The notes below the pieces were generated by a model, which worked only from the letters and a program-made list of their open reading frames with translations, searched no databases and was not told the DNA's origin. From the NCBI GenBank assembly GCA_030704615.1, contig CM060734.1:57164001-57228000 (forward strand): a DNA stretch of 64,000 nt. The letters run 5' to 3'. Positions 1-64,000 of the stretch are shown piece by piece (positions within the stretch are counted from its first letter, which is position 1; every line of letters starts with the position of its first letter). A program made the translations under genes and the position numbers. The stretch comes from Takakia lepidozioides (Eukaryota; Plantae; Bryophyta).

Positions 1-1153
1 GTACCAGCAAGAAGACAGTTGAAGGAACCATTGCAGGTACATTTGCAGCATCCATAGTACCCTAATCATAATACTATCTTAGTATAAGATTGTACTCATA
101 AGACATTGTTTGCCGTAGCCTTGTGGCCATTGACCCCGCGCCCAGTTTGAACGGAACATATAGGGACAGAAACTACCTTTGTCAGGGGCTGACACCGGTA
201 GTATGATTTACCTTGGAATAAACAGTTGATCCGAGATTTCCAGATATCCTCCAGAAATCCCTTCACACAAGCATCAATCTGATGTGTGTGATTTGCCCAA
301 TAGCTAGACCCCAAAAGGGCCTGGGCTTTTGGCTCAGCCTCAAGATTTTCAAAGTTGTTAAACAGAGGTACAGGCACAATTTCCTTGATGGAACTGAAGA
401 GGGTGTCCCGTTGGTGAGAGTACCCAGGACAATGAATCAGGAAGTGAATATTGTCTTCAGGTTGCCCACACAACGGGCACTTACAATCCCCCTTTCCTCT
501 CTGCGACTGTTTGTTGTTCAAAGGTAGGCTACCCGCCCTGAGTTTGAATTTCAGTCTAGTGCCGAGGGTGGGTAGACCCTTGAGGTCATCCATGATGGCC
601 TCACCCATGTCACAGACTGGAAAGAGGTTCAGGGAAGTTTTCTGCCTAACTTCATTTTCTTCAGACAATTTCCTGGCAATAGACATTGCACTCCTTGAGC
701 ACCCCGACTTGGATGGATTCAAGAGACTTAGCCTGGTTGGAGTTATCTTAGTATAAGAGTAGACCTATGAGTAACATGATAAATCCTTTGTTCTAGCAAT
801 ATTCATAGGTGCTTTTTTCAAACCAATCCTGCTTTAAGGATGGCCAATATAGGCTACCAGGCTGCCAAGCTGATCACTTGGACAAAACACTTCACAGCAC
901 AATGGCTGGGAGCAAGGCATTCTCTTCTCTGTACATAGGTCTGAGTGAACTTGTTGGTATTTTGGCAGGCATCGGGAGTATGATCGTGGTTTGCTTACTG
1001 GTGCTCCGACTGGTGTCAACTTCCCCCTTTCCAGCAAGTCAGATTTGGTCAATAGTGGGTGCTAGTGTAGGAGCAGGTCTAATTGAAGCATATACCTCTC
1101 AATTGGACAATGCCTTTGTGCCCCTCCTATTCTATGCACTTCTCTGTCTCTGA
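1..1153 (+). CDS. DOK1: Dolichol kinase, last two exons (<1-36 and 969-1153); gene begins upstream of the window
   Basis: Exon 1-36 reads TSKKTVEGTIA, GT donor at 37, AG acceptor at 967-968, then GIGSMIVVC...GLIEAYTSQLDNAFVPLLFYALLCL*. This matches the recalled C-terminus of plant dolichol kinase (KKTxEGT..AG; LEAYTxQLDNAFxPL). Confidence 0.85.
90..743 (-). mobile_element. 5'-truncated LINE (3' end) in the dolichol kinase intron
   Basis: ORF 96-722 has KLRAGSLPL..CPLCGQPEDNIHFLIHC (LINE ORF2 C-terminal CCHC zinc motif). Exact 15-bp TSD TATCTTAGTATAAGA at 75-89 and 744-758. Confidence 0.85.
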
Positions 1154-1266
1154 TATGGATACCAGATGAGCAAGCCATAGGTAGACAGAAAAATCCGTTC
1201 TACTACAACAGGCGTCTTAGGGCACTATGTTTTATCACAATGGTGGATCAGCTGTTAGTTCTTACA

Positions 1267-3710
1267 GAAACTATCCAAGATCGCCAGATTACAGACATGA
1301 GGAGCGTGCACAAGAGGTCCTTTGGCTTGAGGGTTGGTTGAATCCTCCTTGAAAGAATAGTGAACTGCCAGGCAAGCACAATTTGGTGAGCGCACCCTCT
1401 TCTTTGAGACAATTAGGCTTGTTTGTCCCCTTATCAGATTCATCCTACTATTTCGTCTCTGAATCCTGTGCTAATGATGTATGAAGGGGTGATACCTAAC
1501 CAGGTCATGTTGATCCGCATTGTCAAGGTGTGTGCCAGCCTGGTAGACATGAAAAAGGGCAAAGACGTCCATGCTGACATCGAGAAAGCTGGGATTGTGC
1601 AGAATAGCATCTGGGAAACTAACTTCTTTTCCATGTATCCGAAAAGCAGTAGCATCAAGGATACAAAGTGACTAATAGACAATATATCTGAATGAAATGT
1701 GGTATCATGGCTCCATATCATTGAGAAGCATGTGTGTGGTGACTACCACATGGGCCGAGCTTTTGTTGTACTGGCCCCCACATCAAACATGGGGTTTGTT
1801 CTTTAGGGAAGTACTTGATGAAATGATGTGTTTCTTCTAAGGTGAGAGTGTCTTGCTTCACTCAGCATTCCTCGGAATGTTGGCTATGAAGCAGTGTTGA
1901 GGACATTTCCTGCACGGCATATCATCCTCCAAGAGTTTATTGTGCATACTAGGAGGTGGAAACTCAGCCTGAAAGTGCGATATCCTGTGGAATCTGGTTA
2001 CATGCATGTTGATGTATCTCACTTGAAAACAAAATGTGCATGTCTGACTTGCTGCTTTAGCTTCTATCTTCTCACATTGGCTAAACATGTGTACTCTCTG
2101 CATGTAGCCATGCTGGCCTAGTGGATGAAGGCGGATTCTACTTCAACTCCCTGAGTCAAGATCATGGCATCACTCCAGCAATGGAGCACTTTGGCTGCAT
2201 GGTGGACCTTCTTGGCTGTGCAGGACGATTAGTTGAGGCAGAGGACTTGATTAGCAGAATGCCAATGAAACCTAGTGCTGTGGTGTGGAGGGCCTTGCTT
2301 GGCGCCTGCAGAATTCATTGTGATGTGGAGATGGCTGAACGTGCAGCAACAGCTTTTCTCAAGTGGGACGGACAGGATGCTGCAACTTATGTGTTGCTAT
2401 CCAATATCTATGCCGCAGTTGGCAGGTGGGACGAGACTGCAAAGGTGAGAAAGATGATGAAGGTCAGAGGGGTTAGAAAGGAGCCAGGCCGCAACTGCAT
2501 TGAGGTTGGCAACAGGGTGCACACCTTTGTTGTAGACGACAAATTGCATCCAGGAATTGAGGAAATCCATGGTGAGCTGGAGATTGTTTGGGCAGATGAA
2601 GGAGGCAGGGTATGTGCCTGACACACGTTTTGTATTGCATGGGATGTGGGAGGAGCAAAAGGAATTTTCTCTGTGCCAGCACAGTGAGAAACTGGCCATT
2701 GGTTTTGGGCTGATCAGCACGGCCGCTGGGACACCTCTCCGCGTTATCAAGAATCTTAGGATTTTTGGTGACTGCCACACCGCCACCAAGCTCATCTCAA
2801 AGATTGTTGGGTGAGCAATTGTTGCACGGGACGCTAACCGCTTTCACCACTTTGAGGATGGGGTTTGTTCTTGTGGGGTTTACTGGTGAAATGATGTTTT
2901 CCTGGAAAGGTGTGAGTGTCTTGCTTCATTGGTTGATCTCTGTAGCTACTTAGTTCATCCACCATTTCCTGAGAATAGTGGCTATGATGTAGTTTTGAGG
3001 TTATTTCCTCTGCCATATGGACCTTCCAAGAGTCGATTGTACGTTGAAAGCCAGAGATAAAGCAGAGGGCCCTCAAATTGACCCACAATGAATGGCACTC
3101 AACTGATAGATTGATCCAATGCCATGACGTCTTCATGAATCTTCGGGTGTGTGGTGACTGCCACAGCCCCACCAAGTTCATCTCAAAGATTGTTTGGGCG
3201 TGCTATTGTTGTATGAGACAAGAACCGCTTTCACCACTTTGAAGATGGAGTTTGTTCTTGTGGGGATTATTGGTGAAATGATATTGTTTCTAGACAGGTG
3301 TGAGTGTCTTGCTTCACTGATCTGCATGATAGCTACTTGGTTCATCCACCATTTCCTCAGAATATTTGCCACATGATATACTGTTGAGGGCATTTCCTCT
3401 GTCATATGAACCTTCCCGGAGCAGATAGTGGGGTCTACTCCGCAGAGGTGGAAAGTCAGCCCACAATTGCACTTGACAGGAGCAGGGTAATGAGTGAAAG
3501 GGGGATTTTGACCTTACTCTGATGAAAGTGGAAGGAAGTCAAGAATCAAGAGCCTTGTTCTAATTCTGGTGTGGATGGTGGACTGGCTGTGAGGCTCAAA
3601 GATGAAAGTGAATATGTGGTGTGTAATGAGCTTGATCAGAGTACAAGCACGAGCACTGGGTCATTCCTTGGATGCTTCAAAACACCATGTAAATATTTAC
3701 TCTTCAACTT
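1267..3710 (+). pseudogene. Degenerate, rearranged PDF-PPR-E-DYW gene copy
   Basis: PDF half-exon relic (PRSPDYRHEERAQEVLWLEGW, ~1270-1350), PPR relic 1470-1720, frameshifted E/DYW 2085-2889 (HSEKLA, IFGDCH, internal stop), duplicated DYW tail 3135-3277, and a 3540-3650 segment similar to 23880-23990. Confidence 0.8.
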
Positions 3711-3728
3711 CGTGAAACACATCTTTAT

Positions 3729-6700
3729 TTATTTATTTTGGTTTAAAGGTCCAAGAGAGACCTTGAAATTTATTCATGAGGAAAAAGTAACCTCACATGA
3801 CATGCCATGGAGGCTGATGAAAGGGACGCCGCCCCGTAACTAGATACTACAGGGAACGACCTACGATCAAAGTCCAGGGACGAACCAAGATCAAATCTAG
3901 AGACAAATCCAGAGAATTCTCTAGAGTAATGCAAGCATGAGAGAGCTCAGGGAACTCTGCGCTTCCGAGAAGAAGGCTCGAAGGAGAGTTGCGCCTTGGA
4001 CTTCCCTTTTCTGAAGCTTCTGCGGTGACGGTAATTTGTATCAGAGTCTTCTTCCTCGACAGGAGATAGTCGGGTGCTCATGGAGCTACCAACCCTGCGG
4101 GAGGGTGTCATTCCACCTGACGTTGGAATCCGAGATTCTCCTGCACAGTCGACCACCTTTTGCCCGGGTGGTATCAAAGCCAGAGAGAAGTTGTTCTCTT
4201 CTAGCCTGAGAGCATCTTGAAAGAGCTGCACACACAACACCCCAAGCTTTTCTTGCCTCATTCATCATGTCTGAGTGAACCCAAAACAGAACAACTTTGG
4301 CACAACTTTTTTTACCTTCATAGTACCAGGTGCATCTATGTCTCCATATATTCCAAAGGGTGTGTGCCCTCAGAACCGCCCATACTGGGCAGGTGCTTAC
4401 GAGCCCTGTATCACTTGCATTTAGCAGTAGAGCAGCCGGCTAGGCGTAGGGAGGCTTGTTCCAGAAAGAATAAAAAGAAAACACTTTTCTCCAGACATGG
4501 ACAGGGACATCGCAAGACAACAAACAGTGCTCGACAGTTTCAGGAGATAGAGATAAGCAAGCAGTACGCGCATTGTTAGTGTCTGAAATGAAAGCCGAGA
4601 CAGGCAAGATCCGGTTGGCGATCTTCCAAAGGAACCCCGCAATTTTCGCTGCTCTAACCTTCCTCCAGACATCAGTCCATATGGACTTCCATGTCAGCAC
4701 GTGGCTGGTTATAGGTAGCCACTTTGCATCCCACTTTGAATTCATCATCATTGGAGGCTTCATGAGCGCATAGTCCATTTTAACCGAGGATCGGAAGAAC
4801 GAGTGTCATGACTCACCAGGGTCAAACTGGAGTTGCTGAATGGGTGCCTGTAGAAACCATCTGTACGAACCAGAGTATTGAGCAACTGGGGGTGTCGGGT
4901 TGATTTCCCCCGAGACCAGATAGAAAACTCTTATAGCACACAAGGAGTTCTCTAGGAAGGAAGCCCGTCCTGGCTCTGACAGGTTACCCGTAGAATCAGA
5001 AGTGAACCTCCTTCCCGAGAGGGAGTCCCCTGACCTACAAGTGGCATAAAAGCCAAAGGTGATTGCCCCAACGAACCTCCAAGCCAGACTGGGAGCGATA
5101 GCCTATTGACTGGATGAGAGCAAAGAGAAACCCATGCATCATGTATGTTACCATAGATAGTGCTCAAGGCAGCCACTCTTCTACTTGAAAGGGCTGGCAT
5201 GAATTCAGCAGGAGAGCAGAAGGAGCCATTTACCCAGAAGTGAGAAAAATGGGAGAAGCCCGCTGATTCCCAGGCTGCCCATGTTTTGGAGTTCTTGATC
5301 AAGAGATCTGAGTCCGCATTGTAGTTCAGAAAAACAGGCTGTCTAAGAGCCTCATCCATCGACAATGGAGTTTTTTGATACAAGAATGGCCGGATTTTGG
5401 TCCAGCCACTCCATATGGAGCGCCAGGCCTGAGACCCGTGCCATCTACCTTTAGAGTTGGGCGTACCTTGAACCAGCCATCTGAGAGAAGAGGGCCATTG
5501 CCCTGCAACAGGAGACGACGACATGACATGCTGTCTGACCAACATACTCAAAGGCGAGTTGACGTGAATTAGCATTGTAGGGACCCACTTGGCTAAAAGT
5601 GAAGTGATCTCGGTTGCTGGGTCTAATATTCCCAGACCCCCGAACTTTTTGGCTGAGTGATTTGAGCTAACCAAGGCTCTGCGGGAGGGGGAGGCCGGGG
5701 TGGTACCCCACAGGAAATTACGAACCAGAGATTTCACTTGCTTAATAATGTCAGAGCCAGGGGACCAAACCGAGGCTATATACCAAAACGAAGCAAGAAG
5801 GACCTGGTTGGCCACAAGAGCCCTACCAGCTAGTGACAAAAAAATCGAGCTCCAGTGGATGAGTTTTTTCTTGAGCTTCGTAATGACAACCTGGCAACGT
5901 TGAGCATCAGTCAGCCCATGCCCAATGAGGTGGCCCAAAAGGGTGTGTGCCTGGCCATCCTCGAGCCAATTTAGACCCATGTTCTGCCCCCACGGAGCAG
6001 AATGAGATAACAAAGAACCCGGGTTAAGCTTGGAAAGGATGGCAACCGAGATTTCCCAATTGATGCTCAGACCAGAGGCATCACAGAAAAGCTGAAGGGT
6101 ATTCAACATAAGGGTGACATTCCTCTCCGTGCTGTTGTCAATAAGGAGCGTAGTGTCGTCTGCGTACATGGAGGATTTGACCGAGAGTGGTTGAGGAAGA
6201 ACTCTCGGAATTTTCAGGCCCTGCAGCTCATTATTTGCAGCTCATTATTGGCATGAAGGAGATGGTTAAGCGCGTCTGCTGCCACCATAAAAAGAAAGGG
6301 TGCTATCAGGCATCCTTGTCTCACTGAACGATGGAGCTGGAATTGGGGAGAGAGGTAACCATTAATAAGAATTCTACTAGATGCAGAATGGAGGAGGACT
6401 GTGATCCAGTTTAGGAAGTTACCCCGTAATCCAACCTTGTGGAGTGTCTCTTGGAGGAAGAGCCAGTCTATATTATCAAAGGCTTTTTGGAAATCGAGCA
6501 TCAGGAGAGCTAGCGGCTGGCTCTCAGATTGAGCCATTAACTCGGGAAGGAAGGGCTGCAGCCGCAGAGTCAACGCTTTGGCTATGATTTTATAAGAAGC
6601 GTTGAGAAGCGTTATAGGCCTGTAGTTCGCAAGCTTTTGCCTGTCCCCTTTTTTGAAGATGAGTGTGATGGCACCTTGCGATAGCTGCGAGGGAAGGATT

Positions 6701-6812
6701 CCTTTGGCCAGGGCGTCCTCAGTCATTGCCAGGAAATCGTCTCCTATATCCCCCCATAGAGCTCTGAATAACTCCACGGGTAGACCATCGGGGCCTGGTG
6801 ATTTGTCAGCCT
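3729..6812 (-). mobile_element. 5'-truncated L1/Tx1-like LINE (ORF2 RT and zf-RVT, frameshifted)
   Basis: KSPGPDG, NYRPITLLNASYKIIAK, LDFQKAFD, VRQGC, YADD, GGLGI motifs; C-terminal C..ETVEHCLLSC; (AAAT)n tail near 3725-3738; 10-bp TSD ACATCTTTAT at 3719-3728 and 6813-6822. Confidence 0.9.
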
Positions 6813-7139
6813 ACATCTTTATCATTGAATTCCTTCTTCAATTCGTCCTAAAACTTGGCCCTCAAACACCCCCCAAAACCACAAGAAAACAAAGGGTGCT
6901 GGATGTCCATGGAGCTGCCTGCCGCCTACAAGGGGAGCTCGGCTCCATTACGCCCATCCCTGTCCCTCCCCTCTAACGACGTAAAAAAATGCAGCAAATA
7001 ATGGCTCACACACATGGGTGATGCTTGAAGCTGCGTGATCGGTTGCCATGTACACACGAGACTGCTGCTGCAATCGTTTGGTGCATCGGGGTTGCACGTT
7101 AAATTCATCTTCTGCCTCCTTCTCACTCACAGGCGAGGA

Positions 7140-10100
7140 ATGGAAGCGTCGTCCGGCGTTCTGCTGACTGCGCATGCCGATTTCATACCCAAGGCCCTTT
7201 CCTCCCGTTTCGGTGATGCGAGAGGCCTCGCGTCATGCAGCAGATCAAGGGGCTGGGCTGTGGAGCTGAAAGCGGCATCCCCCTTGGCAATGAACAGAGG
7301 ACGGACTCCCTTGCATGTGGTTGCTGTGGTGCCTCTTCAACCTTCAGGGACGCCATTCGAATTAGGTGATAACTCGAAACACTTTGCGGTTTCCTTTCTT
7401 GGGCGCACTGTGTTGTATGCACTGTAGGATCCAGGCTTGGAATTGTCTATTGAGTAATTCTGCAGAAACGAATTTAGTATTGGCCAAAGAAGGAACACGG
7501 GATAGTTAGACAGGACGATAATTGGTACATCTGGCACGTAGTTCAAGGCTGGAGCATGGAACAGCGCTGGCAGGAGTTCTTTAAAGATCCTTCGCAATGG
7601 TTGGACTGCAGCATTGACAAGGTGAACCTTCTTCTTGCATGCTGTGAAGAAGTGTGAGGAGTTTAACTGAACTCAATGTTGGGTGGACTGGATTGTAGCC
7701 CTGGTTGTTGAGTGAAGGTAGAATCTCGCTTTGGTCTGCAAAAACTGCTGTTAGTGTACGGATTGTAGGTTGCTCTTCATCACCAGGGCATGAAAGTAGG
7801 ATACGCAAGGTCTTTTCCCTGGATTTTTCCACGTGCTTGGGAGGGTTGAGACTGTTGTGCTTAGCTGCTCCCTGTTGTTAAATCTATGGCTGCTTCAGCT
7901 GCACCCTGGTGGTTCTCGCAGACTAATGCAAGAAGACCCGACTACAGACACAAGCAGCGCACGCAAGAGGTCCTTTGGGTTGATGGTTGGTTGGATCCGC
8001 CTTGGGTGAAAGAAAAGCTAGCTGCTTTCATGACACTGCAAGGTCAAGGACAACGTGGTGAGAACACCTTCTTGAAGAAATTTTGTCTATTTTTTTCATG
8101 TTGAATTCTGCAAGATAGCTCGTCAGGTGGATCTATGCTGGTTTGGACTGATTTTGACATGTTGCAGAAAAGGTGGCCACAGGCAAATGTTTAAAAGCAG
8201 AAAACGGAGATGACGAGAAGCTTTGGAAGGAATATTTTTCGGACCCCAGTCAATTGTGGGACAATCGAGGCAAAAAGGTGAATGCCTGTTAGATTACAGA
8301 GAGAATCAGACAACAAGATGCATCTCAAAAGCTTTCTGACAAATTGTCACCCTCCCTCCTTTCAAATTTTGGAAGTCTTGGGAGCAATTCAGCATAGGAA
8401 CTAGTCTGTGGTAAGTGGGTGGGGTGTTCGCAAGGAAAAATTTAGGCTGTCATTGTCAGCTACTAGCAGCAAGGGGATGAGCTATGCACTATTGGTGCCG
8501 AGGCAGGGATAGCTGAAGGAGCAGGGATGGAGTGTGGGTCCAGATTCATCCAAGAGGGCCGGATTTCAAGCACAAGAGTACCAATGATTCCCTGTGGATT
8601 GAGGGTTACAAGAAACCTGCATGGGTAGATGGTCAATTGGAAGCAGCGGCACAGTTGACAAAATCGAGGCCCTCCACCATGACCACAGCTTCTGAAAGAG
8701 GACCAAGACAGGGAGTCCACAATACCTCTACTGCCAGTTCTGGGCATGTCAGGATGCTCTGTGAGGTGGGGCAGCTGAAAGAGGCTCTCCAGATTTTGAA
8801 CCAAGGAGGCATTTCAGCAGATTCAGATACTTATGTATGTCTCTTGCATAGGTGTATCAAGATGAAAGGCCTGGAAGCTGGAAAGCAAGTGCACACTCAC
8901 ATTATCCAAAGTGGATTCAAGCCAAACACTTTTCTACACAACACCCTTGTGAACATGTATGTTAAATGCGGGAGCATCGTGGATGCACACCGAGTGTTCA
9001 ACAAAATGCCTGAACGAGGTTTGATCACGTGGAATATAATGATTGCAGGATTTACGAAGCATGGGTGTGGTAAGAATGCTTTGGAGACATATGATCAAAT
9101 GATGCGGGCAGGGGTGAAGCCCAACCACATAACGTTTGTTTCTGTCTGCAATGCCTGTGCAAGCCTGGCAGCCCTCAAAAAGGGCAAAGAGGTCCATGGT
9201 GACATTGTCAAAGCTGGAATTGTCCCAGATGTCATTCTGAACAATACCTTGGTGGACATGTATGCCAAATGCAGCAGCTTCGATGATGCAAAGGGAGTGT
9301 TCAACAATATGTCTGAGCGAGATGTGGTGTCCTGGAATGCCATGATCACAGGATATGCCCAGCATGGGTGCGGTATAGAGGCTTTAGAGACCTATGAGCA
9401 AATGATGCGGGAAGGCCCAAAGCCAGACCGGGTCACGTTTGTAAGCATTTGCAATGCGTGTGCAAGCCTGGCAGCCCTGGAAAAGGGCAAAGAGGTCCAT
9501 GGTGACATCATCAGATCTGGAGTAGTACCAGATGTCATTCTGAACAATACCCTGGTGGACATGTACGCGAAAAGCGGGAGCATCGAAGATGCAAAGGTAG
9601 TGTTCCATAATATGGCTGAACGAAATGTGGTGTCGTGGAATGCAATGATTGCAGGACATGCCCATCATGGGAACGGGATGGAGGCTTTAGAGACCTATGA
9701 GCAAATGATGCGGGAAGGGGTGAAGCCCAACCGGGTCACGTTCGTTTGCATTTGCAATGCGTGTGCGAGCCTGGCAGCCCTGGAAAAGGGCAAAGAGATC
9801 CATGGTGACGTCATCAAAGCTGGAATTGTACCAGATGTCATTCTGAACAATGCCCTGATAGACATGTATTTCAAAGGCGGGAGCCTCGACGATGCAAAGG
9901 GAGTGTTCATCAATATGGCTAAACGAGATGTGGTGTCCTGGAACACAATGATTGGAGGATATACCCAGCATGGGTGTGGGACTGAGGCTTTAGAGACCTA
10001 TGAGCAATTGATGCAGGAAGGCGTGAAGCCCAACTCGGTCACGTTCGTTGGCATTTGCAATGCGTGTGCAAGCCTTGCAGCCCTTGAAAAGGGCAAAGAG

Positions 10101-11762
10101 GTCCATTCTGACATCATGAAAGCTAGAATTGTACCGGATGTCATTCTCAACACTGCCCTGGTGGACATGTATGCCAAATGTGGCAGCATTGAAGATGCAA
10201 AGGGAGTGTTCGACAAAATGGCTGAACGAGATGCGGTGTCGTGGAATGTGATGATCGCAGGATATGCACAGCAGGGGTGTGGGATGGAGGCTTTGGAGAC
10301 CTATGAGCAAATGATGAAGGCAGGCGTGAAGCCCAACCGGGTCACGTTCGTTTGTGTTTGCAATGCGTGTGCGAGCCTGGGAGCCCTGGAAAAGGGAAAA
10401 GAGCTCCATGTTGACATCATCAAAGCTGGAATTGTCCCAGATGTTGTTTTGAACAATACCCTTGTGGACATGTATGCCAAAGGCGGGAGCATTGAAGATG
10501 CAAAGGGAGTGTTCAACAATATGGCTGAACGAGATGTGGTGTCCTGGACCACGATGATTGCCGGATATGCCCAGAATGGGTGCGGGGTTAAGGCTTTGGA
10601 GACCTATGAGCTAATGATGGGGGAAGGGGTGCCACCCAACCTGGTCACATTCGTTTGTGTTTGCAATGCGTGTGCAAGCCTTGCAGCCCTTGAAAAGGGC
10701 AAAGAGGTCCATGGTGACATCATCAAAGCTGGGATTGTACCAGATGTCATTTTGAACAATACCCTGGTGGACATGTATGCCAAAGGTGGGAGCATCAAGG
10801 AGTCCAAGGCAGTGTTCGACAATATGACACAACGAGATGTGGTGTCGTGGAATGCAATGATCGCAGGATATGCCCAGCATGGTTGTGATATGGAGGCCCT
10901 GCAACTCTCTCAAGAAATGCAAGGGGAAGGCCTGAAGCTAGACAGTATCACCTTCATATGTGTCCTCTCTGCATGTAGCCATGCTGGCCTAGTGGATGAA
11001 GGCAGATACTACTTCAACTCCCTGAGTCAAGATCATGGCATCACTCCAGCAATGGAGCACTTTGGCTGCATGGTGGACCTTCTTGGCCGTGCAGGACGAT
11101 TAATTGAGGCAGAGGACTTGATTGACAGAATGCCAATGAAACCTAATGCTGTGGTGTGGAGGGCCTTGCTTGGTGCCTGCAGAATTCATTGCAATGTGGA
11201 GATGGCTGAACGTGCAGCAACAGCTATTCTCAAGTGTGACGAACAGGATGCCGCAACTTATGTGTTGCTATCCAATATCTATGCCGCAGCTGGCAGGTGG
11301 GACGAGACTGCAAAGGTGAGAAAAATGATGAAGTTCAGAGGGGTTAGAAAGGAGCCGGGCCGCAGCTGCATTGAGGTTGGCGACAGGGTGCACACCTTTG
11401 TTGTAGACGACAAATTGCATCCAGGAATTGAGGAAATCCATGCTGAGCTGAGAAGATTGTCTGAGCAGATGAAGGAGGCAGGGTATGTGCCTGACACGCG
11501 CTTTGTATTGCATGATATGTGGGAGGAGCAAAAGGAATTTTCTCTGTGCCACCACAGTGAGAAGCTGGCCATTGGTTTTGGGCTGATCAGCACGGCCCCT
11601 GGGACGCCTCTCCGTGTCATCAAGAATCTTCGGGTATGTGGTGACTGCCACACCGCCACCAAGTTCATTTCAAAGATTGTTGGGCGAGCAATTGTTGTAC
11701 GGGATGCTAACCGATTTCACCACTTTGAAGATGGGGTTTGTTCTTGTGGGGATTACTGGTGA
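7140..11762 (+). CDS. PLS-class DYW-type PPR protein (putative organellar C-to-U editing factor) with two N-terminal OSB-type PDF motifs; predicted exons 7140-7365, 7542-7621, 7922-8057, 8168(or 8183)-8277, 8544-11762
   Basis: Last exon: PDFKHK motif half, 6 near-identical 101-aa P-L-S triplets, P2-L2-S2, E1/E2, PG box KEPGRSCIEV, HSEKLA, CGDCH, terminal SCGDYW*. Upstream GT-AG exons splice in frame: WQEFFKDPSQWLDCSIDK|TNARRPDYRHK..LWVDGWLDPPWV and LWKEYFSDPSQLWDNRGKK|IHPRGPDFKHKSTNDSLWIEGYKKPAWV. Exon 1 is S/R/A-rich and transit-peptide-like; its splice junction is the least certain part. Confidence 0.9.
9020..10850 (+). repeat. 303-bp coding tandem repeat (6 PLS triplets)
   Basis: TGCAATGC(C/G)TGTGC (CNAC) recurs every 303 bp from ~9147 to ~10662. 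Confidence 0.9.
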
Positions 11763-14472
11763 AATATTTTAGGACGGTCAATACTAGACGAGAGCAGGTG
11801 CTGATTGCTAGCATGACTTTTAGTGTTCTCAATAGCTGCTTAAGCTGCTCTCAAACAGGCCAACAGGTTTCCTAAACACCCACTTAAAAAAATAGTGAAC
11901 CCATTTTTTCTTGTTCTCAATCTCTGGCTTCCAGTAACTGTCCAATATTCCAAATTTTGGGACAACCTTATGGGCGAAGCTCTTGTTCAATCATGTGGGT
12001 TGGATTAACATCAACAGATTGACATTGTCTCCAGTAAGCTACTGCCATCCCCCAAGGTATATGTGGATAAAGAGAAGAAGGTATACCTGATTGCTCCTCT
12101 TGGGGAGAAGGGGAAGGCTGCACGAAGACATGGCAGATCAGAGGGGATGGCAGTAGCTTACTGGAGAGTATGTCAATCGACTTAAAAGATTTGGGACAAA
12201 GTGCTGCCTGCATTTGTATGGTCAAGAATGAATGATGAGGATAGGAAATGACAGTGAATTTATTTACACTTGCACTATCTTTGGACAAATTCAGTTGTGT
12301 TGTGGTGCCTTGGAAGTGGAGTGATGCAGGCAGGAGGAGAAATAGCTCTTGGTAGGGTCTGATTAGTGCAAGTGTGAGGCATGGAAGAGAGTAAAGGAAC
12401 AAGTCCACTGGAGAATGGGGGGTATTAGCAGCGATAGTCGAGAAAGTCATTGCTGCCATTCAACTCAGACCTAGAGCATGTGTACTGCCAAATACAGGGT
12501 TGTTACTATATAAGTTTAAATATAATGATGGCATTATCAATCGATGTAATTGGAGTTTTACTAAATTAAATTGGAAGGACCAGCCTTGTTTCGGAAACTG
12601 ATACCGGAGACTAGAAAATATGATCCAAATTGTGACAAAGCTACTGGCTAAGGATGGTAGTTACTAGTTACCTTACCTATGTGCGAAAAAACATAAGGCA
12701 CACAGAGAACCGCCTACTCACCTGGTGTAGCATCCCAGCTTGGAACACATGCATGTACGAACACTCCATCTCAAGACAGGAAGGTTTTGCTTTGAAGTCA
12801 GGATGAGTGAAAGAAGTCGAAAGGAAAGGTCTTGATTTCTGAGAGAATGAGCTCAATTATGGACATGCAAATGAAGATCCGTCTCAAGCTCTACCCAAGA
12901 ATCCGGCTTTTCCTGTAGTCAAGTCATGCATAGAGACCCAACAGCGCAAAGAAGTGATATGTTGATTACAAGATGAGGAAGGACGTGATCGTCCTGTGTT
13001 TGTGACTTCTCTAGATCCGTAGCAACCCACCTTCCATCCTGCCCTGCATCCCGCAGCAATAGCGCAATACAAGATTTGTATGGGAAGATGTTTGCGGTTC
13101 CAGATGTCGTTGCGTGCGAGCAAACAGACAGAAACCAGCGAACAACACTATGCTGCAGGAAGATGCTACCGTATCAAGATGCCAAAGGAGGAATTCCACT
13201 AACTTTCCTATTGAGCATATCCAGGGTCACACTTGCTCCCCCAAAAAAACGCCTTAGCCCCACCCCATTGCCAGCCCACCATTGGCTGCTCCCACAGACT
13301 TTGACCTTAAAACTTTACCCTTGCCAAGATTTGGGACCCTTGTAAGCATGGGTAAGATGATGCCCAGGAAGACTTCTTGATTAGCAAGTAATCTAAGTAT
13401 ATCCTCTGGCTACAGGTCGCTGGCGCAAACTTAGTTGCAAAAACTGAACGGTCGAAAGACTGTGGGTCGGCGTCCACGGGAGCTAGGCAGAGAGGTGACC
13501 GACCAGGGGCGGGAATTTTCTTTGAGGTTGACGTCCAGAGGATCTGGAATGTCTGGTGGTGGGGGTGCTTGAGAATTTTTGTATGGCGGCTCCCTCTTCC
13601 GGCTTCTCTTTTGGATCTGGTGATGGTTTCTCTCAACTTCCCTGTTTTGCATCCTCCTGTGTATGCTAGGTTTTGTGGGTGGTTTCCAACCTGATTTTCT
13701 TTTGTGCTGGAGGCCCTTCCGGGTTTATGCGTGCTGTCATTGCCTGCTCTTGTGAGGAAGTTGGGGGAAACCTCCCCTGGCAGTTGCCACACAGTTCCCA
13801 GAAGAGCCCAGCGTTTGTCACCTATCATGCCTTCAGGGTGTAGTTTTGCTGGGCACAGATTAAGTGTGTAAGTTGTGAGTGTCTTGTCTTTTCATCGCAT
13901 GCCCTAGGCTTTTCTGTTCAGGTTTCCGCACTCTGTGCCCTTAAGGTCCACCATTACCATCTGCCCCCGTCGTTCCTCCCGTCTTCCCTCCGGGTCTTTT
14001 TTCTGTGTGGGTCTCTCTCCTCTTTCTGTTCGATATTCTCTTCAAATGAGGTGTGCCCTTAATCTGGATTGGGGCTAGGAGGTGTTTTTGTGATCACGGC
14101 AATGGAGCACATCGAAGTATGAGCTTGGTTCAGCGTTTAGAGTCCTCTATAGTGTCGGGCTGGATCTCTGCATGGGAAATTAAGGACTTTTCCTCGGTGT
14201 GGGTTGTACCTAGTATCTACTCAAAGATATATTCCTTCATAGACTGGAAGACGCTGAGGAGGCCGTTAAGTGAGGTAGGTTCTTTATCTAGTCTGTTGTG
14301 TGTTATGGGGGCCAGGTGGGTCTGGTGGGCGTGACATAGACAGTAACTCAGGCAGTGTGTGGACGGCCATTCGCTCTGTCGACATGTGATTTGCATAAAC
14401 TTGAAGTCTTAAAGACACAACTTGGTCCACTTACCTCTCACTTTGTACATTAGAATCTGAACCAAGGTATCA

Positions 14473-17400
14473 ATGTTCAGGCCCGGACAAGGCCATCCCC
14501 AAGCTGGGCCGCAGAGGCATGGCAACAATGTCTTCCCAGGTCCTCCACCAGGGATGCCAAATTTCAGTCGCCCATTTCCTCCGCCCTTTTTAATGCAAGG
14601 TAGAGGCGGTCCACAACCTCACTTTTCTGGACCCCATCCCAGCTTTCCTGTTCCGCCCTATCACCCCCGTCCTCTCCCTATTAGCTCTCACCCCCCTCCC
14701 CTTCCTGTCAGCTCTCGGCCCCCTCCTTTGCCTGTCAGTTCTCGGCCCCCTCCTCTCCCTGTCAGCTCTCGCCCCCCTCCTCTCCCTGTTAGCCCTCCTT
14801 CCGATGCCCCCCCGCCCCCTCCCCCTGCTGTCCGGGCCGGGGCCCTCCGTCAGACCCGCCAGCAATGCCCCGGGATCCTGACATGCTGAAAAACATTGAT
14901 GTCTTGTCGACGTTTGTGGTGAAGCACGGACTGAGCTTTGAGAACACAGTGCGGGAAAAACAGGCTGGACAGTCCAAGTTTGGGTTTCTGTTTGGGGGTG
15001 AGCCAGGCACAGAAGCTGCCACAGGAAGGGCATATTATGAGTGGAGGAAGCAAGCCTTGAGAGGGCAGTTAACTGAGGGCCGCACTCCTGCTCCTCCTCT
15101 GGATCTCAATTCTGAGTTTCCACAAGGGTCGGGTGCCACCATAACAAGGAACAAGGCCCCTGCTTCACCAGCTGGATCTGACATGGACATGGAAGGTATG
15201 GATGATACCATAATGCTGGTGTACACAAATCCAAGCCTGCATTAATTAGCCATATGCGGCAACTGCAAGGGGATGTTTTGTCCAGTGAGATCAGGTCACC
15301 AGTGTCTTCAAGTAACAATCTTTAGAGCCTGGTTCAAAGTGCTTGAACCCTTTCTGTGAAGATTGCTGCTTGGATTGATAATTGTGGGGAAAGAGATTCT
15401 AGAAGCCTTTCTTGTTGTGTATGAACCATCTTGGGTAGAGCAGGAAATTAGATTTGTTGGATTCTGCTGGAAGATAGAATATCTTGTGGTCACTGTGTCA
15501 CCAACCTTGCGGGTGGCCTAGATCAGGCCAGACCTGGCCAATGTCATTGAGGAGCCTCATTTGCTCTCAGTTGTCTTTCATTCCCCCAGACCATGTCTTT
15601 GTTAGATACTCGACACTCGCATGTTCTGGCAGATGATTTTGGGGTACCTCCAGCATCGGAGAAGAAATCTGCTTCTCTTCACCGTCCAGTAGAGCTAATG
15701 GTCACTCCTTCAAATACACTTGAGGAGGAGCTGGTCACCACCGGAGCTTCAAGATCCCTGGGCCAACTGGGAGTGCAGGACGTCAGAGGAACTCCAGGGC
15801 TTGGTGCAGTCGATCGAGGCAAGCTGGCACCCCCTGCTGCACCAGAGACTGGGAGGAGTCAGAATGAGAACCAGCCAACAGAGGCTCGGCGAAGGAAAGG
15901 TATTGCAAATATTCCTGACAACTTCACATTTTTCAAAATCCTTAGCACCATGACATCTGTTGATGTGCACAGGTCTATTGTCATGATCGATATCATTAGG
16001 CTATATCTTTTACAGTTCAATTGTGTACAAGCTGATTAATTGCACACACTTGTGGGCAAGCTGCTTTTTCCTCCCCGCTGTATTGCATCATGTGACACCC
16101 ATGTTGTAGGGTGGTTGCTTGTTGGACCATCTGAGGACCGGGCCTTACATCGAGGGCGTCATTGGTATTGCTTGTCTTTTACTGGGTTTATAATGGCAGA
16201 TACACGACGACGCACAGGGTTTGACAGACCGTGCATGGAAGATGTGGGTCCTAAGCCAAGCCCGCCCAGACAAACAGTTCAGCACCCAAGAGAAAGAGAA
16301 CCTCTTCCAGTTGCAGAGCCTGAGCACAAGCGATCCTCATCAGTCAATGGGCATCGAGCAGATGGTGCTCCCAGGCCATCCCGTTGGGGTCCACGTGATC
16401 CCTCTCCACCTCCGGATGTGCAAGTAAACAGCAGCAATGGTGCTTCAGAGAGAGATGAACCCTCTTCAGAAGAGGCCCCTGCTCAGGCAATCGATTCAGA
16501 GAGAGACGTCCCATCTCATGAGGAGCCCCCTTCTCAGGCAAGTGGGAAAGGCTCAGAGAGACTAGAAGCTGTCACACCTGTGATGGAGGATGATAGCTCT
16601 AGTAAAAGCGACACTGAGCAATTTTCCAAAGGGACGTCAGCAAGGAGTGACGACAGAGCTTCAAGAGAAGTAGAGACCGCAAAAGAAGCCCACCATTCCT
16701 CAGAGCCTGAGCCAGTTGCTCCCACTGTGGATGAGTTTGGGAGGCTCATTAGGAAGGGGGCAAGCGACAGTGATGGAGAGGACACTCTCTACAGCAGAAA
16801 GCGGAGGAGAAGTTCAAGCAGAAGTAGGAGCCGCAGCCGCTCTCCCCTGGAGGGCCGACGGCGACGCCGTAGTCGCAGCAGATCCCCTCGCAGGAGGGTT
16901 CGACGCAGTCGATCCCGGAGGTCTGTCTCTAGGCCCTTTTGATTGTCTAACATAAACAGGGGCATACTCTCTCCCTCCCCATTAGAGGCTCTTCTTCACA
17001 TGAATCTTTGAAAGGCATGATGTAATTGAGCGACACGATATGAAGATTGTATTCACAATTCGAAGACTGGTTGAGTTATTAGTATGGTGTTCATTTTCCA
17101 CTCGCAATCCGGCAAACTGGAACGTCTTCAAGGCATCCAGTAGGACCCAAATGACCTTATCATTTGCACCATGATACAGCTTACATTTAAATGTTAGACC
17201 CCACTTCAAGCAAGCAGTTTTAATTTGGCATTTGTTTTCCAAACTTTCAGTCGTATCACGGATTGAGGTGTAATGCACTGGTCTTATCTCTGTTGCAAAC
17301 TTTCCTTTTAGCTTGGGGATGGGGCTACTTTCTAACATTACAAGATTTTAGATGTTCAACTGATGCCTAGGAAACGTATGGAGACTCCTTTGCTCAACAT

Positions 17401-20400
17401 ATGAACTTTAATTATGTTGTATGCTACATTGCAGCAGTTGCCTGTAGAGAAAAGGCTGTGGATCTGCTGAGTTAAGCCTGTTTCTGTTTTTCTGCAGCCG
17501 CTCCCCAATGAGACATCACAGAAGCTGGAGCCGGTCACCGCCACCGCGGGACTCGCGATGGGGGGGTGAGGGAGGGAGAGGAAATGAACGGGGTTTTCAA
17601 GATCGTGGTGGGAGGAGGGGTGGGAGGGGGGGGAAAGGGGTGGGGGCCTACCTCCAGCCTGCTTTGATTTTGCCAAAGGACGATGCTTCAGGGGGTCCTC
17701 GTGTCGGTTTTTGCACCAGGACAACAGCAGTGGACCTTCAGGTGATCAGGGTGGTGGTAGATATGGGAGCAGCAGCAGCAGCAGGGGTGGCCGGGGAGGC
17801 CGGAGGGATAATGGAGAGGAGAGTGAGAGGGGATGGGGAGGTGGTAGAAGCAGAGGGCCTTCTTCTGGGCCTGGGTGGGGGGGGGATGATCCACCACGGG
17901 CTCGTAGAGGCTGGGAGCCTGCTGTTGACAGAGACAATGAGGATGAGAGGACAAAAGCATCAGAGGATAGAGAGTGCCGCAGACGAGAGGGAACTCCCTT
18001 GAGTGAACCGAATTGGGAAGGAGATGAGCAGGCTCTGAAACCAAACGCATTGGACACAGACCTGGACTCCTCTATTGAGAAAGCAAGGCTGCCGGAACAC
18101 GAGACAGTGGTGTCTACTTCCCAACACTCAAGTGGGATTGTTTTGTCAGGTAATCAATCCACCTTGACAGGGGCTCCCTCATTCTCTAAACCACCCATAG
18201 GTACGGTCACGTCTTTGCCCCTTCCACCTGATTTTCCTCCTCCACCACAGCTGCCTAACTTATCTCAGCAACAGTCTGGATTCTCTGGAAATTCTGCCCA
18301 CACACAGCAGCTGGGAACCTCTGTCAATTCCTCCATTATATCTCCACTGCCACCACTGCCAGCAGTTCCTGTTACACAGCAGCAGCAGGGATTTTCTCCG
18401 AATCCCCCTGCAACCCAGCAGCAGTCTGGCTTTGCGGTCAACTTGCCAGGACATCAACAGCAGGGGTACAATACAAATCCTTTGATGATGCAGCCAGGAT
18501 TCAGTGCGCCCCCGCCGCCGCCCCCATTGCAGCCTGGTTTTACTGGGCATCTTCCCTCCATTCATCACCAACCTTCCTATGCAGCTAATACATCTCAACA
18601 GCCAGGGTACTCTCATCTTTCTAATGCCAGCAGTCTTGCAAATGTTCACACCATACCATCTATGATGGGAGGTCCTCCTCAAATGGGTCAAAACCTACCC
18701 CTGCCTTCTAGGGCGGGGTTGTCATGGGCACCCACATATGGTACTCGGCCAATGCAGGGCTCATTGCCAAGTGCGCCTGTTGGACAGCAACAGCAAGGAT
18801 ATTCGTACCTCCCACTTCCTCCTCCCCCTCCCCCTCCTCCTCCTACTCTGGGAGGGTTTGTTACAGCTGCGGGGGTCTATCACCCATTCCCACAGCCACC
18901 CACCTTATCTATATCTGTATCTGCACCCAATGAGCAGTATGATCCTCTGTCAGATAGTCTTGAGCCTGAGCCACCCGGTGCAGTAGAGTCTGGGAAGAAG
19001 CATTCAACTGCCAACTTGGAAACCAGTGATCCAACGGCGATGAGACAACCAGAGGACCAATGGAAAGGGGCAACTGTTCCAGCAGGTGCCAACGAATCAG
19101 CGACAAATCTGAGGGGTGTAGGCATGGTGATATTGGAGAGTGTTAGTCCAGGGCTGCCAGGTTATCATCATAGAGGGGCTGAGCTTGTGAGTGTTACCCC
19201 AAGGCCTTCTGCTCGCTTGGTAATGGGAAGTGTTAGTCCCACCACTGTAAGCCACCTCTCTAAAGAAGAGCTTCATAGTCACCAAGGGGCAACAGCTTTT
19301 GGCACTTCTGAAGACCAAGGTGTTGGGGCCTTAGAAAATGTGAGCCCCGCACCGGAGGATAATCGCAGCTTGAGTCCAAACCAGCTGGCGGAGATGGATG
19401 CCGGGGCAACAGGTGCCAAAGACTGGGAGTCTAACCTACTTGAGACAAGTACTCATCAACAGAAGGGGAAGCGAGACAAAGAAGGGCAGAAGGAAGGGCG
19501 AGGCCTTACACTCGTGCGGGCCGCAGTGGCTGAATATGTCAAAGAGGTTCTGAAGCCCACATGGCGGGAGGGGCACATGAGCAAGGAGGCATTCAAGACC
19601 ATCGCAAAGAAGGCTGTTGATAAAGTGTTAGGAGCTTTGCAGCCCCACCAGGTCCCCAAGACACCGGAGAAGGTGGAGTCGTATATGGCTTCCTCGAAAG
19701 CTAAAATCTCAAAACTTGTTCAGGTTTGTGCTTGCTCTCTGTGGTGACTCAGTATGGATGTTTGGTTAGGGGTTGAAAGCCACTTAGGTCTATGTTGGAT
19801 GTCACCCATTATAGCCAACCAGCTGTAAAAGGGGTGTCTCCGGGTCAACCGGCACTTTAATGTGTTTCGTACATGGGGACTTTTGAGTCCTTGGGGGGGG
19901 TTTGGGCAACCATGTTGCCCTGGTTACAGCTTTTAGAAGATGTCCGCTTTCCAAATGGAAGGCAGTAGTCCTTCGGGATTAAGTGACACCATAAGTTTTG
20001 CCTGCTTTGACTGGAGTCTTCCTCCTCCTCTGTAAAGCATCTACATCGCTTGGGGAAAAGTGATAGGTTCCTCTTCCACTGTTTCCTCCTTGTTCCACAG
20101 TCAATGACACCAGGAGGCCAAAGGAAAGGGAGTGGCTGTGGAGAAGAGCCAATCATAACTTTAAAAATGGCCGGAGAAATGGGTGTTTTGATGGTTGTCT
20201 GAAATGTTCCTCAGTTGGTCGCACAATCATATTTTCACAATGCACCAGTAGTGCAGTTTCAAGGCTATTGGGATGGGTTCCTCGCAAGCTCATATTAATA
20301 CATATAAATGTATATTAATATGTATATAAAATATTACGCCCCCCAAGGAAGCCTTAATTAACCCCAAAGGGCTACTGCCTTCCAGGAGGAAGGTGGACAC

Positions 20401-21040
20401 CTTTGTGACACCAATCGACGGATTGAACCCACAACCACTTCCGAGGTGGTATGTGCCCATTACCACTGGGCTACAATGGACTCTCAAGTTCTCAAGCTTG
20501 ACGGAGACCTGTCTATTAAACACTTTCGAGAATGTGCACCATGGTGGCCTCAAGACTCCCCATTTACAGCACTTTCCATGTGACCACTCAGACTGAAATC
20601 ACACATCCCAATCTGGGTCAGAAATGTGTTGCAATGTGACCCTTGAACCCCCTCTCTTCTGCAGTGAGGGGATTTGTAACACCATGGATAGCAGACTCTC
20701 GAGCCCCTCGGCTCCCAGACAATCCCACTCCAATAACTGGTTGCACATAGCAAGCCCCTTCGCCTTGACCCTGGACCATGAAGTGGTAGCCAGGTCTTTG
20801 GCCTGTGTCATCCTGGGGTCAGGGGTCACATAGAAGGAGGCCCTAAATTTCTGCCTGATACTACTCCAGTGCATGCTTCAATATTAGATTTCTGTGAGTA
20901 CTCATAGAATTTAGATTTTATTGATAGGTGAATTGACAATGCCTGGCTGTAAATAGGGGCTTTTGTTACACAAGGTTGTCTAACAGATGAAATGGTTTCC
21001 TCGATCACAGGGATACGTGGACAAATATGTGAAGACTTGA
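14473..21040 (+). CDS. SURP/SWAP + RS-rich + CCCH zinc finger protein with a C3H38/C3H55/FES1-type C-terminal domain; exons ~14473-15194, 15633-15899, 16200-16920, 17498-19723, 21011-21040; two apparent frameshifts
   Basis: SURP motif NIDVLSTFVVKHGLSFE..KFGFLF..YYEWR; RS region; CFDFAKGRCFRGSSCRFLH (CCCH); AVAEYVKEVLKPTWREGHMSKEAFKTIAKKAVDKV...KLVQ|GYVDKYVKT*; canonical GT-AG junctions. Frame changes occur in C-rich (~14800-14860) and G-rich (~17610-17645) tracts. Confidence 0.8.
14671..14795 (+). repeat. 30-bp coding minisatellite (PPPLPVSSR-type x4)
   Basis: Repeated CCTCCCCTTCCTGTCAGCTCTC-like units; protein RPPPLPVSS repeated. Confidence 0.7.
20332..20830. mobile_element. Probable solo LTR in the last intron of the CCCH gene
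   Basis: Termini TATTACGCCC...GGGGTCACA resemble TG..CA LTR ends; imperfect 5-bp TSD TAAAA/TAGAA. Confidence 0.45.
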
Positions 21041-21689
21041 AGCCCATTAGGAAGCTGCCATTGTATGTGCCCTCCTGCATGGGGCACTTTACAGCTTTAG
21101 TCTGTTTCTGGCTCTCATGTATGGATAGATGCCTTCCACGAGAGGTTTGTGTATCTGGGCCTTTATATGTTGGTGGGAACACACGGGCTTGTTTGGTTTT
21201 CATTAGGTAGCTAGGTACCTAGCCAGCCTGTGCTGCCTGCTTTGATTGAGGGCATGTGATGGATGGTACTTTGCCTCTGTCAAAGTCCGGAGCTGTCGAA
21301 TCAGTTTGAAACAGCAGCCTTTTGTGCCTAGATGATTGTGAATCAAATCAGCAGGTTCTGGAGGGTTTTTGAGTGATTGTACAGATTATTTTGCACCTCT
21401 TTCCTGTTTGTTTATTTGGCAGTAATGGAGGTGAATTGTAGATCAGTACATTGTGCATTTCCCTGGGGAGCCAGATTTTGTGTATCCTGGTCAAATAGGC
21501 TTATCAATCACAAGCATAAAATTTATTAGTGGCAGGGTGTTGGGGATAGAGTTACTGATGAGTTGGGCCATGCCTACAGTCTCACATCAGATGTGGATGC
21601 TGTCTGTTTTGTCAACAGCACATTGCTCCAAAGGAAATGAGTGTAGCAAAAAAACCTCTGCGTTTTTGTAGACTAAATAAGAGTGCACC

Positions 21690-22179
21690 TGTTGGTGTTT
21701 ACCTTGTCGACGAAGGCGGTTGCGCACAACGAGACCCAAGGTTTTCTCTGCTTACACTAGTAAGAAAAGAATTATATTTTATTGTTAAGCTTGTACTTGT
21801 AAAATGACAATACTTATCTTGAAGTAATTACAATGTATTTACTGTCATTGATTGGCAGCGACTCCAAATGGTGAAATAAGGGTCGGAAATCTTGGCAGCA
21901 GTTATTTCTGAAGGTCAAAAATGGGGAGAGCAATGGAGCAGCCATTGGGGAGGGACGGCTTGGGGTCAAGGAATGGCTGATATGTGACTCCATGTACAGA
22001 GGAGAGCAGAGAAGTATGAACTAAGTATCATGATGCTGGGGGGTTCCACGGCCTGCGAGGGTGTATATATAGGAGGACCCCCTCACTCTTCTCTGCTGGA
22101 GCATTGATAGGATCTGGATATGCGCAGGCCCCTTGGAAACCCCTCACAAACCCCGTTCAAACTGGAACAGGAACCAACA
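21690..22179. mobile_element. Possible solo LTR
   Basis: TGTTGG...CCAACA inverted termini and an internal TATATATA; flanking 5-mers do not match. Confidence 0.3.
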
Positions 22180-22989
22180 TTAAATCCATAGAAACTTCAA
22201 TTGATGTCAATCTCTTAAAATATGTAGTAGATGAGACATGTTTGCAAGCAAATAGAAAGGGAAAGCTATGGAAAACAATAGGACTCTGATCGGACGGTAC
22301 TTTTGCCGGATTCCGGTAGCACCCGCTCCTCCCCGACCCCCTATCAAATCTTCCCCATCCCCACCTACCTAGGATTCTTTATTAAATACTTCATAAACAA
22401 ATGGGTGCTGAGTGCTGAGCAGTGGTGAGTAAGGTGATGGCAGTGGAGGCGGCAAGGCATGGGATTCAATTCTTGATAGAGTTACATGAGACACAGAGTG
22501 ACACAGTACGGGGTATCACAAACCACAGAGCCGGGGTGACATGGAGCGGTGTATTACATTTTATACTTAGCCAAAGAATTTGGATAGTCAAATTTCGAGA
22601 CCAAGTGGGTGTTAACTTACACACTGTTACCCTCTCCATGTCACCCCAGAGAGGGGGTGGGAAAGATTTGACATGCCGAAACCAGCCTCAGAGATTGCAT
22701 GGTGTGCATAATCAAGTTTTTACATTATTCCAAGTGTTCTTTGTTCTCCCTCCTAAACTGACGTTTGGGAGGATGAGAGAGATGATGTGTCAATGCAAAA
22801 GACACAAGGAAAGAGACGTAAGTAGAACAATGAACAATGCAGCAGCAAATGATGGCTCACACACATTGGGGATGCTTGAAGCTGCGTGACCGTTTGCCAT
22901 GTACACACGAGCCTGCTGCTGCAATCGTTTGGTGCATCGGGGCTGCACGATAAATTCATCTTCTGCATCCTTCTCACTCACAGGCGAGG

Positions 22990-25900
22990 ATGGAAGCGTC
23001 GTCCGGCGTTCTGCTGACTGCGCATGCCAATGTCATACCCAAGGCCCTGTACTCTCGTTTCGGTGATGCGAGAGGCCTCGCGTCATGCAGCAGATCAAGG
23101 GGCTGGGCTGTGGAGCCGAAAGCGGCATCCCCCTTGGCAATGCACAGAGGACGGACTCCCTTGCATGTGCTTGCTATGGTGCCTCTTCAACCTTCAGGGA
23201 TGCCATTCAAATTAGGTGATAACTCGAAACCCTTTGCGGTTTCCTATATTGGGCGCTCTATGTTGTATGCACTGTAGGATCCAGGCTTGGAATTGTCTAT
23301 TGAGTAATTCAGCAGAAACGAATGTAGTATTGGCGAAGAAAAAACACGGGATAGTGGACAGGGACGATAATTGGTACATCTGGCACGTAGTTCAAGGCTG
23401 GAGCATGGAACAGCGCTGGCAGGAGTTCTTCAAAGATCCTTCACAATGGTTGGACTGCAGCGTTGACAAGGTGAGCTTTCGTCATGCATGATGTGAAGGG
23501 GTCTGAGGGAGTTTGACTGAACTCTGGTATGATAATGTTATGTGGACTGAATTGCACCCCTAGTTGTTGAGCGAAGTTCGAATCTCGCTTGCTCTGCAAA
23601 AAGTGCTTTTACTGTCAGTGTCGTAGGTTGTTCTCCCTCAGCTGGAGATGAAAGGAGGATGCGCCAGGGCTTTTTCCTGGAGTTTGCAATGGACTTGGGA
23701 GGGTTGAGACTGTGGGTGCTCATCTGCTCCCTGGTCGTCTTCACAGACCGCTTCAATATCTCAAGACTACAGGCAGTCCACACAAGAGGGCTCGTGGATT
23801 CAGGGTTCGTTCAGTCCTCCTTGGGAGAAAGGAATTGTCATTGCCATGCTACAGGATAAAGAACAGTCTGGTGATGGTGGAAAAACAGAGTGCAGTTCTA
23901 ATTCTGGTGTAAATGGTGGAGCTCCTTCCAAGCTTGCAGATGAAAGTGAGTATGACTCACAGTGACTTGATTAGAGGGGCAGCGTTGTTCACGCACAAGC
24001 TTGATTAGCATCTGTGTAAGTTTGGACATGTTCTTATGTTCCTCGTAGAGTCCATGGAGCTTGCGTAAATGTTGGTGAAAGCTACACTCCCTCATAAAGG
24101 AACCTGTCAAAGTGTTGATGCTGGCGGAGTTTCGGGCACAAAGGTCTACCATGGAGCATGGAGCCGTGCTGGCATGAGTATTTTAAAGATCCTTCACAAT
24201 GGTCAGACAAGCACAATGGCAAGGTGTGCCTCTTAGTGTATGATGTGAAGAAGTTTGTCCATTCTGCAAACATGGGCTCCTGTCAGTATCATGATTTGCT
24301 CTTTTTCCTGGTGTTTACAAGGTACGTGTGAGGGTCTACTTGGTCTTAGGAGGCCTTGTTTAAATCTATGGCTGCTCAGCTGCACCATGGTGGTTGTCAC
24401 AGACCGATCTGAGATCACCCGACTACAGACATAAGCAGCGCACACAAGAGGTTCTTTGGGTTGATGGTTGGTCGAATCCCCCTTGGGTGAAAGAAAAGCT
24501 AGCTGCTTTTGTGACGCATGGTCAAGGACAATTTGGTGAGGGCATCTTCTTCGTCAACACATTCTGGCATGTTTTGTCCTCTTAGAACTAATTTTTTCAT
24601 GCTATACTCTACCAGTTAGCTCGCTGGGTGGATCTGTATGATGGTTCTGAGTTATTTTGACATGTTACTGCCAATGTTGCAACAGGCAAATGTCCAAAAA
24701 CAGAAAACAGAGAAGCAGAGAAGCTTTGGAAGGAATACTTTTCGGACCCCAGTCAATGGTGGGACAATCAAGGCAAAAAGGTGAATGCCTGTTAAATTAC
24801 AGAGAGATGCAGACAACAAGATGCCTCACAAAGCTTTCTTGCAGTCTGGGTGTTTGTAGAAGATTTGTACTCTGTGTTATTCTCAGCTGCTAGCAGCAAG
24901 GGGCCTCATATATGCATTGTCAGTGCTGAGGTAGGGATAGCTGAGAGGGAGCAGGATGGAGTGTGGTCCAGATATATCGAAGACGGCCGGATTTCAAGCA
25001 CAAGAGTACCTATGATTTTCTGTGGATTGATATCTACAAGAAACCTGCATGGGTAGATGGTGAACTGGAAGCAGCAGCAGTGGCACAGTCGGTAAAATCA
25101 GGCATCTCCACCATGACCACAGCTTCTGAAAGAGGACCAAGACAGGGAGTCCACAATACCTCTTCTGCCACTTCTGGGCATGTGAGGACACTATGCGAGG
25201 CAGGGAAACTGAAAGAGGCTCTCCAGATGTTGAACCATGGAGGCATTTCAGCAGATGCAGATACTTATGTCTGTCTCTTGCGTAAGTGCATCAAGCTGAA
25301 AGGCCTGGAAGCCGGAAAGCAGGTGCACTCTCACATTGTCCAAAGTGGATTCAAGCCAAACATTTTTCTACACAACACCCTTGTGAACATGTATGTTAAA
25401 TGCGGGAGCATTGTGGATGCACATCAAGTGTTCAACAAGATGCCTGAACGAGGTTTGATCACGTGGAATATAATGATGGCAGGATTTACCAAGCATGGGC
25501 GTGGTAAGAATACTATGGAGATGTATGATCAAATGATGTGGGAAGGGGTAAGACCCAACCACATCACGTTTGTTTGTATTTGCAATGCATGTGCGAGGCT
25601 GGCAGACCTGGAAAAGGGCAAAAAGGTCCATGGTGACATCATCAAAGCTGGAATTGTACCAGATGTCATTCTTAACACTACCCTGGTGAACATGTATGCC
25701 AAGTGCGGTAGCATCGATAATGCAAAGGCAGTGTTCAACAATATGGCCGAACAAAATGTGGTGTCGTGGAGTGCTATGATTGCAGGATATGTGCAGCATG
25801 GATGTGGGATGGAGGCTTTGGAGACATATGAGCAAATGATGCGGGAACGGGTGAAACCCAATCACGTTACATTTGTTTGTGTCTGCAATGCGTGTGCGAG

Positions 25901-27893
25901 CCTGGCCGCCCTGGAAAAAGGCAAAAAGGTGCATGGTGACATCATCAAAGCTGGAGTTGTACCAGACGTCATTCTGAACACTGCCATCGTCAACATGTAT
26001 GCCAAATGCGGCAGCATCGAAGATGCAAAGGGGGTATTCAACAATATGGCTGAGAAAACTGTGGTGTCCTGGACTGTTATGATTGCAGGATATGCGCAGC
26101 ACGGGTGTGGAAGGGAGGCCTTGGAGATGTATAAGCAAATGATGGGGGAAGGGGTAAAGCCAGACCAGGCCATGTTTGTTTGCGTTTGCAATGCGTGTGC
26201 AAGCCTTGCAGCGCTTGAAAAGGGCAAAGAGGTCCATGGTGACATCATCAAAGCTGGAGTTGTACCAGATATCATTCTGAACAATGCCCTGGTGGACATG
26301 TATGCCAAAGGCGGGGGCATGGAGGATGCAAAGGGAGTGTTCGACAAAATGACTGAAAGAGATGTGGTGACCTGGAACGCTCTTATTGCAGGATATGCCC
26401 AGCATGAGTGTGGTATAGAGGCCTTGGAAACATATGAGCAAATGATGCGGGGAGGGGTGAAGCCCAACCAGGTCACGTTTGTTTGTGTTTGCAATGCGTG
26501 TGCAAGCCTGGCAGTCCTGGAAAAGGGCAAAGAGATCCATGGTGACATCATCAAAGCAGGAGTTGTACCAGATGTCATTCTGAACACTGCCCTGGTGGAC
26601 ACATATGCCAAATGCGGGAGCATGAAAGATGCAAAGGAAGTGTTCTCCAGTATGGTTGAACGAGATGTGGTGACCTGGAACACGTTGATCGCAGGATATA
26701 CACAGCATGGGTGTGGGATAGAGGCTTTGGAGACCTATGAGCAAATGATGCAGGAAGGGGTGAAGCCGAACCAGGTCACATTCGTTTGCGTTTGCAATGC
26801 GTGTGCAAACCTGGCAGCCCTGGAAAAGGGCAAAGAGGTCCATGGTGGCATCATCAAAGCTGGGATTGTACCAGATGTCATTCTGAACAATACCCTGGTG
26901 GACATGTATGCCAAATGCGGGAGCCTCAAGGATGCGGAGGTAGTGTTTGACTATATGGCCCAGCGAGATGTGGTGTCATGGACTGCGATGATTGCAGGAT
27001 ATGCCCAGCATGGTTGTGATATGGAGGCCCTGCAACTGTTTCAAGAAATGCAAATGGAAGACTTGAAGCTGAACGGTATTACGTTTATATGTGTTCTCTC
27101 TGCATGTAGCCATGCTGGCCTGGTGGATGAAGGCAGATACTACTTCAACTCCCTGAGTCAAGATCATGGCATCACTCCAGCAGTTGAGCACTTTGGCTGC
27201 ATGGTGGACCTTCTTGGCCGTGCGGGGCAATTGGATGAGGCAGAAGGCTTAATTTACAAAATGCCTATGAAACCAGATGCTGTGGTGTGGAGGGCCTTGC
27301 TTGGTGCCTGCAGAATTCATCGCAATGTGGAGATGGCTGAACGTGCGGCAACAGCTATTCTCAAGTGGGATGAACAGGACGGGGCGACTTATGTGTTGCT
27401 ATCAAACATCTATGCTGCAGCTGGCAGGTGGGACGATACTGCAAAGGTGAGAGAAATGATGAAGGTCAGAGGGGTTAGAAAGGAGCCAGGTCGCTCCTGG
27501 ATTGAGGTCGGTAACAGAGTGCACACATTTGTTGTAGATGACAAATCGCATCCAAAAGTTGAGGAAATCCATTCTGAGCTGAGAAGATTGTCTGGGCAGA
27601 TGATGGAGGCAGGGTATGTGCCTGATACGCACTTTGTATTGCATGACATGGGGGAGGAGCAAAAGGAATTTTCTCTGTGCCACCACAGTGAGAAGCTGGC
27701 CATTGGTTTTGGGCTGATCAGCACGGCCCCTGGGACGCCTCTCCGCGTTATCAAGAATCTTAGGGTGTGTGGTGATTGCCACACCGCCACCAAGCTCATC
27801 TCAAAGATTGCTGGGCGAGCAATTGTTGTACGGGACTCTAACCGCTTTCACCACTTTGAGGATGGGGTTTGTTCTTGTGGGGATTACTGGTGA
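22990..27893 (+). CDS. PLS-class DYW-type PPR protein with three N-terminal PDF motifs; predicted exons 22990-23215, 23391-23470, 23747-23945, 24144-24223, 24403-24535, 24686-24780, 24972-27893
   Basis: Paralog of 7140-11762. 5 PLS triplets, PG box KEPGRSWIEV, HSEKLA/CGDCH, SCGDYW*. In-frame exons: WQEFFKDPSQWLDCSVDK|(diverged) QDYRQSTQEGSWIQGSFSPPW; WHEYFKDPSQWSDKHNGK|TDLRSPDYRHK..LWVDGWSNPPWV; LWKEYFSDPSQWWDNQGKK|IYRRRPDFKHKSTYDFLWIDIYKKPAWV. Confidence 0.9.
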
Positions 27894-29460
27894 AATGATG
27901 TTTTTCTGGACAGGTGTGAGTGTCTTGCTTCATTGGTTGATCTCTGTAGCTACTTGGTTCATCCACCATTTCCTGAGAATAGTGGCTATGATGTAGTTTT
28001 GAGGTTATTTCCTCTGCCATATGGACCTTCCAAGCGCCGATTATATATAGGGGGCAATGTATGGGGAGCTTCTAGAGGTAGGTTTCAAATATCTGCTGTG
28101 ATGCTGGTACCAATTCAAGACTGTCGCCATGGCCAGAGTATTTTTCTTTAATTGACTTGCCACCACAACTTGAAGAAGAAGGTTATGTCACAGCGGAGTA
28201 TGCCTTACAGTTCAGTCTGTATATGGTCAGGTCACGTACTGTCCAGATTGTGGGAGAGCATGCAAGTATTATGTGGAGAACATTGTACGAGAAAGAGGAC
28301 ATGTGCGGGGCGTAGAGTTTGTCAACGACATATTTGGTTGCCTATTTCTGAATGAGTGCAGGCACATGAGCCTACTTTAGGTGTTCGAGGTAGCCAGAGC
28401 AAAAACAAAATTTTGTTTTTGGTTTGTAGTTACTTGAAGTTGAGAACTGAATTACATTGACCATACCAGGTTAAAGGTGTAGTCAAAGTCCACAATACTA
28501 CCTTTGATAAAGAGATGAACCCTACAATATGTTTCACTGTCACAGGATATAATACTGATTATTTCTGTGCATGCCAGAGAGTTTATTTCCTCAAATGTTT
28601 CTGTCTACGTCAAGCTGTTTACACTTGTGAATGGGCCTTGTTGTGGTCATTCCCTGGTCAAGCTCACCAACATTGTACAGGTAATGACCTCAGCAGGGCT
28701 CTCCCTAGATAAGTTAGAAACCATACAGTGGGGGAACACTCGTTCGCAATGACTCTTCCTCTCCTCAGCACGCATGGTGTCCAGACTGCAGGTAACTTGC
28801 TACTTGGATGTCGATCATTCAAGTTGCCATGAACAATTGTTGAAAACAGGAGGTCAACCTTAAGTCTCAAAGACCAAAAGATTTCAGATCGGAAAAATCT
28901 GAAAAACTGTTCAGGTCCATCCTTCACTTCTCAGGATTGACTTAATCACCCAGGAGCTAATAGATAGCCCCTAGAGAATTTAGCAGAGCTTCAGCAGTTG
29001 AAAGCAATACGTTCACTGTAGCTTCTTCATTCTCTGCACTGACCGGCCGAAGTAGGTATGGATGAGAAGCAGGATAATTAAAGACAGCACTTTCCATGTT
29101 GAGATGGGGACAAGGAATCGCTTCTGATCTCACCACTGTCTGTTTGGGATCGACCGAAAACAGTGTGGCCTCCGAGGTTTGATAGCGATGCAGACCCGAT
29201 GCTTAATACTCTTCAAAGGAAGAATCGAGCATGGGTTCTTCTTGCAGTTGCATGCTCAGTGTCTAGTAAATGACTGCAAACTCCGCCCTAGAATTAATCA
29301 TCCTCTTGAATATGCCTTCCCACTCTGTCTGATCCACCTCCTTTTCTAGTGCCCGATCTCCTTCAGGGCCGTAGGTGATGTTCCCTGCATCCACTTCTAT
29401 CTCTTATCTACACTTCTGCCTAAAAACATGAGGGATGGGGAGAGAGGGAGAGAGAGGGAG

Positions 29461-29670
29461 AATGTATGTACTCATAAGACGTTGTTTGCCGTGGCCTTGT
29501 GGCCATCGACCCGGCGCCCAGCCTGGGGCTCCACAGCAGCAGTGATTGCGAATCCTAGTTGCTCGGGTGCTATGATTCCGAGAGAAAGGCGATCTGGCTC
29601 CCCTGTCAATTGGGTCTCAGCAACCGACGCTTGAAACATTGCTGAAGAGAAGCTTGGTGGCACAGCTCAG
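29461..29670 (-). mobile_element. Short retroelement sharing the 3' tail of the 90-743 LINE
   Basis: GTACTCATAAGAC(G/A)TTGTTTGCCGT(G/A)GCCTTGTGGCCAT matches 92-130; abuts a GA-rich tract at 29438-29460; the remainder diverges. Confidence 0.55.
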
Positions 29671-30616
29671 CCTATAGACAGAGACACGCACCTTGATCAC
29701 TCCACATGGTCCTAGTGCACATGGGTATGTAGTTCAACCTGGCCTAACTTATGTGGACAGCATGGAGCAGGTAATCATGAGCAAAGTGTGGGAACTAGGT
29801 GGTATCACAAAGATTGCCAGCTTTAGACTGGGGTTTTGTTACTGTTCCGAGTCAGAGAGGGAGTAGCCATTACTCCCTTTTTTTTCCCAGACCGCGTGGG
29901 TGGGTCCAAAAGGACCCTTATTATTTTTTTGTTTTTTTCCGCAAAGCCCTTTACAGGGGTCGCGGGAGCAAGAGGTGGTGTTCAAGCACCCCTCCTGCCC
30001 CTTGTAGGCAAGGTCATCTTTCGGGACCCCTTGTGAGGCTCTCGCGAACCTGCAAAGATGCCGCCATTTCCAACTCATCCGTTGCAACGTTAAAAGATGC
30101 CAACGTCTGCGAGGCATTCGTTAGAGCCACGTCCATGGACGGCAACACATTCGAAGCCCGCTTCAGTAGGGCATCAAATCGTGCAAACAACTCCAACGGC
30201 CCTCTCAATGCAACATCAAGCACGTCCTTGTGAGCAACACTTGAGGCCATTTCCAAAGAGCGCAAGAGATTAATGGGGCCACCAAGGCCTCCCCTCTTTT
30301 TATATGGATGGATGGATGGTTCCTCCTGGAGGCTGGATGGCTGGCCGGTTACTATTGTTGTGCCTAGAACGATACATCACCAGAACAGATATGGCAAATC
30401 AATTGGAACACAAATGAACACTAAAAGTTATAGGATGCATCTCAGCAATGTGCGTGACGGGGCATGTACATGTCACTCGTGAAATTTTGCATCATCCATA
30501 ACGACCATGGCTTTTTCTAACCCTAAACTGGAAAGTTGACATCATGCTGGATAACGCCTTCCATGTATGCTGGCAATCAGACCCTATTGTTGGAAGAGCG
30601 AGAATAGTAAGCTGCG

Positions 30617-32141
30617 ATGAGCGACGTCACCGCCAATCCTCGGCAGAGCGTGCAGTGCCGCCCAGTTGGTGGAGGTGTTGGTAGTGGCGACAGCGGTAGC
30701 AGCACAAAGCAAGCGAGCGAGCGAGCGAGCGTTGTGCAACAGTGGGCCCCACGCCAATCAAGCCGCCTCGATCGGCTCATCACTCAACTCATTCAGCCAT
30801 ACAGACAGCCAGCTCCAGCCCTGGCGAGCAACACAACAAATCCCACAACCCCTCTCATGTTCCTGATGCGCACCACCACCAGAAGCCAAGCTCCAGACAA
30901 TTTCAAGAAGCTTCGTCATCTTCACCACGGTCTCCTCCCCTGCGGATGTTCTTCCACTGGCGCCCCACCGACTGAAGAACACCCACTGCGTCTGTTGAGC
31001 CCTCTCCCACTGCGCCTCTCAGGTACGGTCCGAGGTCCCATGCTGATCACTTCTCCCCCAGGTTCTCCATCCCATTCTCGGCAGTGGCTTCAAGGCGTCC
31101 CTACCTCTCTTGGTCATGAGCCTCTTCACGCGCCTTCTTCTCCAGTTGTGCAACCCGCATTGGCGACCCCATTACTCTTCCCACAGCATCAGACGCCTAT
31201 CCCTGTAGACCGTACCCCGTGCCCAGCTTGCGGTCGCCTTTTTGCGCGCATCAGAGGGCTTGCGCGACATCAGCGCACATGTGCGGCTCTTCATCAGACG
31301 GGCACAGATGGTACTTCTCCATTTCAGCCCCGTGTCTTGCATGCACCACCTCCAGCCTCTGCATGGCATTGGCTTTCAGCTCTAGATGCACTGGGCGCGC
31401 TTCAACTAGGACTGCCATGGCCTCGTCTTTATACAAGAATCCCGATGCCCCTGCGTCATGAGGTCCAATGGGCACTCCGTCTGCCATTAGACAGGCTCGC
31501 TCGTGATCCTGATGATATACCAGCATGGTATTTTTTCTTGTTATTTCCTCAGTGGTGTGCCCCCTCGCGGCGGTCAGTCAGGGCACAGGGAGACGCACAT
31601 CCGTCTTCACCGTTTCTAAATCTGGAGATTGGGAGAGTCTACAAGATGAGCATTATTTACAAGCACTGGCTCTCGCGGCACGTGTGCCTTCGGCTTCCTC
31701 CACACAGCCACCATCATCGGCCCACAGGCGACTCCGTCATAGTCTCATATTAGGCCGTGTTGTCGAATACTCACGCACAGCCAGGGCTTTGGCACCTTTC
31801 ACTCCAGCGCCCCCATCAGCGGCTACTGTCACTGCCCTTGAAGCCCTTCACCCATCAGCTCAGGATATCCTTCCGCTCTTCGTCGAGGACTTTGAGCCAG
31901 ACCAGGATCTCGAGCTGGATCGGAAGGTCTTCACTCAGGCTTTTACGCGCTGTCCCCATTTTGCAGCAGCAGGTCCTTTCCGGTCTCTTGTATGAGCACT
32001 TATGCGACTGTTTCTCTCCACAGGACTTTGCCAGTGGCTTCTCTCAGCTATTTCAGGTATGCTCCTTTATTGCTGCCGGGCATATCCCTGCCCAAGTGGC
32101 CCGTCTCCTTGGGGCCTCCAGAATGTTGGCTATGAGCAAAC
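30617..32141 (+). mobile_element. CRE-like (RLE-type) non-LTR retrotransposon, 5' part (frameshifted)
   Basis: C2H2-like finger CPACGRLFARIRGLARHQRTC; downstream ..AAAGP.. and ARLLGASRMLAMSK, which joins in frame to PSVRPIAAREVFYRL at 49251 once the insertion is removed. Confidence 0.8.
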
Positions 32142-32911
32142 GAGGGCAGCAAAGCCGTGAGCATATTCCTGGATGCGTGAGCAGATTCAAAGCGTGAGCA
32201 AATTTCTGATGCGGACCCCAAAACCGTGGGAACAAGTGGGCCTATTGCCGTGGACGCCAACTTCACTACAACGACGCAATCTCCGCTCCATCAGACCGAA
32301 GACAGACAGATTCCATGACGACAAAGTGGCACGAATGCACGATGAAACATTCACGGATGAATGGATTTGGGATGGACGTAAAAGTGAAATGGATGAACGT
32401 TGGATGAAGCACGGATGAAAATTGTCCAGATGAGGGGACTATAGACAATTGTATGAGCATGTCTCGTGAGGGATCAGCAAGCGCAGGGACCAAGCATTAA
32501 GGTGTCGTCAACGACATCTTAAATCGCATACTCAACATGAAAAATGAACCCATGAAAATCGTTGCAAGATGTCGTGCACCTAAGCATCGTGCCACAACAT
32601 ACATTGTTGTCCACCACACAATCTAAGCACACAATCCTAGAAAGCTATACCACAATCGCCCCCCTAGCTGGTGGTTAGGTCCCTCTAACTCCAGATAGCT
32701 ACAAGATGTAATAGCCACAGCTGTACTAAGTCCTCTATCACTGTCCCTATTGTACTCAAACTCTATAGACCAAGAGGTCGGGTACAAGAGCAACCCCATC
32801 GTTAGTTGTCGTCTTGCAATCTGTGAACTTGAGTCAGGATCTCGTGTGTTGGTCTCCTAGTAGCTTGGCCTTGCATTTCTTGTTAGCCTTCCATGGTTGT
32901 ATCCACTCCCA

Positions 32912-33060
32912 CTATCCAATGCAATGCGGACATAACCAATCCCCATCAGGAACCATCTCAAGAGGTGGAGTCAAGCATCCCATATGCCAACCTCTAGAGC
33001 ATTTGATCACACACCAGCATGGTGGCTGCCCCTCTAGCAGACCCACACAAGATGCACCTC
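32912..33060 (-). pseudogene. PHD finger at the C-terminus of the Gypsy integrase (1-bp frameshift)
   Basis: CILC..MLVCDQ/CSRGWHMGCLTPPLEMVPDGDWLCPHC is a C4-H-C3 PHD pattern with the conserved W. Confidence 0.85.
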
Positions 33061-34330
33061 AAACTTGCAGGTACCACTGCCAGGTTTGGGTCAACCTTTC
33101 CATCAACATTTGGAAGGTGACATGGCGCGCAATTACGCACATGGTCCTTCCAAATCATGCCATCCCGACCCTCCAAGATCAGGACTCCTGAGGGCAACAG
33201 CTCTTGAACCCTCAAAATAGTACGTCCTGCAGTCACATCCAAGGTCGTAGGAGCAGTCTACTGCAGATAAACATAGTCACCAGGGTTGAATCTCCGAACC
33301 CTAGGACGATAGCCCCCACCACGTATGGTAGCATACCTCAACGTATCACGATGTTGTGCAATGGCAAGGTTCTCGAAAGCCATGGGCATGACTTTCTTGA
33401 ACAACTCTGCACGCTGCTCACATGCATGTGCCCACACGTCCGGATCGTCAAGGTTAAGAACTGTAGCAGCTTCTCTACGAATGGATGTAGGCAAATCCGG
33501 CTCTCGGCCAAAGAGAAGAAAGTATGGTGAGAAGGAGGCAAGTGATGCTTGCTTGCTGAACCTGTAACCCATGGCTAACCAGGGTAACTGAAGGTCCCAA
33601 TCTCCTAGGTGTCCCTTCTCCAAGCCATACTTGCGCAAACCCCTCTTTACTGTCTGAACAACTCTCTCTGCCAAGCCATCGGCCTCAGGATGATCCCGAG
33701 AAGTGGTGGGGTGGTCTATCAAGGCCTTGTCACACAAAGCCTGAAACTCCCCCAAGAACTCTCTCCCTTGGTCCGTGAGTACCTCAGCTGGAGCACCGAA
33801 TCGGCTAAGCATACAATCCAAGAATGCATACGCAGCTCCCTCACTAGCCTTATCAGGCAATGGAACCAATTCAATCCACTTGGAGAAGTGCTCCACCATC
33901 ACCAACACGTACTTGTTGTGGCGCATGGTCAGTGGCAACGGCCCTGCGAAGTCAAGACTCCACCTGTAGCCCAATCCCATGATCGGAAGAGGGTGCAATT
34001 GTGGAGTAGGGGTGTGGAATGAAGCACGCACCCTGTCACACACCATGCACCTAGCCACAAATTGTTGCACCTCTGTGTGCATACCACGCCACCCATACTG
34101 CCCCTGCAGTAGACTATGAGTGCGTCGCACCCCAAAATGCCCCAACTCCTCATGGGCATGCCGCACTAACCGTGCCCGCTGTGTTGGGTGAGGCACAATC
34201 CTCACTCGACCATCCTCCCACACTCAGAGCAGGTGTGTCCCCTCCCACTTGAACCTCTTGGCTTGTTGTAGGATCCGATCCCTCTCCTTGGCAGTCACAG
34301 TGGCTGCAGTGTCTCCAGTGCGGAGGTAGT
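33060..34330 (-). pseudogene. Gypsy integrase
   Basis: HEELGHFG..CMVC (HHCC), SLDFAGP, TDQGREF, GLAER (DDE), FNPGDYVYL; in-frame stops at ~33258 and ~34225. Confidence 0.92.
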
Positions 34331-34370
34331 CCAACACAACTGAATCCTCGTGTATATCTTTGGCACCACC

Positions 34371-35173
34371 TTACTCATTGTTGGCCTCAGGGTCCTCAGA
34401 CACTTGATCTACAATCATCCCTGTTGCAGGTCCAACCTGGCCTTCCGCTGCCAAGATACACAGAAATGCAGATGCATGCCATCCGGGCACCATCTCCTCG
34501 TCCGTCTCACCATGCCACCGAGCTCCAGTGTCATCCTGCTGGCTCGTGCAACGATTGCGACTCAACCCATCTGCATTGCGATTGACCAAACCCGGTCGAT
34601 GCACCACCTGAAAGTCATACTCTTGAAGGATGAGTGCCCACCGTGCAAGCTTCCCCGTAAGCTTGTCTGACTCCATCAACCACTTGAGTGGTTGGTGATC
34701 CGTGACAAGGGTGAAGAGATTGCCGTATAGATAGCACCTGAAGTGTGCCACGGCCCACACTGCAGCTAAAGCATTCTCCCTCATATGAGCTATACTTAGA
34801 CTCTGCAACATTGTTCGAGCGGCTAGCATAAGCCACTACGAACTCTCTTCCCTCATCGTCCACCTGTGTGAGCACCGCTCCAAGCCCCAGCATGCTCCAA
34901 TCTGTATGCAGCTGAAAAGGACGCCCCCTGATAGGTCGTCTCAAGATGGGCACCGAGGTCAACCTCGCCTTGAGCTCTTGAAAAGATTGTTCATGCTCAT
35001 CTTCCCACTGCCACTCCTGGTCCACCTTGGTCAGCTTGGTTAGAGCCTTTGCAATGGCACTAAATCCCTTAACAAACCGTCTATAATAGTTTGCTAACCC
35101 CATGAAAGCTCGAACTCGGCTCACATCCGTGGGGCGTGGAACCTGTGCAATGGACTCTACCTTAGTCTGCTGT
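34371..35173 (-). pseudogene. Gypsy RT connection and RNase H
   Basis: RAFMGLANYYRRF, LHTDWS..GLGAVL, VAYASR, TDHQPL, RWAL, NADGLSR; frameshift near 34770. Confidence 0.92.
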
Positions 35174-36349
35174 CACTACAACAAATTGCGGCTTTTACGT
35201 CTCTGTGTTATGACTGCAAATGCAGTCATGGAAGCCATTTACGACTTCCTGACTCTGCAGACGTAAAGACCTAGTCAGTTGTGACATGGCAGATATGACT
35301 CTCCAGGCTGGCTGTCACGTGGCACCAGAGCAGCTGTGGGGGTAGTCATACACGCTGGCTTTACTGAATGACTGAACGGACAGTGTAATCCATGTCAGCG
35401 GCTGTGCAAGAGTGGCACGTGCTCGATGCAGGAAATGACACGTGGCAGAGTGTTTAGCTCTCCATGACTGCGAACTATGACTACGGGTGTGCTAATCCGG
35501 TTGCAACACGTGGCGCATTGCAGTTTTTACACGTGGTCCATCAGCAGATTGACATGTGTCATGATGGGTGTTTTTTTGGGGTGTATTGCTATTTTTTTAC
35601 ATATTTGTATTTCTGCCACGTGGTGTAGTACTATTGGAGAGTGAAAATAGATGTAGTCATTATTATGACTATGATAGCAGTCATGTACATGTCTATTACA
35701 ACAATGAAATATAATATATAATACAAAGAGAACAAGGCAGCAAGACATAACTGCAACAAGCTGAGCAAAACCAAGAGATTGCATACCATCTCTATTTACC
35801 AATCTATTTATCATTATCATTTTTGTTGCGATCTAAAAATACATTAAATAGTCGCATGTTCTCATGTGAATTATTTTGTCTAACTATAACACTTTGAAAA
35901 GTGTTCACCCAGAATCTTCTAACTACTCATGTATTCCATCAATCTGCAACCCATCAAAAACGACTTGCATGGCTTTAAGAATTACTACAGCAAGGACATT
36001 TGTTTGTTTACCAAGTTCTTGCATAAGATGCACCAACCAATATTGCATTGTGAGACACTCACTCGCTATACTCCAAAGCGTCCAGGGAAGGTCACTGAGC
36101 AACCTGCCAAGGCGGAAACAATTAAGAGAATTATCTAATACCATATATGAAAAACCAATGCCAGTGTTGTTTATGGTAACTTCTATCCCATGTCTTAAAC
36201 AAACCAAAGCAAAAAGGTTGGTGTGTATTGGCGAAGTCGTCAGATACTTCACAAAGAAACATGCACTAAAAATGAAACCCAGGATGATAGGAAGGTCACT
36301 CACGTTTATACAAGAGACATCTTGCCCATTGCCCAACACCCTGCGTCAC

Positions 36350-39300
36350 CCACACTCTATCTCTATTCCTTCAGCTATCCATGCCTCTGCACAAATCAAG
36401 CATTCATCCTTGCCTTGCTGCTAGCAGCTGACAATGATAGCCTACATTTGTTCTAGGAAACACCCAACTCAGCGTAGCACACTAGTTCCTATGCTGAATT
36501 GCGTCTGCTACTCTCTGAAATGTAGCAGGCATTCACCTTTCTGCCCCGGTTGACCCATCAGTGACTGGGCTCAGATAACTATTCATTCCACAGCTTCTCC
36601 TCATCTCTGTTACCTATTTTTTGACACTTTCCTGTTGTCACATTGGCAGTATCATGTCAAAGTCACTCCAAACTAGATTCACTCAACCAGCTAACTTGCA
36701 GAATTGAACATGTAAATTTAGGGCCGATTCTGATAAGAGGGAAAAACAGGGTGAAATGTGTTGAAGAAGATGCCTTCATTAGCAGTGCCTGATTTTATCA
36801 CTTGTGCCGCTGCTCCCAGTTGACCATCTACCCATGCAGGTTTCTTGTAGCTATTGATCCACAGGGAATCACAGGTAATCTTGTGCTTGAAATCTGGCCT
36901 TCTTGGATGAATCTGGACCCACACAAAATCCCTGCTCCTTCAGCTATCCATGCCTCTGCACAAATCATGCATACATCCTCGCCTTGCTGCTAGCAGCTGA
37001 CAATGACAGCCTAGAATTGTCAAAGCAAACACTAGCAGGGAAAACAGGGTGAAATATGTTGAAGAAGGTACCTTCATCCTTTTCTCCATCATTTGCTTTC
37101 AGGTGTCCAAAGCCCCATCCCGCGCTCCTGCTCTGCACACCCTTCAAGCATCGCATTCCACGACACCACATCTAGTTCAGCCATAGTGTTGAACACTCCC
37201 TTGGCATCCTCAATGTTCCCACATTTAGCATACATGGCCACCAGAGCCATGTTCAGGATGACATCTGGTACAATTGCAGATTTGATGATGTCACCAGGGA
37301 TCTCTTTGCCCTTTTCCAGGGCTGCAGACGCACTGCAAACGCACACAAACGTTATGTCGGCGGCCTTCACCCCTTCCCCCATCATTTTCTCAAAGGTTGG
37401 AGCCTCCATCCCGCACCCCAGCTGTGCATACCCAGCAAGCATCGCACTCCACGACACCACATCTCGTTCAGCCACAATGTTGAACACTCCCTTTGCATCC
37501 TCAATGCACCCACAATTGGCGTACATGTCCACCAGGGCAGGGGCAGTGTTCAAAAGGACATGTGGTAATTTGACAGGCATTCACCTCCTGACTTGGCTAT
37601 TCCCAACCCATCCTGCCATTGGCAAGAGATTCCATAGAAACTGATAGTTGTCTGTTTGACTGTATAACTATGTATCTCTTGCTTTCTTACAGCTTGTACT
37701 GTGACACGCGTAATGCTCTTGTTGTGTTGAATCATTTCACGCCTTCAGGTTTCAGAACAAACATTACCGTCTTTCTTTATCAGACATGTGCACCAAGACA
37801 GAATCTCACCAAAAGATTGTTGGTGTTCAACAGTACCATACATGAAGATAACTAGCACCAAAAGGGCATATGAAGCTTATTCTGCTCTCCACTGGTATTA
37901 ACTTGCACCAGGACTTTCAATGGCTGTCTTCCAGTCCACCCACGGCTCGCTGTAAATGGCTTGCAACCTACAGATTTTCAAGAGAGCTGATTACCATGAA
38001 AATTTCAAAACTGGCTTTACAAACCTAATAATTCAAGCATAATCAGCATTCAAGCTAAGGAAGCTTTACAAGCATCGTGTTGCGAGTAAAGCCTTGGCAA
38101 TGTCACCAGGAAATCCCTAGCTGATTGGATGACACTGAAATAATGGAGCTTGAAATCCGGCCCTCTTGGTTGAATTTGGGCCCACACTCTATCCCTGCTC
38201 CTTCAGCTATCTATGCCTCTGCACAAAATCCTTCAGCTATCTATGCATACATCCTTGCCTTCCTGCTAGCAGCTGACAATGACAGCCTAGAATTGTTCCA
38301 GCAAACACCCCCAACCCTACTTATCAACGAGCAATGAGCTAACTTACAAAATTCAATATGCATCTGAGGGCGTCTGATGAGAGGGCAAAACATGCTGAAA
38401 TAGGTCGAAGAAGAAGGTGCCCTCACCACACTGTCCTTGACCTTGTGTCATGACCCATGGAGGATTTGACCTTGTGTGTGATGCTTGTGTCTGTAGTCAG
38501 GTAATGTCGGATTGGTCAGTGAGAACTTGCACCACGGTGCAGCTGAGCAGGCAGACTTTGAAACACGGTCTGCTAAGACCAAGCCGACTCTCCCAAGAAC
38601 CTTGTAAACATCAGGAAGAATATCAAATCATGGTACTAACAGGAGCCAACAACCCACATTTGCAGGATGGACAAAATTCTGCACATCGTACATTTCAAAA
38701 AAACCACACCTTGCAATTGCGGTCGCACCCTCGTGAAGGATCTTAAAAAAACTCATGCCAGCTCTGCTCCATGATTCAAATTCAGGGCCGAGTCTGATGA
38801 GAGGGCAAAATAGGCTGAAATAGGTCGAAGAAGAAGGTGCCCTCACCACATTGTCCTCGACCTTGTGTCATGACCCATGGAGGATTTGACTGAACATGAA
38901 CCCAAGATGACCTCTAGTGTGTGCTGCTTGTGTCTGTAGTTAGGTAATGTCGGATTGGTCAGTGAGAACCACCACGGTGCAGCTGAGTGGGCAGAGATTG
39001 AAACACGGCCTACTAAGACCAAGCTAACTCTCCCAAGAACCTTGTAAACATCAGGAAGAATACCAAATCATGGTACTAACAGGAGAGCCAACCCACATTT
39101 GCAGGATGGACAAACTTCTTCACATCGTACATTAAGAAAAAGCCACACCTTGCGATTGCGGTTGTCCCACCATCGTGAAGGATCTTTTAGAAACTCATGC
39201 CAGCTCTGCTCCGTGCTGTAAAATCAGGGCCGAGCGGGTAGAGATTGAAACACGGCCTGCTAAGACGAAGCTGACTCTCCCAAGAACGGCGGGCTCCCAG
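36350..39300 (-). pseudogene. Captured, scrambled PDF-exon, intron and PPR fragments
   Basis: IHPRRPDFKHKITCDSLWINSYKKPAWV (36800-36915); PPR motifs 37100-37560; ~420-bp tandem duplication (38372/38792) of the PDF2 exon-intron unit; WHEFLKDPSRWWDNRNRK|gt at ~39150-39200. Confidence 0.85.
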
Positions 39301-39559
39301 CCGAAACCTCCTCGCACACATACCCTAGCGTTTCTAGGGTTGCTTGCTCCAGATGCGAAGGTTGATCCAACTGCGGGCCTCCCATGCATGTTTGCCCTCT
39401 CTCCCGCTCGCTCGCTCTAAGTCCCAACCCTCTCTCTCTCCCTCCCGCTCGCTCTAAGTCTGTTCACGCTACCGTGATGAGCAACTTTTTAAGTTTTTTA
39501 ACCTTTTTGTAAACCCTAAAAGCCCCTTTTTGATTTTTTTTTGTTTTTTATTTTTTTCC

Positions 39560-39740
39560 TTAAAGGAAACCACAAGCCCTTGAGGAGGGGGAAAATTCAC
39601 CCGCCTTCATTTATGGGCCATAAGACCTACAGGACGATCAACGTCAAGACATACCGTCTCGAACAATCCCACACACGGGATAAGGGCAGCGGGTTTGAAC
39701 CCCAAACCACAAGGGCGACACACTGTGCACTTACCAGCCG
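39560..39740 (-). mobile_element. tRNA-derived SINE-like copy (5'-truncated)
   Basis: Shares GGGCAGCGGGTT(T/G)GAACCC..ACACTGTGCACTTACCAGC with 60460-60536; B-box-like GGTTCAAACCC on the minus strand; A-rich tail. Confidence 0.55.
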
Positions 39741-40203
39741 ATGTGATTTTTTTTAAATCTTTGTTTTTTTTGGGTTTTTTTTAATTCATTCTAGTGGTAA
39801 GAGTCTCCGTTTTTTTAAGATATAAATACTCATATATTATATATATAACCAGAAAAGCATGTGTCGACACGTGTAGTCATGTAGTGATTCATCCATGTGA
39901 TGATCTGGCATAATGCATTAGAGTGAGAGTCATGAAGTCATATGTCTGTCTTGCAATATGCACACGTCATTCCAGTGTAGCCATGACCGTGACTGGTAGT
40001 CATATCTGCCATGCCAATATTCGTGGTCAAACATGTTTGACCTGTGTTGCGCAGAGTCCGAAGCCATGCAGTCGCATATACGCCTTCTCCAGACCTGCAT
40101 TATGACTTCAAAAGCATTTTACGACTGCAAATGGCATTTCTGCCACAAATCTGTCATGACTGCGCACCCATGGGAGTCATAAAAGCCGCAATCTGTTGTA
40201 GTG

Positions 40204-40955
40204 TGTACCCCCAATCCTTCAGGATATATCATGTGACCCAGATACTCAATCTGGTTGTGGAAAAACTTGCACTTTCCCGGATGTAACTTCAATCCGTGCG
40301 CCCTCAAGCGCTCAAATACCCCTTGAAGGTATCTCTCATGCTCTTCCACCGTAGCACTAAAGATGATGATGTCATCTATGTAGCACCGAGCAAACTCCAC
40401 CCCTGCTAGAATCCTGTCCATGACTCTCTGAAACTCTGCCGGAGCGTTCTTAAGCCCAAATGGTAAGAACCGCCACTGGTATAGGCAATCCTTCCCGTGC
40501 TCATTGATCCCCCAGAATGCCGTCTTTTGCTTATCCGCCTCCTTGATCGGCAACTGCTGATATCCAGATCGTAAATCCAACGTGCTAAAGACCTTGGCAT
40601 GCCCAATGGCATCAAAGATCTCCTCTGGTGTTGGCATGGCATACTTATCGGACTTGGTCTGACGATTTACAGGCCGGTAATCACCGCACATACGTCTCTC
40701 CGTCCAATTGCCAAAGACATCCTTCTTGGCTAGCATCACTGTGGCTGAAGCATACTCTCCCCCAGATAGCTCCACCAAACCAGCCTCCCAAAGGTCCTGA
40801 GTTCTCATCTGAATCAAGGACCTCTCCATGTCACTGTATCTATAGGGTCTCCGAAAGATTGGCGTGTCAATAGCCAATTCAATGCGAATCTCTTGACCCT
40901 TCAGTGCTCCTAAGTCCTTCAAACTGAAGGCAAAGCAGTTCCTGTAAGCCCTCAA
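40204..40955 (-). pseudogene. Gypsy reverse transcriptase core
   Basis: PIFRRPYR, RMCGDYRPVN, LDLRSGYQQ, LPFGLKNAP, YIDD, KCKF, YLGH. Confidence 0.95.
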
Positions 40956-41317
40956 GAACCGCCGTATACGTCGTCTCTCTCCTCCGTGACTGCAACCTTG
41001 AGTCCAGCAGGCTTAGAGGTAGAAGACGCGTCCCGTGGTTGTTATGCTGCAACCTCTTGAGCAGTGACCACTGCCTCCTCTGTCAGTGACAATGTCTCAT
41101 TCTACCCCATCATCCCATCCTTGAGGACCTCCTCAATCCGAGAAAAATCCCCAACCTGATCCATCACCGCCGCCTTGGCTGCCAACTCCTTCTGAACCTC
41201 GAGCACCTCCAACGTGTGCCATGGATGTGGCCTGCACTTCGTGGTCCTCACCTGCTTGCCCCCACTCGCTGCCTGTACCGTCTCGATAGGCAGGGAGACC
41301 ATGAAGGGAAGAGTACT

Positions 41318-42300
41318 TCATACTCTGCGCTGCTCAGTCATAGTCAAGCTGATAATCCAGGTCAAGCAATTGAGATCTATTGCTTGCCCCAACACCTGAC
41401 GACGTGATGCCTCAGAAAGAGATGGCACCACCGTGGTACCTGTGGTAAAACCCATCGCCCGCTCGCGCTCGTCAGCATTGGGCTCCACTAATTGTTGCAA
41501 CTAGCTATCCCACAAGTGGCCAGGTCCACCATCCCGAAAAGCATGGGATCCTGGGAAGCTGAGCAGTGTAGGTAATGCTGCTCATGGTTGACCCACCCTG
41601 TTGACCACTGCCAAAGGCGAACGGTCATCGTGTCTCACACGTTGAGACTGCCTCCCTGTGTCCAAAATGCTATCCACTGTGAAGTGTGCTGGCCGCTGCA
41701 CCCCATCAAATGCACGCTTGAGCAGTGCGGGTGGCATCAAGATAGTCCACCATAGCCGTGGACGATGAGCCCATGACCCCACTGCAGCTGCATCCAGCAA
41801 CACTGCTGACCCAAGCCACGACCGGACTTGATGCACACCGGCCATCACCCTGGCCCGAGAATCACCCATCAGTGGTACATTCTCCAAGATGTATGCTGGA
41901 GATACAGCTTGATGAAGCTGCAAGTGGCGCAAAATCCGCACCATCTCCCAAAACAGACCCGTCCTCGAGTATCGCAATCCATTGCCATGCCTGGCTGATG
42001 AATGCCCTTGGCAGGGCCAACCTGCCACTACCAGATCAATGGAGCCAACCCGCTCCAAATCCTGTGCCCCCAGCAACGAAATGTCTGCTGGCAAGGCTTG
42101 TTGGTATCCACGAACTGCAGACACTGGCAACAAATCAGGGTACTGCTGTACCAACTGAGCAACATGGCGCAGTGAGACGCATCGTGCAGTCTCATCCCTC
42201 TCCACATACATGTAACGTTGAACTCGTACACTTGCCTGCTGTACTGCAGCCAATCTAGTGCTGATCCCGCCAAACAAGTCCAGAAGACATATGCCTTCAT
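41318..42300 (-). pseudogene. C5 cytosine DNA methyltransferase domain (DNMT3-like) within the Gypsy polyprotein
   Basis: Motif I LLDLFGGIS, II VERD, IV VVAGWPCQGHS (catalytic PC), VI ILENV, VIII HRPRLWW, IX ERERAMGF..GTT, X RRQVLGQAID; same frame through two stops (~41582, ~41502). Confidence 0.9.
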
Positions 42301-42603
42301 CCGGGCACTGCCACACAAGAGGTGTGGTGTCCAATGGCAACAACTGAGGTGGTCCTGGTGCAATCACCGCACTCTCCTCTTCTCCTGACGATACGAAGGC
42401 CTCTACCCAGGCTTGTTGTACCCGTCCATCAGCAGCCTGCTGCAAATCCTTGCTCGTACCCCATAATGGAGTGTGAGCGACCATGGCAGGCAACTCCGCC
42501 GTACCATGCAAGTCATCCTGCTCTGCTGGAGGTGGCACATCCTCTGCATGGGCATTGCCTTCCAGCAACTCTCCAGGCCAACTAACTGCAGCTGTAAAGG
42601 CGG

Positions 42604-43797
42604 CTAGTGTTGGTAGCTTGCCCGCTGGGCAGCCGCAATACCCCCAATGAATGTCACAGGGAGCTGTGCACGACGACCATCCCCTGACTGCCATCCAGGC
42701 CTGTAGGATGCTGACTCCTCCCAAAAGTCCAGGATGAAGCCCATGGGATATAACACTGCCCCACCAACAAGGACATCGTAAGAGACCGCGTCTGTCACAA
42801 TGGCCTTGGCTTGCATCACTGAGCCATCTACAGGATGATCTGGTTGTAGTCCAATGGCCAACTCACGCCGTGTCATGCCCCGAGCCTGCTCTGATCCTTC
42901 CAGAGATGTATGTATCTAGAAAGGACAAGGCTCCATATCCGCCTCCATGAGGCCCAAACCTGCAATAGCAGCTCTGCCCAACATCAGTGGCTGAGCTCCT
43001 GAGTCCAACAAGACCCGCAGTGGCCGGTACTTCTTGCCTGCCGGTCCACTCAAAGTGAAAATGCCTCCCTGGTTGTCTAACAAGACAACTCCAGGTGTCA
43101 CCATGGCGCGCTCAAAGGCTGGCCTAGCTGGCAGCTCCGTCAACCTGGTAGCTGCAGCTTGCCATGGCGCAGCCGTGGCCGTCTTGACCCTCAAATCCGA
43201 GGATCCCTCTGCCACTACACCTTCCAGTAACTCCGCAGAAGATGAAGTGACCTCCCCACTCTCGCAGAGTGTTGCTGCTAGTCTGAACACTGCAGCTGGT
43301 CTTACCCCCGGCGTCGCAATCATGGTTGCCGAGAATAGTGGGGCTTGACACATAGAGGTGGCTGCCCCCAATAACACACCGGCTGCACTAGCCTTGGTAG
43401 CAGGTGTCAGTGCTGCACGTGTAGCTCTCCCCAATGGCATAGTAACCTCCGCCTCGGTAACAGTCGGGCGAGAACTAGGTGCCATGGATGGCGTCGACAC
43501 TGTCTCCGCCAATGTGAATGACTGAGGAAGCCTCGCCTGACGGCTTGCCTCCCCACGCTGTGGATCCAATTCTACCTCTGCACCTCGTGGCTCAGGAACT
43601 CGTGCTGCTCCTCGAGTCATGGCTACAGCAGACTCCACCTGCACTAGTGGTAGTGCTGCTCCGCACATGAATCCCATGCCTCCCATATCTCCTCCCTCAG
43701 GAGCAGGAGGTGGACCATCCCGCCTGGGAGCCGGTACCACCTGAGCTGTAGCCATGGCAGCGAGCCTCTGCTCTAGCTGCTGAAGCCGGTTGGCCAT
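42604..43797 (-). pseudogene. Gypsy gag-pol linker and aspartic protease
   Basis: VLLDSGAQ active site and downstream YDVLVG; in-frame stop at 42916. Confidence 0.85.
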
Positions 43798-43899
43798 GTC
43801 TTGGTCAACACCCTGACCTCCGCATCCTTGGCCATGTTGAGCTTGCCCTTGGCCTGCACCTCGTGCCCGACCACCTCGTCCTCTCTGGGCTGGTCCATC

Positions 43900-45215
43900 T
43901 CACCCCCGGCCACCATTGTTCCCTTGGAAATGGCCTGGGCGCAACTCAGGGTGCAAGTCATAACACTGGGCATCTCCATGCCCATACTTGTCACAACGCC
44001 CACACTGCAACTGTGCAGGCTGTGCTTGTGTCGGCCTTCTGCCACTCTCTGGGCAATCTCTCTTGACATGGGGTCCTCTACATGTCCAACATATCACCCC
44101 TGGTTGTTGTTGGCCTGCAAAGATGCCACGGGCCTCTGCACCTGAGGTCCCCTGTAAGCTCCATGGAACTTGGGTTGGGCAACCTTGCCCCCCTGACCAC
44201 GTTGTTGGGCAGTCCCTTGTACCTATTGGCACCAAGCTGCACCTCGTGCAGGCATGTCCTTGCCAAATCCAATGGTAACAACTCGCTCCTCCACCATGTT
44301 GAGCTCAATCCGCTCAGCCAGCAGAAACACATCCGCTAATGTGGGTTGGGCTGCTTGTAACAGGGTTGCATCCCGCACCCTTCTCTTGAGCTCCTTGTCC
44401 AAAATTCCATACTAGAACTGGACTGCCTGAGCTTCAGTAACCCCTTGGGTCACACTTATCAAGCGCCTCATCCGAGTGTAGGCCTCTCGCAAGCTCTCAC
44501 TGGATTTGCGTTGGAAGTCTTGCAAACTTCGCAGCTTCTCTGTCCGTACACCTTGGTAGTTCCTCCGCAACTCCTGGAAGAACTCCACCACCGGGTTGAA
44601 TCTAGGCACATGTGTTGTAATTCTGGCAGGAGGAGTAGTAGCACCTTTTGAACGGGTACCACCTACACAAGTGCCGGCACTACTTGTTCCACTACTAGTG
44701 CTTGTAGTTGGAGATGTTTGTGTAGCTGCTGGTGTCACCACTGCCCTTGTGCCTCTAGTGATTGAGACATAGTTAGGTGACCAATTCTCTCGCCACTCCT
44801 TAATCTCCACCGCATGTCCCCGCCTAAATTCATGGTAATCATACATGGGCGGCCCCTCAAGGTGCTGGAATAGCCCCTTCCACGCCATAAAGGGCGTAAA
44901 CAGTTGTGGATTGCGCATTTGCTGCAAATCACACCAACTGTCAAACTCTTGTATAAAGTCATCAAGCTCGATGGTGCCCACAGCTCCAGAGTACCTACGT
45001 GGCCCCTTGGTAGCTCCATACATCTCCTCCATCGTGTCCCACAACAATGGCACGGAAATGACTTGCACCCTCGGCGAGAATCCTCCTGACTCCGAGTCTG
45101 AACCTTCCTCAGTAGACACTGAAGGTGAAAGTGGTCTAAACCGCACACCTTGTCTTGTGTACCCACTAGTATCGCTGGTGTTTGTACCGGCACTCCCCTC
45201 AGCAGCTGGTGGCAC
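43900..45215 (-). pseudogene. Gypsy gag with two zinc knuckles
   Basis: RRYSG..LDDFIQEF, LQDFQRKSSESLREAYTRM, CWTCRGPHVKRDC and CGRCDKYGHGDAQC. Confidence 0.8.
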
Positions 45216-46029
45216 CTCCGTGATGAAAACTCATAACCCAACCGGTTGTCAACCTGTCTCTAATCCCCACTTTCTACAAGGTAACCGAGTAAAGAACCTG
45301 TTGCGGCTACTGGTTCAAGCAGGAATAATAGGTTTATAACGTAGACCTGTACCTGCACCTGCATCCACCGCAAGCACTCCTATGGTCTGCTGGTCATCAA
45401 CCCAGCCTCACCATAGAAGAAACACTGGTGGTCTTGCTGGTCATCACTCCAGCCTCACCACCGACAGCATACTCTAGGATTGGCCGGTGATCAAATCCGG
45501 ACCAACCTCCTATGAAAACAAGCGCCCACACAAAGCTAACATGGCGCACAGTCAAGCATGCAGGTGTGGAGGGGATCCAAACACAAGAAAATCAAGACCG
45601 CAACTCCCCCACAACAAAAACACTCCACAGTGTCGCTCCTGCAAGGACACCCCAGCCCAAACCCGGACTGACTCTTGCCTCCACCTACGGAAAGGTTTTG
45701 GCCTACAGAGAGGGTGAAATACTATGGAGAAGAGAAACTAAAGCAATTCCTAACCCCAGAATGCTCTCATCCCACCACTCTCCCTCCTGTCTCTATCCAC
45801 TCGCTTGTATGGCCGTGGCAAGTATCCTTCAATATCCCTCAATCAATCCTTCAAGAGCTCTTCAACATTGTCCACCAAAGCTCCTCAAAGGGTCCTCCAA
45901 GGACCCCAAAGATCCTCCAAACACTCCTCCAAGGACCCCAAAGATCCTCCAAATACTCCTCCAAGGGCCCTCAAATATCTTCCAAACAATCCTCCAAAGG
46001 CCCTTAAATTTCACTAAGTCATTTCACTG

Positions 46030-46430
46030 TTGATACCTTAACAGAGGTATAGTCTGAGGTTGCTAGGGTCCCTTATGTTGATGATACATTTACACATGTA
46101 TAGTCTGAAAATGAGGGTTCTGTTTGATATACTAACAGAGGTATAGTCTGAGCTGATTAGGATCCACATATGGTGATACCTCAACAGAGGTATGGTAAAA
46201 GGGACAAGCTCCTGTTTGGTATACTAACAGAGGTATAGTCTGAGCTGATTAGGTTCACATATGGTGATACCTCAATAGAGGTATAGTAAAATGGACAAGC
46301 TCTTGTTTGGTATACTAATAGAGGTATAGTCTCACATTAGGGTTCACATATGGTGATACCTCAACAGAGGTATAGTCAAAGGGACAAGCTCATGTTTGGT
46401 ATACTAACAGAGGTATAGTCTGAGCATACA
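46030..46430. repeat. Tandem repeat, ~45-bp subunits forming a ~90-bp dimer
   Basis: AACAGAGGTATAGT recurs every 42-49 bp. Confidence 0.85.
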
Positions 46431-46929
46431 CTACTAGGGTTTGTAATTTTGTGTGTTGGGACTGTCTCACATGCCAAGTGAGGTGTCGAGCCTCACTTGA
46501 GACATGGAGATAGGTTTTCCCCTTGTGAGTGTTGAGGAGGCTCATCTTCTTGTAGTTGAGCCTCCATGAGCTTCTCTCACCTCCATGCAAGAGAGTAGCT
46601 ACCGCGTGAGCAGTTCACGTGAGCACGCTCACGCTTTAAGTAGTAAACGTGAGCATAATCCCTTACGCGTGAGCAGATTAGTGAATGAGAGCCTACAACC
46701 GAGGGAAGAAGATGACCTATTGTCATGGACAAATACTACACTGTACAGACACAATCTCCACCCCATGCGACGGAAGAATCCTTCATGGGTGACGACCATA
46801 TGGTACGAATGTGCGATGAAAAGCTGTCGGATGAATGGTTTTGAGATGAATGAAAAAATGAATGGATGAATGTTGGATGACTTTGGATGAAAAATGAGCA
46901 ACATGAATGAACCATGGTGCGTGTGCAGG

Positions 46930-48310
46930 TGCTCGGGATTAGAGTGTCGTCAACGACATCTTAATTCCCAGTACGAGTTGGCACATGACAGCTTACGGAA
47001 AACAAAAACATTAACCAAAAAAATTTCAACCCAAAAACTTTCAAGGCGAAGAAGCCTTGGCGGTAAGGCAGAGTGCAGGTGGTGGGGATTAAGGTGTCGT
47101 CAACGACATCTTAATTCCAAGCAAGTTTTAAAAACAAAAAAAAAATCCGTTTTTTTTTTTTTTTTTTTTTTTTTTGTTGCCCCCCCTTCCCCCCCCCCCC
47201 CAATGTGCCAGATTAAGGTGTTGTCAACGCCATCTTAATTCCTAGCAAGTTTTCAATAAAAATAAAAAAATCCGTTTTATTTTATTTTCCCCCTGAATGT
47301 GCCAGATTAAGGTGTCGTCAACGACATCTTAATTCTCAGTACGAGTTGGCACATGACAATTCATGGAAAAACAAAAAAAAACCCAAAAAAATCACACAAA
47401 AAATTTCAACCCAACAAAATCTGATGGCGAACAGCCTTGGCGGTAAGGCGGTGTGTGTGTAGGTGCTAGGGATTAAGGTGTCGTCAACGACATCTTAATT
47501 CTCAGTACGAGTTGGCACATGACAATTCATGGAAAAACCAAAAACCCCAAAAAAATTCACCCAAAAAATTTCAACCCACAAAAATCTGATGGCGAACAAG
47601 CCTCGGCGGTAAGGCGGTGTGTGTACAGGTGCTGGGGATTAAGGTGTCGTCAACGACATCTTAATTCCCAGTACGAGTTGGCATATGACAATTCATGGAA
47701 AAATCAAAAACCCCAAAAAAATTCACCCGAAAAAATCTGATGGCGAACAAGCCTTGGCGGTAAGGCAGTGTGTGTGCAAGTGCTGGGGATTAAGGTGTCG
47801 TCAACGACATCTTAATTCTCAGTACGAGTTGGCACATGACAATTCATGGAAAAACAAAAAAAAACCCAAAAAAAATCACACAAAAAAATTCAACCCAAAA
47901 AAATCTGATGGCGAACAGCCTTGGCGGTAAGGCGGTGTGTGTGCAGGTGCTAGGGATTAAGGTGTCGTCAATGACATCTTAATTCCCAGTACGAGTTGGC
48001 ACATGACAATTCATGGAAAAACCAAAAACCCCAAAAAAATTCACCCAGAAAATTTCAACCCACAAAAATTTGATGGCGAACAAGCCTTGGTGGTAAGGCG
48101 GTGTGTGTACAGGTGCTGGGGATTAAGGTGTCGTCAACGACATCTTAATTCCCAGTACAAGTTGGCATATGACAATTCATGGAAAAATCAAAAACCCCAA
48201 AAAAAAGATTCACCCGAAAAAATCTGATGGCGAACAAGCTTTGGCGGTAAGGCAGTGTGTGTGCAGGTGCTGGGATTAAGGTGTCGTCAACGACATCTTA
48301 ATTCCCAGTA
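46930..48310. repeat. Tandem array of 151-167-bp units, each with a palindrome; ~485-bp higher-order repeat
   Basis: ATTAAGGTGTCGTCAACGACATCTTAAT cores at 47312, 47478, 47644, 47795, 47962, 48128, 48281 (spacings 166,166,151,167,166,153), plus 46944, 47094, 47217. Confidence 0.9.
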
Positions 48311-49241
48311 CGTGTTTTGAAATGTTTATTTATAAAGCACGAGTTCACCTCTCTGCCTTCTTTAGATTTGGGTGTGAGCATTTCTCTCAACCTTGGAAAC
48401 CGTTTGATTCAAGGTGGCCTCAACTCTGCACCTCTGCTTTCAATTTCAATGTAGTCTTGTGTTTGTTCTGTGTTATGCCATTATCTTGTTTGATTGCTTT
48501 TTTTGATTCCTACACAAGTTGGGCTAGCAGAATATATGTGGACTTACATTGTTTGTGTGTGTGTACAGGAGCCCAAGGTCGCCACGGTTCCTCCCTTTCT
48601 TCGCATATCCGCAATTTTTCCCAAGTCCAAAAGCAGATTTTAAATTGTCATGTTATGCGGAGGCTGCAGCTTCGGAATTTAGTCTCCTCTCTTCTACCCC
48701 TACTGTGCTTTTAAATAGAGAGGGTTTTGTGCAAAGCAGGGCTAGTGTCTTCATAGACAGTTCTGCCTTCATTTTGGACACCGACTCCGATAGCATAGAA
48801 TATTCTTCGTCGGAATGAATCTGCAGTTTTTAAACTATTTAGTTTGAAGCACCAAATGGCCTCTCTACCTTCTTTGCAATTGTGTGTCAGCAACTATGTC
48901 GACTTCTGATACCTAGTGAAAGGACAATCACAACCCTCACCAGTGGGCAGAGGTTCACTCTAGAGCTAGGTGGATTTAACAACCACTACTCAAAAATGCA
49001 TCTTAGTTTTGCATTCATCCACAAACTACATTCATCCATGTGCCATTCGTCGAACATACATTCATCCCCCATTCATCCATCGTTCATCCATCATTCATCC
49101 ATAACGATGAATGAAGTATGCATGATATACTAGACACAACCCGCAGTAATAGGTCTTCTAGGCCGAATAGGTGTCCGCGGTTATAGGTGAGCACATGCAG
49201 AAGCGTGAGCAGAATTTTGCTCACGAAATTTAGCAATCCCC

Positions 49242-51573
49242 TGAGCAAACCCTCAGTCCGCCCCATTGCAGCCAGAGAGGTTTTTTACCGCCTTGTCAGC
49301 CGCTTGCTTTGCTTTCAGTTTCGAGACGCATTCTCCGCCCACCTCTTTCCTCACCAGCTCGGGGTCGCCACTCCAGGAGGTTGCGAGGCGGTGGTTCAGG
49401 GGATTCGTGTTGCTCTCAATCTTCATCCGGATTGGGTGGTTCTACAGGTTGACGTCACCAACGCTTTCAACACTGTGTCATGGGCGGCTATCTTCCTAGA
49501 GCTCCGTTCAGCCGGGGGAGATTTCCACCAGCTCACCGTTTGTTTGATTATTCTATGCATCTGCCACTTCCCTTTACTACAGTCATCATTCTCGCCTGGG
49601 TGAGTGCTCCATCATTCAATCCGAGGTTGGGACCCGCCAAGGCGACCCTTTAGGAGGACCTTTGTTTGCCACGGCTCGCGTCCGCTCCCTCATGGCTTCT
49701 GCACAAGTACATTCATCTTGTCTCTTTCCATCGGTGGCAGACGACACGCACATCGTAGGCCCTGCCTCGCAGATACTTCCAACTTACCATCATTTTATCA
49801 TCCAACTCGATGTCGTGGGCCTTTCAGTGCAACCTCGCAAATGTGCGGTGTGGTCTCCGTCCTGTCTACCTGAGATTTTGTTCTCCCTGCTCATTTCATT
49901 GCTCCGCCCAATGGCATCAGAATCTTGGGAGTCATTTGTGACATCACCCAGTTCACAAAGTCCTTCTTAGAAGATGCACTCCACCAGGATGCCACCCACG
50001 CTGATCTCCTTCCTAAGCTTCGAGATGTGCAGGTACCATACGGAATCTTGATCAAATGTTCCTTCAGCGTCCCTTCTATCCAACTTCTATCTCTTGCGCA
50101 CAGTTCCACCTAGCCCAAATTTCCTACACCTTTTATCTGGGTTTGATTCTATCATGATGGCCATTTTCGGGAGATTGCTAGGACCAGGAGCTCTGGAGGG
50201 TGCTCAGGGTCTTTTGCCACGGCAACAAATCACCCTGCCCATCTCTTCCGGTGGTGTGGGTCTTTTGTCCACCGTCACTACAGCCCCAGCAGCCTTCCTC
50301 GGGAGTTGGGCGTTGGTTGTGCCAGCCCTCGCTTCACGATTTCTCTGCGACCATCGTCCCATCCTTATGGACGCCGTTGCGCATGTCGACTGTGGCATTT
50401 TACCCTTCCAACAACATCTCCGCTCTGCACGTGATCTTCTTCTGGCACCGGCGCGAGCATGTCTACCACCATTTGAGCAGCTGGTTACTCAAGGCCTAGA
50501 CCATCTTCAGGAGTCCATTTCCGAGCGCGTGCACCGTCATTCCTTTTCCGGCATGCTCTCAAGTGCTTCTTTCTGAGTTACATCGGGCCCGAGTTCTATC
50601 ATGCGCATGACCTAGAGTAGGGGCGTGGTTGGCAGCACGATCCACTAGCGCACTTTTCTGCCTCACATCCCTTCTTTTCACTACTACACTCCGCCTTCGA
50701 CTCGGTTTACCTCATCCTTCAGCATTGGGCTTTCAGAGATGCGTCTGTCATCAGCCCATCGATGACCTTGCCATTCACCTCCTCCGCTGCCCATGTGGTG
50801 GCGAGCGCACTGCATCTCATGATATGGTTCGTGATGCGGTGGCATCTGTTGCTCGGGAGGCAGGGTATTATGTACTACGTGAGCAACCCCATCTTCGGCC
50901 GACGCTCACATCCCACTCTGCACGCCGCCATGTTGACATCGTTCTCTCCAAAGATGGTCTGCGTACCCTTGCAGATGTTGTTCTCGCCGACCCCACTCGA
51001 ACAGATCTACTATCTCGCGCAGCCACCACACAAGGCACGACAGCCACTATAGCAGCTCAGGCCAAGGAGCGCAACTACAATGATCGTGACCCCACCGACA
51101 GATTTCTTCCGCTGGCGGTCGAGATATTTGACTCCTTGCACAGGCACTTCGATGATTTCCTTCGGACATGTGCACATCATGCAGCGCAGAGCAAGTCCAC
51201 TGGCATCCCGCATGCCTCCGTCCTTGTCGCATACTATCGGCAGCGAGTTTTAGTTGTTTTGTAGAGAGCACAAGCCATATCTATTTTGCATCGGGCTGAT
51301 GTGGTTGGCTCCGCGTCATCTCATCTTCCGCCTATGCTTGACACTTTGTCTATCTCATTGCCTGATCTCCTTCAGGCTGTTGGTTTGGAGGGTCATCTGG
51401 TTGAGTAGCCTACTATAGCTTTTGTTTTCTTCCTGGTTGAGTAGCTTACTATAGCTTTGTTTTCTTCCTCTTGTTTCTTGCTTCTTTCCCCCCCTTTTTG
51501 GGAGTTTCTCATCTTCTGTACATTCGCCCATTGTACATGTTGTAAATAAAATCTTACAGGGTTTCATCATCAT
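49242..51573 (+). mobile_element. CRE-like non-LTR retrotransposon, 3' part: RT, CCHC and restriction-like endonuclease
   Basis: QLGVATPGGCE, QVDVTNAFN, GTRQGDPLGGPLF, SVADD; CVC..HLLRC..SHDMVRD; RHVDI..LADV..DP, AKERNY, PLAVE (RLE motif); AATAAA and a (CAT)n tail near 51545-51573. Confidence 0.85.
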
Positions 51574-52109
51574 ACACAGGTTAAGGAATACATATAGTTA
51601 GTGTATTGTTAAATGACTATTTTTTCATGGGAAGAGATCAAGTGCTTGAAGAAGCTGCAAGTGGGCATGATCCTCTAGCTTTTGCAACTGCATATGCTTC
51701 ACTCACTGTTGTGTACATGTTCCAACCTGGATTGAGACAAGTGTTGGTGGGTATAGCGACCACTACAGCTGCAAACAGCAAACATGTAAGGGGCAGCCCT
51801 GGATCAAGGAGACCAGAAGCGCTAGCACAACAGCTACTGGTTACAGATCAGCTGGATCACCCTCTATCGGAGTTCAACACATCAGGTATATGTTGGCCAA
51901 TCATTCGGGACAACAATTGAATTGTGGGCAGTTTGTTGGCTAGAAGTTGCAACGGGAATGGAAGATATTATGGAAGAAATGGCCGAGCAATGAGCAATTA
52001 GCCTTGGCCCATGCCGAGTTGGCGGTGGGAGGAGAAGAAAGAAGTGCATGGGAGACCCAGAGGGCCTGTGTGTGTGTGTGTGTGTGTGAGTGAGAGAGAG
52101 AGAGAGAGA

Positions 52110-52340
52110 ATGTACTCATAAGACGTTGTTTGCCGGAGCCTTGTGGCCATAGACCCTGCCCCAGTTTGGGCGGAACGACAGGGAAAGTCACCACCTTTGT
52201 GAGGGCTCACTCTAGTAGTTAGACTTACCTTGATATAAACAATTGGATCGGGCTTCCAGATTTCCCCTAGAAACTCTTTCTCACAAGCATCAATGTGCTG
52301 TCTACCTAGCAATTAAACCCAAACCCGCACATCGGGCATT

Positions 52341-52345
<5 letters not shown>
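52110..52345 (-). mobile_element. 3' fragment of the same LINE family as 90-743, flanked by (GA)n
   Basis: Colinear similarity to 92-280; (GT)n(GA)n on the left and (GA)n on the right. Confidence 0.75.
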
Positions 52346-52376
<31 letters not shown>

Positions 52377-53189
52377 TACACTGCTACTCTATTTTCTGTG
52401 TCAAGCATCTTTTCCGAACTATGTTGGGTGAAGCATGTGCATATGGGCTTCTTTGCTGAAGCTGGCTCTGTGCAAATTTTTGTATCCAATCATGTGAGTC
52501 CCTTTCTCACTCCAGTTGACTTCTCTTTGCAGCAGTAGACAAGATTTTTGCACCATAAGGGCTTTGGCAAATTAATTGATTCTTTGGGCTCTACTCTTGT
52601 TGTTCTTCGTTTTGGAACTTAGATGAGGGACTAAAAAGCTGGCAGCCATTGACAGGAGACTGCCTACATACGTCATAGCTGGTAGGTGTTGTTTTTTCTT
52701 GGATGACCTTGCATCTTATCAAATTTATCTCTATGCTCAAGTTTAATGGGTGGTGAGATTATTCCTTTTTGGATGCTCCTTCAGCTGATACCCGATGACC
52801 TGGCATTCCAATCTGGAGATGAGCCAAGTTATGAGACAGTAGGTAATGATCTCACCTGAGGGCCGTGCCAATGTTCCTCAACAAAATCTGCGCGTGTGTG
52901 ATGAATAACTGACACAGATGCACCTCTCTCCAAAGTGCACGAGTCTGTTTTCACAAGAATAGGGCGAGCACGAGCGCATCCATTTGTCCCTCTTGGTATA
53001 ATACCCTGGTGGTGTATGCCTTGCCAAGACTGTGACCTCAAAGAGTTCCCATAGAATAGTCAACCAAGTACAATTATATTTCACATAATCCCTATTCGTA
53101 AGCTGGACTGATTGCATGTGTTGATTCTCTCTCTCTCCAGGCATCTTGGGGTTTCTCCTGGGGATATTGGTTTGCCATATAAGCTGTCT

Positions 53190-53762
53190 TATAAATGCCT
53201 CCATGGTTCAACATTTGGAGAGCCTCTTTCAATTTCCCTGCCTCGCATAGTGTCCTCACATGCCCAGAAGTGGCAAAAGAGGTATTGTGGACTCCTTGTC
53301 TTGGTCCTCTTTCGGAAGCTATGGTCATGGTGGAGGGCCTCGATTTTATCAACTGTGCCGCTGCTTCCAATTGACCATCTACCCATGCAGGTTTCTTGTA
53401 ACTATCAATCCATAGGGAATCATAGGTACTCTTGTGCTTGAAATCCGGCCCTCTTGGATGAATCTGGACCCACACTCCATCCCTGCTCCTTTAGCTCTCC
53501 GTGCCTCGGCACCAATAGTGCATAGATCATCCCCTTGCTACTAGCAGCTGACAATGACAGCCTAAGTTTTTCCTTGCGAACACCCCACCCACTTAGCACA
53601 GACTAGTTCCTATGCTGAATTGCTCCCAAGACTTCCATAATTTGTTGGGGGAAGAGGAAGGGTGACAATTTGTCAGAAAGCTTTTGAGATGCATATTCTT
53701 GTCTGATTCTCTCCGTAATTTAACATGCATTCACCTTTATGCCTCGATTGTCCCACAATCGA
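53190..53762 (-). pseudogene. Truncated PDF-PPR gene copy (last PDF motif and start of the PPR exon)
   Basis: LWDNRGIK|intron|IHPRGPDFKHKSTYDSLWIDSYKKPAWV..LNHGGI, close to 8250-8815; cut by a CACTA terminus at 53763 and truncated at ~53190. Confidence 0.85.
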
Positions 53763-56700
53763 CACTACAGGATAAGGGGGGGGGGGGACGCCCACCCCCA
53801 CCCCGTGGCGCCTCTCCCGTGCGACGCCCCCGCGGCATCGCAAAAACACTGCCAAAATCCACTTTTTTGTGGATTTTGGCCAAGTTCTTGATTGCGACGC
53901 AATGAAAAAATGTTTTGAAAAAAAAACCGTTGCGCCTAGCTGCGACACCCTGGGCGTCGCATCAAGCACCCCCAGGAGGGAAAAAATAATAATTAAAAAT
54001 GAAAAAATAAATAATAAAAAACGTCGCATTTTGAATGCGATGCCCTAGGCGTCGCAAAAGTGTTGCATCAAGCACCCCAGGGTAAAATTGTTAAAAAAAA
54101 CCACCCCCCCCCAAAAAAAAAAAAAAAAAAAAAAAACGTCGCATTGAGTTTTTTTTTTTGCTTAGTCATTTTTAGCGACGCCGAAGGCGTCACATTTGAG
54201 TTTTTTTTCCGTTGATAAGTCATTTGTAGCGACGCCTGAGGCGTCGCTACAAATCACTTGATCATTTTTTGGTTTCTAGAGTAGAGGGTGCAGGAAAAGC
54301 GATGCCAGAGGCGTCACTTACATTTGAGCGACGCGAGGAGTGTCGCTTTGAGGTCGCGACGAACAACGCTCGCATGAACTACCTTATGTACAATGAAATC
54401 ATGAGTTTGTGTGTAAGTTAGGTAAGAGATATGTTGGTTAGTGTGAAGTGTCTTACTATGTGTATAATCTAGAGATCTTGAGTTAAAATTTGTCTAGCAA
54501 TATTTTGAATGAATTAAGAACTCAATATGTGTCGGCTACTTGCAAAAACATGTTGAAGGGTTAGGTTTCACATTACGTGGCTAATGTGTGTCCCACCCTT
54601 TTTTGAATCATGTGGATCCCGTCATTTTTCAAAATAACAAATGTTGAATTCACAAAACTCTTTATCTTAGTGTTGGTCAATTCGAGCTCATTTGCAGATA
54701 TGTGCACATAGCTTGACATGAAATCATGTTGTCTTGACATAAATATGAAGTAATCATCGTACTTTGCAATTCAAAAGAATGCCCAATGTTGTGTATCTAT
54801 TAATGTTATATCTACTTGTTCATGATTGCAAAGGCACTGCAAATCCTTGTAGTATGATCAGATGTGTTGGAAACCTATATTATTTCTTTCGAGAGGGAAT
54901 AACGACCGTAGGTTGACATTCTAGCAATGATGAAAATGATGGCCACACTCATCTTGGAGGACGGTCTTACTTTGCAATTGAGCAAAAGGATGTGGGTTCT
55001 TTCCACTGTACTTGCTGATGGATCACGGAGTAAGATGCTCAAGGAGGGGATAATGGCAGATCGCATGACTCGGTGAGGGGGCCGATCCAATTGGAGAAAA
55101 GAAAGCATTCCTGTGAATCATTGTTTCATTCAAGTCTATTGATATTGCGGGGGCAATCTGAACAACACCCGTGTTGTGTTTTTCTAAGTTGGGTCAAAGT
55201 AGCAAAGATGGGTCCAGATCCAAGGACCAATTTGGGTATAGGGGAAGCAGTAGGGGATCAGGAGATATTGGTGGGGGCAGATTCCTAGAAGTCAAAGAAA
55301 CCAGGATCAATCTGTAGTGGAGTAGGGCCACGAACTATACTCTTGCACTTGTTGGTTAAATCATTTTTCACCTCCAAATTGAGTTGTCAAGACGGTTCCT
55401 CATTTTCCCAAATCTCCATATCATGATGTACAAACATGAAGTTAGATTAGTAACTACAAAATATATCATAGTACAGTTGAAAAAATAAAAATATATCAAG
55501 AACTTGCAAATTCACATGAACAACACGTCGTTCCTCCATTTCTTGATCGTCAGCTTTTTGGAATGTGACTCAAGACCTATCGTCGACTATGTCACCTCTG
55601 AACACCATAATCTACAATCGTTTTTTCGGCCGATTGTACTTGCTATACGATTTAGCATCTCTAAATAATTCAGTCTGTAGCACATTGTAGTTGTTTTCTA
55701 TGTTATGCACTATAACTTCTTCCATCCTTGCTTGTGATGCCTGCGTATAGGTAAGTTTGCGCAAGTTCAAATGTCATTGAAGAATCAAGTTGGCTCCGAA
55801 GGATACTCGGTTGATGCTATCTCTGAGCAAATCGAGTTCAACGATTACCTTTACTCTGCAGTTGCTGAAACTAGCCGAGGGAGCACTGCCGGATCCATTG
55901 GAGAGGACTCTCGAGGGCATCACCTGCTTCTGGTGGGCTGCTTCTTCCTTGCTATCAAGTACAACGCAGACAAGCAACATAATGTGCCCAAAGTATGAAC
56001 GAGTACCCATTACAAGAAATAAAAAGCTTTACCGATCCAAAGATTCCTTGAGATGAATGGCGACCAAGGCCTCCCCCTCTCTATTTATACTGGCACATGC
56101 GGGATGGATGTATTCGTTAAGTACATCTTCTATTTTCTTTGTAAGACCTTGAATGTAGCTTCATTGCACTTTTCATGTATGCAAGATCAAGACTGGTGGA
56201 ATGATTAAATGATGAACTCCCCGATCCGTCAAAGGGAAATCGTCCGGTAAAGCGGATGGCCACGACATCAACGCCATCAGAAGATGAAGATTGGTGCTTA
56301 AATGTTGCACCCGAACTTGACAGCCGCCAACCTAATTTTTTGACTTAACAGCCTTTCCAAAACAACTTTGGATATCTATTACATGCAATAAAGTTAAAAG
56401 CTTCACAAATCCGGAGGCACCTTTGTTTATATTTCTCTTTGCAAAACCTTCATTGCAATTTATCAGGACTCATGTAGAAGCTTGGTGCTTAAATATTGCA
56501 TAACCGCCATCTACCTTTTCGACCTTTTTGTGTGTTTTGCATTGTGTTTTGTTTTATTTTCTTCCCCTCTATTATTTTTGTTTTCAAATTGTTTGAAAAG
56601 AAATCGCATTGATATTCCAAAAGTTCAACAAAGCAAGGACTTTTGTAATTAATGTTGGAATGAAATGAACACAAAAACCACAAAAAATATGAGGATGATA

Positions 56701-58700
56701 GTACCATTAATCAAACACAATCCTCTTTTTATGAACATTGAAGCAACGAATACCTCCAGTTCTAAAATGAGTTGAATGAATTCCGGCATGTTAATTTACA
56801 TATATCTTTTCTAGGTTAGTTCGAACATCTAGCTACAACTCAGTATTTGCGTTGAAATATTGGTATTAAGACGGTAAAGAAAAAATATATCAACATAGAG
56901 TCTTTTCAACATAACTTATTTGGATACCCCATAACAAGAAATAATACACAATAGTCATTTTTTGTCAACCAAGTTTCCAATGAGATTGTTGAAGTTGCAC
57001 TCAATACAACTTTTTTGTTTAGAACTCAACAACATCAAGTGGGAATAATTTCGAATTCATATATATGCATCAAAGCGGTATTCCTCCCAACTTAGGGCAA
57101 CGATCATGAAGACTAAACTCCTATATGATCTTCGATATTACTATGAAAAGTGCATTTGATAACTATGTCAAGAAATTTCCGCTTGTGTTGCCATGACCTC
57201 ATGGTACAGATGAACACATGAGGTGCACATGAAGTTCTTTTAGGTGTACCAATATAAATTGAATGCGTAAAATCCACCAAGGTGAGTATCCACACACAAC
57301 CAATTCACCTTGCCAAGCCGGTTAATGTGCGTTGTGTACGAGATCATATCTCCTAGTATCGTCGGGACCCCTTAGTCCTAAACTCAAGGTTGGGGTCAAT
57401 TTTTCTTTTAAGCCTAGTCAATTATGTTGTGCTTTGTGGGTTCTTTCGTTCTTTCATATGATTACGCTAGTCTTGAGTGAGAATGATCACTCATTGACAA
57501 GACAATTCATCTTGGACTTATATTGAATTTGTAAATATACTTCAATGTCCTCGGTGCTAATCCTTGATCCCACGAAGAAATATATCCCACTAATACCGCC
57601 TCTCCTTTGGAATATGGTAGGTGCATATGTTTGAGCACTTAGATGGGTGTATATGGTAACGCTTACGAAGGCATGAATTGAGCCCAGAACAACGTGGACA
57701 TAAACTTTACATGTATGCTAGTTGCTATATGGTTAAAAATGTTAGGTCGTTCATGCTAGATGTACTTGAAGATTTGATTTTGGGACTTTGTTTATGCCTT
57801 ACTAGACAACTTGAGTAGTCAAGTTCTTGATTAGGTGTTGAAGTAATGATGATCGAAGTCCTTCAAACGAACGCTTAATTGAAACAACACGTGTTATAGA
57901 TAGATAGAGCTCAACGAAATGTTGCTTGGCACCATGTCACCCTCATTTTGTGTGTAATACTATAACCGATGGGCAATAAGGCGTCAGTCTCATCAAGCAC
58001 ATTACCTTGTTTTAAAAAACACTCAGAATGACTCCATGATATAAGACGGTGATTATAACTAACAATCAGTGGGCACATAGACATCATCTGTGAATTTTTC
58101 AAAACTTTACTTTTTAAAGTTTCATGTGTCTCACAAATTTCTATACACAATTTTTACACATAAATTTACGTACTCGTTATGAGAAATGGTGATAGAACAA
58201 TCTTACCTCTCAATCATCCCCATACAAAGCAACTCATCTGAAAAAACAAACTTATCTAGTCTTGCAATTAGGAAGGTGGTACTAATCAATCCACCAATGA
58301 ATTGGAATATGTGGTCTCAAGGGAAGAGAAAATACGAAAAGGCACCATATTGTGATCTGGTCAAACCATAACTTTGTGGGACTTTTGAGTGAGAATTCAA
58401 AATTTTTAGGTCCACAAAAATATTATCGTTTTCTATTTCCAAGGTGGAATCATGCCCACTTTGGTCAGTGTGACGCGTAACTCAACTAGGCACAATGGAA
58501 TTTGTGGATGAATGGTGGTAGGTAGGTGCATTGATTTTAGTGTGGCAAGGTACAAAAAATAACCAAAAAGTTGAAAACATGCTTGGGAGATTAAGGGATA
58601 AATATCGTGCTAAGTTGTCCAAACCAATACTAGTCTCTAGTTTTCTTTTCACCCAAGGAGGCTTGAGCTAACCCTCGTTCCACAACCCCTCTTGTATCCA
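53763..58700. mobile_element. Degenerate CACTA-like DNA transposon (right boundary uncertain)
   Basis: Begins CACTACA exactly where homology to the PDF exon stops; many GCGTCGC/GCGACGC subterminal repeats at 53820-54360; AT-rich decayed interior; no matching right TIR found. Confidence 0.5.
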
Positions 58701-58744
58701 CTGGTTATGTTAGTAGTTTGGAGTTTTTGGACATCTCCATAAAA

Positions 58745-59170
58745 TCACCAGGGAGCAGCTGAGTGGAGCCCTCCAAGTACCTTACAAACTACCTTGCGCA
58801 TCCTACTTTCACACCCTGCTTAGGAAGAACAACCTATTGTACTGACAGTAAAAGCAGTTTTTGCAAAAATTCGAACGTCACTTGGGCTACAATCAGTCCA
58901 CACGACGTTGGCATACATGTGTACAAGAGCTGAGTCAAACTCCCTCACACTCTCTCACATCTCGGCAATGGGGTAGTCCAACCATTGTGAAAGATCTCTA
59001 AAGAACTCAGCACCATAGCAACCACATGCAAGGGAGTCTGTCCACTGTGCATTGTCAAGGTGTAGGATTGCCCCTTTCAGCTCTGCAGCCCAGCCCCTTA
59101 ATCCACTGCATGACTGAGGCCCTCTCGCATGACGAAAACGAGAGTACAAAGCCTTGGGTGTCGAATTTCA
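58745..59170 (-). pseudogene. 5' remnant (exon 1, PDF1 half-exon, intron) of a PDF-PPR copy
   Basis: Reverse complement similar to 7190-7880; reads ..SRFRHARG..RGWAAELK..EFFRDLSQWLD with internal deletions. Confidence 0.7.
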
Positions 59171-60016
59171 GCATACTCACATATTATTGTACTCTGCCTC
59201 TTGCCTAAGTGCATCGAGATGAAAAGCCTGAATAGCAGAGGCATTAACTTGCAAACAATATACACAACTTTGACCAACATTTTAGGACTTCGGCATTTTT
59301 TTCTGCAACATTTAGTTGGACTTCAGTCATCTGGTGTGTACGGTCCCCAAAATGTGGCCATTGGCTATATTTGGTTGGAGGGATGAATTGGGGTTTAGCC
59401 AAAATTCTCTGTTTTGCTACTTGTGATTTAGAAAAGTGTATAGGGGGATGGTATGCAAATTTGGCAATCTTGCCATAGTTACTTTACTTTCAGCAAGGGT
59501 GGGTATTGGATGGCAAAAGAAGAATAGCCAGCAATATTGTTCACAAGTTCACTACCCCATCGAGGTCAGGTACAAAGGAGGCCCCATCAAATCTGCATAT
59601 TTTGAAGTGAAAATTTTCATACATATGCTTGACTTGATGATGGACTAGAATCCATTCCCGATTTCCCATGCTGTTTTGAAAACATTTCCGCGGTTTACTT
59701 TGCCATCAACATTTGAGAGAGAGAGTATGTTGATTTCACCATTGGCCCAAGATCAAACTTTCTAATCTCTCGGAGATCCGAGGGGGGCTTCCTGTTTTTT
59801 TCGGCATTTGGATGCGGAAGGTAGGTGGGCATCCATCCCTACGGTGGACACGACTGGTTCATCCAGAATCTAGAGCTATGGTCCCAACCTGCTAGGGGCT
59901 CTGGGCTGCCAGGCCAATTTCCAGCCCACCCAAGGTCCTTTAAGGGTACTTAAGCCCAACAGTCTTCTACATACCCTTAAAAAGTTTGTTGGAAAGTTGA
60001 CCACTGGCATTTTTAC

Positions 60017-61074
60017 CAGTGTTGGGCGGGTATATGAATTACCCTGATATACCCGGCGGGTATATCAGGGTATATTGATATATATATACCCTGGTGTGGC
60101 AAGTTTAGGTGCCCGGATGTATACCCTTATATTAGGGTATATTTTTATGATATACCCTTATCCTTATATTTACCCTGCATCAAGACGCTCAATATACCCT
60201 ACTTTTCTGAAAGGTATATGTTAAAATGAAGGGTATATCTAATCAGGGTATATAAGGGCTTTTATGTGCCTTCATAGCCTTTATGTGCTAGGTCTTTTCG
60301 CTTTTTGTTGTGTTGTTAGGGAGCCTTGAGCTATAAGAAAGCTCCAATCACAGCTAAAACAAATGCTACATATATATCATTCCTAAAATGTCATATAACC
60401 CAAACAATACCTCTTCAGATCTCGTATATATATATATAAAAGGAAACATGACAGCCCACAGAGGGCAGCGGGTTGGAACCCGGAACCACCAGAGCGATAC
60501 ACACTGTGCACTTACCAGCTCACTGGCTACCAGCCCATGTGCCTTTTTTTTTTTTTTTTTTTTTTTTTTGGGAAAGGGGAGGTAGCCCTTGAGAACTTTA
60601 TTAAAAATCATTGAATGGAAAAAATTAAACCCTTAGATGCCCGTAGGCCGCCTTTTTTTTAATCTCAAACCTCCGAGGAGTCCTCCATCTTGCATTGGAA
60701 GTTAACACCAAAATATTATGCAATATCTTATCAATTTTCTCTTTTACCATAGATTGTATTTTTTGTGTTTTGTACATATTGAAGAACAAAAAAAAACAAA
60801 AAAACATCATATATTCTTTAAAACATTAAATTATATATTAATTGAAATAACTATCCATACCCGGAAACTATTCATACCCTCAGGGTATATTTTGGCATAT
60901 AAATCCATACCCGGGGGTTATATAGAAATCTGAAAAGTTAATTTACCCATACCCGGAGGGTAAATATTTTTTTGAGATTTCAATTTATCCATACCTGGAG
61001 GGTAAATGATTTGACAAAAATAATTTACTTATACCCTAAGGGTATATTGAAATCAATATACCTGCACAACACTG
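60017..61074. mobile_element. Non-autonomous hAT-type element
   Basis: TIRs CAGTGTTGGGCGGGTATAT / ATATACCTGCACAACACTG; exact 8-bp TSD ATTTTTAC (60009-60016, 61075-61082); ATACCC/GGGTAT subterminal repeats. Confidence 0.88.
60440..60536 (-). mobile_element. tRNA-derived SINE-like element
   Basis: Minus strand GGGCTGGTAGCCAGTGAGCTGG..GGGTTCCAACCC has A- and B-box-like motifs; a second copy lies at 39680-39740. Confidence 0.55.
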
Positions 61075-61905
61075 ATTTTTACCTGGGGTTCCATTTTTTG
61101 TTTCAAGGCTTATAATAAAGTCTGAGAGTATTTGCCTTATGGCAGCCTACGGGCATGTAAGGGTTTAATTTTTTCCCTTCAATAATCCTCAATTTTATAC
61201 ATTGATAGCAAGCGCAAACATTGACAAGGAGGACCATCACTCTAGGCCATTGCTCAAATGCAAACAGAGCTGTTAGGAAATTCCTTTGCATGAGGTCTCC
61301 AAAAAGAGACCACACCTAACATTAGAATGTGCAGTGTCATTTGAGGAATGTGTGTTGTGGAGTTAGGACAGAGAACACATAGTATTACTGGAGATATGAA
61401 ATGAAGAGAACACATGCTTCCAGTTCCATGGGATCCCCCAGCAAACCTTTCAGTCATAAGACATGAACTAGCGTTGGATATATTTCATTTAACCCTTAAT
61501 GATCTAATTGGGTTTGTGCCATGATAGTTCAAGCCGGGAATTTTCTTTTCTGCGTCTGACATCTATGGTCAGTAGAGGCATGCTTTCTTGCAGTATGATG
61601 TGGACTTTATGGCTTCTTATGTGACTGAGGAATTGGATTATATTGAAGCTAATACCCTATTCACACTATGAATATAATGCGGCAAAACCCGTGCGTCCAG
61701 ATATGACAAAGTGTCCCATGCTGTGGGATTGGCAATGCTGGGTCCAAAGTGGAACCTAGCCCCAAGTTGGAAGGTTCACATGCAAGAGGAAATGCCCTCA
61801 ACAGTATATCAAAGCCAATATTCTCAGGAAATGGTGGATGAACCAAGTAGCTACGGAGATCACTCATTGAACCAAGACAGTCACACCTCTCCAAAAAACA
61901 TCGTT

Positions 61906-64000
61906 TCACCAGTAATCTCCACATGAACAAACCCCATCCTCAAAGTGGTGAAAGCAGTTGGCGTCCTGTACAACAATGGCCTGCCCAACAATCTTTGAGA
62001 TAAACTTGGTGGCAGTGCGGCTGTCAATGAATTCTGCAGGCACCAAGCAAGGCCCTCCACACCACATCATTAGCTTTCATTGGCATTCTGTTAATCAAGT
62101 CCTCTGCCTCAACTAATCGCCGCTCACGGCCAAGAAGGTCCACCATGCAGCCAAAGTGCTCCACTGCAGGAGTGATGCCATGATCTTGACTCAGAGAGTT
62201 GAAATTGTATCTGCCTTCATCCACTAGACCAGCATGACTACATGCAGAGAGAACACATATGAAGGTGATACTGTTCAGCTTCAGGCCTTCCCCTTGCATT
62301 TCTTAAGACAGTTGCAGGGCTTCCATATCACAACCATGCTGGGCATATCCTGCGATCATCGCGTTCCACAACGCCACATCTCGTTCAGCCATAGTGGCGA
62401 ACACTGCCTTTGCATCCTCAATGCTCCCACCTTTGGCATACATGTCCACCAGGGTATTGTTCAGAATGACATCTGGTACAATCCCAGCTTTGATGATGTC
62501 ACCATGGACCTCTTTGCCCTTTTCCAGGGCTGCGAGACTTGCACACGCATTACAAACACAAACAAATGTGAAATGGTTGGGCCTGACCCCTTCGCGCATC
62601 ATTTGCTCATAGGTCTCCAAAGCCTCCATCCCGCACCCATGCTGGGCATATCCTGCAATCATCGCGGTCCAGGACACCACATCTCGTTCAGCCATACTGT
62701 CAGCTTCAGGCCTTCCCCTTGCATTTCTTGAGATAGTTGCAGGGCTTCCATATCACAACCATGCTGGGCATATCCTGCGATCATCGCGTTCCATGATGCC
62801 ACATCTCGTTCAGCCATATTGTCGAACACTGCCTTTGAATCCTCAGTGCTCCCACCTTTGGCATACATGTCCACCAGGGTATTGCTCAAAATGACATCTG
62901 GTACAATCCCAGCTTTGATGATGTCACCATGGACCTCTTTGCCCTTTTCCAGAGCTGCCAGGCTCGCACACGCATTGCAAACACAAACGAATGTGACCCG
63001 GTTGGGCTTCACCCCGTCACGCATCATACCCTCATAGGTCTCCAAAGCCTCCATCCCGCACCCATGCTGGGCATATCCTGCAATCATCGAGGTCCAGGAC
63101 ACCACATCTCATTCAGCCATATTGTCAAACACTGCCTTTGCATCTTCAATGCTCCCGCCTTTTGCATACATGTCCACAAGGGTATTGTTCAAAACGACAT
63201 CTGGGACAATTCCAGCTTTGATGATGTCCCCATGGACCTCTTTGCCCTTCTCCAGAGCTGCCAGGCTCGCACACGCATTGCAAACACCAACGAATGTGAC
63301 CCGGTTGGGCTTCACCCCTTGCTGCCTCATTTGGTCATAGGTCTCCATCCCACACCCTTGATGGGGATATCCTGCAATCATCGCGTTCCAGGACACCAAA
63401 TCTCGTTCAGCCATATTGTCAAACACTGCATCCTCAATGCTGCCGCATTTGGCATACATGTCCACCAGGGCAGTGCTCAGAATGACATCTGCTACAATTC
63501 CAGCTTTGATGATGTCACCATGAACCTCTTTGCCTTTTTTGAGGGCTGCCAGACTTGCACACGCATTGCAAACGCACACAAATGTGATGTGGTTGGGCTT
63601 CACCCCTTCCCGCATCACTTGATCATATGTCTCCAAAGCATTCTTCCCACACCCATGCTTGGTAAATCCTGCAATCATTACATTCCCCGTGATCAAACCT
63701 CGTCCAGGCATGTTGTTGAATACTTGGTGTGCATCCACAATGCTCCCACATTTAACATGCATGTTCAGAAGGGTGTTGTGTAGAAAAACGTTTGGCTTAA
63801 ATCCACTTTGGATAACGTGAGAATGAACCTGTTTCCGGCTTCCAGGCCTTCCATCTTGATGCACTTACGCAAGAGACAGACATAAGTATCTGAATCCGCT
63901 GAAATGCCTCCGTGGTTCAACATTTGGAGAGCCTCTTTCAGTTGCCCTGCCTCACATAGCGTCCTCACATGCCCAGAAGTGGCAGAAGAGATATTGTGGA
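61906..64000 (-). pseudogene. PPR-DYW pseudogene (continues beyond the window)
   Basis: PLS triplets with frameshifts and stops (~63840, 63109, 62700, 62303); P2 motif duplicated; E2 and most of DYW deleted after CRIH; terminal [14 protein letters not shown] retained, followed by the family 3' trailer. Confidence 0.9.

Follow-up and report, generated by a model that had tools for sequence, protein, structure and literature searches.

Gypsy retrotransposons that encode a DNA methyltransferase (DNMT) have been described from streptophytes as Gypsy-DNMT3, with KnitGypsy-Dnmt3 of K. nitens as a Gypsy-Dnmt3 element carrying DIRS-like repeats (de Mendoza et al. 2018, PMC5890265), and the name is used again in a recent preprint (10.64898/2026.05.21.726589). 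PHD fingers are common in retrotransposons (PMC6673714, PMC8557442), and in Gypsy elements of Chlamydomonas they have been proposed to limit harmful insertions (PMC9940879, PMC6673714, PMC8557442). REM1, as presented in papers citing Perez-Alegre 2005, is a chromovirus with a truncated, reverse-frame integrase, and targeting through a chromodomain has been attributed to MAGGY (also by way of a citing paper). Fusions of PHD fingers or chromodomains with transposable elements have been reported, as have the EpiLTRs, which join a reader and a writer (10.1101/2021.11.30.470311, 10.64898/2026.05.21.726589); the EpiLTRs are called distinct from Gypsy-DNMT3 (10.64898/2026.05.21.726589).

A PHD finger in retroelements, a DNMT in Gypsy, and a reader with a writer in one LTR element are therefore already in print. 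No description of a single green-plant Gypsy lineage characterised by both PHD and DNMT was found in the literature covered, which took in few subscription journals; preprint supplements may list the lineage. The main text of the REXdb paper (PMC6317226) mentions neither PHD nor methyltransferase, and the word PHD is absent from the main text and three text supplements of PMC5890265, although the drawing in its Fig. 4c may show one. The additions made here are the class of the reader, the position of the lineage outside the chromoviruses, two positions for the DNMT, and a conserved stop codon.

The element analysed lies on the - strand of a 64-kb window (64,000 nucleotides, the whole stretch studied) from Takakia lepidozioides. 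It resembles KnitGypsy-Dnmt3 in having its DNMT upstream of the reverse transcriptase (RT) in a Gypsy element, and in a lineage where DIRS-type split direct repeats accompany Gypsy domains; it differs in its land-plant host and in a stop codon that cuts the DNMT from the RT, the two sharing one ORF in the published element (PMC5890265) and in the K. nitens protein P0033. P0033 and the window element fall within one RT-RNase H clade (support 100/99), and a second K. nitens protein, P0009, has a PHD finger. The element files under the Gypsy-DNMT3 (KnitGypsy-Dnmt3) kind, with the DNMT3 label taken from PMC5890265 and the separate ORF of its DNMT treated as an expression variant, not as exclusion from that kind. 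By description it can also be likened to Gypsy-7a_cRei of Chlamydomonas (PMC9940879) and to REM1, both Gypsy polyproteins with a PHD finger, but the published legend of Gypsy-7a_cRei lists no DNMT (PMC9940879). Like the EpiLTRs it combines a reader with a DNA-methylation writer in one LTR element, whereas the EpiLTRs, from Cymbomonas and Euglena, carry a chromodomain with DAM and a DNMT4-related DNMT (10.64898/2026.05.21.726589).

Domain order and the closing PHD finger

Pfam matches on the - strand of the window follow the order gag (weak), C5 DNA methylase, RT, RNase H, integrase and PHD, and the features of the element are as follows.

32570..32700, - strand: 3' end, with a conserved stretch, a polypurine tract at ~32670-32656 and one terminal 'B' repeat at 32654-32570
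32912..32914, - strand: pol stop codon, two codons after the last zinc ligand
32921..33056, - strand: C4HC3 PHD finger at the integrase C-terminus, recognised by ligand spacing and Pfam, split by a one-base frameshift at ~33005-33002
33117..33295, - strand: SH3-like C-terminal module of the integrase, modelled with five strands in a relative, lacking the GPY/F motif and interrupted by a premature stop at 33260-33258
33261..34223, - strand: integrase, HHCC zinc-binding domain and D,D(35)E core (Pfam PF17921, PF00665; D91, D151 and E186 of the segment)
34374..35172, - strand: RT connection and RNase H (Pfam PF17919, PF17917), frameshift near 34768
35174..40203, no strand assigned: nested insertion, not retrotransposon sequence, bounded by CACTA-type inverted ends and a 3-bp target duplication and holding PPR gene fragments
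40204..41012, - strand: reverse transcriptase (Pfam PF00078, E 3.5e-32)
41042..41044, - strand: in-frame stop between DNMT and RT, conserved in the family and followed by CAR-YY, a readthrough-like context
41369..42352, - strand: C5 cytosine methyltransferase domain (Pfam PF00145, E 9.7e-11), with in-frame stops in the window copy
42919..43899, - strand: segment with an aspartic protease motif (DSG) near 43000, no Pfam match on the window segment
44415..45230, - strand: gag (Pfam PF03732, weak, E 0.0018; tblastn to relatives)

The element is a decayed Ty3/Gypsy copy with the order gag-protease-DNMT, stop, RT-RNase H-integrase-SH3-PHD. It has the gag-PR-RT-RH-INT order, the D,D(35)E integrase and the polypurine tract of that group, and its relatives add a short (4-bp) target duplication. 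Asp_protease_2 stayed below the Pfam cut-off on the open relative L031. The window DNMT is 42% identical to the K. nitens domain (P0033) and keeps motifs I, IV (PC), VI (ENV), VIII (RxR) and X.

The nested insertion of 5030 bp parts the end of the RT (40204) from its continuation (35172), so that DNMT and RT lie 5 kb off from the remainder of pol. In family contigs from other runs under the same organism label, the match to the window coming from the RNase H side breaks off at 35173, and one contig of 2173 nt spans 34250-35173 and 40204-41419, running from the last DNMT motif through the RT and RNase H and stopping just before the integrase. Since these contigs are continuous across the insertion site, DNMT and PHD belong to one element, as the initial annotation had supposed, and their residence on separate elements was rejected. 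The insertion itself has 27-bp near-perfect inverted ends, appears non-autonomous and holds PPR fragments at ~36300-37600; it looks like a Pack-CACTA-like capture from the local PPR gene family.

The zinc ligands of the finger read C-x2-C...C-x2-C-x4-H-x2-C...C-x2-C from 33056 down to 32921, giving all eight C4HC3 ligands at the correct spacing with a Trp before the last pair. Pfam PHD (PF00628) scores 26.7 bits on the C-terminal half alone (cut-off 24, E 5.5e-6) and 42.2 bits on the whole finger with an X at the break (cut-off 24, E 8.4e-11). One extra base splits the finger in the window copy, and further breaks (stops at 33260-33258, 34226-34224 and 34373-34371, besides the frameshift near 34768) mean that there is no open pol ORF; this copy makes no functional protein. 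Sister contigs from the other runs lack the PHD break and the other breaks checked, so the damage is particular to the window copy, and the finger is open both in these sister copies and in relatives. The closest relatives, at 73-81% integrase identity, have their stop 1-13 residues past the last Cys, establishing that the finger closes the pol ORF, as was noted at the outset. A chance motif and an adjoining host PHD gene were rejected as sources of the finger, as was a chromodomain continuing the ORF beyond it, Pfam being empty over the next 25 codons and the relatives stopping there.

At its 3' end the window copy lacks the A2 repeat and the second B copy found in intact relatives, keeping one B only, and matches of family contigs to the window end at 32570 and 32650. 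A search of the 64-kb window found no LTR pair, and neither the 5' end nor the target duplication of this copy could be fixed. Among the best 80 of 234 metagenome loci, DIRS-like split direct repeats of the form A1...PPT-B1-A2-B2 were recovered as A pairs in 5/15 loci and as B pairs in 21/48, and 4-bp target duplications flank 6 of the 9 loci for which both ends were found. These six perfect duplications share no motif beyond A/T richness, and none fits NCGN, the target preference of Phygy (PMC6317226). Around the polypurine tract, ~52 non-coding bases (32648-32699) show ~90% identity in many relatives, whose coding parts show ~71%; the predicted fold of this conserved stretch is no better than that of shuffles (z +1.24).

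Spread of the lineage and its relation to chromoviruses

Searching with the integrase returned 334 long relatives at E 1e-30, of which the best 120 were taken. PF00628 was found in 109 of these 120, most of the other 11 ending ahead of the PHD position, and the chromodomain PF00385 in none; nor did a Pfam scan of 18 element proteins return a chromodomain. Named sources among the 120 include Riccia, Calypogeia, Klebsormidium, Haematococcus, Tetrabaena, Pleodorina and Volvox, look-ups added Coleochaete (a transcriptome assembly) and Closterium, and a DNMT search added Marchantia (14 of 19 matches) and Sphagnum. The lineage is thus abundant in bryophytes, with at least 14 Marchantia gene models in a plant tractable for work on both targeting and element-encoded methylation, and some of what is counted as 'DNMT3' or 'PHD' genes in algae and bryophytes consists of retrotransposon ORFs.

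Most of the metagenome loci (best 80 of 234) come from related samples and nearly repeat one another, so that counts on them are not independent. The PHD finger was reached in 62/66 loci with enough 3' flank; all eight ligands are in frame with the integrase end in 34 loci, 13 of which are also stop-free. Where both flanks are present, PHD and DNMT occur together in 27/30 loci, bearing out across family copies the pairing seen in the window; one of the three exceptions, L064, ends inside the tail. Between open copies, dN/dS over the 45 codons of the finger is ~0.05 (L031/L022) and ~0.10 (L031/L041), and that of the DNMT ~0.13, all rough values with synonymous sites near saturation; such low ratios imply purifying selection on the PHD and likewise on the DNMT. 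The finger is a conserved, selected tail of the integrase and a trait of the lineage. Some PHD-bearing members (e.g. P0093, P0069) have no detected DNMT.

Algal members such as P0065 (1540-1659) and P0067 (1570-1967) carry tails of 80-430 residues past the finger with no Pfam match; one tail type may be Tudor-like, judged by eye, and an ESM Atlas query with one such tail gave no match. An RT scan of viral contigs yielded only 3 spurious 21-residue matches. In the same collection, histone H3-like genes occur on 38 contigs (L084-L121); their N-terminus is canonical, and several have inserts near residues 28-40.

The initial annotation had placed the finger 'in place of a chromodomain', which holds for position only. 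As in chromoviruses (REXdb, PMC6317226), a chromatin reader stands directly past the SH3-like integrase module: the finger starts 19-21 residues past the last SH3 motif, and the chromodomain ~21-25 residues past its counterpart. An AlphaFold model of the relative P0003 reaches pLDDT 83-95 over the SH3 strands and the finger (80-row alignment; 44 for an 8-row fold), and Foldseek matches to it were all integrases, none informative for the PHD. Profile alignment of PHD-lineage and chromovirus tails matches only as far as the first SH3 strand (probability 46%), so that beyond this strand the case for homology is made by the model and by likeness of motifs.

The lineage is otherwise unlike chromoviruses in its class of reader, its separate RT-RNase H clade, its split repeats as opposed to two plain LTRs, and its want of the GPY/F motif (0/44, vs 53/58 in chromoviruses). 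PHD/DNMT elements form one RT-RNase H clade apart from the chromodomain clade, supported at 99 by FastTree (238 rows), at 100 in a quick mixture tree and at 100/99 in a careful tree, with outgroups that were mostly animal Gypsy elements rather than REXdb references such as Athila, Tat, Phygy and Selgy. AU tests (LG+G4, 28 of the 238 rows) rejected nesting with the sampled algal or land-plant chromoviruses (p 0.001-0.009), left a sister position to chromoviruses standing (p 0.35), and were borderline for a grouping with all chromoviruses minus the Chara pair (p 0.056). Replacement of a chromodomain is not supported, the lineage not being nested in the sampled chromoviruses and lacking GPY/F.

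Position of the methyltransferase and the conserved stop

The stop between DNMT and RT recurs at the matching place in open relatives (L031 5083-5085; L022 4661-4663). In L031 it separates ORF1 of 1369 codons (gag-protease-DNMT) from an ORF2 of 1047 codons (RT-RH-INT-PHD) in the same frame, one stop apart, and L022 has the same two-ORF layout. A stop followed by CAR is present in 30/41 loci (among the best 80 of 234) and in the window; the strict context CAR-YYA, known for readthrough in plants (PMC3542737), is found in 4/41 loci and the window, with CAR-CCY in 26 more. We infer from this context that ORF2 would be made by readthrough of the conserved stop. A stop between DNMT and RT makes an unusual gag/pol junction, with protease and DNMT on the abundant side.

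DNMT shares an ORF with RT and RNase H in P0020, P0030 and P0033, which is not so in the window sub-lineage. A second sub-clade, monophyletic with support 100 and with chlorophytes as its named members, has the DNMT between RNase H and integrase; in 34/39 DNMT-positive proteins the domain lies there or directly before the integrase. The PC of motif IV is kept in 22/23 pre-RT copies vs 7/35 in the algal sub-clade. There (P0058-P0121) the motif is mostly EC, with the Cys kept, and in copies from Pleodorina and Volvox it has degenerated, although the finger persists. The PHD thus keeps its place on the integrase as the DNMT changes position and degenerates, which argues for a finger that serves the integrase.

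These observations bear on whether PHD and DNMT form one reader-writer unit, comparable to the ADD and catalytic domains of DNMT3, that marks the new insertion. Their co-occurrence (27/30 loci among the best 80 of 234), the catalytic PC motif and low dN/dS of the pre-RT copies, and the algal sub-clade in which the DNMT shares an ORF with the finger would all fit such a unit. Against it stand the separate ORFs of the window sub-lineage, the altered or degenerate motif IV of algae, the PHD-bearing members in which no DNMT was detected, and the expression of KnitGypsy-Dnmt3 in yeast, where methylation was not detected in an experiment that its authors judge inconclusive (PMC5890265, section 10). 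The analogy with DNMT3 drawn in the initial annotation also fares poorly on layout: DNMT ends ORF1 and PHD ends ORF2, ~1000 residues and a conserved stop apart with RT, RNase H and integrase between them, which makes DNMT3/ADD-like coupling unlikely, and we consider a joint unit very improbable.

Predicted ligand of the finger and its likely use

The best PDB sequence matches of the finger include CHD4, PHF12, PHD1 of KDM5B, KDM5A and Lid, ATXR5, PHF21A, DPF3, BAZ2A/B, ORC1B, UHRF1 and AIRE, with no ING, BPTF or TAF3 finger among the best 60 of 77 matches. Most of the matched fingers read unmodified H3, and the UHRF1 PHD is largely K4-insensitive. For part of the matches, reading of unmodified H3 is documented in PMC4225485. 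With its LLCD, G-(W/Y)-H and P-x-G-x-W, all conserved in the family, the finger is like those of the KDM5 PHD1, ATXR5, UHRF1 and BAZ2 type.

Residues were mapped onto KDM5B PHD1 for 88 relatives, the other 32 of the best 120 not fitting the pattern. The R2-binding Asp (equivalent of D328) is kept in 83/88, the equivalents of L325 and L326 are aliphatic in the mapped relatives, and the Trp of the A1 pocket is present, although the pattern required it and it is not an independent count. The position of the aromatic-cage Trp of H3K4me3 readers, which we take to be two residues before the His ligand, is Gly in 83, Ala in 3, Pro in 2 and Trp in 0 of the 88. The cage residues themselves are described in PMC4225485. 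Unlike in KDM5 PHD1, the K4-contacting acid ahead of the first Cys and the equivalent of E321 are poorly conserved: the D308 position is Asp or Glu in 12/88 and Ala in the window, and an acid within four residues of it is found in 47/88 and not in the window. In class, the finger resembles the unmodified-H3 readers (KDM5-PHD1, ATXR5, UHRF1) and not the ING2/BPTF/TAF3 type, and it is predicted to bind the free H3 N-terminus without reading K4me3. With the acid at the D308 position not conserved, K4me3 might not be excluded, and reading may be confined to A1 and R2.

The most likely use of the finger is chromatin-guided integration. We put at about 0.55 the probability that it grips the unmodified H3 N-terminus and thereby holds the integration complex on nucleosomes, probably with a preference for chromatin free of H3K4me3. 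By analogy with established PHD structures, the conserved Asp after the third Cys would hold H3R2, the Trp of the P-x-G-x-W loop would line the pocket for H3A1, and the Gly that replaces the cage Trp would preclude K4me3 reading. Readthrough of the conserved stop would supply ORF2, protease cleavage would free integrase-PHD from DNMT, and the two domains would then act apart: the PHD would help to choose the target, and the DNMT would modify DNA of the element or of the host. Counted in favour of an H3 tether is the PHD-bearing Gypsy-7a_cRei of Chlamydomonas, a candidate member of the lineage, whose insertions are intergenic 2.6x more often than chance, a bias that its authors note could stem from selection (PMC9940879). 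The window copy lies within an older, putative DNA transposon that itself interrupts a LINE remnant, a single anecdote in favour of the tether, and within a gene-rich PPR cluster, which counts against that reading.

The same contacts could serve a general nucleosome tether, in which H3 A1/R2 is bound whatever the state of K4 and integration efficiency or nuclear retention is raised with no steering. Conservation of the A1/R2-contacting positions and not of the K4-contacting acid, the UHRF1 PHD among the PDB matches, and the absence of a common motif beyond A/T richness from the six target duplications are what such a tether would predict. However, the fingers that head the list of PDB matches all belong to the cage-less class, of which KDM5B PHD1 loses more than 15-fold in binding with K4me3 (PMC4225485), and the intergenic bias of the PHD-bearing algal Gypsy (PMC9940879) would be unexpected, so that we hold unsteered tethering to be possible but unlikely.

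PHD fingers can also bind non-histone partners, and the finger might instead contact the integrase itself or a host factor whose N-terminus is H3-like, or be structural. Selection was measured on 45 codons only and is silent on the ligand, but the residues of the H3 A1/R2 pocket are conserved from chlorophytes to land plants, and we think a non-histone or structural role highly improbable.

Should the finger steer integration, as in the preferred reading of an H3 tether, it would be a second, independent reader-based solution to targeting beside the chromodomain, and one in which the absence of an active mark, rather than a silent mark, is read. A wider scenario, as a whole rather unlikely, would make this a Gypsy lineage that is unclassified, separate from the chromoviruses and of the same age as green plants, and that puts pre-silenced copies into silent chromatin. 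Its component steps would be a leaky stop yielding DNMT at Gag-like levels, with cDNA methylated inside the particle or shortly after leaving it; rarer integrase-PHD delivering that cDNA to H3K4-unmethylated chromatin; and an algal branch that moved the DNMT beside the integrase and altered its catalytic loop.

In the surrounding window, a LINE-like RT frame is split into 30611-32143 and 49241-51264, and a 9-bp duplication flanks the intervening 17-kb insert (~32142-49242), which has imperfect inverted ends and is likely a DNA transposon. Four layers are thus nested: LINE, putative DNA transposon, Gypsy and CACTA element. Tandem arrays lie at 46916-48316 (~166-bp units) and 46030-46425 (~100-bp units), and the ~166-bp units hold a palindromic core found again at 32483-32528. 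PPR genes of the PLS type, built on 303-bp repeats, are clustered at 8517-11762, 24945-27893, ~1400-3200 and 61900-63900; the gene at 24945-27893 has an open frame of 982 codons with a DYW end, which points to organellar RNA editing in a land plant. A 719-codon frame at 17588-19747 gives weak CCCH and SRI matches, and a second LINE-type RT remnant, unrelated to the split one, lies at 4952-6810.

Follow-up and report, generated by a model that had tools for sequence, protein, structure and literature searches.

A Pack-CACTA transposon of Takakia that carries reshuffled PDF-PPR-DYW gene fragments and has probably been copied as a unit to many sites

Introduction

The closest described counterparts of the element reported here are the Pack-CACTA transposons of Arabidopsis, of which Col-0 holds ten copies (Catoni et al. 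2019, PMC6379663). According to the passages of that paper considered here, their ends begin CACTACAA, about 26–30 terminal bases are conserved and the target site duplication (TSD) has 3 nt; the arms differ, transposase is lacking, the interior consists of chromosomal fragments partly of unknown origin, and related ends occur with other interiors. Our element from Takakia lepidozioides has all of this in common with them. It differs in its number, which we estimate at roughly 50–150 loaded copies, and in its load: the Arabidopsis elements carry pieces of unrelated genes, whereas this one carries repeated modules of one gene family. With the Pack-TYPE elements of rice and maize it shares terminal inverted repeats (TIRs), a TSD, a match to coding genes, multi-fragment cargo and the lack of a transposase (Gisby & Catoni 2022, PMC8903248). 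Most rice and maize Pack-CACTA clusters are given there as low-copy, and the passages searched contain no mention of moss, "Physcomit-" or "non-flowering".

The cargo and its donor family share a motif of ~50 aa, the PDF motif, with OSB proteins (PMC6963530, PMC13393729). In the OSB proteins, as those passages describe them, the motif is C-terminal and follows an OB fold, whereas in the genes of the stretch analysed here (64,000 nt, hereafter the window) it precedes a PLS-PPR array and a DYW domain. The main-text passages found in the two papers do not mention a PDF-PPR fusion (PMC13393729 gave 0 matches for PPR), the supplement of PMC13393729 yielded no motif strings, and searches for the fusion in a literature largely without subscription papers listed no paper on it.

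A CACTA element inserted in a gypsy element

An earlier note on this DNA had proposed a Pack-CACTA with near-perfect TIRs and a TSD, loaded with gene modules in non-native order. The ends, the TSD and alignments to genes confirm this: the element at 35174–40203 is a non-autonomous CACTA DNA transposon of the Pack-CACTA type, ~5 kb (5030 nt) long. Its ends and surroundings are as follows.

35174–35203, + strand: left TIR, begins CACTACAAC
40174–40203, − strand: right TIR, begins CACTACAAC
35171–35173: left TSD, TGT; the empty-site joint skips 5033 nt
40204–40206: right TSD, TGT
35204–35720: left subterminal arm with frequent ATGAC and CACGT; inner boundary approximate
39780–40173: right subterminal arm; inner boundary approximate
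33258–45230, − strand: host Ty3/gypsy element with gag, a protease-like motif, C5 DNA methylase, RT, RNase H and integrase (Pfam); limits are ORF limits

Short TIRs, a 3-nt TSD and motif-bearing subterminal arms are all present, as in CACTA-type elements. The TIRs are real, but "near-perfect" overstated them, since 27 of 30 nt are complementary (90%); such a pairing is expected by chance ~6e-5 times across the window. The density of ATGAC is 22.7/kb in the two arms versus 2.5/kb window-wide (~9-fold), and that of CACGT 15.5/kb versus 1.2/kb (~13-fold). The enrichment is confined to the arms, which are the top motif windows of the stretch, and the two motifs are likely to be transposase binding sites.

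The claimed TSD holds on both sides. The insertion splits the gypsy pol between RT and RNase H, and taking out the element and one TSD copy leaves an uninterrupted RT-RNaseH frame through the site. Other gypsy copies retain the exact empty site: contigs of run X1 (n = 5) and run X7 (n = 1, 2173 nt) join 35170 to 40204, skipping 5030 + 3 nt.

The PDF-PPR-DYW genes of the window

The window holds two intact members of the gene family and three broken ones, C, D and E.

7140–11762, + strand: gene A, with a transit-peptide-like exon, two PDF motifs, a PLS-PPR array, E, E+ and DYW
22990–27893, + strand: gene B, with three PDF units (the first degenerate), PLS-PPR, E and DYW

The gene A model is open and encodes 1254 aa with four GT-AG introns; open models also exist for gene B, in which one intron is not fixed. 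Around these two genes we found neither CACTA TIRs nor the subterminal motifs. A profile of the window's PDF C-halves matched 413 proteins at E ≤ 0.001, including P0003, a Sarcandra protein with SSB and PDF, and we regard the PDF motif of the cargo as homologous to that of OSB proteins.

Database records contain PDF-PPR fusions in Diphasiastrum complanatum (a clubmoss), Sphagnum (a peat moss) and Adiantum (a fern). The order in these proteins is that of A and B (PDF, PLS-PPR, E), with DYW in P0131; they are annotated only as hypothetical or PPR and, as far as tested, are not transposon-borne. They represent the kind of gene behind the cargo, and the fusion itself is older than the element. The PDF-PPR architecture also suggests that the host is a seed-free plant. 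Among proteins of 594–1892 aa a C2-half homolog search gave no candidate, a homolog search with an alignment query matched in 3 of 1236 candidates, and an atlas search with the PDF piece returned only scores below 0.8. Pfam matches to Transpos_assoc on the PPR arrays were judged spurious.

A single-strand mosaic of family fragments

Between the arms lie the following segments, all on the − strand.

35721–36347, − strand: u2, an interior segment; a splice-acceptor-like AG with its last letter at 36104 precedes a possible last exon
36348–36780, − strand: intron 3, exon N2 and intron 4; intron 3 without donor, N2 the PDF N-half
36784–37032, − strand: intron-4 end and exon C2, 85–88% identical to genes A and C
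37036–37077, − strand: second copy of the intron-3 start, 40 nt, joining the PPR piece via a 7-nt overlap
37071–37567, − strand: PPR piece of ~1.6 PLS-type triplets (Pfam PPR), 74–78% identical to triplets of A, B and D
37565–38147, − strand: u1; it closes with the end of a diverged exon resembling an N-half, its GT donor and the start of intron 4 (37586–37565)
38148–38326, − strand: intron-4 end and C2 start up to PDFK; acceptor gone
38327–38774, − strand: tandem unit 2, with PDF exon N1, intron, exon C1 and intron-3 start
38775–39217, − strand: tandem unit 1, containing the DPSRWWDNRNRK exon
39218–39287, − strand: remnant of a third unit (unit 0), with an internal deletion at a 3–4-nt overlap
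39288–39530, − strand: u3, GA-rich, with a donor-like GTATGT; possibly a 5' UTR exon
39531–39755, − strand: SINE-like insert with tRNA-like head, A-rich tail and an apparent ~11-nt duplication

The earlier claim of ~3 kb of PDF exons with their introns is borne out: 2348 nt of the 2940-nt span 36348–39287 match genes A–D of the window at 70–90%. These exons and introns lie on a single strand in non-native order; the remaining interior segments, u1, u2, u3 and the SINE-like insert, do not match the PDF-PPR-DYW genes. The PPR motifs reported for the element were recovered by Pfam, and the reported 420-bp duplication corresponds to ~420-nt tandem units identical at 366 of 395 aligned bases (92.7%), accompanied by the third, shortened unit. 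The SINE-like insert shares 58 nt with a second copy, located at 60462–60519; neither ARAGORN nor Rfam matched it, and "SINE" is a reading of sequence alone.

Introns 2, 3 and 4 of the gene models are found in the cargo and several GT/AG sites are intact, judged from the GT-AG models of A and B (splice sites and frame). This points to capture at the DNA level with introns retained. Exon C2, the PDF C-half (36912–36784), is open and keeps its acceptor, and the PPR piece has 132 codons in frame with small in-frame deletions and without E/DYW. Exon N2 (36631–36537) has two stops, and the adjoining intron 4 is shortened and has lost its acceptor. Tandem unit 2 has a stop codon in N1, a 23-nt deletion and no C1 acceptor; in unit 1 the C1 acceptor is gone and C1 is frameshifted. 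The longest ATG frame has 163 aa, and the cargo does not qualify as a functional PLS-DYW editing factor, with no match to exon 1 or E/DYW. With stops, lost acceptors and neither transit peptide nor DYW, we read the cargo as dead, most likely riding along without protein function. Relaxed selection on the cargo PPR was not seen by dN/dS, whose values (0.24–0.53) overlap those of the gene triplets (0.15–0.67); CpG ratios likewise do not separate cargo from genes.

Identity of the modules to genes A, B and C is 70–90%, and the cargo PPR has a dS of at least 0.36 to the nearest local triplet. This divergence excludes the neighbouring genes and places the donor elsewhere, presumably in another paralog. 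The earlier note had reached the same conclusion from the motif DPSRWWDNRNRK (39149–39184), described there as closer to the OSB consensus than its counterpart in the intact genes. Scored against a profile built from 31 OSB-type N-halves, the captured motif reaches 35.3, above its best-aligning counterpart B N1' (23.4), but not above the intact genes overall (A N1 33.7, B N1 36.5, A and B N2 43.1). The motif argument is weak; the other-paralog donor stands on divergence. The three intron-4 ends of the cargo are 88–93% alike and share letters absent from A, B and C; support in the intron-4 tree was only 78/88, with no starred branch.

The two tandem units have the lost C1 acceptor in common, and also a deletion of 21 nt when compared with A and B, suggesting that the units were rearranged after function was lost. 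Alternatively, the mosaic may have formed first in a rearranged pseudogene or a multi-PDF paralog and then been enclosed and moved by two CACTA ends; by the Arabidopsis model, one-step enclosure would come from neighbouring insertions with complementary end loss, and the element would carry the shuffle without having made it. We consider this possible but doubtful. In its favour, the pieces are all on the same strand and from one sub-clade, family members can multiply PDF units within themselves, as gene B shows, and the broken C, D and E lie nearby. The internal copies are also 7–12% apart versus ~1% among element copies, and the intermediate that the model needs (PMC6379663, in the passages considered) has an example in the window, a lone CACTA end at 53763. 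This end, of another family, lies within a PDF exon of pseudogene C; no partner TIR was found for it, and 18 nearby frames contain no transposase. Against enclosure of a finished mosaic, u2 and u3 match no family member in the window, and run X1 has u2 joined to ends of intron 4 in other ways, at a depth several times that of single-copy DNA. These joints, 36120–38177 (X1 depth 774) and 36120–36908 (314, also in X5), have short sides and are weak evidence, yet they hint at several element versions with differing orders. Overlaps occur at two junctions, 7 nt between PPR piece and intron 3 and 3–4 nt in unit 0; compared with the window templates, clear overlaps are absent at most cargo junctions.

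Segments u1–u3 have no counterpart elsewhere in the window, in Pfam, Rfam or ARAGORN, and a Pfam search of five longer and eight short (u1/u2) frames found no transposase in the interior. They may hold very decayed transposase remnants. On one reading u1, u2 and u3 are what remains of an autonomous CACTA's own transcript, the PDF/PPR part alone being foreign. A donor-like site in u3 by one arm and an acceptor with a last-exon-like stretch in u2 by the other, on the same strand, speak for it, a layout that presumably recalls the transcripts of autonomous CACTA elements. We nevertheless find this origin unlikely: the eight short u1/u2 frames and four longer interior frames are without Pfam transposase, and the arms are deeper than u1/u2 in contig depth.

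Probable amplification of the loaded element

That no other copies might carry the cargo had been named as grounds for dropping the earlier proposal; depth points to many copies that do. Run X1 is identical to the window in unique DNA and may be its source. Summed depth in this run at each of six sites in u1/u2 exceeds that of a window-private allele 67–124 times. Run X5 leaves single-copy DNA nearly uncovered (~7% of seven bins), and four interior contigs reach depths of 25–28 with 0–12 differences to the window; they include 35370–36365 (depth 25.7, 12 differences), 37723–37942 (26.3, none) and 37974–38210 (25.1, four differences), which bridges the cargo junction at 38148. In the gypsy flanks, by contrast, the window's allele has an X5 depth of at most 5.2 at 14 of 17 listed sites.

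We estimate that the interior and the junction at 38148 are likely present in roughly 50–150 near-identical copies, a ratio from contig depth sums, which are not copy numbers, under two rough calibrations (range 26–257). A many-copy interior between single-copy gypsy flank alleles indicates that the loaded element likely transposed as one unit to separate sites. Depth is greater in the arms than in the interior; family members with different interiors would produce this pattern.

The element is not spanned from end to end by any long read or contig, and of its chimeric junctions the one at 38148 alone is bridged at family depth with at least 31 letters on each side. One might suspect an assembly chimera, or passive amplification within the gypsy element. 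The exact TSD with its empty site, the bridging of a cargo junction in X5, an independent study, and the contrast between single-copy flanks and many-copy interior make either highly improbable.

Element relatives in RNA

Among the runs listed with this sequence none is on record as RNA. Runs X7 and X9 were taken as RNA by guess; both splice out the intron 19721–21007 of a single-copy CCCH gene. Element relatives are present in both, and RNA contigs from two studies cover u1, u2 and u3. One X9 contig aligns at 36003–36103 and stops at the acceptor AG with 28 unaligned letters, and some RNA contigs are up to 95–96% like the cargo. The RNA contigs differ from the window copy and the X5 majority at 36000, 36227, 36276, 36278, 37722 and 39349, so the RNA may stem from donors. 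Neither run covers the subterminal bins 35284–35725 and 39925–40145. This hints at best faintly at transcripts confined to the region between the arms, and we do not count it as evidence. No PDF-PPR intron joint is among the 15 listed of 290 joint rows.

These RNA contigs, the likely high copy number and the likeness of cargo and RNA invite the idea that the element family regulates or feeds the editing-factor family, by releasing siRNAs that target PDF-PPR-DYW genes or by offering scattered templates for new repeat combinations. Captured fragments are siRNA sources in maize, in the part of PMC13317346 considered here. We think such a role improbable. Besides the allele differences, no CACTA ends occur at intact genes A and B, the PDF-PPR fusion predates the element, and 70–90% identity to the local genes would leave few perfect 21–24-nt matches. 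No better founded, in our opinion, is the bolder version, in which a Pack-CACTA family specialised on one cargo would have spread about a hundred transcribed, spliced decoys of a hugely expanded PDF-PPR-DYW family. Acting on that family in trans, they would tune or diversify organellar RNA editing in a seed-free plant. The earlier suggestion of a vehicle for spreading and recombining editing-factor modules is likewise unsupported, given a cargo without transit peptide or DYW, the older fusion and the lack of TIRs at A and B.

Discussion

We hold with good confidence that this is a Pack-CACTA with dead, reshuffled fragments of the PDF-PPR-DYW family, likely copied as a unit to roughly 50–150 sites. 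In the history we propose, an ancestor would have captured the 5' part (PDF exons, introns and some PPR triplets) of one paralog, from a sub-clade without a member in the window. Repeated modules would then have been duplicated, deleted and re-joined within already non-functional DNA, probably by template switching in break repair at short overlaps. A recent burst may have spread the finished mosaic, leaving copies ~99% alike, mobilised by transposase supplied from elsewhere. Some relatives probably have the stretch between their arms transcribed into chimeric RNA that does not code for protein.

The element represents a clean case of Pack-CACTA from beyond the flowering-plant models; it stands out chiefly by its presumed copy number and by drawing all its recognisable cargo from a single editing-gene family. 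It is otherwise mostly ordinary: gene fragments are moved by a route already described, and nothing here indicates that working genes result. In genomes of this kind, dead fragments carried by transposons, about a hundred of them, can swell the counts of PPR and PDF. Since transposon RNA can be told from gene RNA by element-specific junctions, the capture/siRNA conflict model can readily be tested here. Were the family to regulate or feed editing genes after all, DNA-transposon activity would be tied to the rapid turnover that PPR editing factors undergo in early land plants, a turnover ascribed mainly to retroposition by a recent survey, in the part considered here (PMC13386178). As to the motif itself, AtOSB1 is described as binding single-stranded DNA in the passages of PMC6963530 considered; the cargo copies of the PDF motif are split and broken.

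Ends and Insertion Site of the Element

35174-40203: the element, bounded by 30-nt inverted repeats
33258-45230, minus strand: the host Ty3/gypsy retroelement

An earlier note had described near-perfect terminal inverted repeats and a target-site duplication around captured cargo, and the ends bear this out. Both repeats start with CACTACAAC and are complementary at 27 of 30 nt; about 6e-5 such pairs are expected by chance in the window. TGT flanks the element on both sides. The insertion splits the gypsy pol gene between RT and RNase H (Pfam), and taking out the element with one TGT copy leaves a pol frame that is open across the join. Contigs of two sequencing runs contain the exact empty site, with 35170 joined to 40204 and 5033 nt absent (five contigs of run X1 and one 2173-nt contig of run X7).

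Subterminal motifs of CACTA elements bind transposase. In the arms inside the inverted repeats, ATGAC occurs at 22.7/kb (versus 2.5/kb in the window) and CACGT at 15.5/kb (versus 1.2/kb); the rest of the window has no clusters of these motifs or similar terminal strings at this level. No transposase match was found among the five longer and eight short frames of the interior. The element has the features of a Pack-CACTA that are open to examination here.

An Old Family of PDF-PPR-DYW Genes

7140-11762, plus strand: gene A, with transit-peptide-like exon, PDF motifs, PLS-PPR array, E and DYW
22990-27893, plus strand: gene B, with the same parts
about 1250-3430, plus strand: broken family member
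53193-59159, minus strand: broken family member
61770-64000, minus strand: broken family member

The intact genes A and B carry two or three PDF motifs. Gene A, with introns called from sequence and reading frame, is predicted to be open over 1254 aa with four GT-AG introns, and a phase-0 intron appears to cut each of its PDF motifs into an N exon and a C exon. A profile built from six C-halves matched 413 proteins, and a parallel search also returned a Sarcandra SSB+PDF protein, an OSB. PPRs lie downstream of the PDF motif in 12 of the best 150 matches. Records examined for PDF-PPR matches included Diphasiastrum (6/10), Sphagnum (1/10) and Adiantum (1/10), and one match, P0131, has a DYW domain. 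This shared architecture argues that the fusion is far older than the element. Summed contig depth over the PDF/PPR bins is as high as over gypsy; the family therefore probably has very many members in this genome. Our literature search, to the extent of the texts available, returned no description of a PDF-PPR fusion, which supplements of PPR surveys could list.

The Cargo Is Rearranged and Decayed

Interior of the element, in minus-strand order (N1/C1 and N2/C2, N-half and C-half exons of PDF motifs; u1 to u3, segments of unknown origin)
1st: u3 and a SINE-like insert
2nd: a deleted remnant, then two tandem N1-intron-C1 units
3rd: end of intron 4 and start of C2
4th: u1, its end being an N-like exon end
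5th: 1.6 PPR triplets
6th: 40 nt of intron 3
7th: end of intron 4 and C2
8th: intron 3, N2 and a shortened intron 4
9th: u2

The intron-bearing PDF and PPR cargo proposed earlier is present, with 2348 bases matched to the family within a 2940-nt span. PDF exons never lie downstream of PPRs in genes A and B; the cargo order is therefore non-native. The reported 420-bp duplication corresponds to the two tandem units, which are 92.7% identical over 395 aligned bases. In neither unit is the C1 acceptor kept, and compared with A and B the two have a 21-nt deletion in common, so function had likely gone before the duplication took place. Exon 1 and E/DYW are absent from the cargo, its longest ATG frame is 163 aa, and stops are present in N2 and in N1 of the second unit. 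The cargo is dead and unable to edit. Short overlaps occur at two junctions (7 nt and 3-4 nt), and none at the remaining junctions against the templates compared.

The Donor Is Likely a Paralog Elsewhere

Cargo identity to genes A, B and C (C being a broken member) is 70-90%, and dS between the cargo PPR and the nearest local triplet is at least 0.36. The three intron-4 copies of the cargo are 88-93% identical to each other and share letters missing in A-C, with support of 78/88 and no starred branch in the intron-4 tree. The identity, dS and shared intron letters suggest that the donor is likely a paralog elsewhere. Divergence thus upholds the earlier proposal of a non-local donor, but not its reason, that a captured motif is closer to the OSB consensus than its intact counterparts. 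Scored against a profile built from 31 N-halves (27 non-PPR proteins, whose selection pattern favours W.D.R motifs), the captured motif reached 35.3, versus 33.7, 36.5 and 23.4 for N1 exons of the intact genes and 43.1 for both N2 exons. The motif argument is therefore weak.

Many Loaded Copies Are Indicated

16040-21668, plus strand: CCCH zinc-finger/SRI-domain gene, single-copy

To estimate copy number, contigs of four of ten candidate runs were compared with the window, with the CCCH gene as depth baseline. Single-copy contigs of X1 have depths of 52-69 and zero differences from the window, and X1 may be the source of its assembly. In X5, from a different study, single-copy DNA is ~7% covered over seven bins. 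X5 contigs of depth 25.1-27.9 with 0-12 differences cover the interior at 35370-36365, 37723-37942, 37974-38210 and 39875-40060, the third bridging the u1|C2 junction at 38148. A Poisson estimate from X5 gives 26-257 copies (51-128 at the likeliest coverage). In X1, depth sums are 67-124 times the window-private allele sum (143-149) at six u1/u2 sites and 137-603 times at arm sites. At 14 of 17 gypsy-flank sites among those listed, the window allele has a depth of at most 5.2 in X5; thus, the many copies lie outside this gypsy copy.

Read as ratios of contig depths rather than counts, with no contig spanning the whole element, these figures correspond to roughly 50-150 near-identical loaded copies inside a larger family with common arms. 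Multi-copy transposition of the loaded element is strongly indicated, though not read copy by copy, and the possibility that no other copies carry the cargo is at odds with the X5 and X1 depths.

X7 and X9 are guessed to be RNA; intron 19721-21007 of the neighbouring CCCH gene is spliced in both. All three segments of unknown origin (u1 to u3) are covered at low depth by X7 and X9 contigs, from which strand and level cannot be read. One X9 contig aligned to 36003-36103 ends at a minus-strand AG acceptor with 28 letters left over. Alleles of the X7/X9 contigs differ from this element copy at six sites among those listed; their source is therefore either a different subfamily or donor genes.

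Origin of the Element

53763-54330: lone CACTA end of another family, inside the N2 PDF exon of pseudogene C; CACTACAGG..., with GCGACGC-type subterminal repeats

In the account we consider highly probable, the 5' part of a paralog would have been captured, break repair among its repeated modules would have produced internal duplications and deletions, and a recent burst would have been driven by transposase acting in trans, with the cargo carried passively. The main rival, possible but rather doubtful and not exclusive of this account, is that the mosaic formed in a pseudogene and was then enclosed by two neighbouring CACTA ends, as proposed for an Arabidopsis Pack-CACTA in the available text of PMC6379663. 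The lone end inside pseudogene C is of another family but fits such enclosure; neither a partner end nor a transposase was found for it.

The earlier note saw in the element a vehicle for editing modules or a source of siRNAs. The available part of a maize report offers a precedent (PMC13317346), but genes A and B lack CACTA ends and the cargo is unable to edit. Neither the vehicle nor the siRNA reading is directly supported, and we regard this proposal as a whole as quite improbable next to capture, reshuffling and passive carriage.

The element is of a known kind, departing from the Arabidopsis, rice and maize Pack-CACTAs in copy number and single-family cargo. As far as the source texts extend, the Arabidopsis family has 10 copies (PMC6379663) versus the roughly 50-150 estimated here from depth, and rice and maize elements are mostly low copy (PMC8903248). 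Within the literature available to our search, nothing described Pack-type capture in bryophytes or ferns.

The Host Gypsy and Other Window Features

41582-42862, minus strand: C5 cytosine methyltransferase domain of the host gypsy (Pfam PF00145, E 1e-10)

The methyltransferase domain lies between a protease-like motif and RT; this gypsy copy has stops and frameshifts. The methyltransferase-bearing gypsy reaches a contig depth of 342 in X5, a high value. By domain layout it resembles KnitGypsy-Dnmt3 of the alga Klebsormidium, as given in the accessible text of PMC5890265, whereas the Takakia host is a land plant; our literature search found that name only in this paper. The PDF-PPR-DYW donor family and this gypsy host may merit more attention than the element itself.

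Between the editing genes lie a LINE-type RT remnant (4952-6810, minus strand, Pfam RVT_1) and retroelement-like frames without Pfam match (96-764, minus; 50611-51264, plus; 30611-31753, plus). A tRNA-like SINE family has a copy inside the element (39531-39755) and a related head at 60462-60537, and a MITE-like 594-nt element (60600-61193) has 53-nt inverted ends (87%). Units of ~166 nt form a tandem array at 46916-48316, adjoining a likely gypsy LTR region, and a 33-nt part of the unit is found again at 32496-32528.

Follow-up and report, generated by a model that had tools for sequence, protein, structure and literature searches.

Does a retrotransposon of a land plant carry its own DNA methyltransferase, and if so, how would the enzyme be made and what would it act upon? 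The question is raised by a locus of Takakia lepidozioides located in a 64,000-nucleotide stretch of contig CM060734.1 (assembly GCA_030704615.1), which was analysed as a whole and is called the window here; coordinates are window positions. A sequence-only reading had placed the motifs of a C5 DNA methyltransferase (DNMT) within a Gypsy element, on the pol strand between protease (PR) and reverse transcriptase (RT). The explanation that we favour, with a rough probability of 0.6, is that a conserved stop codon after the first open reading frame (ORF1) is leaky, that DNMT is made at the level of the capsid protein and that it probably methylates the element's own cDNA.

Anatomy of the window locus

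The locus represents a multi-copy family of Gypsy LTR retrotransposons, but this copy is dead, as it contains several frameshifts and stops and lacks an LTR pair; a 5-kb CACTA insertion is a further defect. From the 5′ to the 3′ end of the element, the following features were recognised.

45231..45950, minus strand: 5′ non-coding leader (approximate); contig depth at element level up to ~45917, then a drop
43903..45230, minus strand: gag with two Cys/His knuckles; stops and a frameshift near 44118
42650..43110, minus strand: aspartic protease, DSG at ~43005; stop at ~42916, frameshift near 42620
41321..42319, minus strand: DNMT3-type C5 methyltransferase domain; stops at 41582-41584 and 41501-41503
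41045..41320, minus strand: 92-codon linker, end of ORF1; private stops at 41318-41320 and 41102-41104
41036..41044, minus strand: family-wide in-frame stop followed by CAA CCA (CARYYA), predicted readthrough site between ORF1 and ORF2, from comparison of loci and contigs
40207..40958, minus strand: RT; RVT_1 E=3.5e-32
35174..40203, no strand assigned: nested non-autonomous CACTA element; 30-nt terminal inverted repeats 90% alike, 3-bp target duplication
34374..35172, minus strand: RT connection and RNase H (RH); RT_RNaseH_2 E=1e-23, RT_RNaseH E=2e-17; frameshift near 34768
33261..34223, minus strand: integrase (IN), zinc domain and rve core; Integrase_H2C2 E=1e-14, rve E=5e-14
32913..33060, minus strand: C-terminal PHD finger, read from the translation; split by a frameshift near 33003
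32570..32700, minus strand: conserved 3′ block, a G-rich tract followed by the motif found next to the 3′ LTR of relatives; 87-93% match to L004, L009, L012, L015 and L024

The domain order PR-RT-RH-IN is that of Ty3/Gypsy elements. RT and RNase H lie 5 kb apart because the CACTA element inserted between them, and a CACTA-free form of the element is present in contigs of the runs X1, X7 and X9. Compared with contigs of X7 and X9, the window copy has a deletion of about 33 nt with a frameshift just upstream of RT (~40980). Two Pfam matches stayed below the cut-off: that of gag (Retrotrans_gag, E=0.002), with a best-segment identity of 52-76% to the closer related loci and of 27-28% to L016 and L018, and that of the protease in the intact relative L016 (Asp_protease_2, E=2e-4), the protease region being matched in related loci. 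The intact ORF2 of L016 contains a PHD finger (E=2.6e-10), and no chromodomain was matched in it. The available text of PMC6317226, a source on Chlamyvir/Tcn1 chromoviruses, mentions neither a PHD finger nor a methyltransferase.

At the 3′ side, the element ends with the motif at which relatives pass into their 3′ LTR; contig depth drops there and the 3′ LTR is missing. No intact 5′ LTR was recognised at 45231..45950, nor any repeat pair with the 3′ end. The relatives L004 and L024 have direct LTR pairs that are 92-94% alike. A 71% match flanking the element (46648-46880 and 32176-32407) was rejected as an LTR pair for two reasons: it is covered at no more than a tenth of the element's depth, and the internal region resembles a sister contig at ~97%. 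Most differences between the window copy and sister contigs are transitions, running the way that cytosine deamination would produce. As for priming, a tRNA primer site of the TGG type is missing downstream of the 5′ LTR in relatives (L004 6218-6230, L024 2012-2025, L016 8653, L018 8232), and a conserved CACGACAG motif precedes their 3′ LTR, with a G-rich tract 110-150 nt upstream. These relatives may prime in an unusual way, and self-priming is a guess. No tRNA genes were found in the 64-kb window.

The DNA had been taken for that of a land plant, in agreement with the PLS-DYW type PPR genes in the window. The intronless PLS-class genes form a cluster (8517-11759, 24945-27890, 2085-2618 and 62228-63864; two complete with DYW; 303-nt repeat units), which is a local expansion of RNA-editing factors. 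In a DYW tree the two PPR genes of the window grouped with sequences from bryophytes and lycophytes (0.947), away from seed plants; ferns and hornworts were not among the named matches. Fragments of PLS-type PPR genes also lie inside the CACTA element (37063-37644 and pieces upstream), which is Pack-CACTA-like in this respect and has high contig depth over these inner parts in X1 and X7. The window further contains tandem 166-nt repeats, each with a 28-nt palindrome (46916-48316, and one copy at the element's 3′ side, 32483-32528), and a multi-exon host gene with SURP and CCCH-type motifs (14793-19744), whose SURP-domain exon had two matches only (Diphasiastrum 47%, Iris 39%). Decayed fragments of non-LTR retrotransposons were recognised by eye from translations at 4955-6810, 30611-32200 and 49187-51264.

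The methyltransferase domain and its distribution

The DNMT domain is a single 333-codon frame (42319-41321) with two internal stops and matches the Pfam DNA_methylase profile (E=1e-10). Its motifs follow the canonical order I-II-IV-VI-VIII-IX-X, located at ~42270 (I), ~42202 (II), 42013 (Cys of GWPCQ, IV), 41884 (ENV, VI), 41764/41758 (HRxR, VIII), ~41470 (IX) and ~41389 (X), and the circular permutation of the DRM type is absent. The unpermuted arrangement between protease and RT was thus confirmed. The proposed DNMT3-like pattern was supported by profile and fold: a 49-row family profile ranked human DNMT3A first (5e-27), followed by DNMT3C/3B, DRM (6e-15) and M.HhaI (7e-10), and an AlphaFold model (pLDDT 94.9) had its best structural match in DNMT3A, from DNMT3A-DNA complexes (TM 0.72). 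The top cluster in the ESM Atlas was a eukaryote DNA_methylase cluster, mostly of Streptophyta, but it scored barely above phage clusters, so the match is uninformative. The viral contigs searched yielded only distant phage-type methyltransferases, with 24-48% identity over short stretches.

The catalytic Cys, ENV and RxR are intact in the window copy, and motif I and four other conserved positions deviate. Among aligned relatives, Cys-IV, Glu-VI and the second Arg-VIII are invariant (48/48), and the catalytic motifs are near-invariant at about 35% identity, which argues for catalysis. The residues that we take to form the CpG-reading loop and the homodimer contacts of DNMT3A appear, in an alignment made by eye, not to be conserved, so the sequence context of methylation is not predictable. 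The window copy itself cannot methylate anything because of the two stops inside the domain and the frameshifts upstream, and the suggestion that it could methylate its own cDNA or new insertion had to be dropped.

Nested repeats and captured gene fragments abound in the window, so the domain could be a one-off capture, a nested insertion or a fragment of a host DNMT3 or DRM gene. We regard the probability of this as practically nil, as it was ruled out by depth, homologues and shared position. Summed contig depth in run X1, which does not equal copy number, was 0.56-1.07 M over DNMT and 0.74-1.30 M over RT, RH and IN; in flanking bins it was 5,000-91,000, about ten- to hundred-fold below the element. 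One 5,009-nt contig of X9 is colinear from PHD to DNMT. No RNA run was listed among those that contain the element. In 25 independent loci, as in named bryophyte proteins, the domain sits at the same place, and the DNMT and RT trees are congruent. The host enzymes DNMT3 (DNMT3-DUF3444; Yaari et al. 2019, PMC6453930, as far as its available text goes) and DRM share the DNMT3-type catalytic fold; the domain described here differs from them in being intronless, unpermuted and located within a retroelement, and it lacks DUF3444, which is absent from the Pfam labels of all 40 homologues. The DNMT domain is a family trait, not a one-off. Eight weak metagenome loci that were translated (of L051-L080) look like unrelated methyltransferases, with no host DNMT3 among them.

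The 40 homologues came from a protein search and include many sequences of Marchantia polymorpha (mostly 52-71% identity), besides Calypogeia fissa, Sphagnum and Haematococcus. A representative search gave 53 clusters at E<=1e-30, and six of the ten that were looked up are from Closterium. The same layout was found in Marchantia, Calypogeia, Sphagnum and Closterium. Metagenome loci (53 examined of 80) had DNMT followed by RT in 25 cases and DNMT between RH and IN, or directly before IN, in 12. Likewise, 190 proteins comprised 39 with PR-DNMT(-RT), 65 with (RH-)DNMT(-IN) and 86 that were too short or held DNMT only; at least 41 proteins have DNMT between RH and IN. In trees of 50 rows the two architectures separated for both DNMT and RT, and 12 rows of the stop type, including three gene models assigned by kinship, fell on one side of a branch (98 in the DNMT tree, 99 in the RT tree). 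As judged from these trees, DNMT and RT have descended together.

DNMT Ka/Ks between lineages was 0.07-0.17 overall, with several Ks saturated; the four pairs with finite Ks below 2 gave 0.14 (L016-L017, Ks 0.26), 0.12, 0.10 and 0.17. Among decayed Sphagnum-like sister copies the ratio was 0.38-0.55 for DNMT and 0.27-0.71 for RT. These ratios indicate that the DNMT domain is under purifying selection.

Several observations concern the wider group. The second architecture, RT-RH-DNMT-IN-PHD, carries the same DNMT subfamily and is very diverse (L034-L042, L044, L046, L049, P0039 from Haematococcus and at least 40 more proteins); it forms its own group in the DNMT and RT trees, and no description of it was found in the literature examined. 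The Closterium (Zygnematophyceae) members are P0099, P0155, P0072, P0076, P0070 and P0087, with RT fused in frame where it is present (the first three). In several members from outside the land plants, motif IV reads WECQ, not WPCQ. Liverwort and peat-moss DNMT domains (P0003, P0008, L004) are 73-78% identical to each other and 65-71% to the window copy; the former value is high for such old splits and would reflect either slow evolution or horizontal transfer among bryophytes. Finally, run X9, labelled as a different organism, contains a contig ~97% identical to window 32627-42603, which may come from a close relative, contamination or transfer.

A conserved stop and hexamer between ORF1 and ORF2

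In this clade DNMT closes ORF1 (Gag-PR-DNMT), and one in-frame stop separates it from ORF2 (RT-RH-IN-PHD). A continuous gag-PR-DNMT-RT frame had been expected of intact copies; intact relatives have ORF1, stop and ORF2 instead. In the intact loci L016 and L018 this stop is the sole break between DNMT and the end of ORF2, and both ORFs are in the same frame. The stop is amber there and in nearly all family contigs.

The window copy contains four more stops nearby, within 41102-41584, where at least 98% of the X1 depth has another letter among the differences listed. At 41042-41044, the only difference among those listed still gives a stop. The stop at 41042-41044 is therefore family-wide, and the four nearby stops are private to the window copy. 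At the protein level, 17 selected ORF1-type proteins end 54-181 residues past DNMT; for Marchantia, the stop was inferred from such protein ends and not from DNA.

The stop is followed by a characteristic hexamer. All 25 loci that hold DNMT and RT have TAR-YAR-YYN at the junction, with the RT frame in 24/25. The strict consensus CARYYA is present in the window and L001 (CAACCA), in L016 and L017 (CAGTTA) and in L018 (CAATCA), and encodes Gln-Pro, Gln-Leu or Gln-Ser; CAACCC, one base off the consensus, is found in 19/25 loci, which belong to one Sphagnum-like family, and the first base is T in 2/25. The hexamer is kept while the dipeptides differ and the flanking linker codons diverge, which suggests that selection acts on the RNA. 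The window element, L016 and L018 have a single TAR-CARYYA among their 86-105 TAR triplets, within about 7.3 kb; L001 has two among 114, and the window as a whole has 8 among 2,537.

The readthrough signal of tobamoviruses consists of CARYYA behind a stop and is active in plant reporters, according to the available text of PMC2754532 and PMC4132726; the former source reports the hexamer to be sufficient for readthrough in plants, at 32% with UAG and less with UAA. A single in-frame stop with CARYYA that sets the ratio of two products is also what likens this junction to Type I (tobamovirus) readthrough and to the readthrough retroelements SIRE1, MLV and Tca2, as these are presented in the accessible parts of PMC2754532, PMC4132726, PMC2194720 and PMC3441728. 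In SIRE1, MLV and Tca2, as described there, the stop lies directly after gag, whereas here the predicted leaky stop follows the protease and an accessory enzyme. A leaky stop in this place would give PR and DNMT the dosage of Gag.

The main alternative to readthrough is that the conserved TAG is bypassed by splicing, as part of a 3′ acceptor, or by internal initiation, with DNMT still at Gag level and Pol made without DNMT. In its favour, a TAG can serve as acceptor, a T-rich run precedes the site in Sphagnum-like copies, and both splicing and internal promoters are discussed for other retroelements in the available part of PMC2194720. Against it, an acceptor does not need the CARYYA match that persists across three dipeptides, the two ORFs share a frame, and the window, L016 and L018 are without a pyrimidine tract. 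In addition, a contig from one run that is possibly RNA, though it may be DNA, spans the junction unspliced, and no joint appears among the differences listed. We consider this alternative quite improbable.

Under readthrough, most ribosomes would end at the stop after DNMT, giving Gag-PR-DNMT, and a minority would pass TAR-CARYYA as in tobamoviruses, giving the full polyprotein. Each Gag would bring a protease and a DNMT, and RT and integrase would come only from the minority. By analogy with the known signals, such a division is likely, with a predicted several-fold to 20-fold excess of DNMT over RT and IN. The available text of PMC2194720 states that retroelements need Gag in large excess over Pol.

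Possible function and comparison with known elements

What would a methyltransferase at Gag level do? We infer that the simplest use of this dosage is methylation of cDNA in the particle, as has been proposed for DIRS-Dnmt3 elements (PMC5890265, available text). Protease would release DNMT inside the particle, and DNMT would mark the new double-stranded cDNA before or at integration, so that the insertion arrives already methylated. For this sequence of steps we see odds slightly better than even. CpG observed/expected was 0.45-0.56 in the element, not below the window (0.48) or host genes (0.31-0.44), and the CpG/CHG depletion test was negative; there is thus no scar of self-methylation beyond the host background.

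This absence of depletion fits the chief rival to cDNA methylation in the particle, according to which DNMT is made as proposed but acts on chromatin after integration, with the PHD-integrase directing it to the insertion site or to sister copies, or else catalyses little and works as a module that binds nucleic acid. The PHD finger on the integrase, the second architecture in which DNMT adjoins integrase, and the inactivity of KnitGypsy-Dnmt3 in yeast (PMC5890265, in its available text) also favour it. Little catalysis is at odds with the near-invariant catalytic motifs, and the position in ORF1 ties DNMT to Gag and the particle rather than to integrase. We therefore hold this rival unlikely, though a serious contender, and retain cDNA methylation as the preferred reading. 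Members with fused DNMT-RT and with RH-DNMT-IN exist, so the wider group does not need Gag-level dosage.

The closest described element is KnitGypsy-Dnmt3 of Klebsormidium nitens (de Mendoza et al. 2018, PMC5890265). It was compared by description, as no sequence named K. nitens was among the homologues found. In the available text of that source it resembles the present family as a streptophyte Gypsy element with an intronless, unpermuted Dnmt3-related domain in its polyprotein, conserved catalytic residues and Ka/Ks <0.2. In the same text its DNMT is part of the Pol polyprotein ORF, whereas here it closes ORF1 before the stop and CARYYA; it is reported with DIRS-like repeats, whereas the relatives L004 and L024 have ordinary direct LTRs; and its host is an alga, not a land plant. 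A continuous DNMT-Pol ORF was found here only in the sister group with Closterium, DNMT and RT being fused without a stop in the related members P0032, P0063 and P0116 and in Closterium P0099, P0155 and P0072. The likeness to Gypsy-Dnmt3 that had been suggested is thus upheld for the Gypsy element and the unpermuted DNMT3-like domain, but not for the continuous Pol ORF and the DIRS-like repeats.

SymbioDIRS-Dnmt3 and the EpiLTRs are likewise retrotransposons with C5 methyltransferases. According to the accessible parts of PMC5890265 and bioRxiv 10.64898/2026.05.21.726589, they differ in being built on a DIRS backbone, or in carrying a DNMT4-related domain, together with DAM and a chromodomain, in the 3′ part of pol where it ends, and no such partners are present here. 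In yeast, SymbioDIRS-Dnmt3 showed de novo CG methylation, and the Klebsormidium enzyme showed no methylation, a result its authors called inconclusive (both in the available text of PMC5890265).

Retrotransposon-borne DNMTs in algae and protists are already known. New is that a family of the Gypsy-DNMT3 kind lives in a land plant and has a predicted readthrough switch, which would place the methyltransferase at Gag dosage. Marchantia, mosses and ferns are never mentioned in the available text of the 2018 Klebsormidium paper (PMC5890265); later papers speak of 'streptophytes' only and, where they give a source, cite that paper. According to PMC6338049, land plants such as tracheophytes lack elements of this kind, and the review builds a hypothesis on this absence. 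We found no land-plant Gypsy-DNMT, nor readthrough in this group, in the literature covered, which included the available text of PMC12344493, PMC6453930, PMC9033089, PMC11982613 and PMC9516144, with subscription papers, figures and preprint supplements outside its scope.

Our results indicate that DNMT retrotransposons form a multi-copy family in a land plant and are also present in Marchantia polymorpha, mostly annotated as hypothetical proteins. Counts of DNMTs in bryophyte genomes should accordingly be read with caution, as they include transposon copies. The conserved readthrough signal offers a clue to dosage: selection appears to have favoured much more DNMT than RT and integrase, a hint that the enzyme acts inside the particle or close to it. 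In a broader and rather doubtful scenario, a captured DNMT3 moved before the leaky stop, one per Gag, particles became methylation chambers from which cDNA arrives already methylated, and active families may impose de novo methylation on the host genome without host DNMT3 and RdDM. In a lycophyte or fern host, the finding would also overturn the published view that transposon-encoded methylases were lost in vascular plants. Marchantia polymorpha is a genetic model with methylation mutants, and the function of the enzyme is therefore directly testable.
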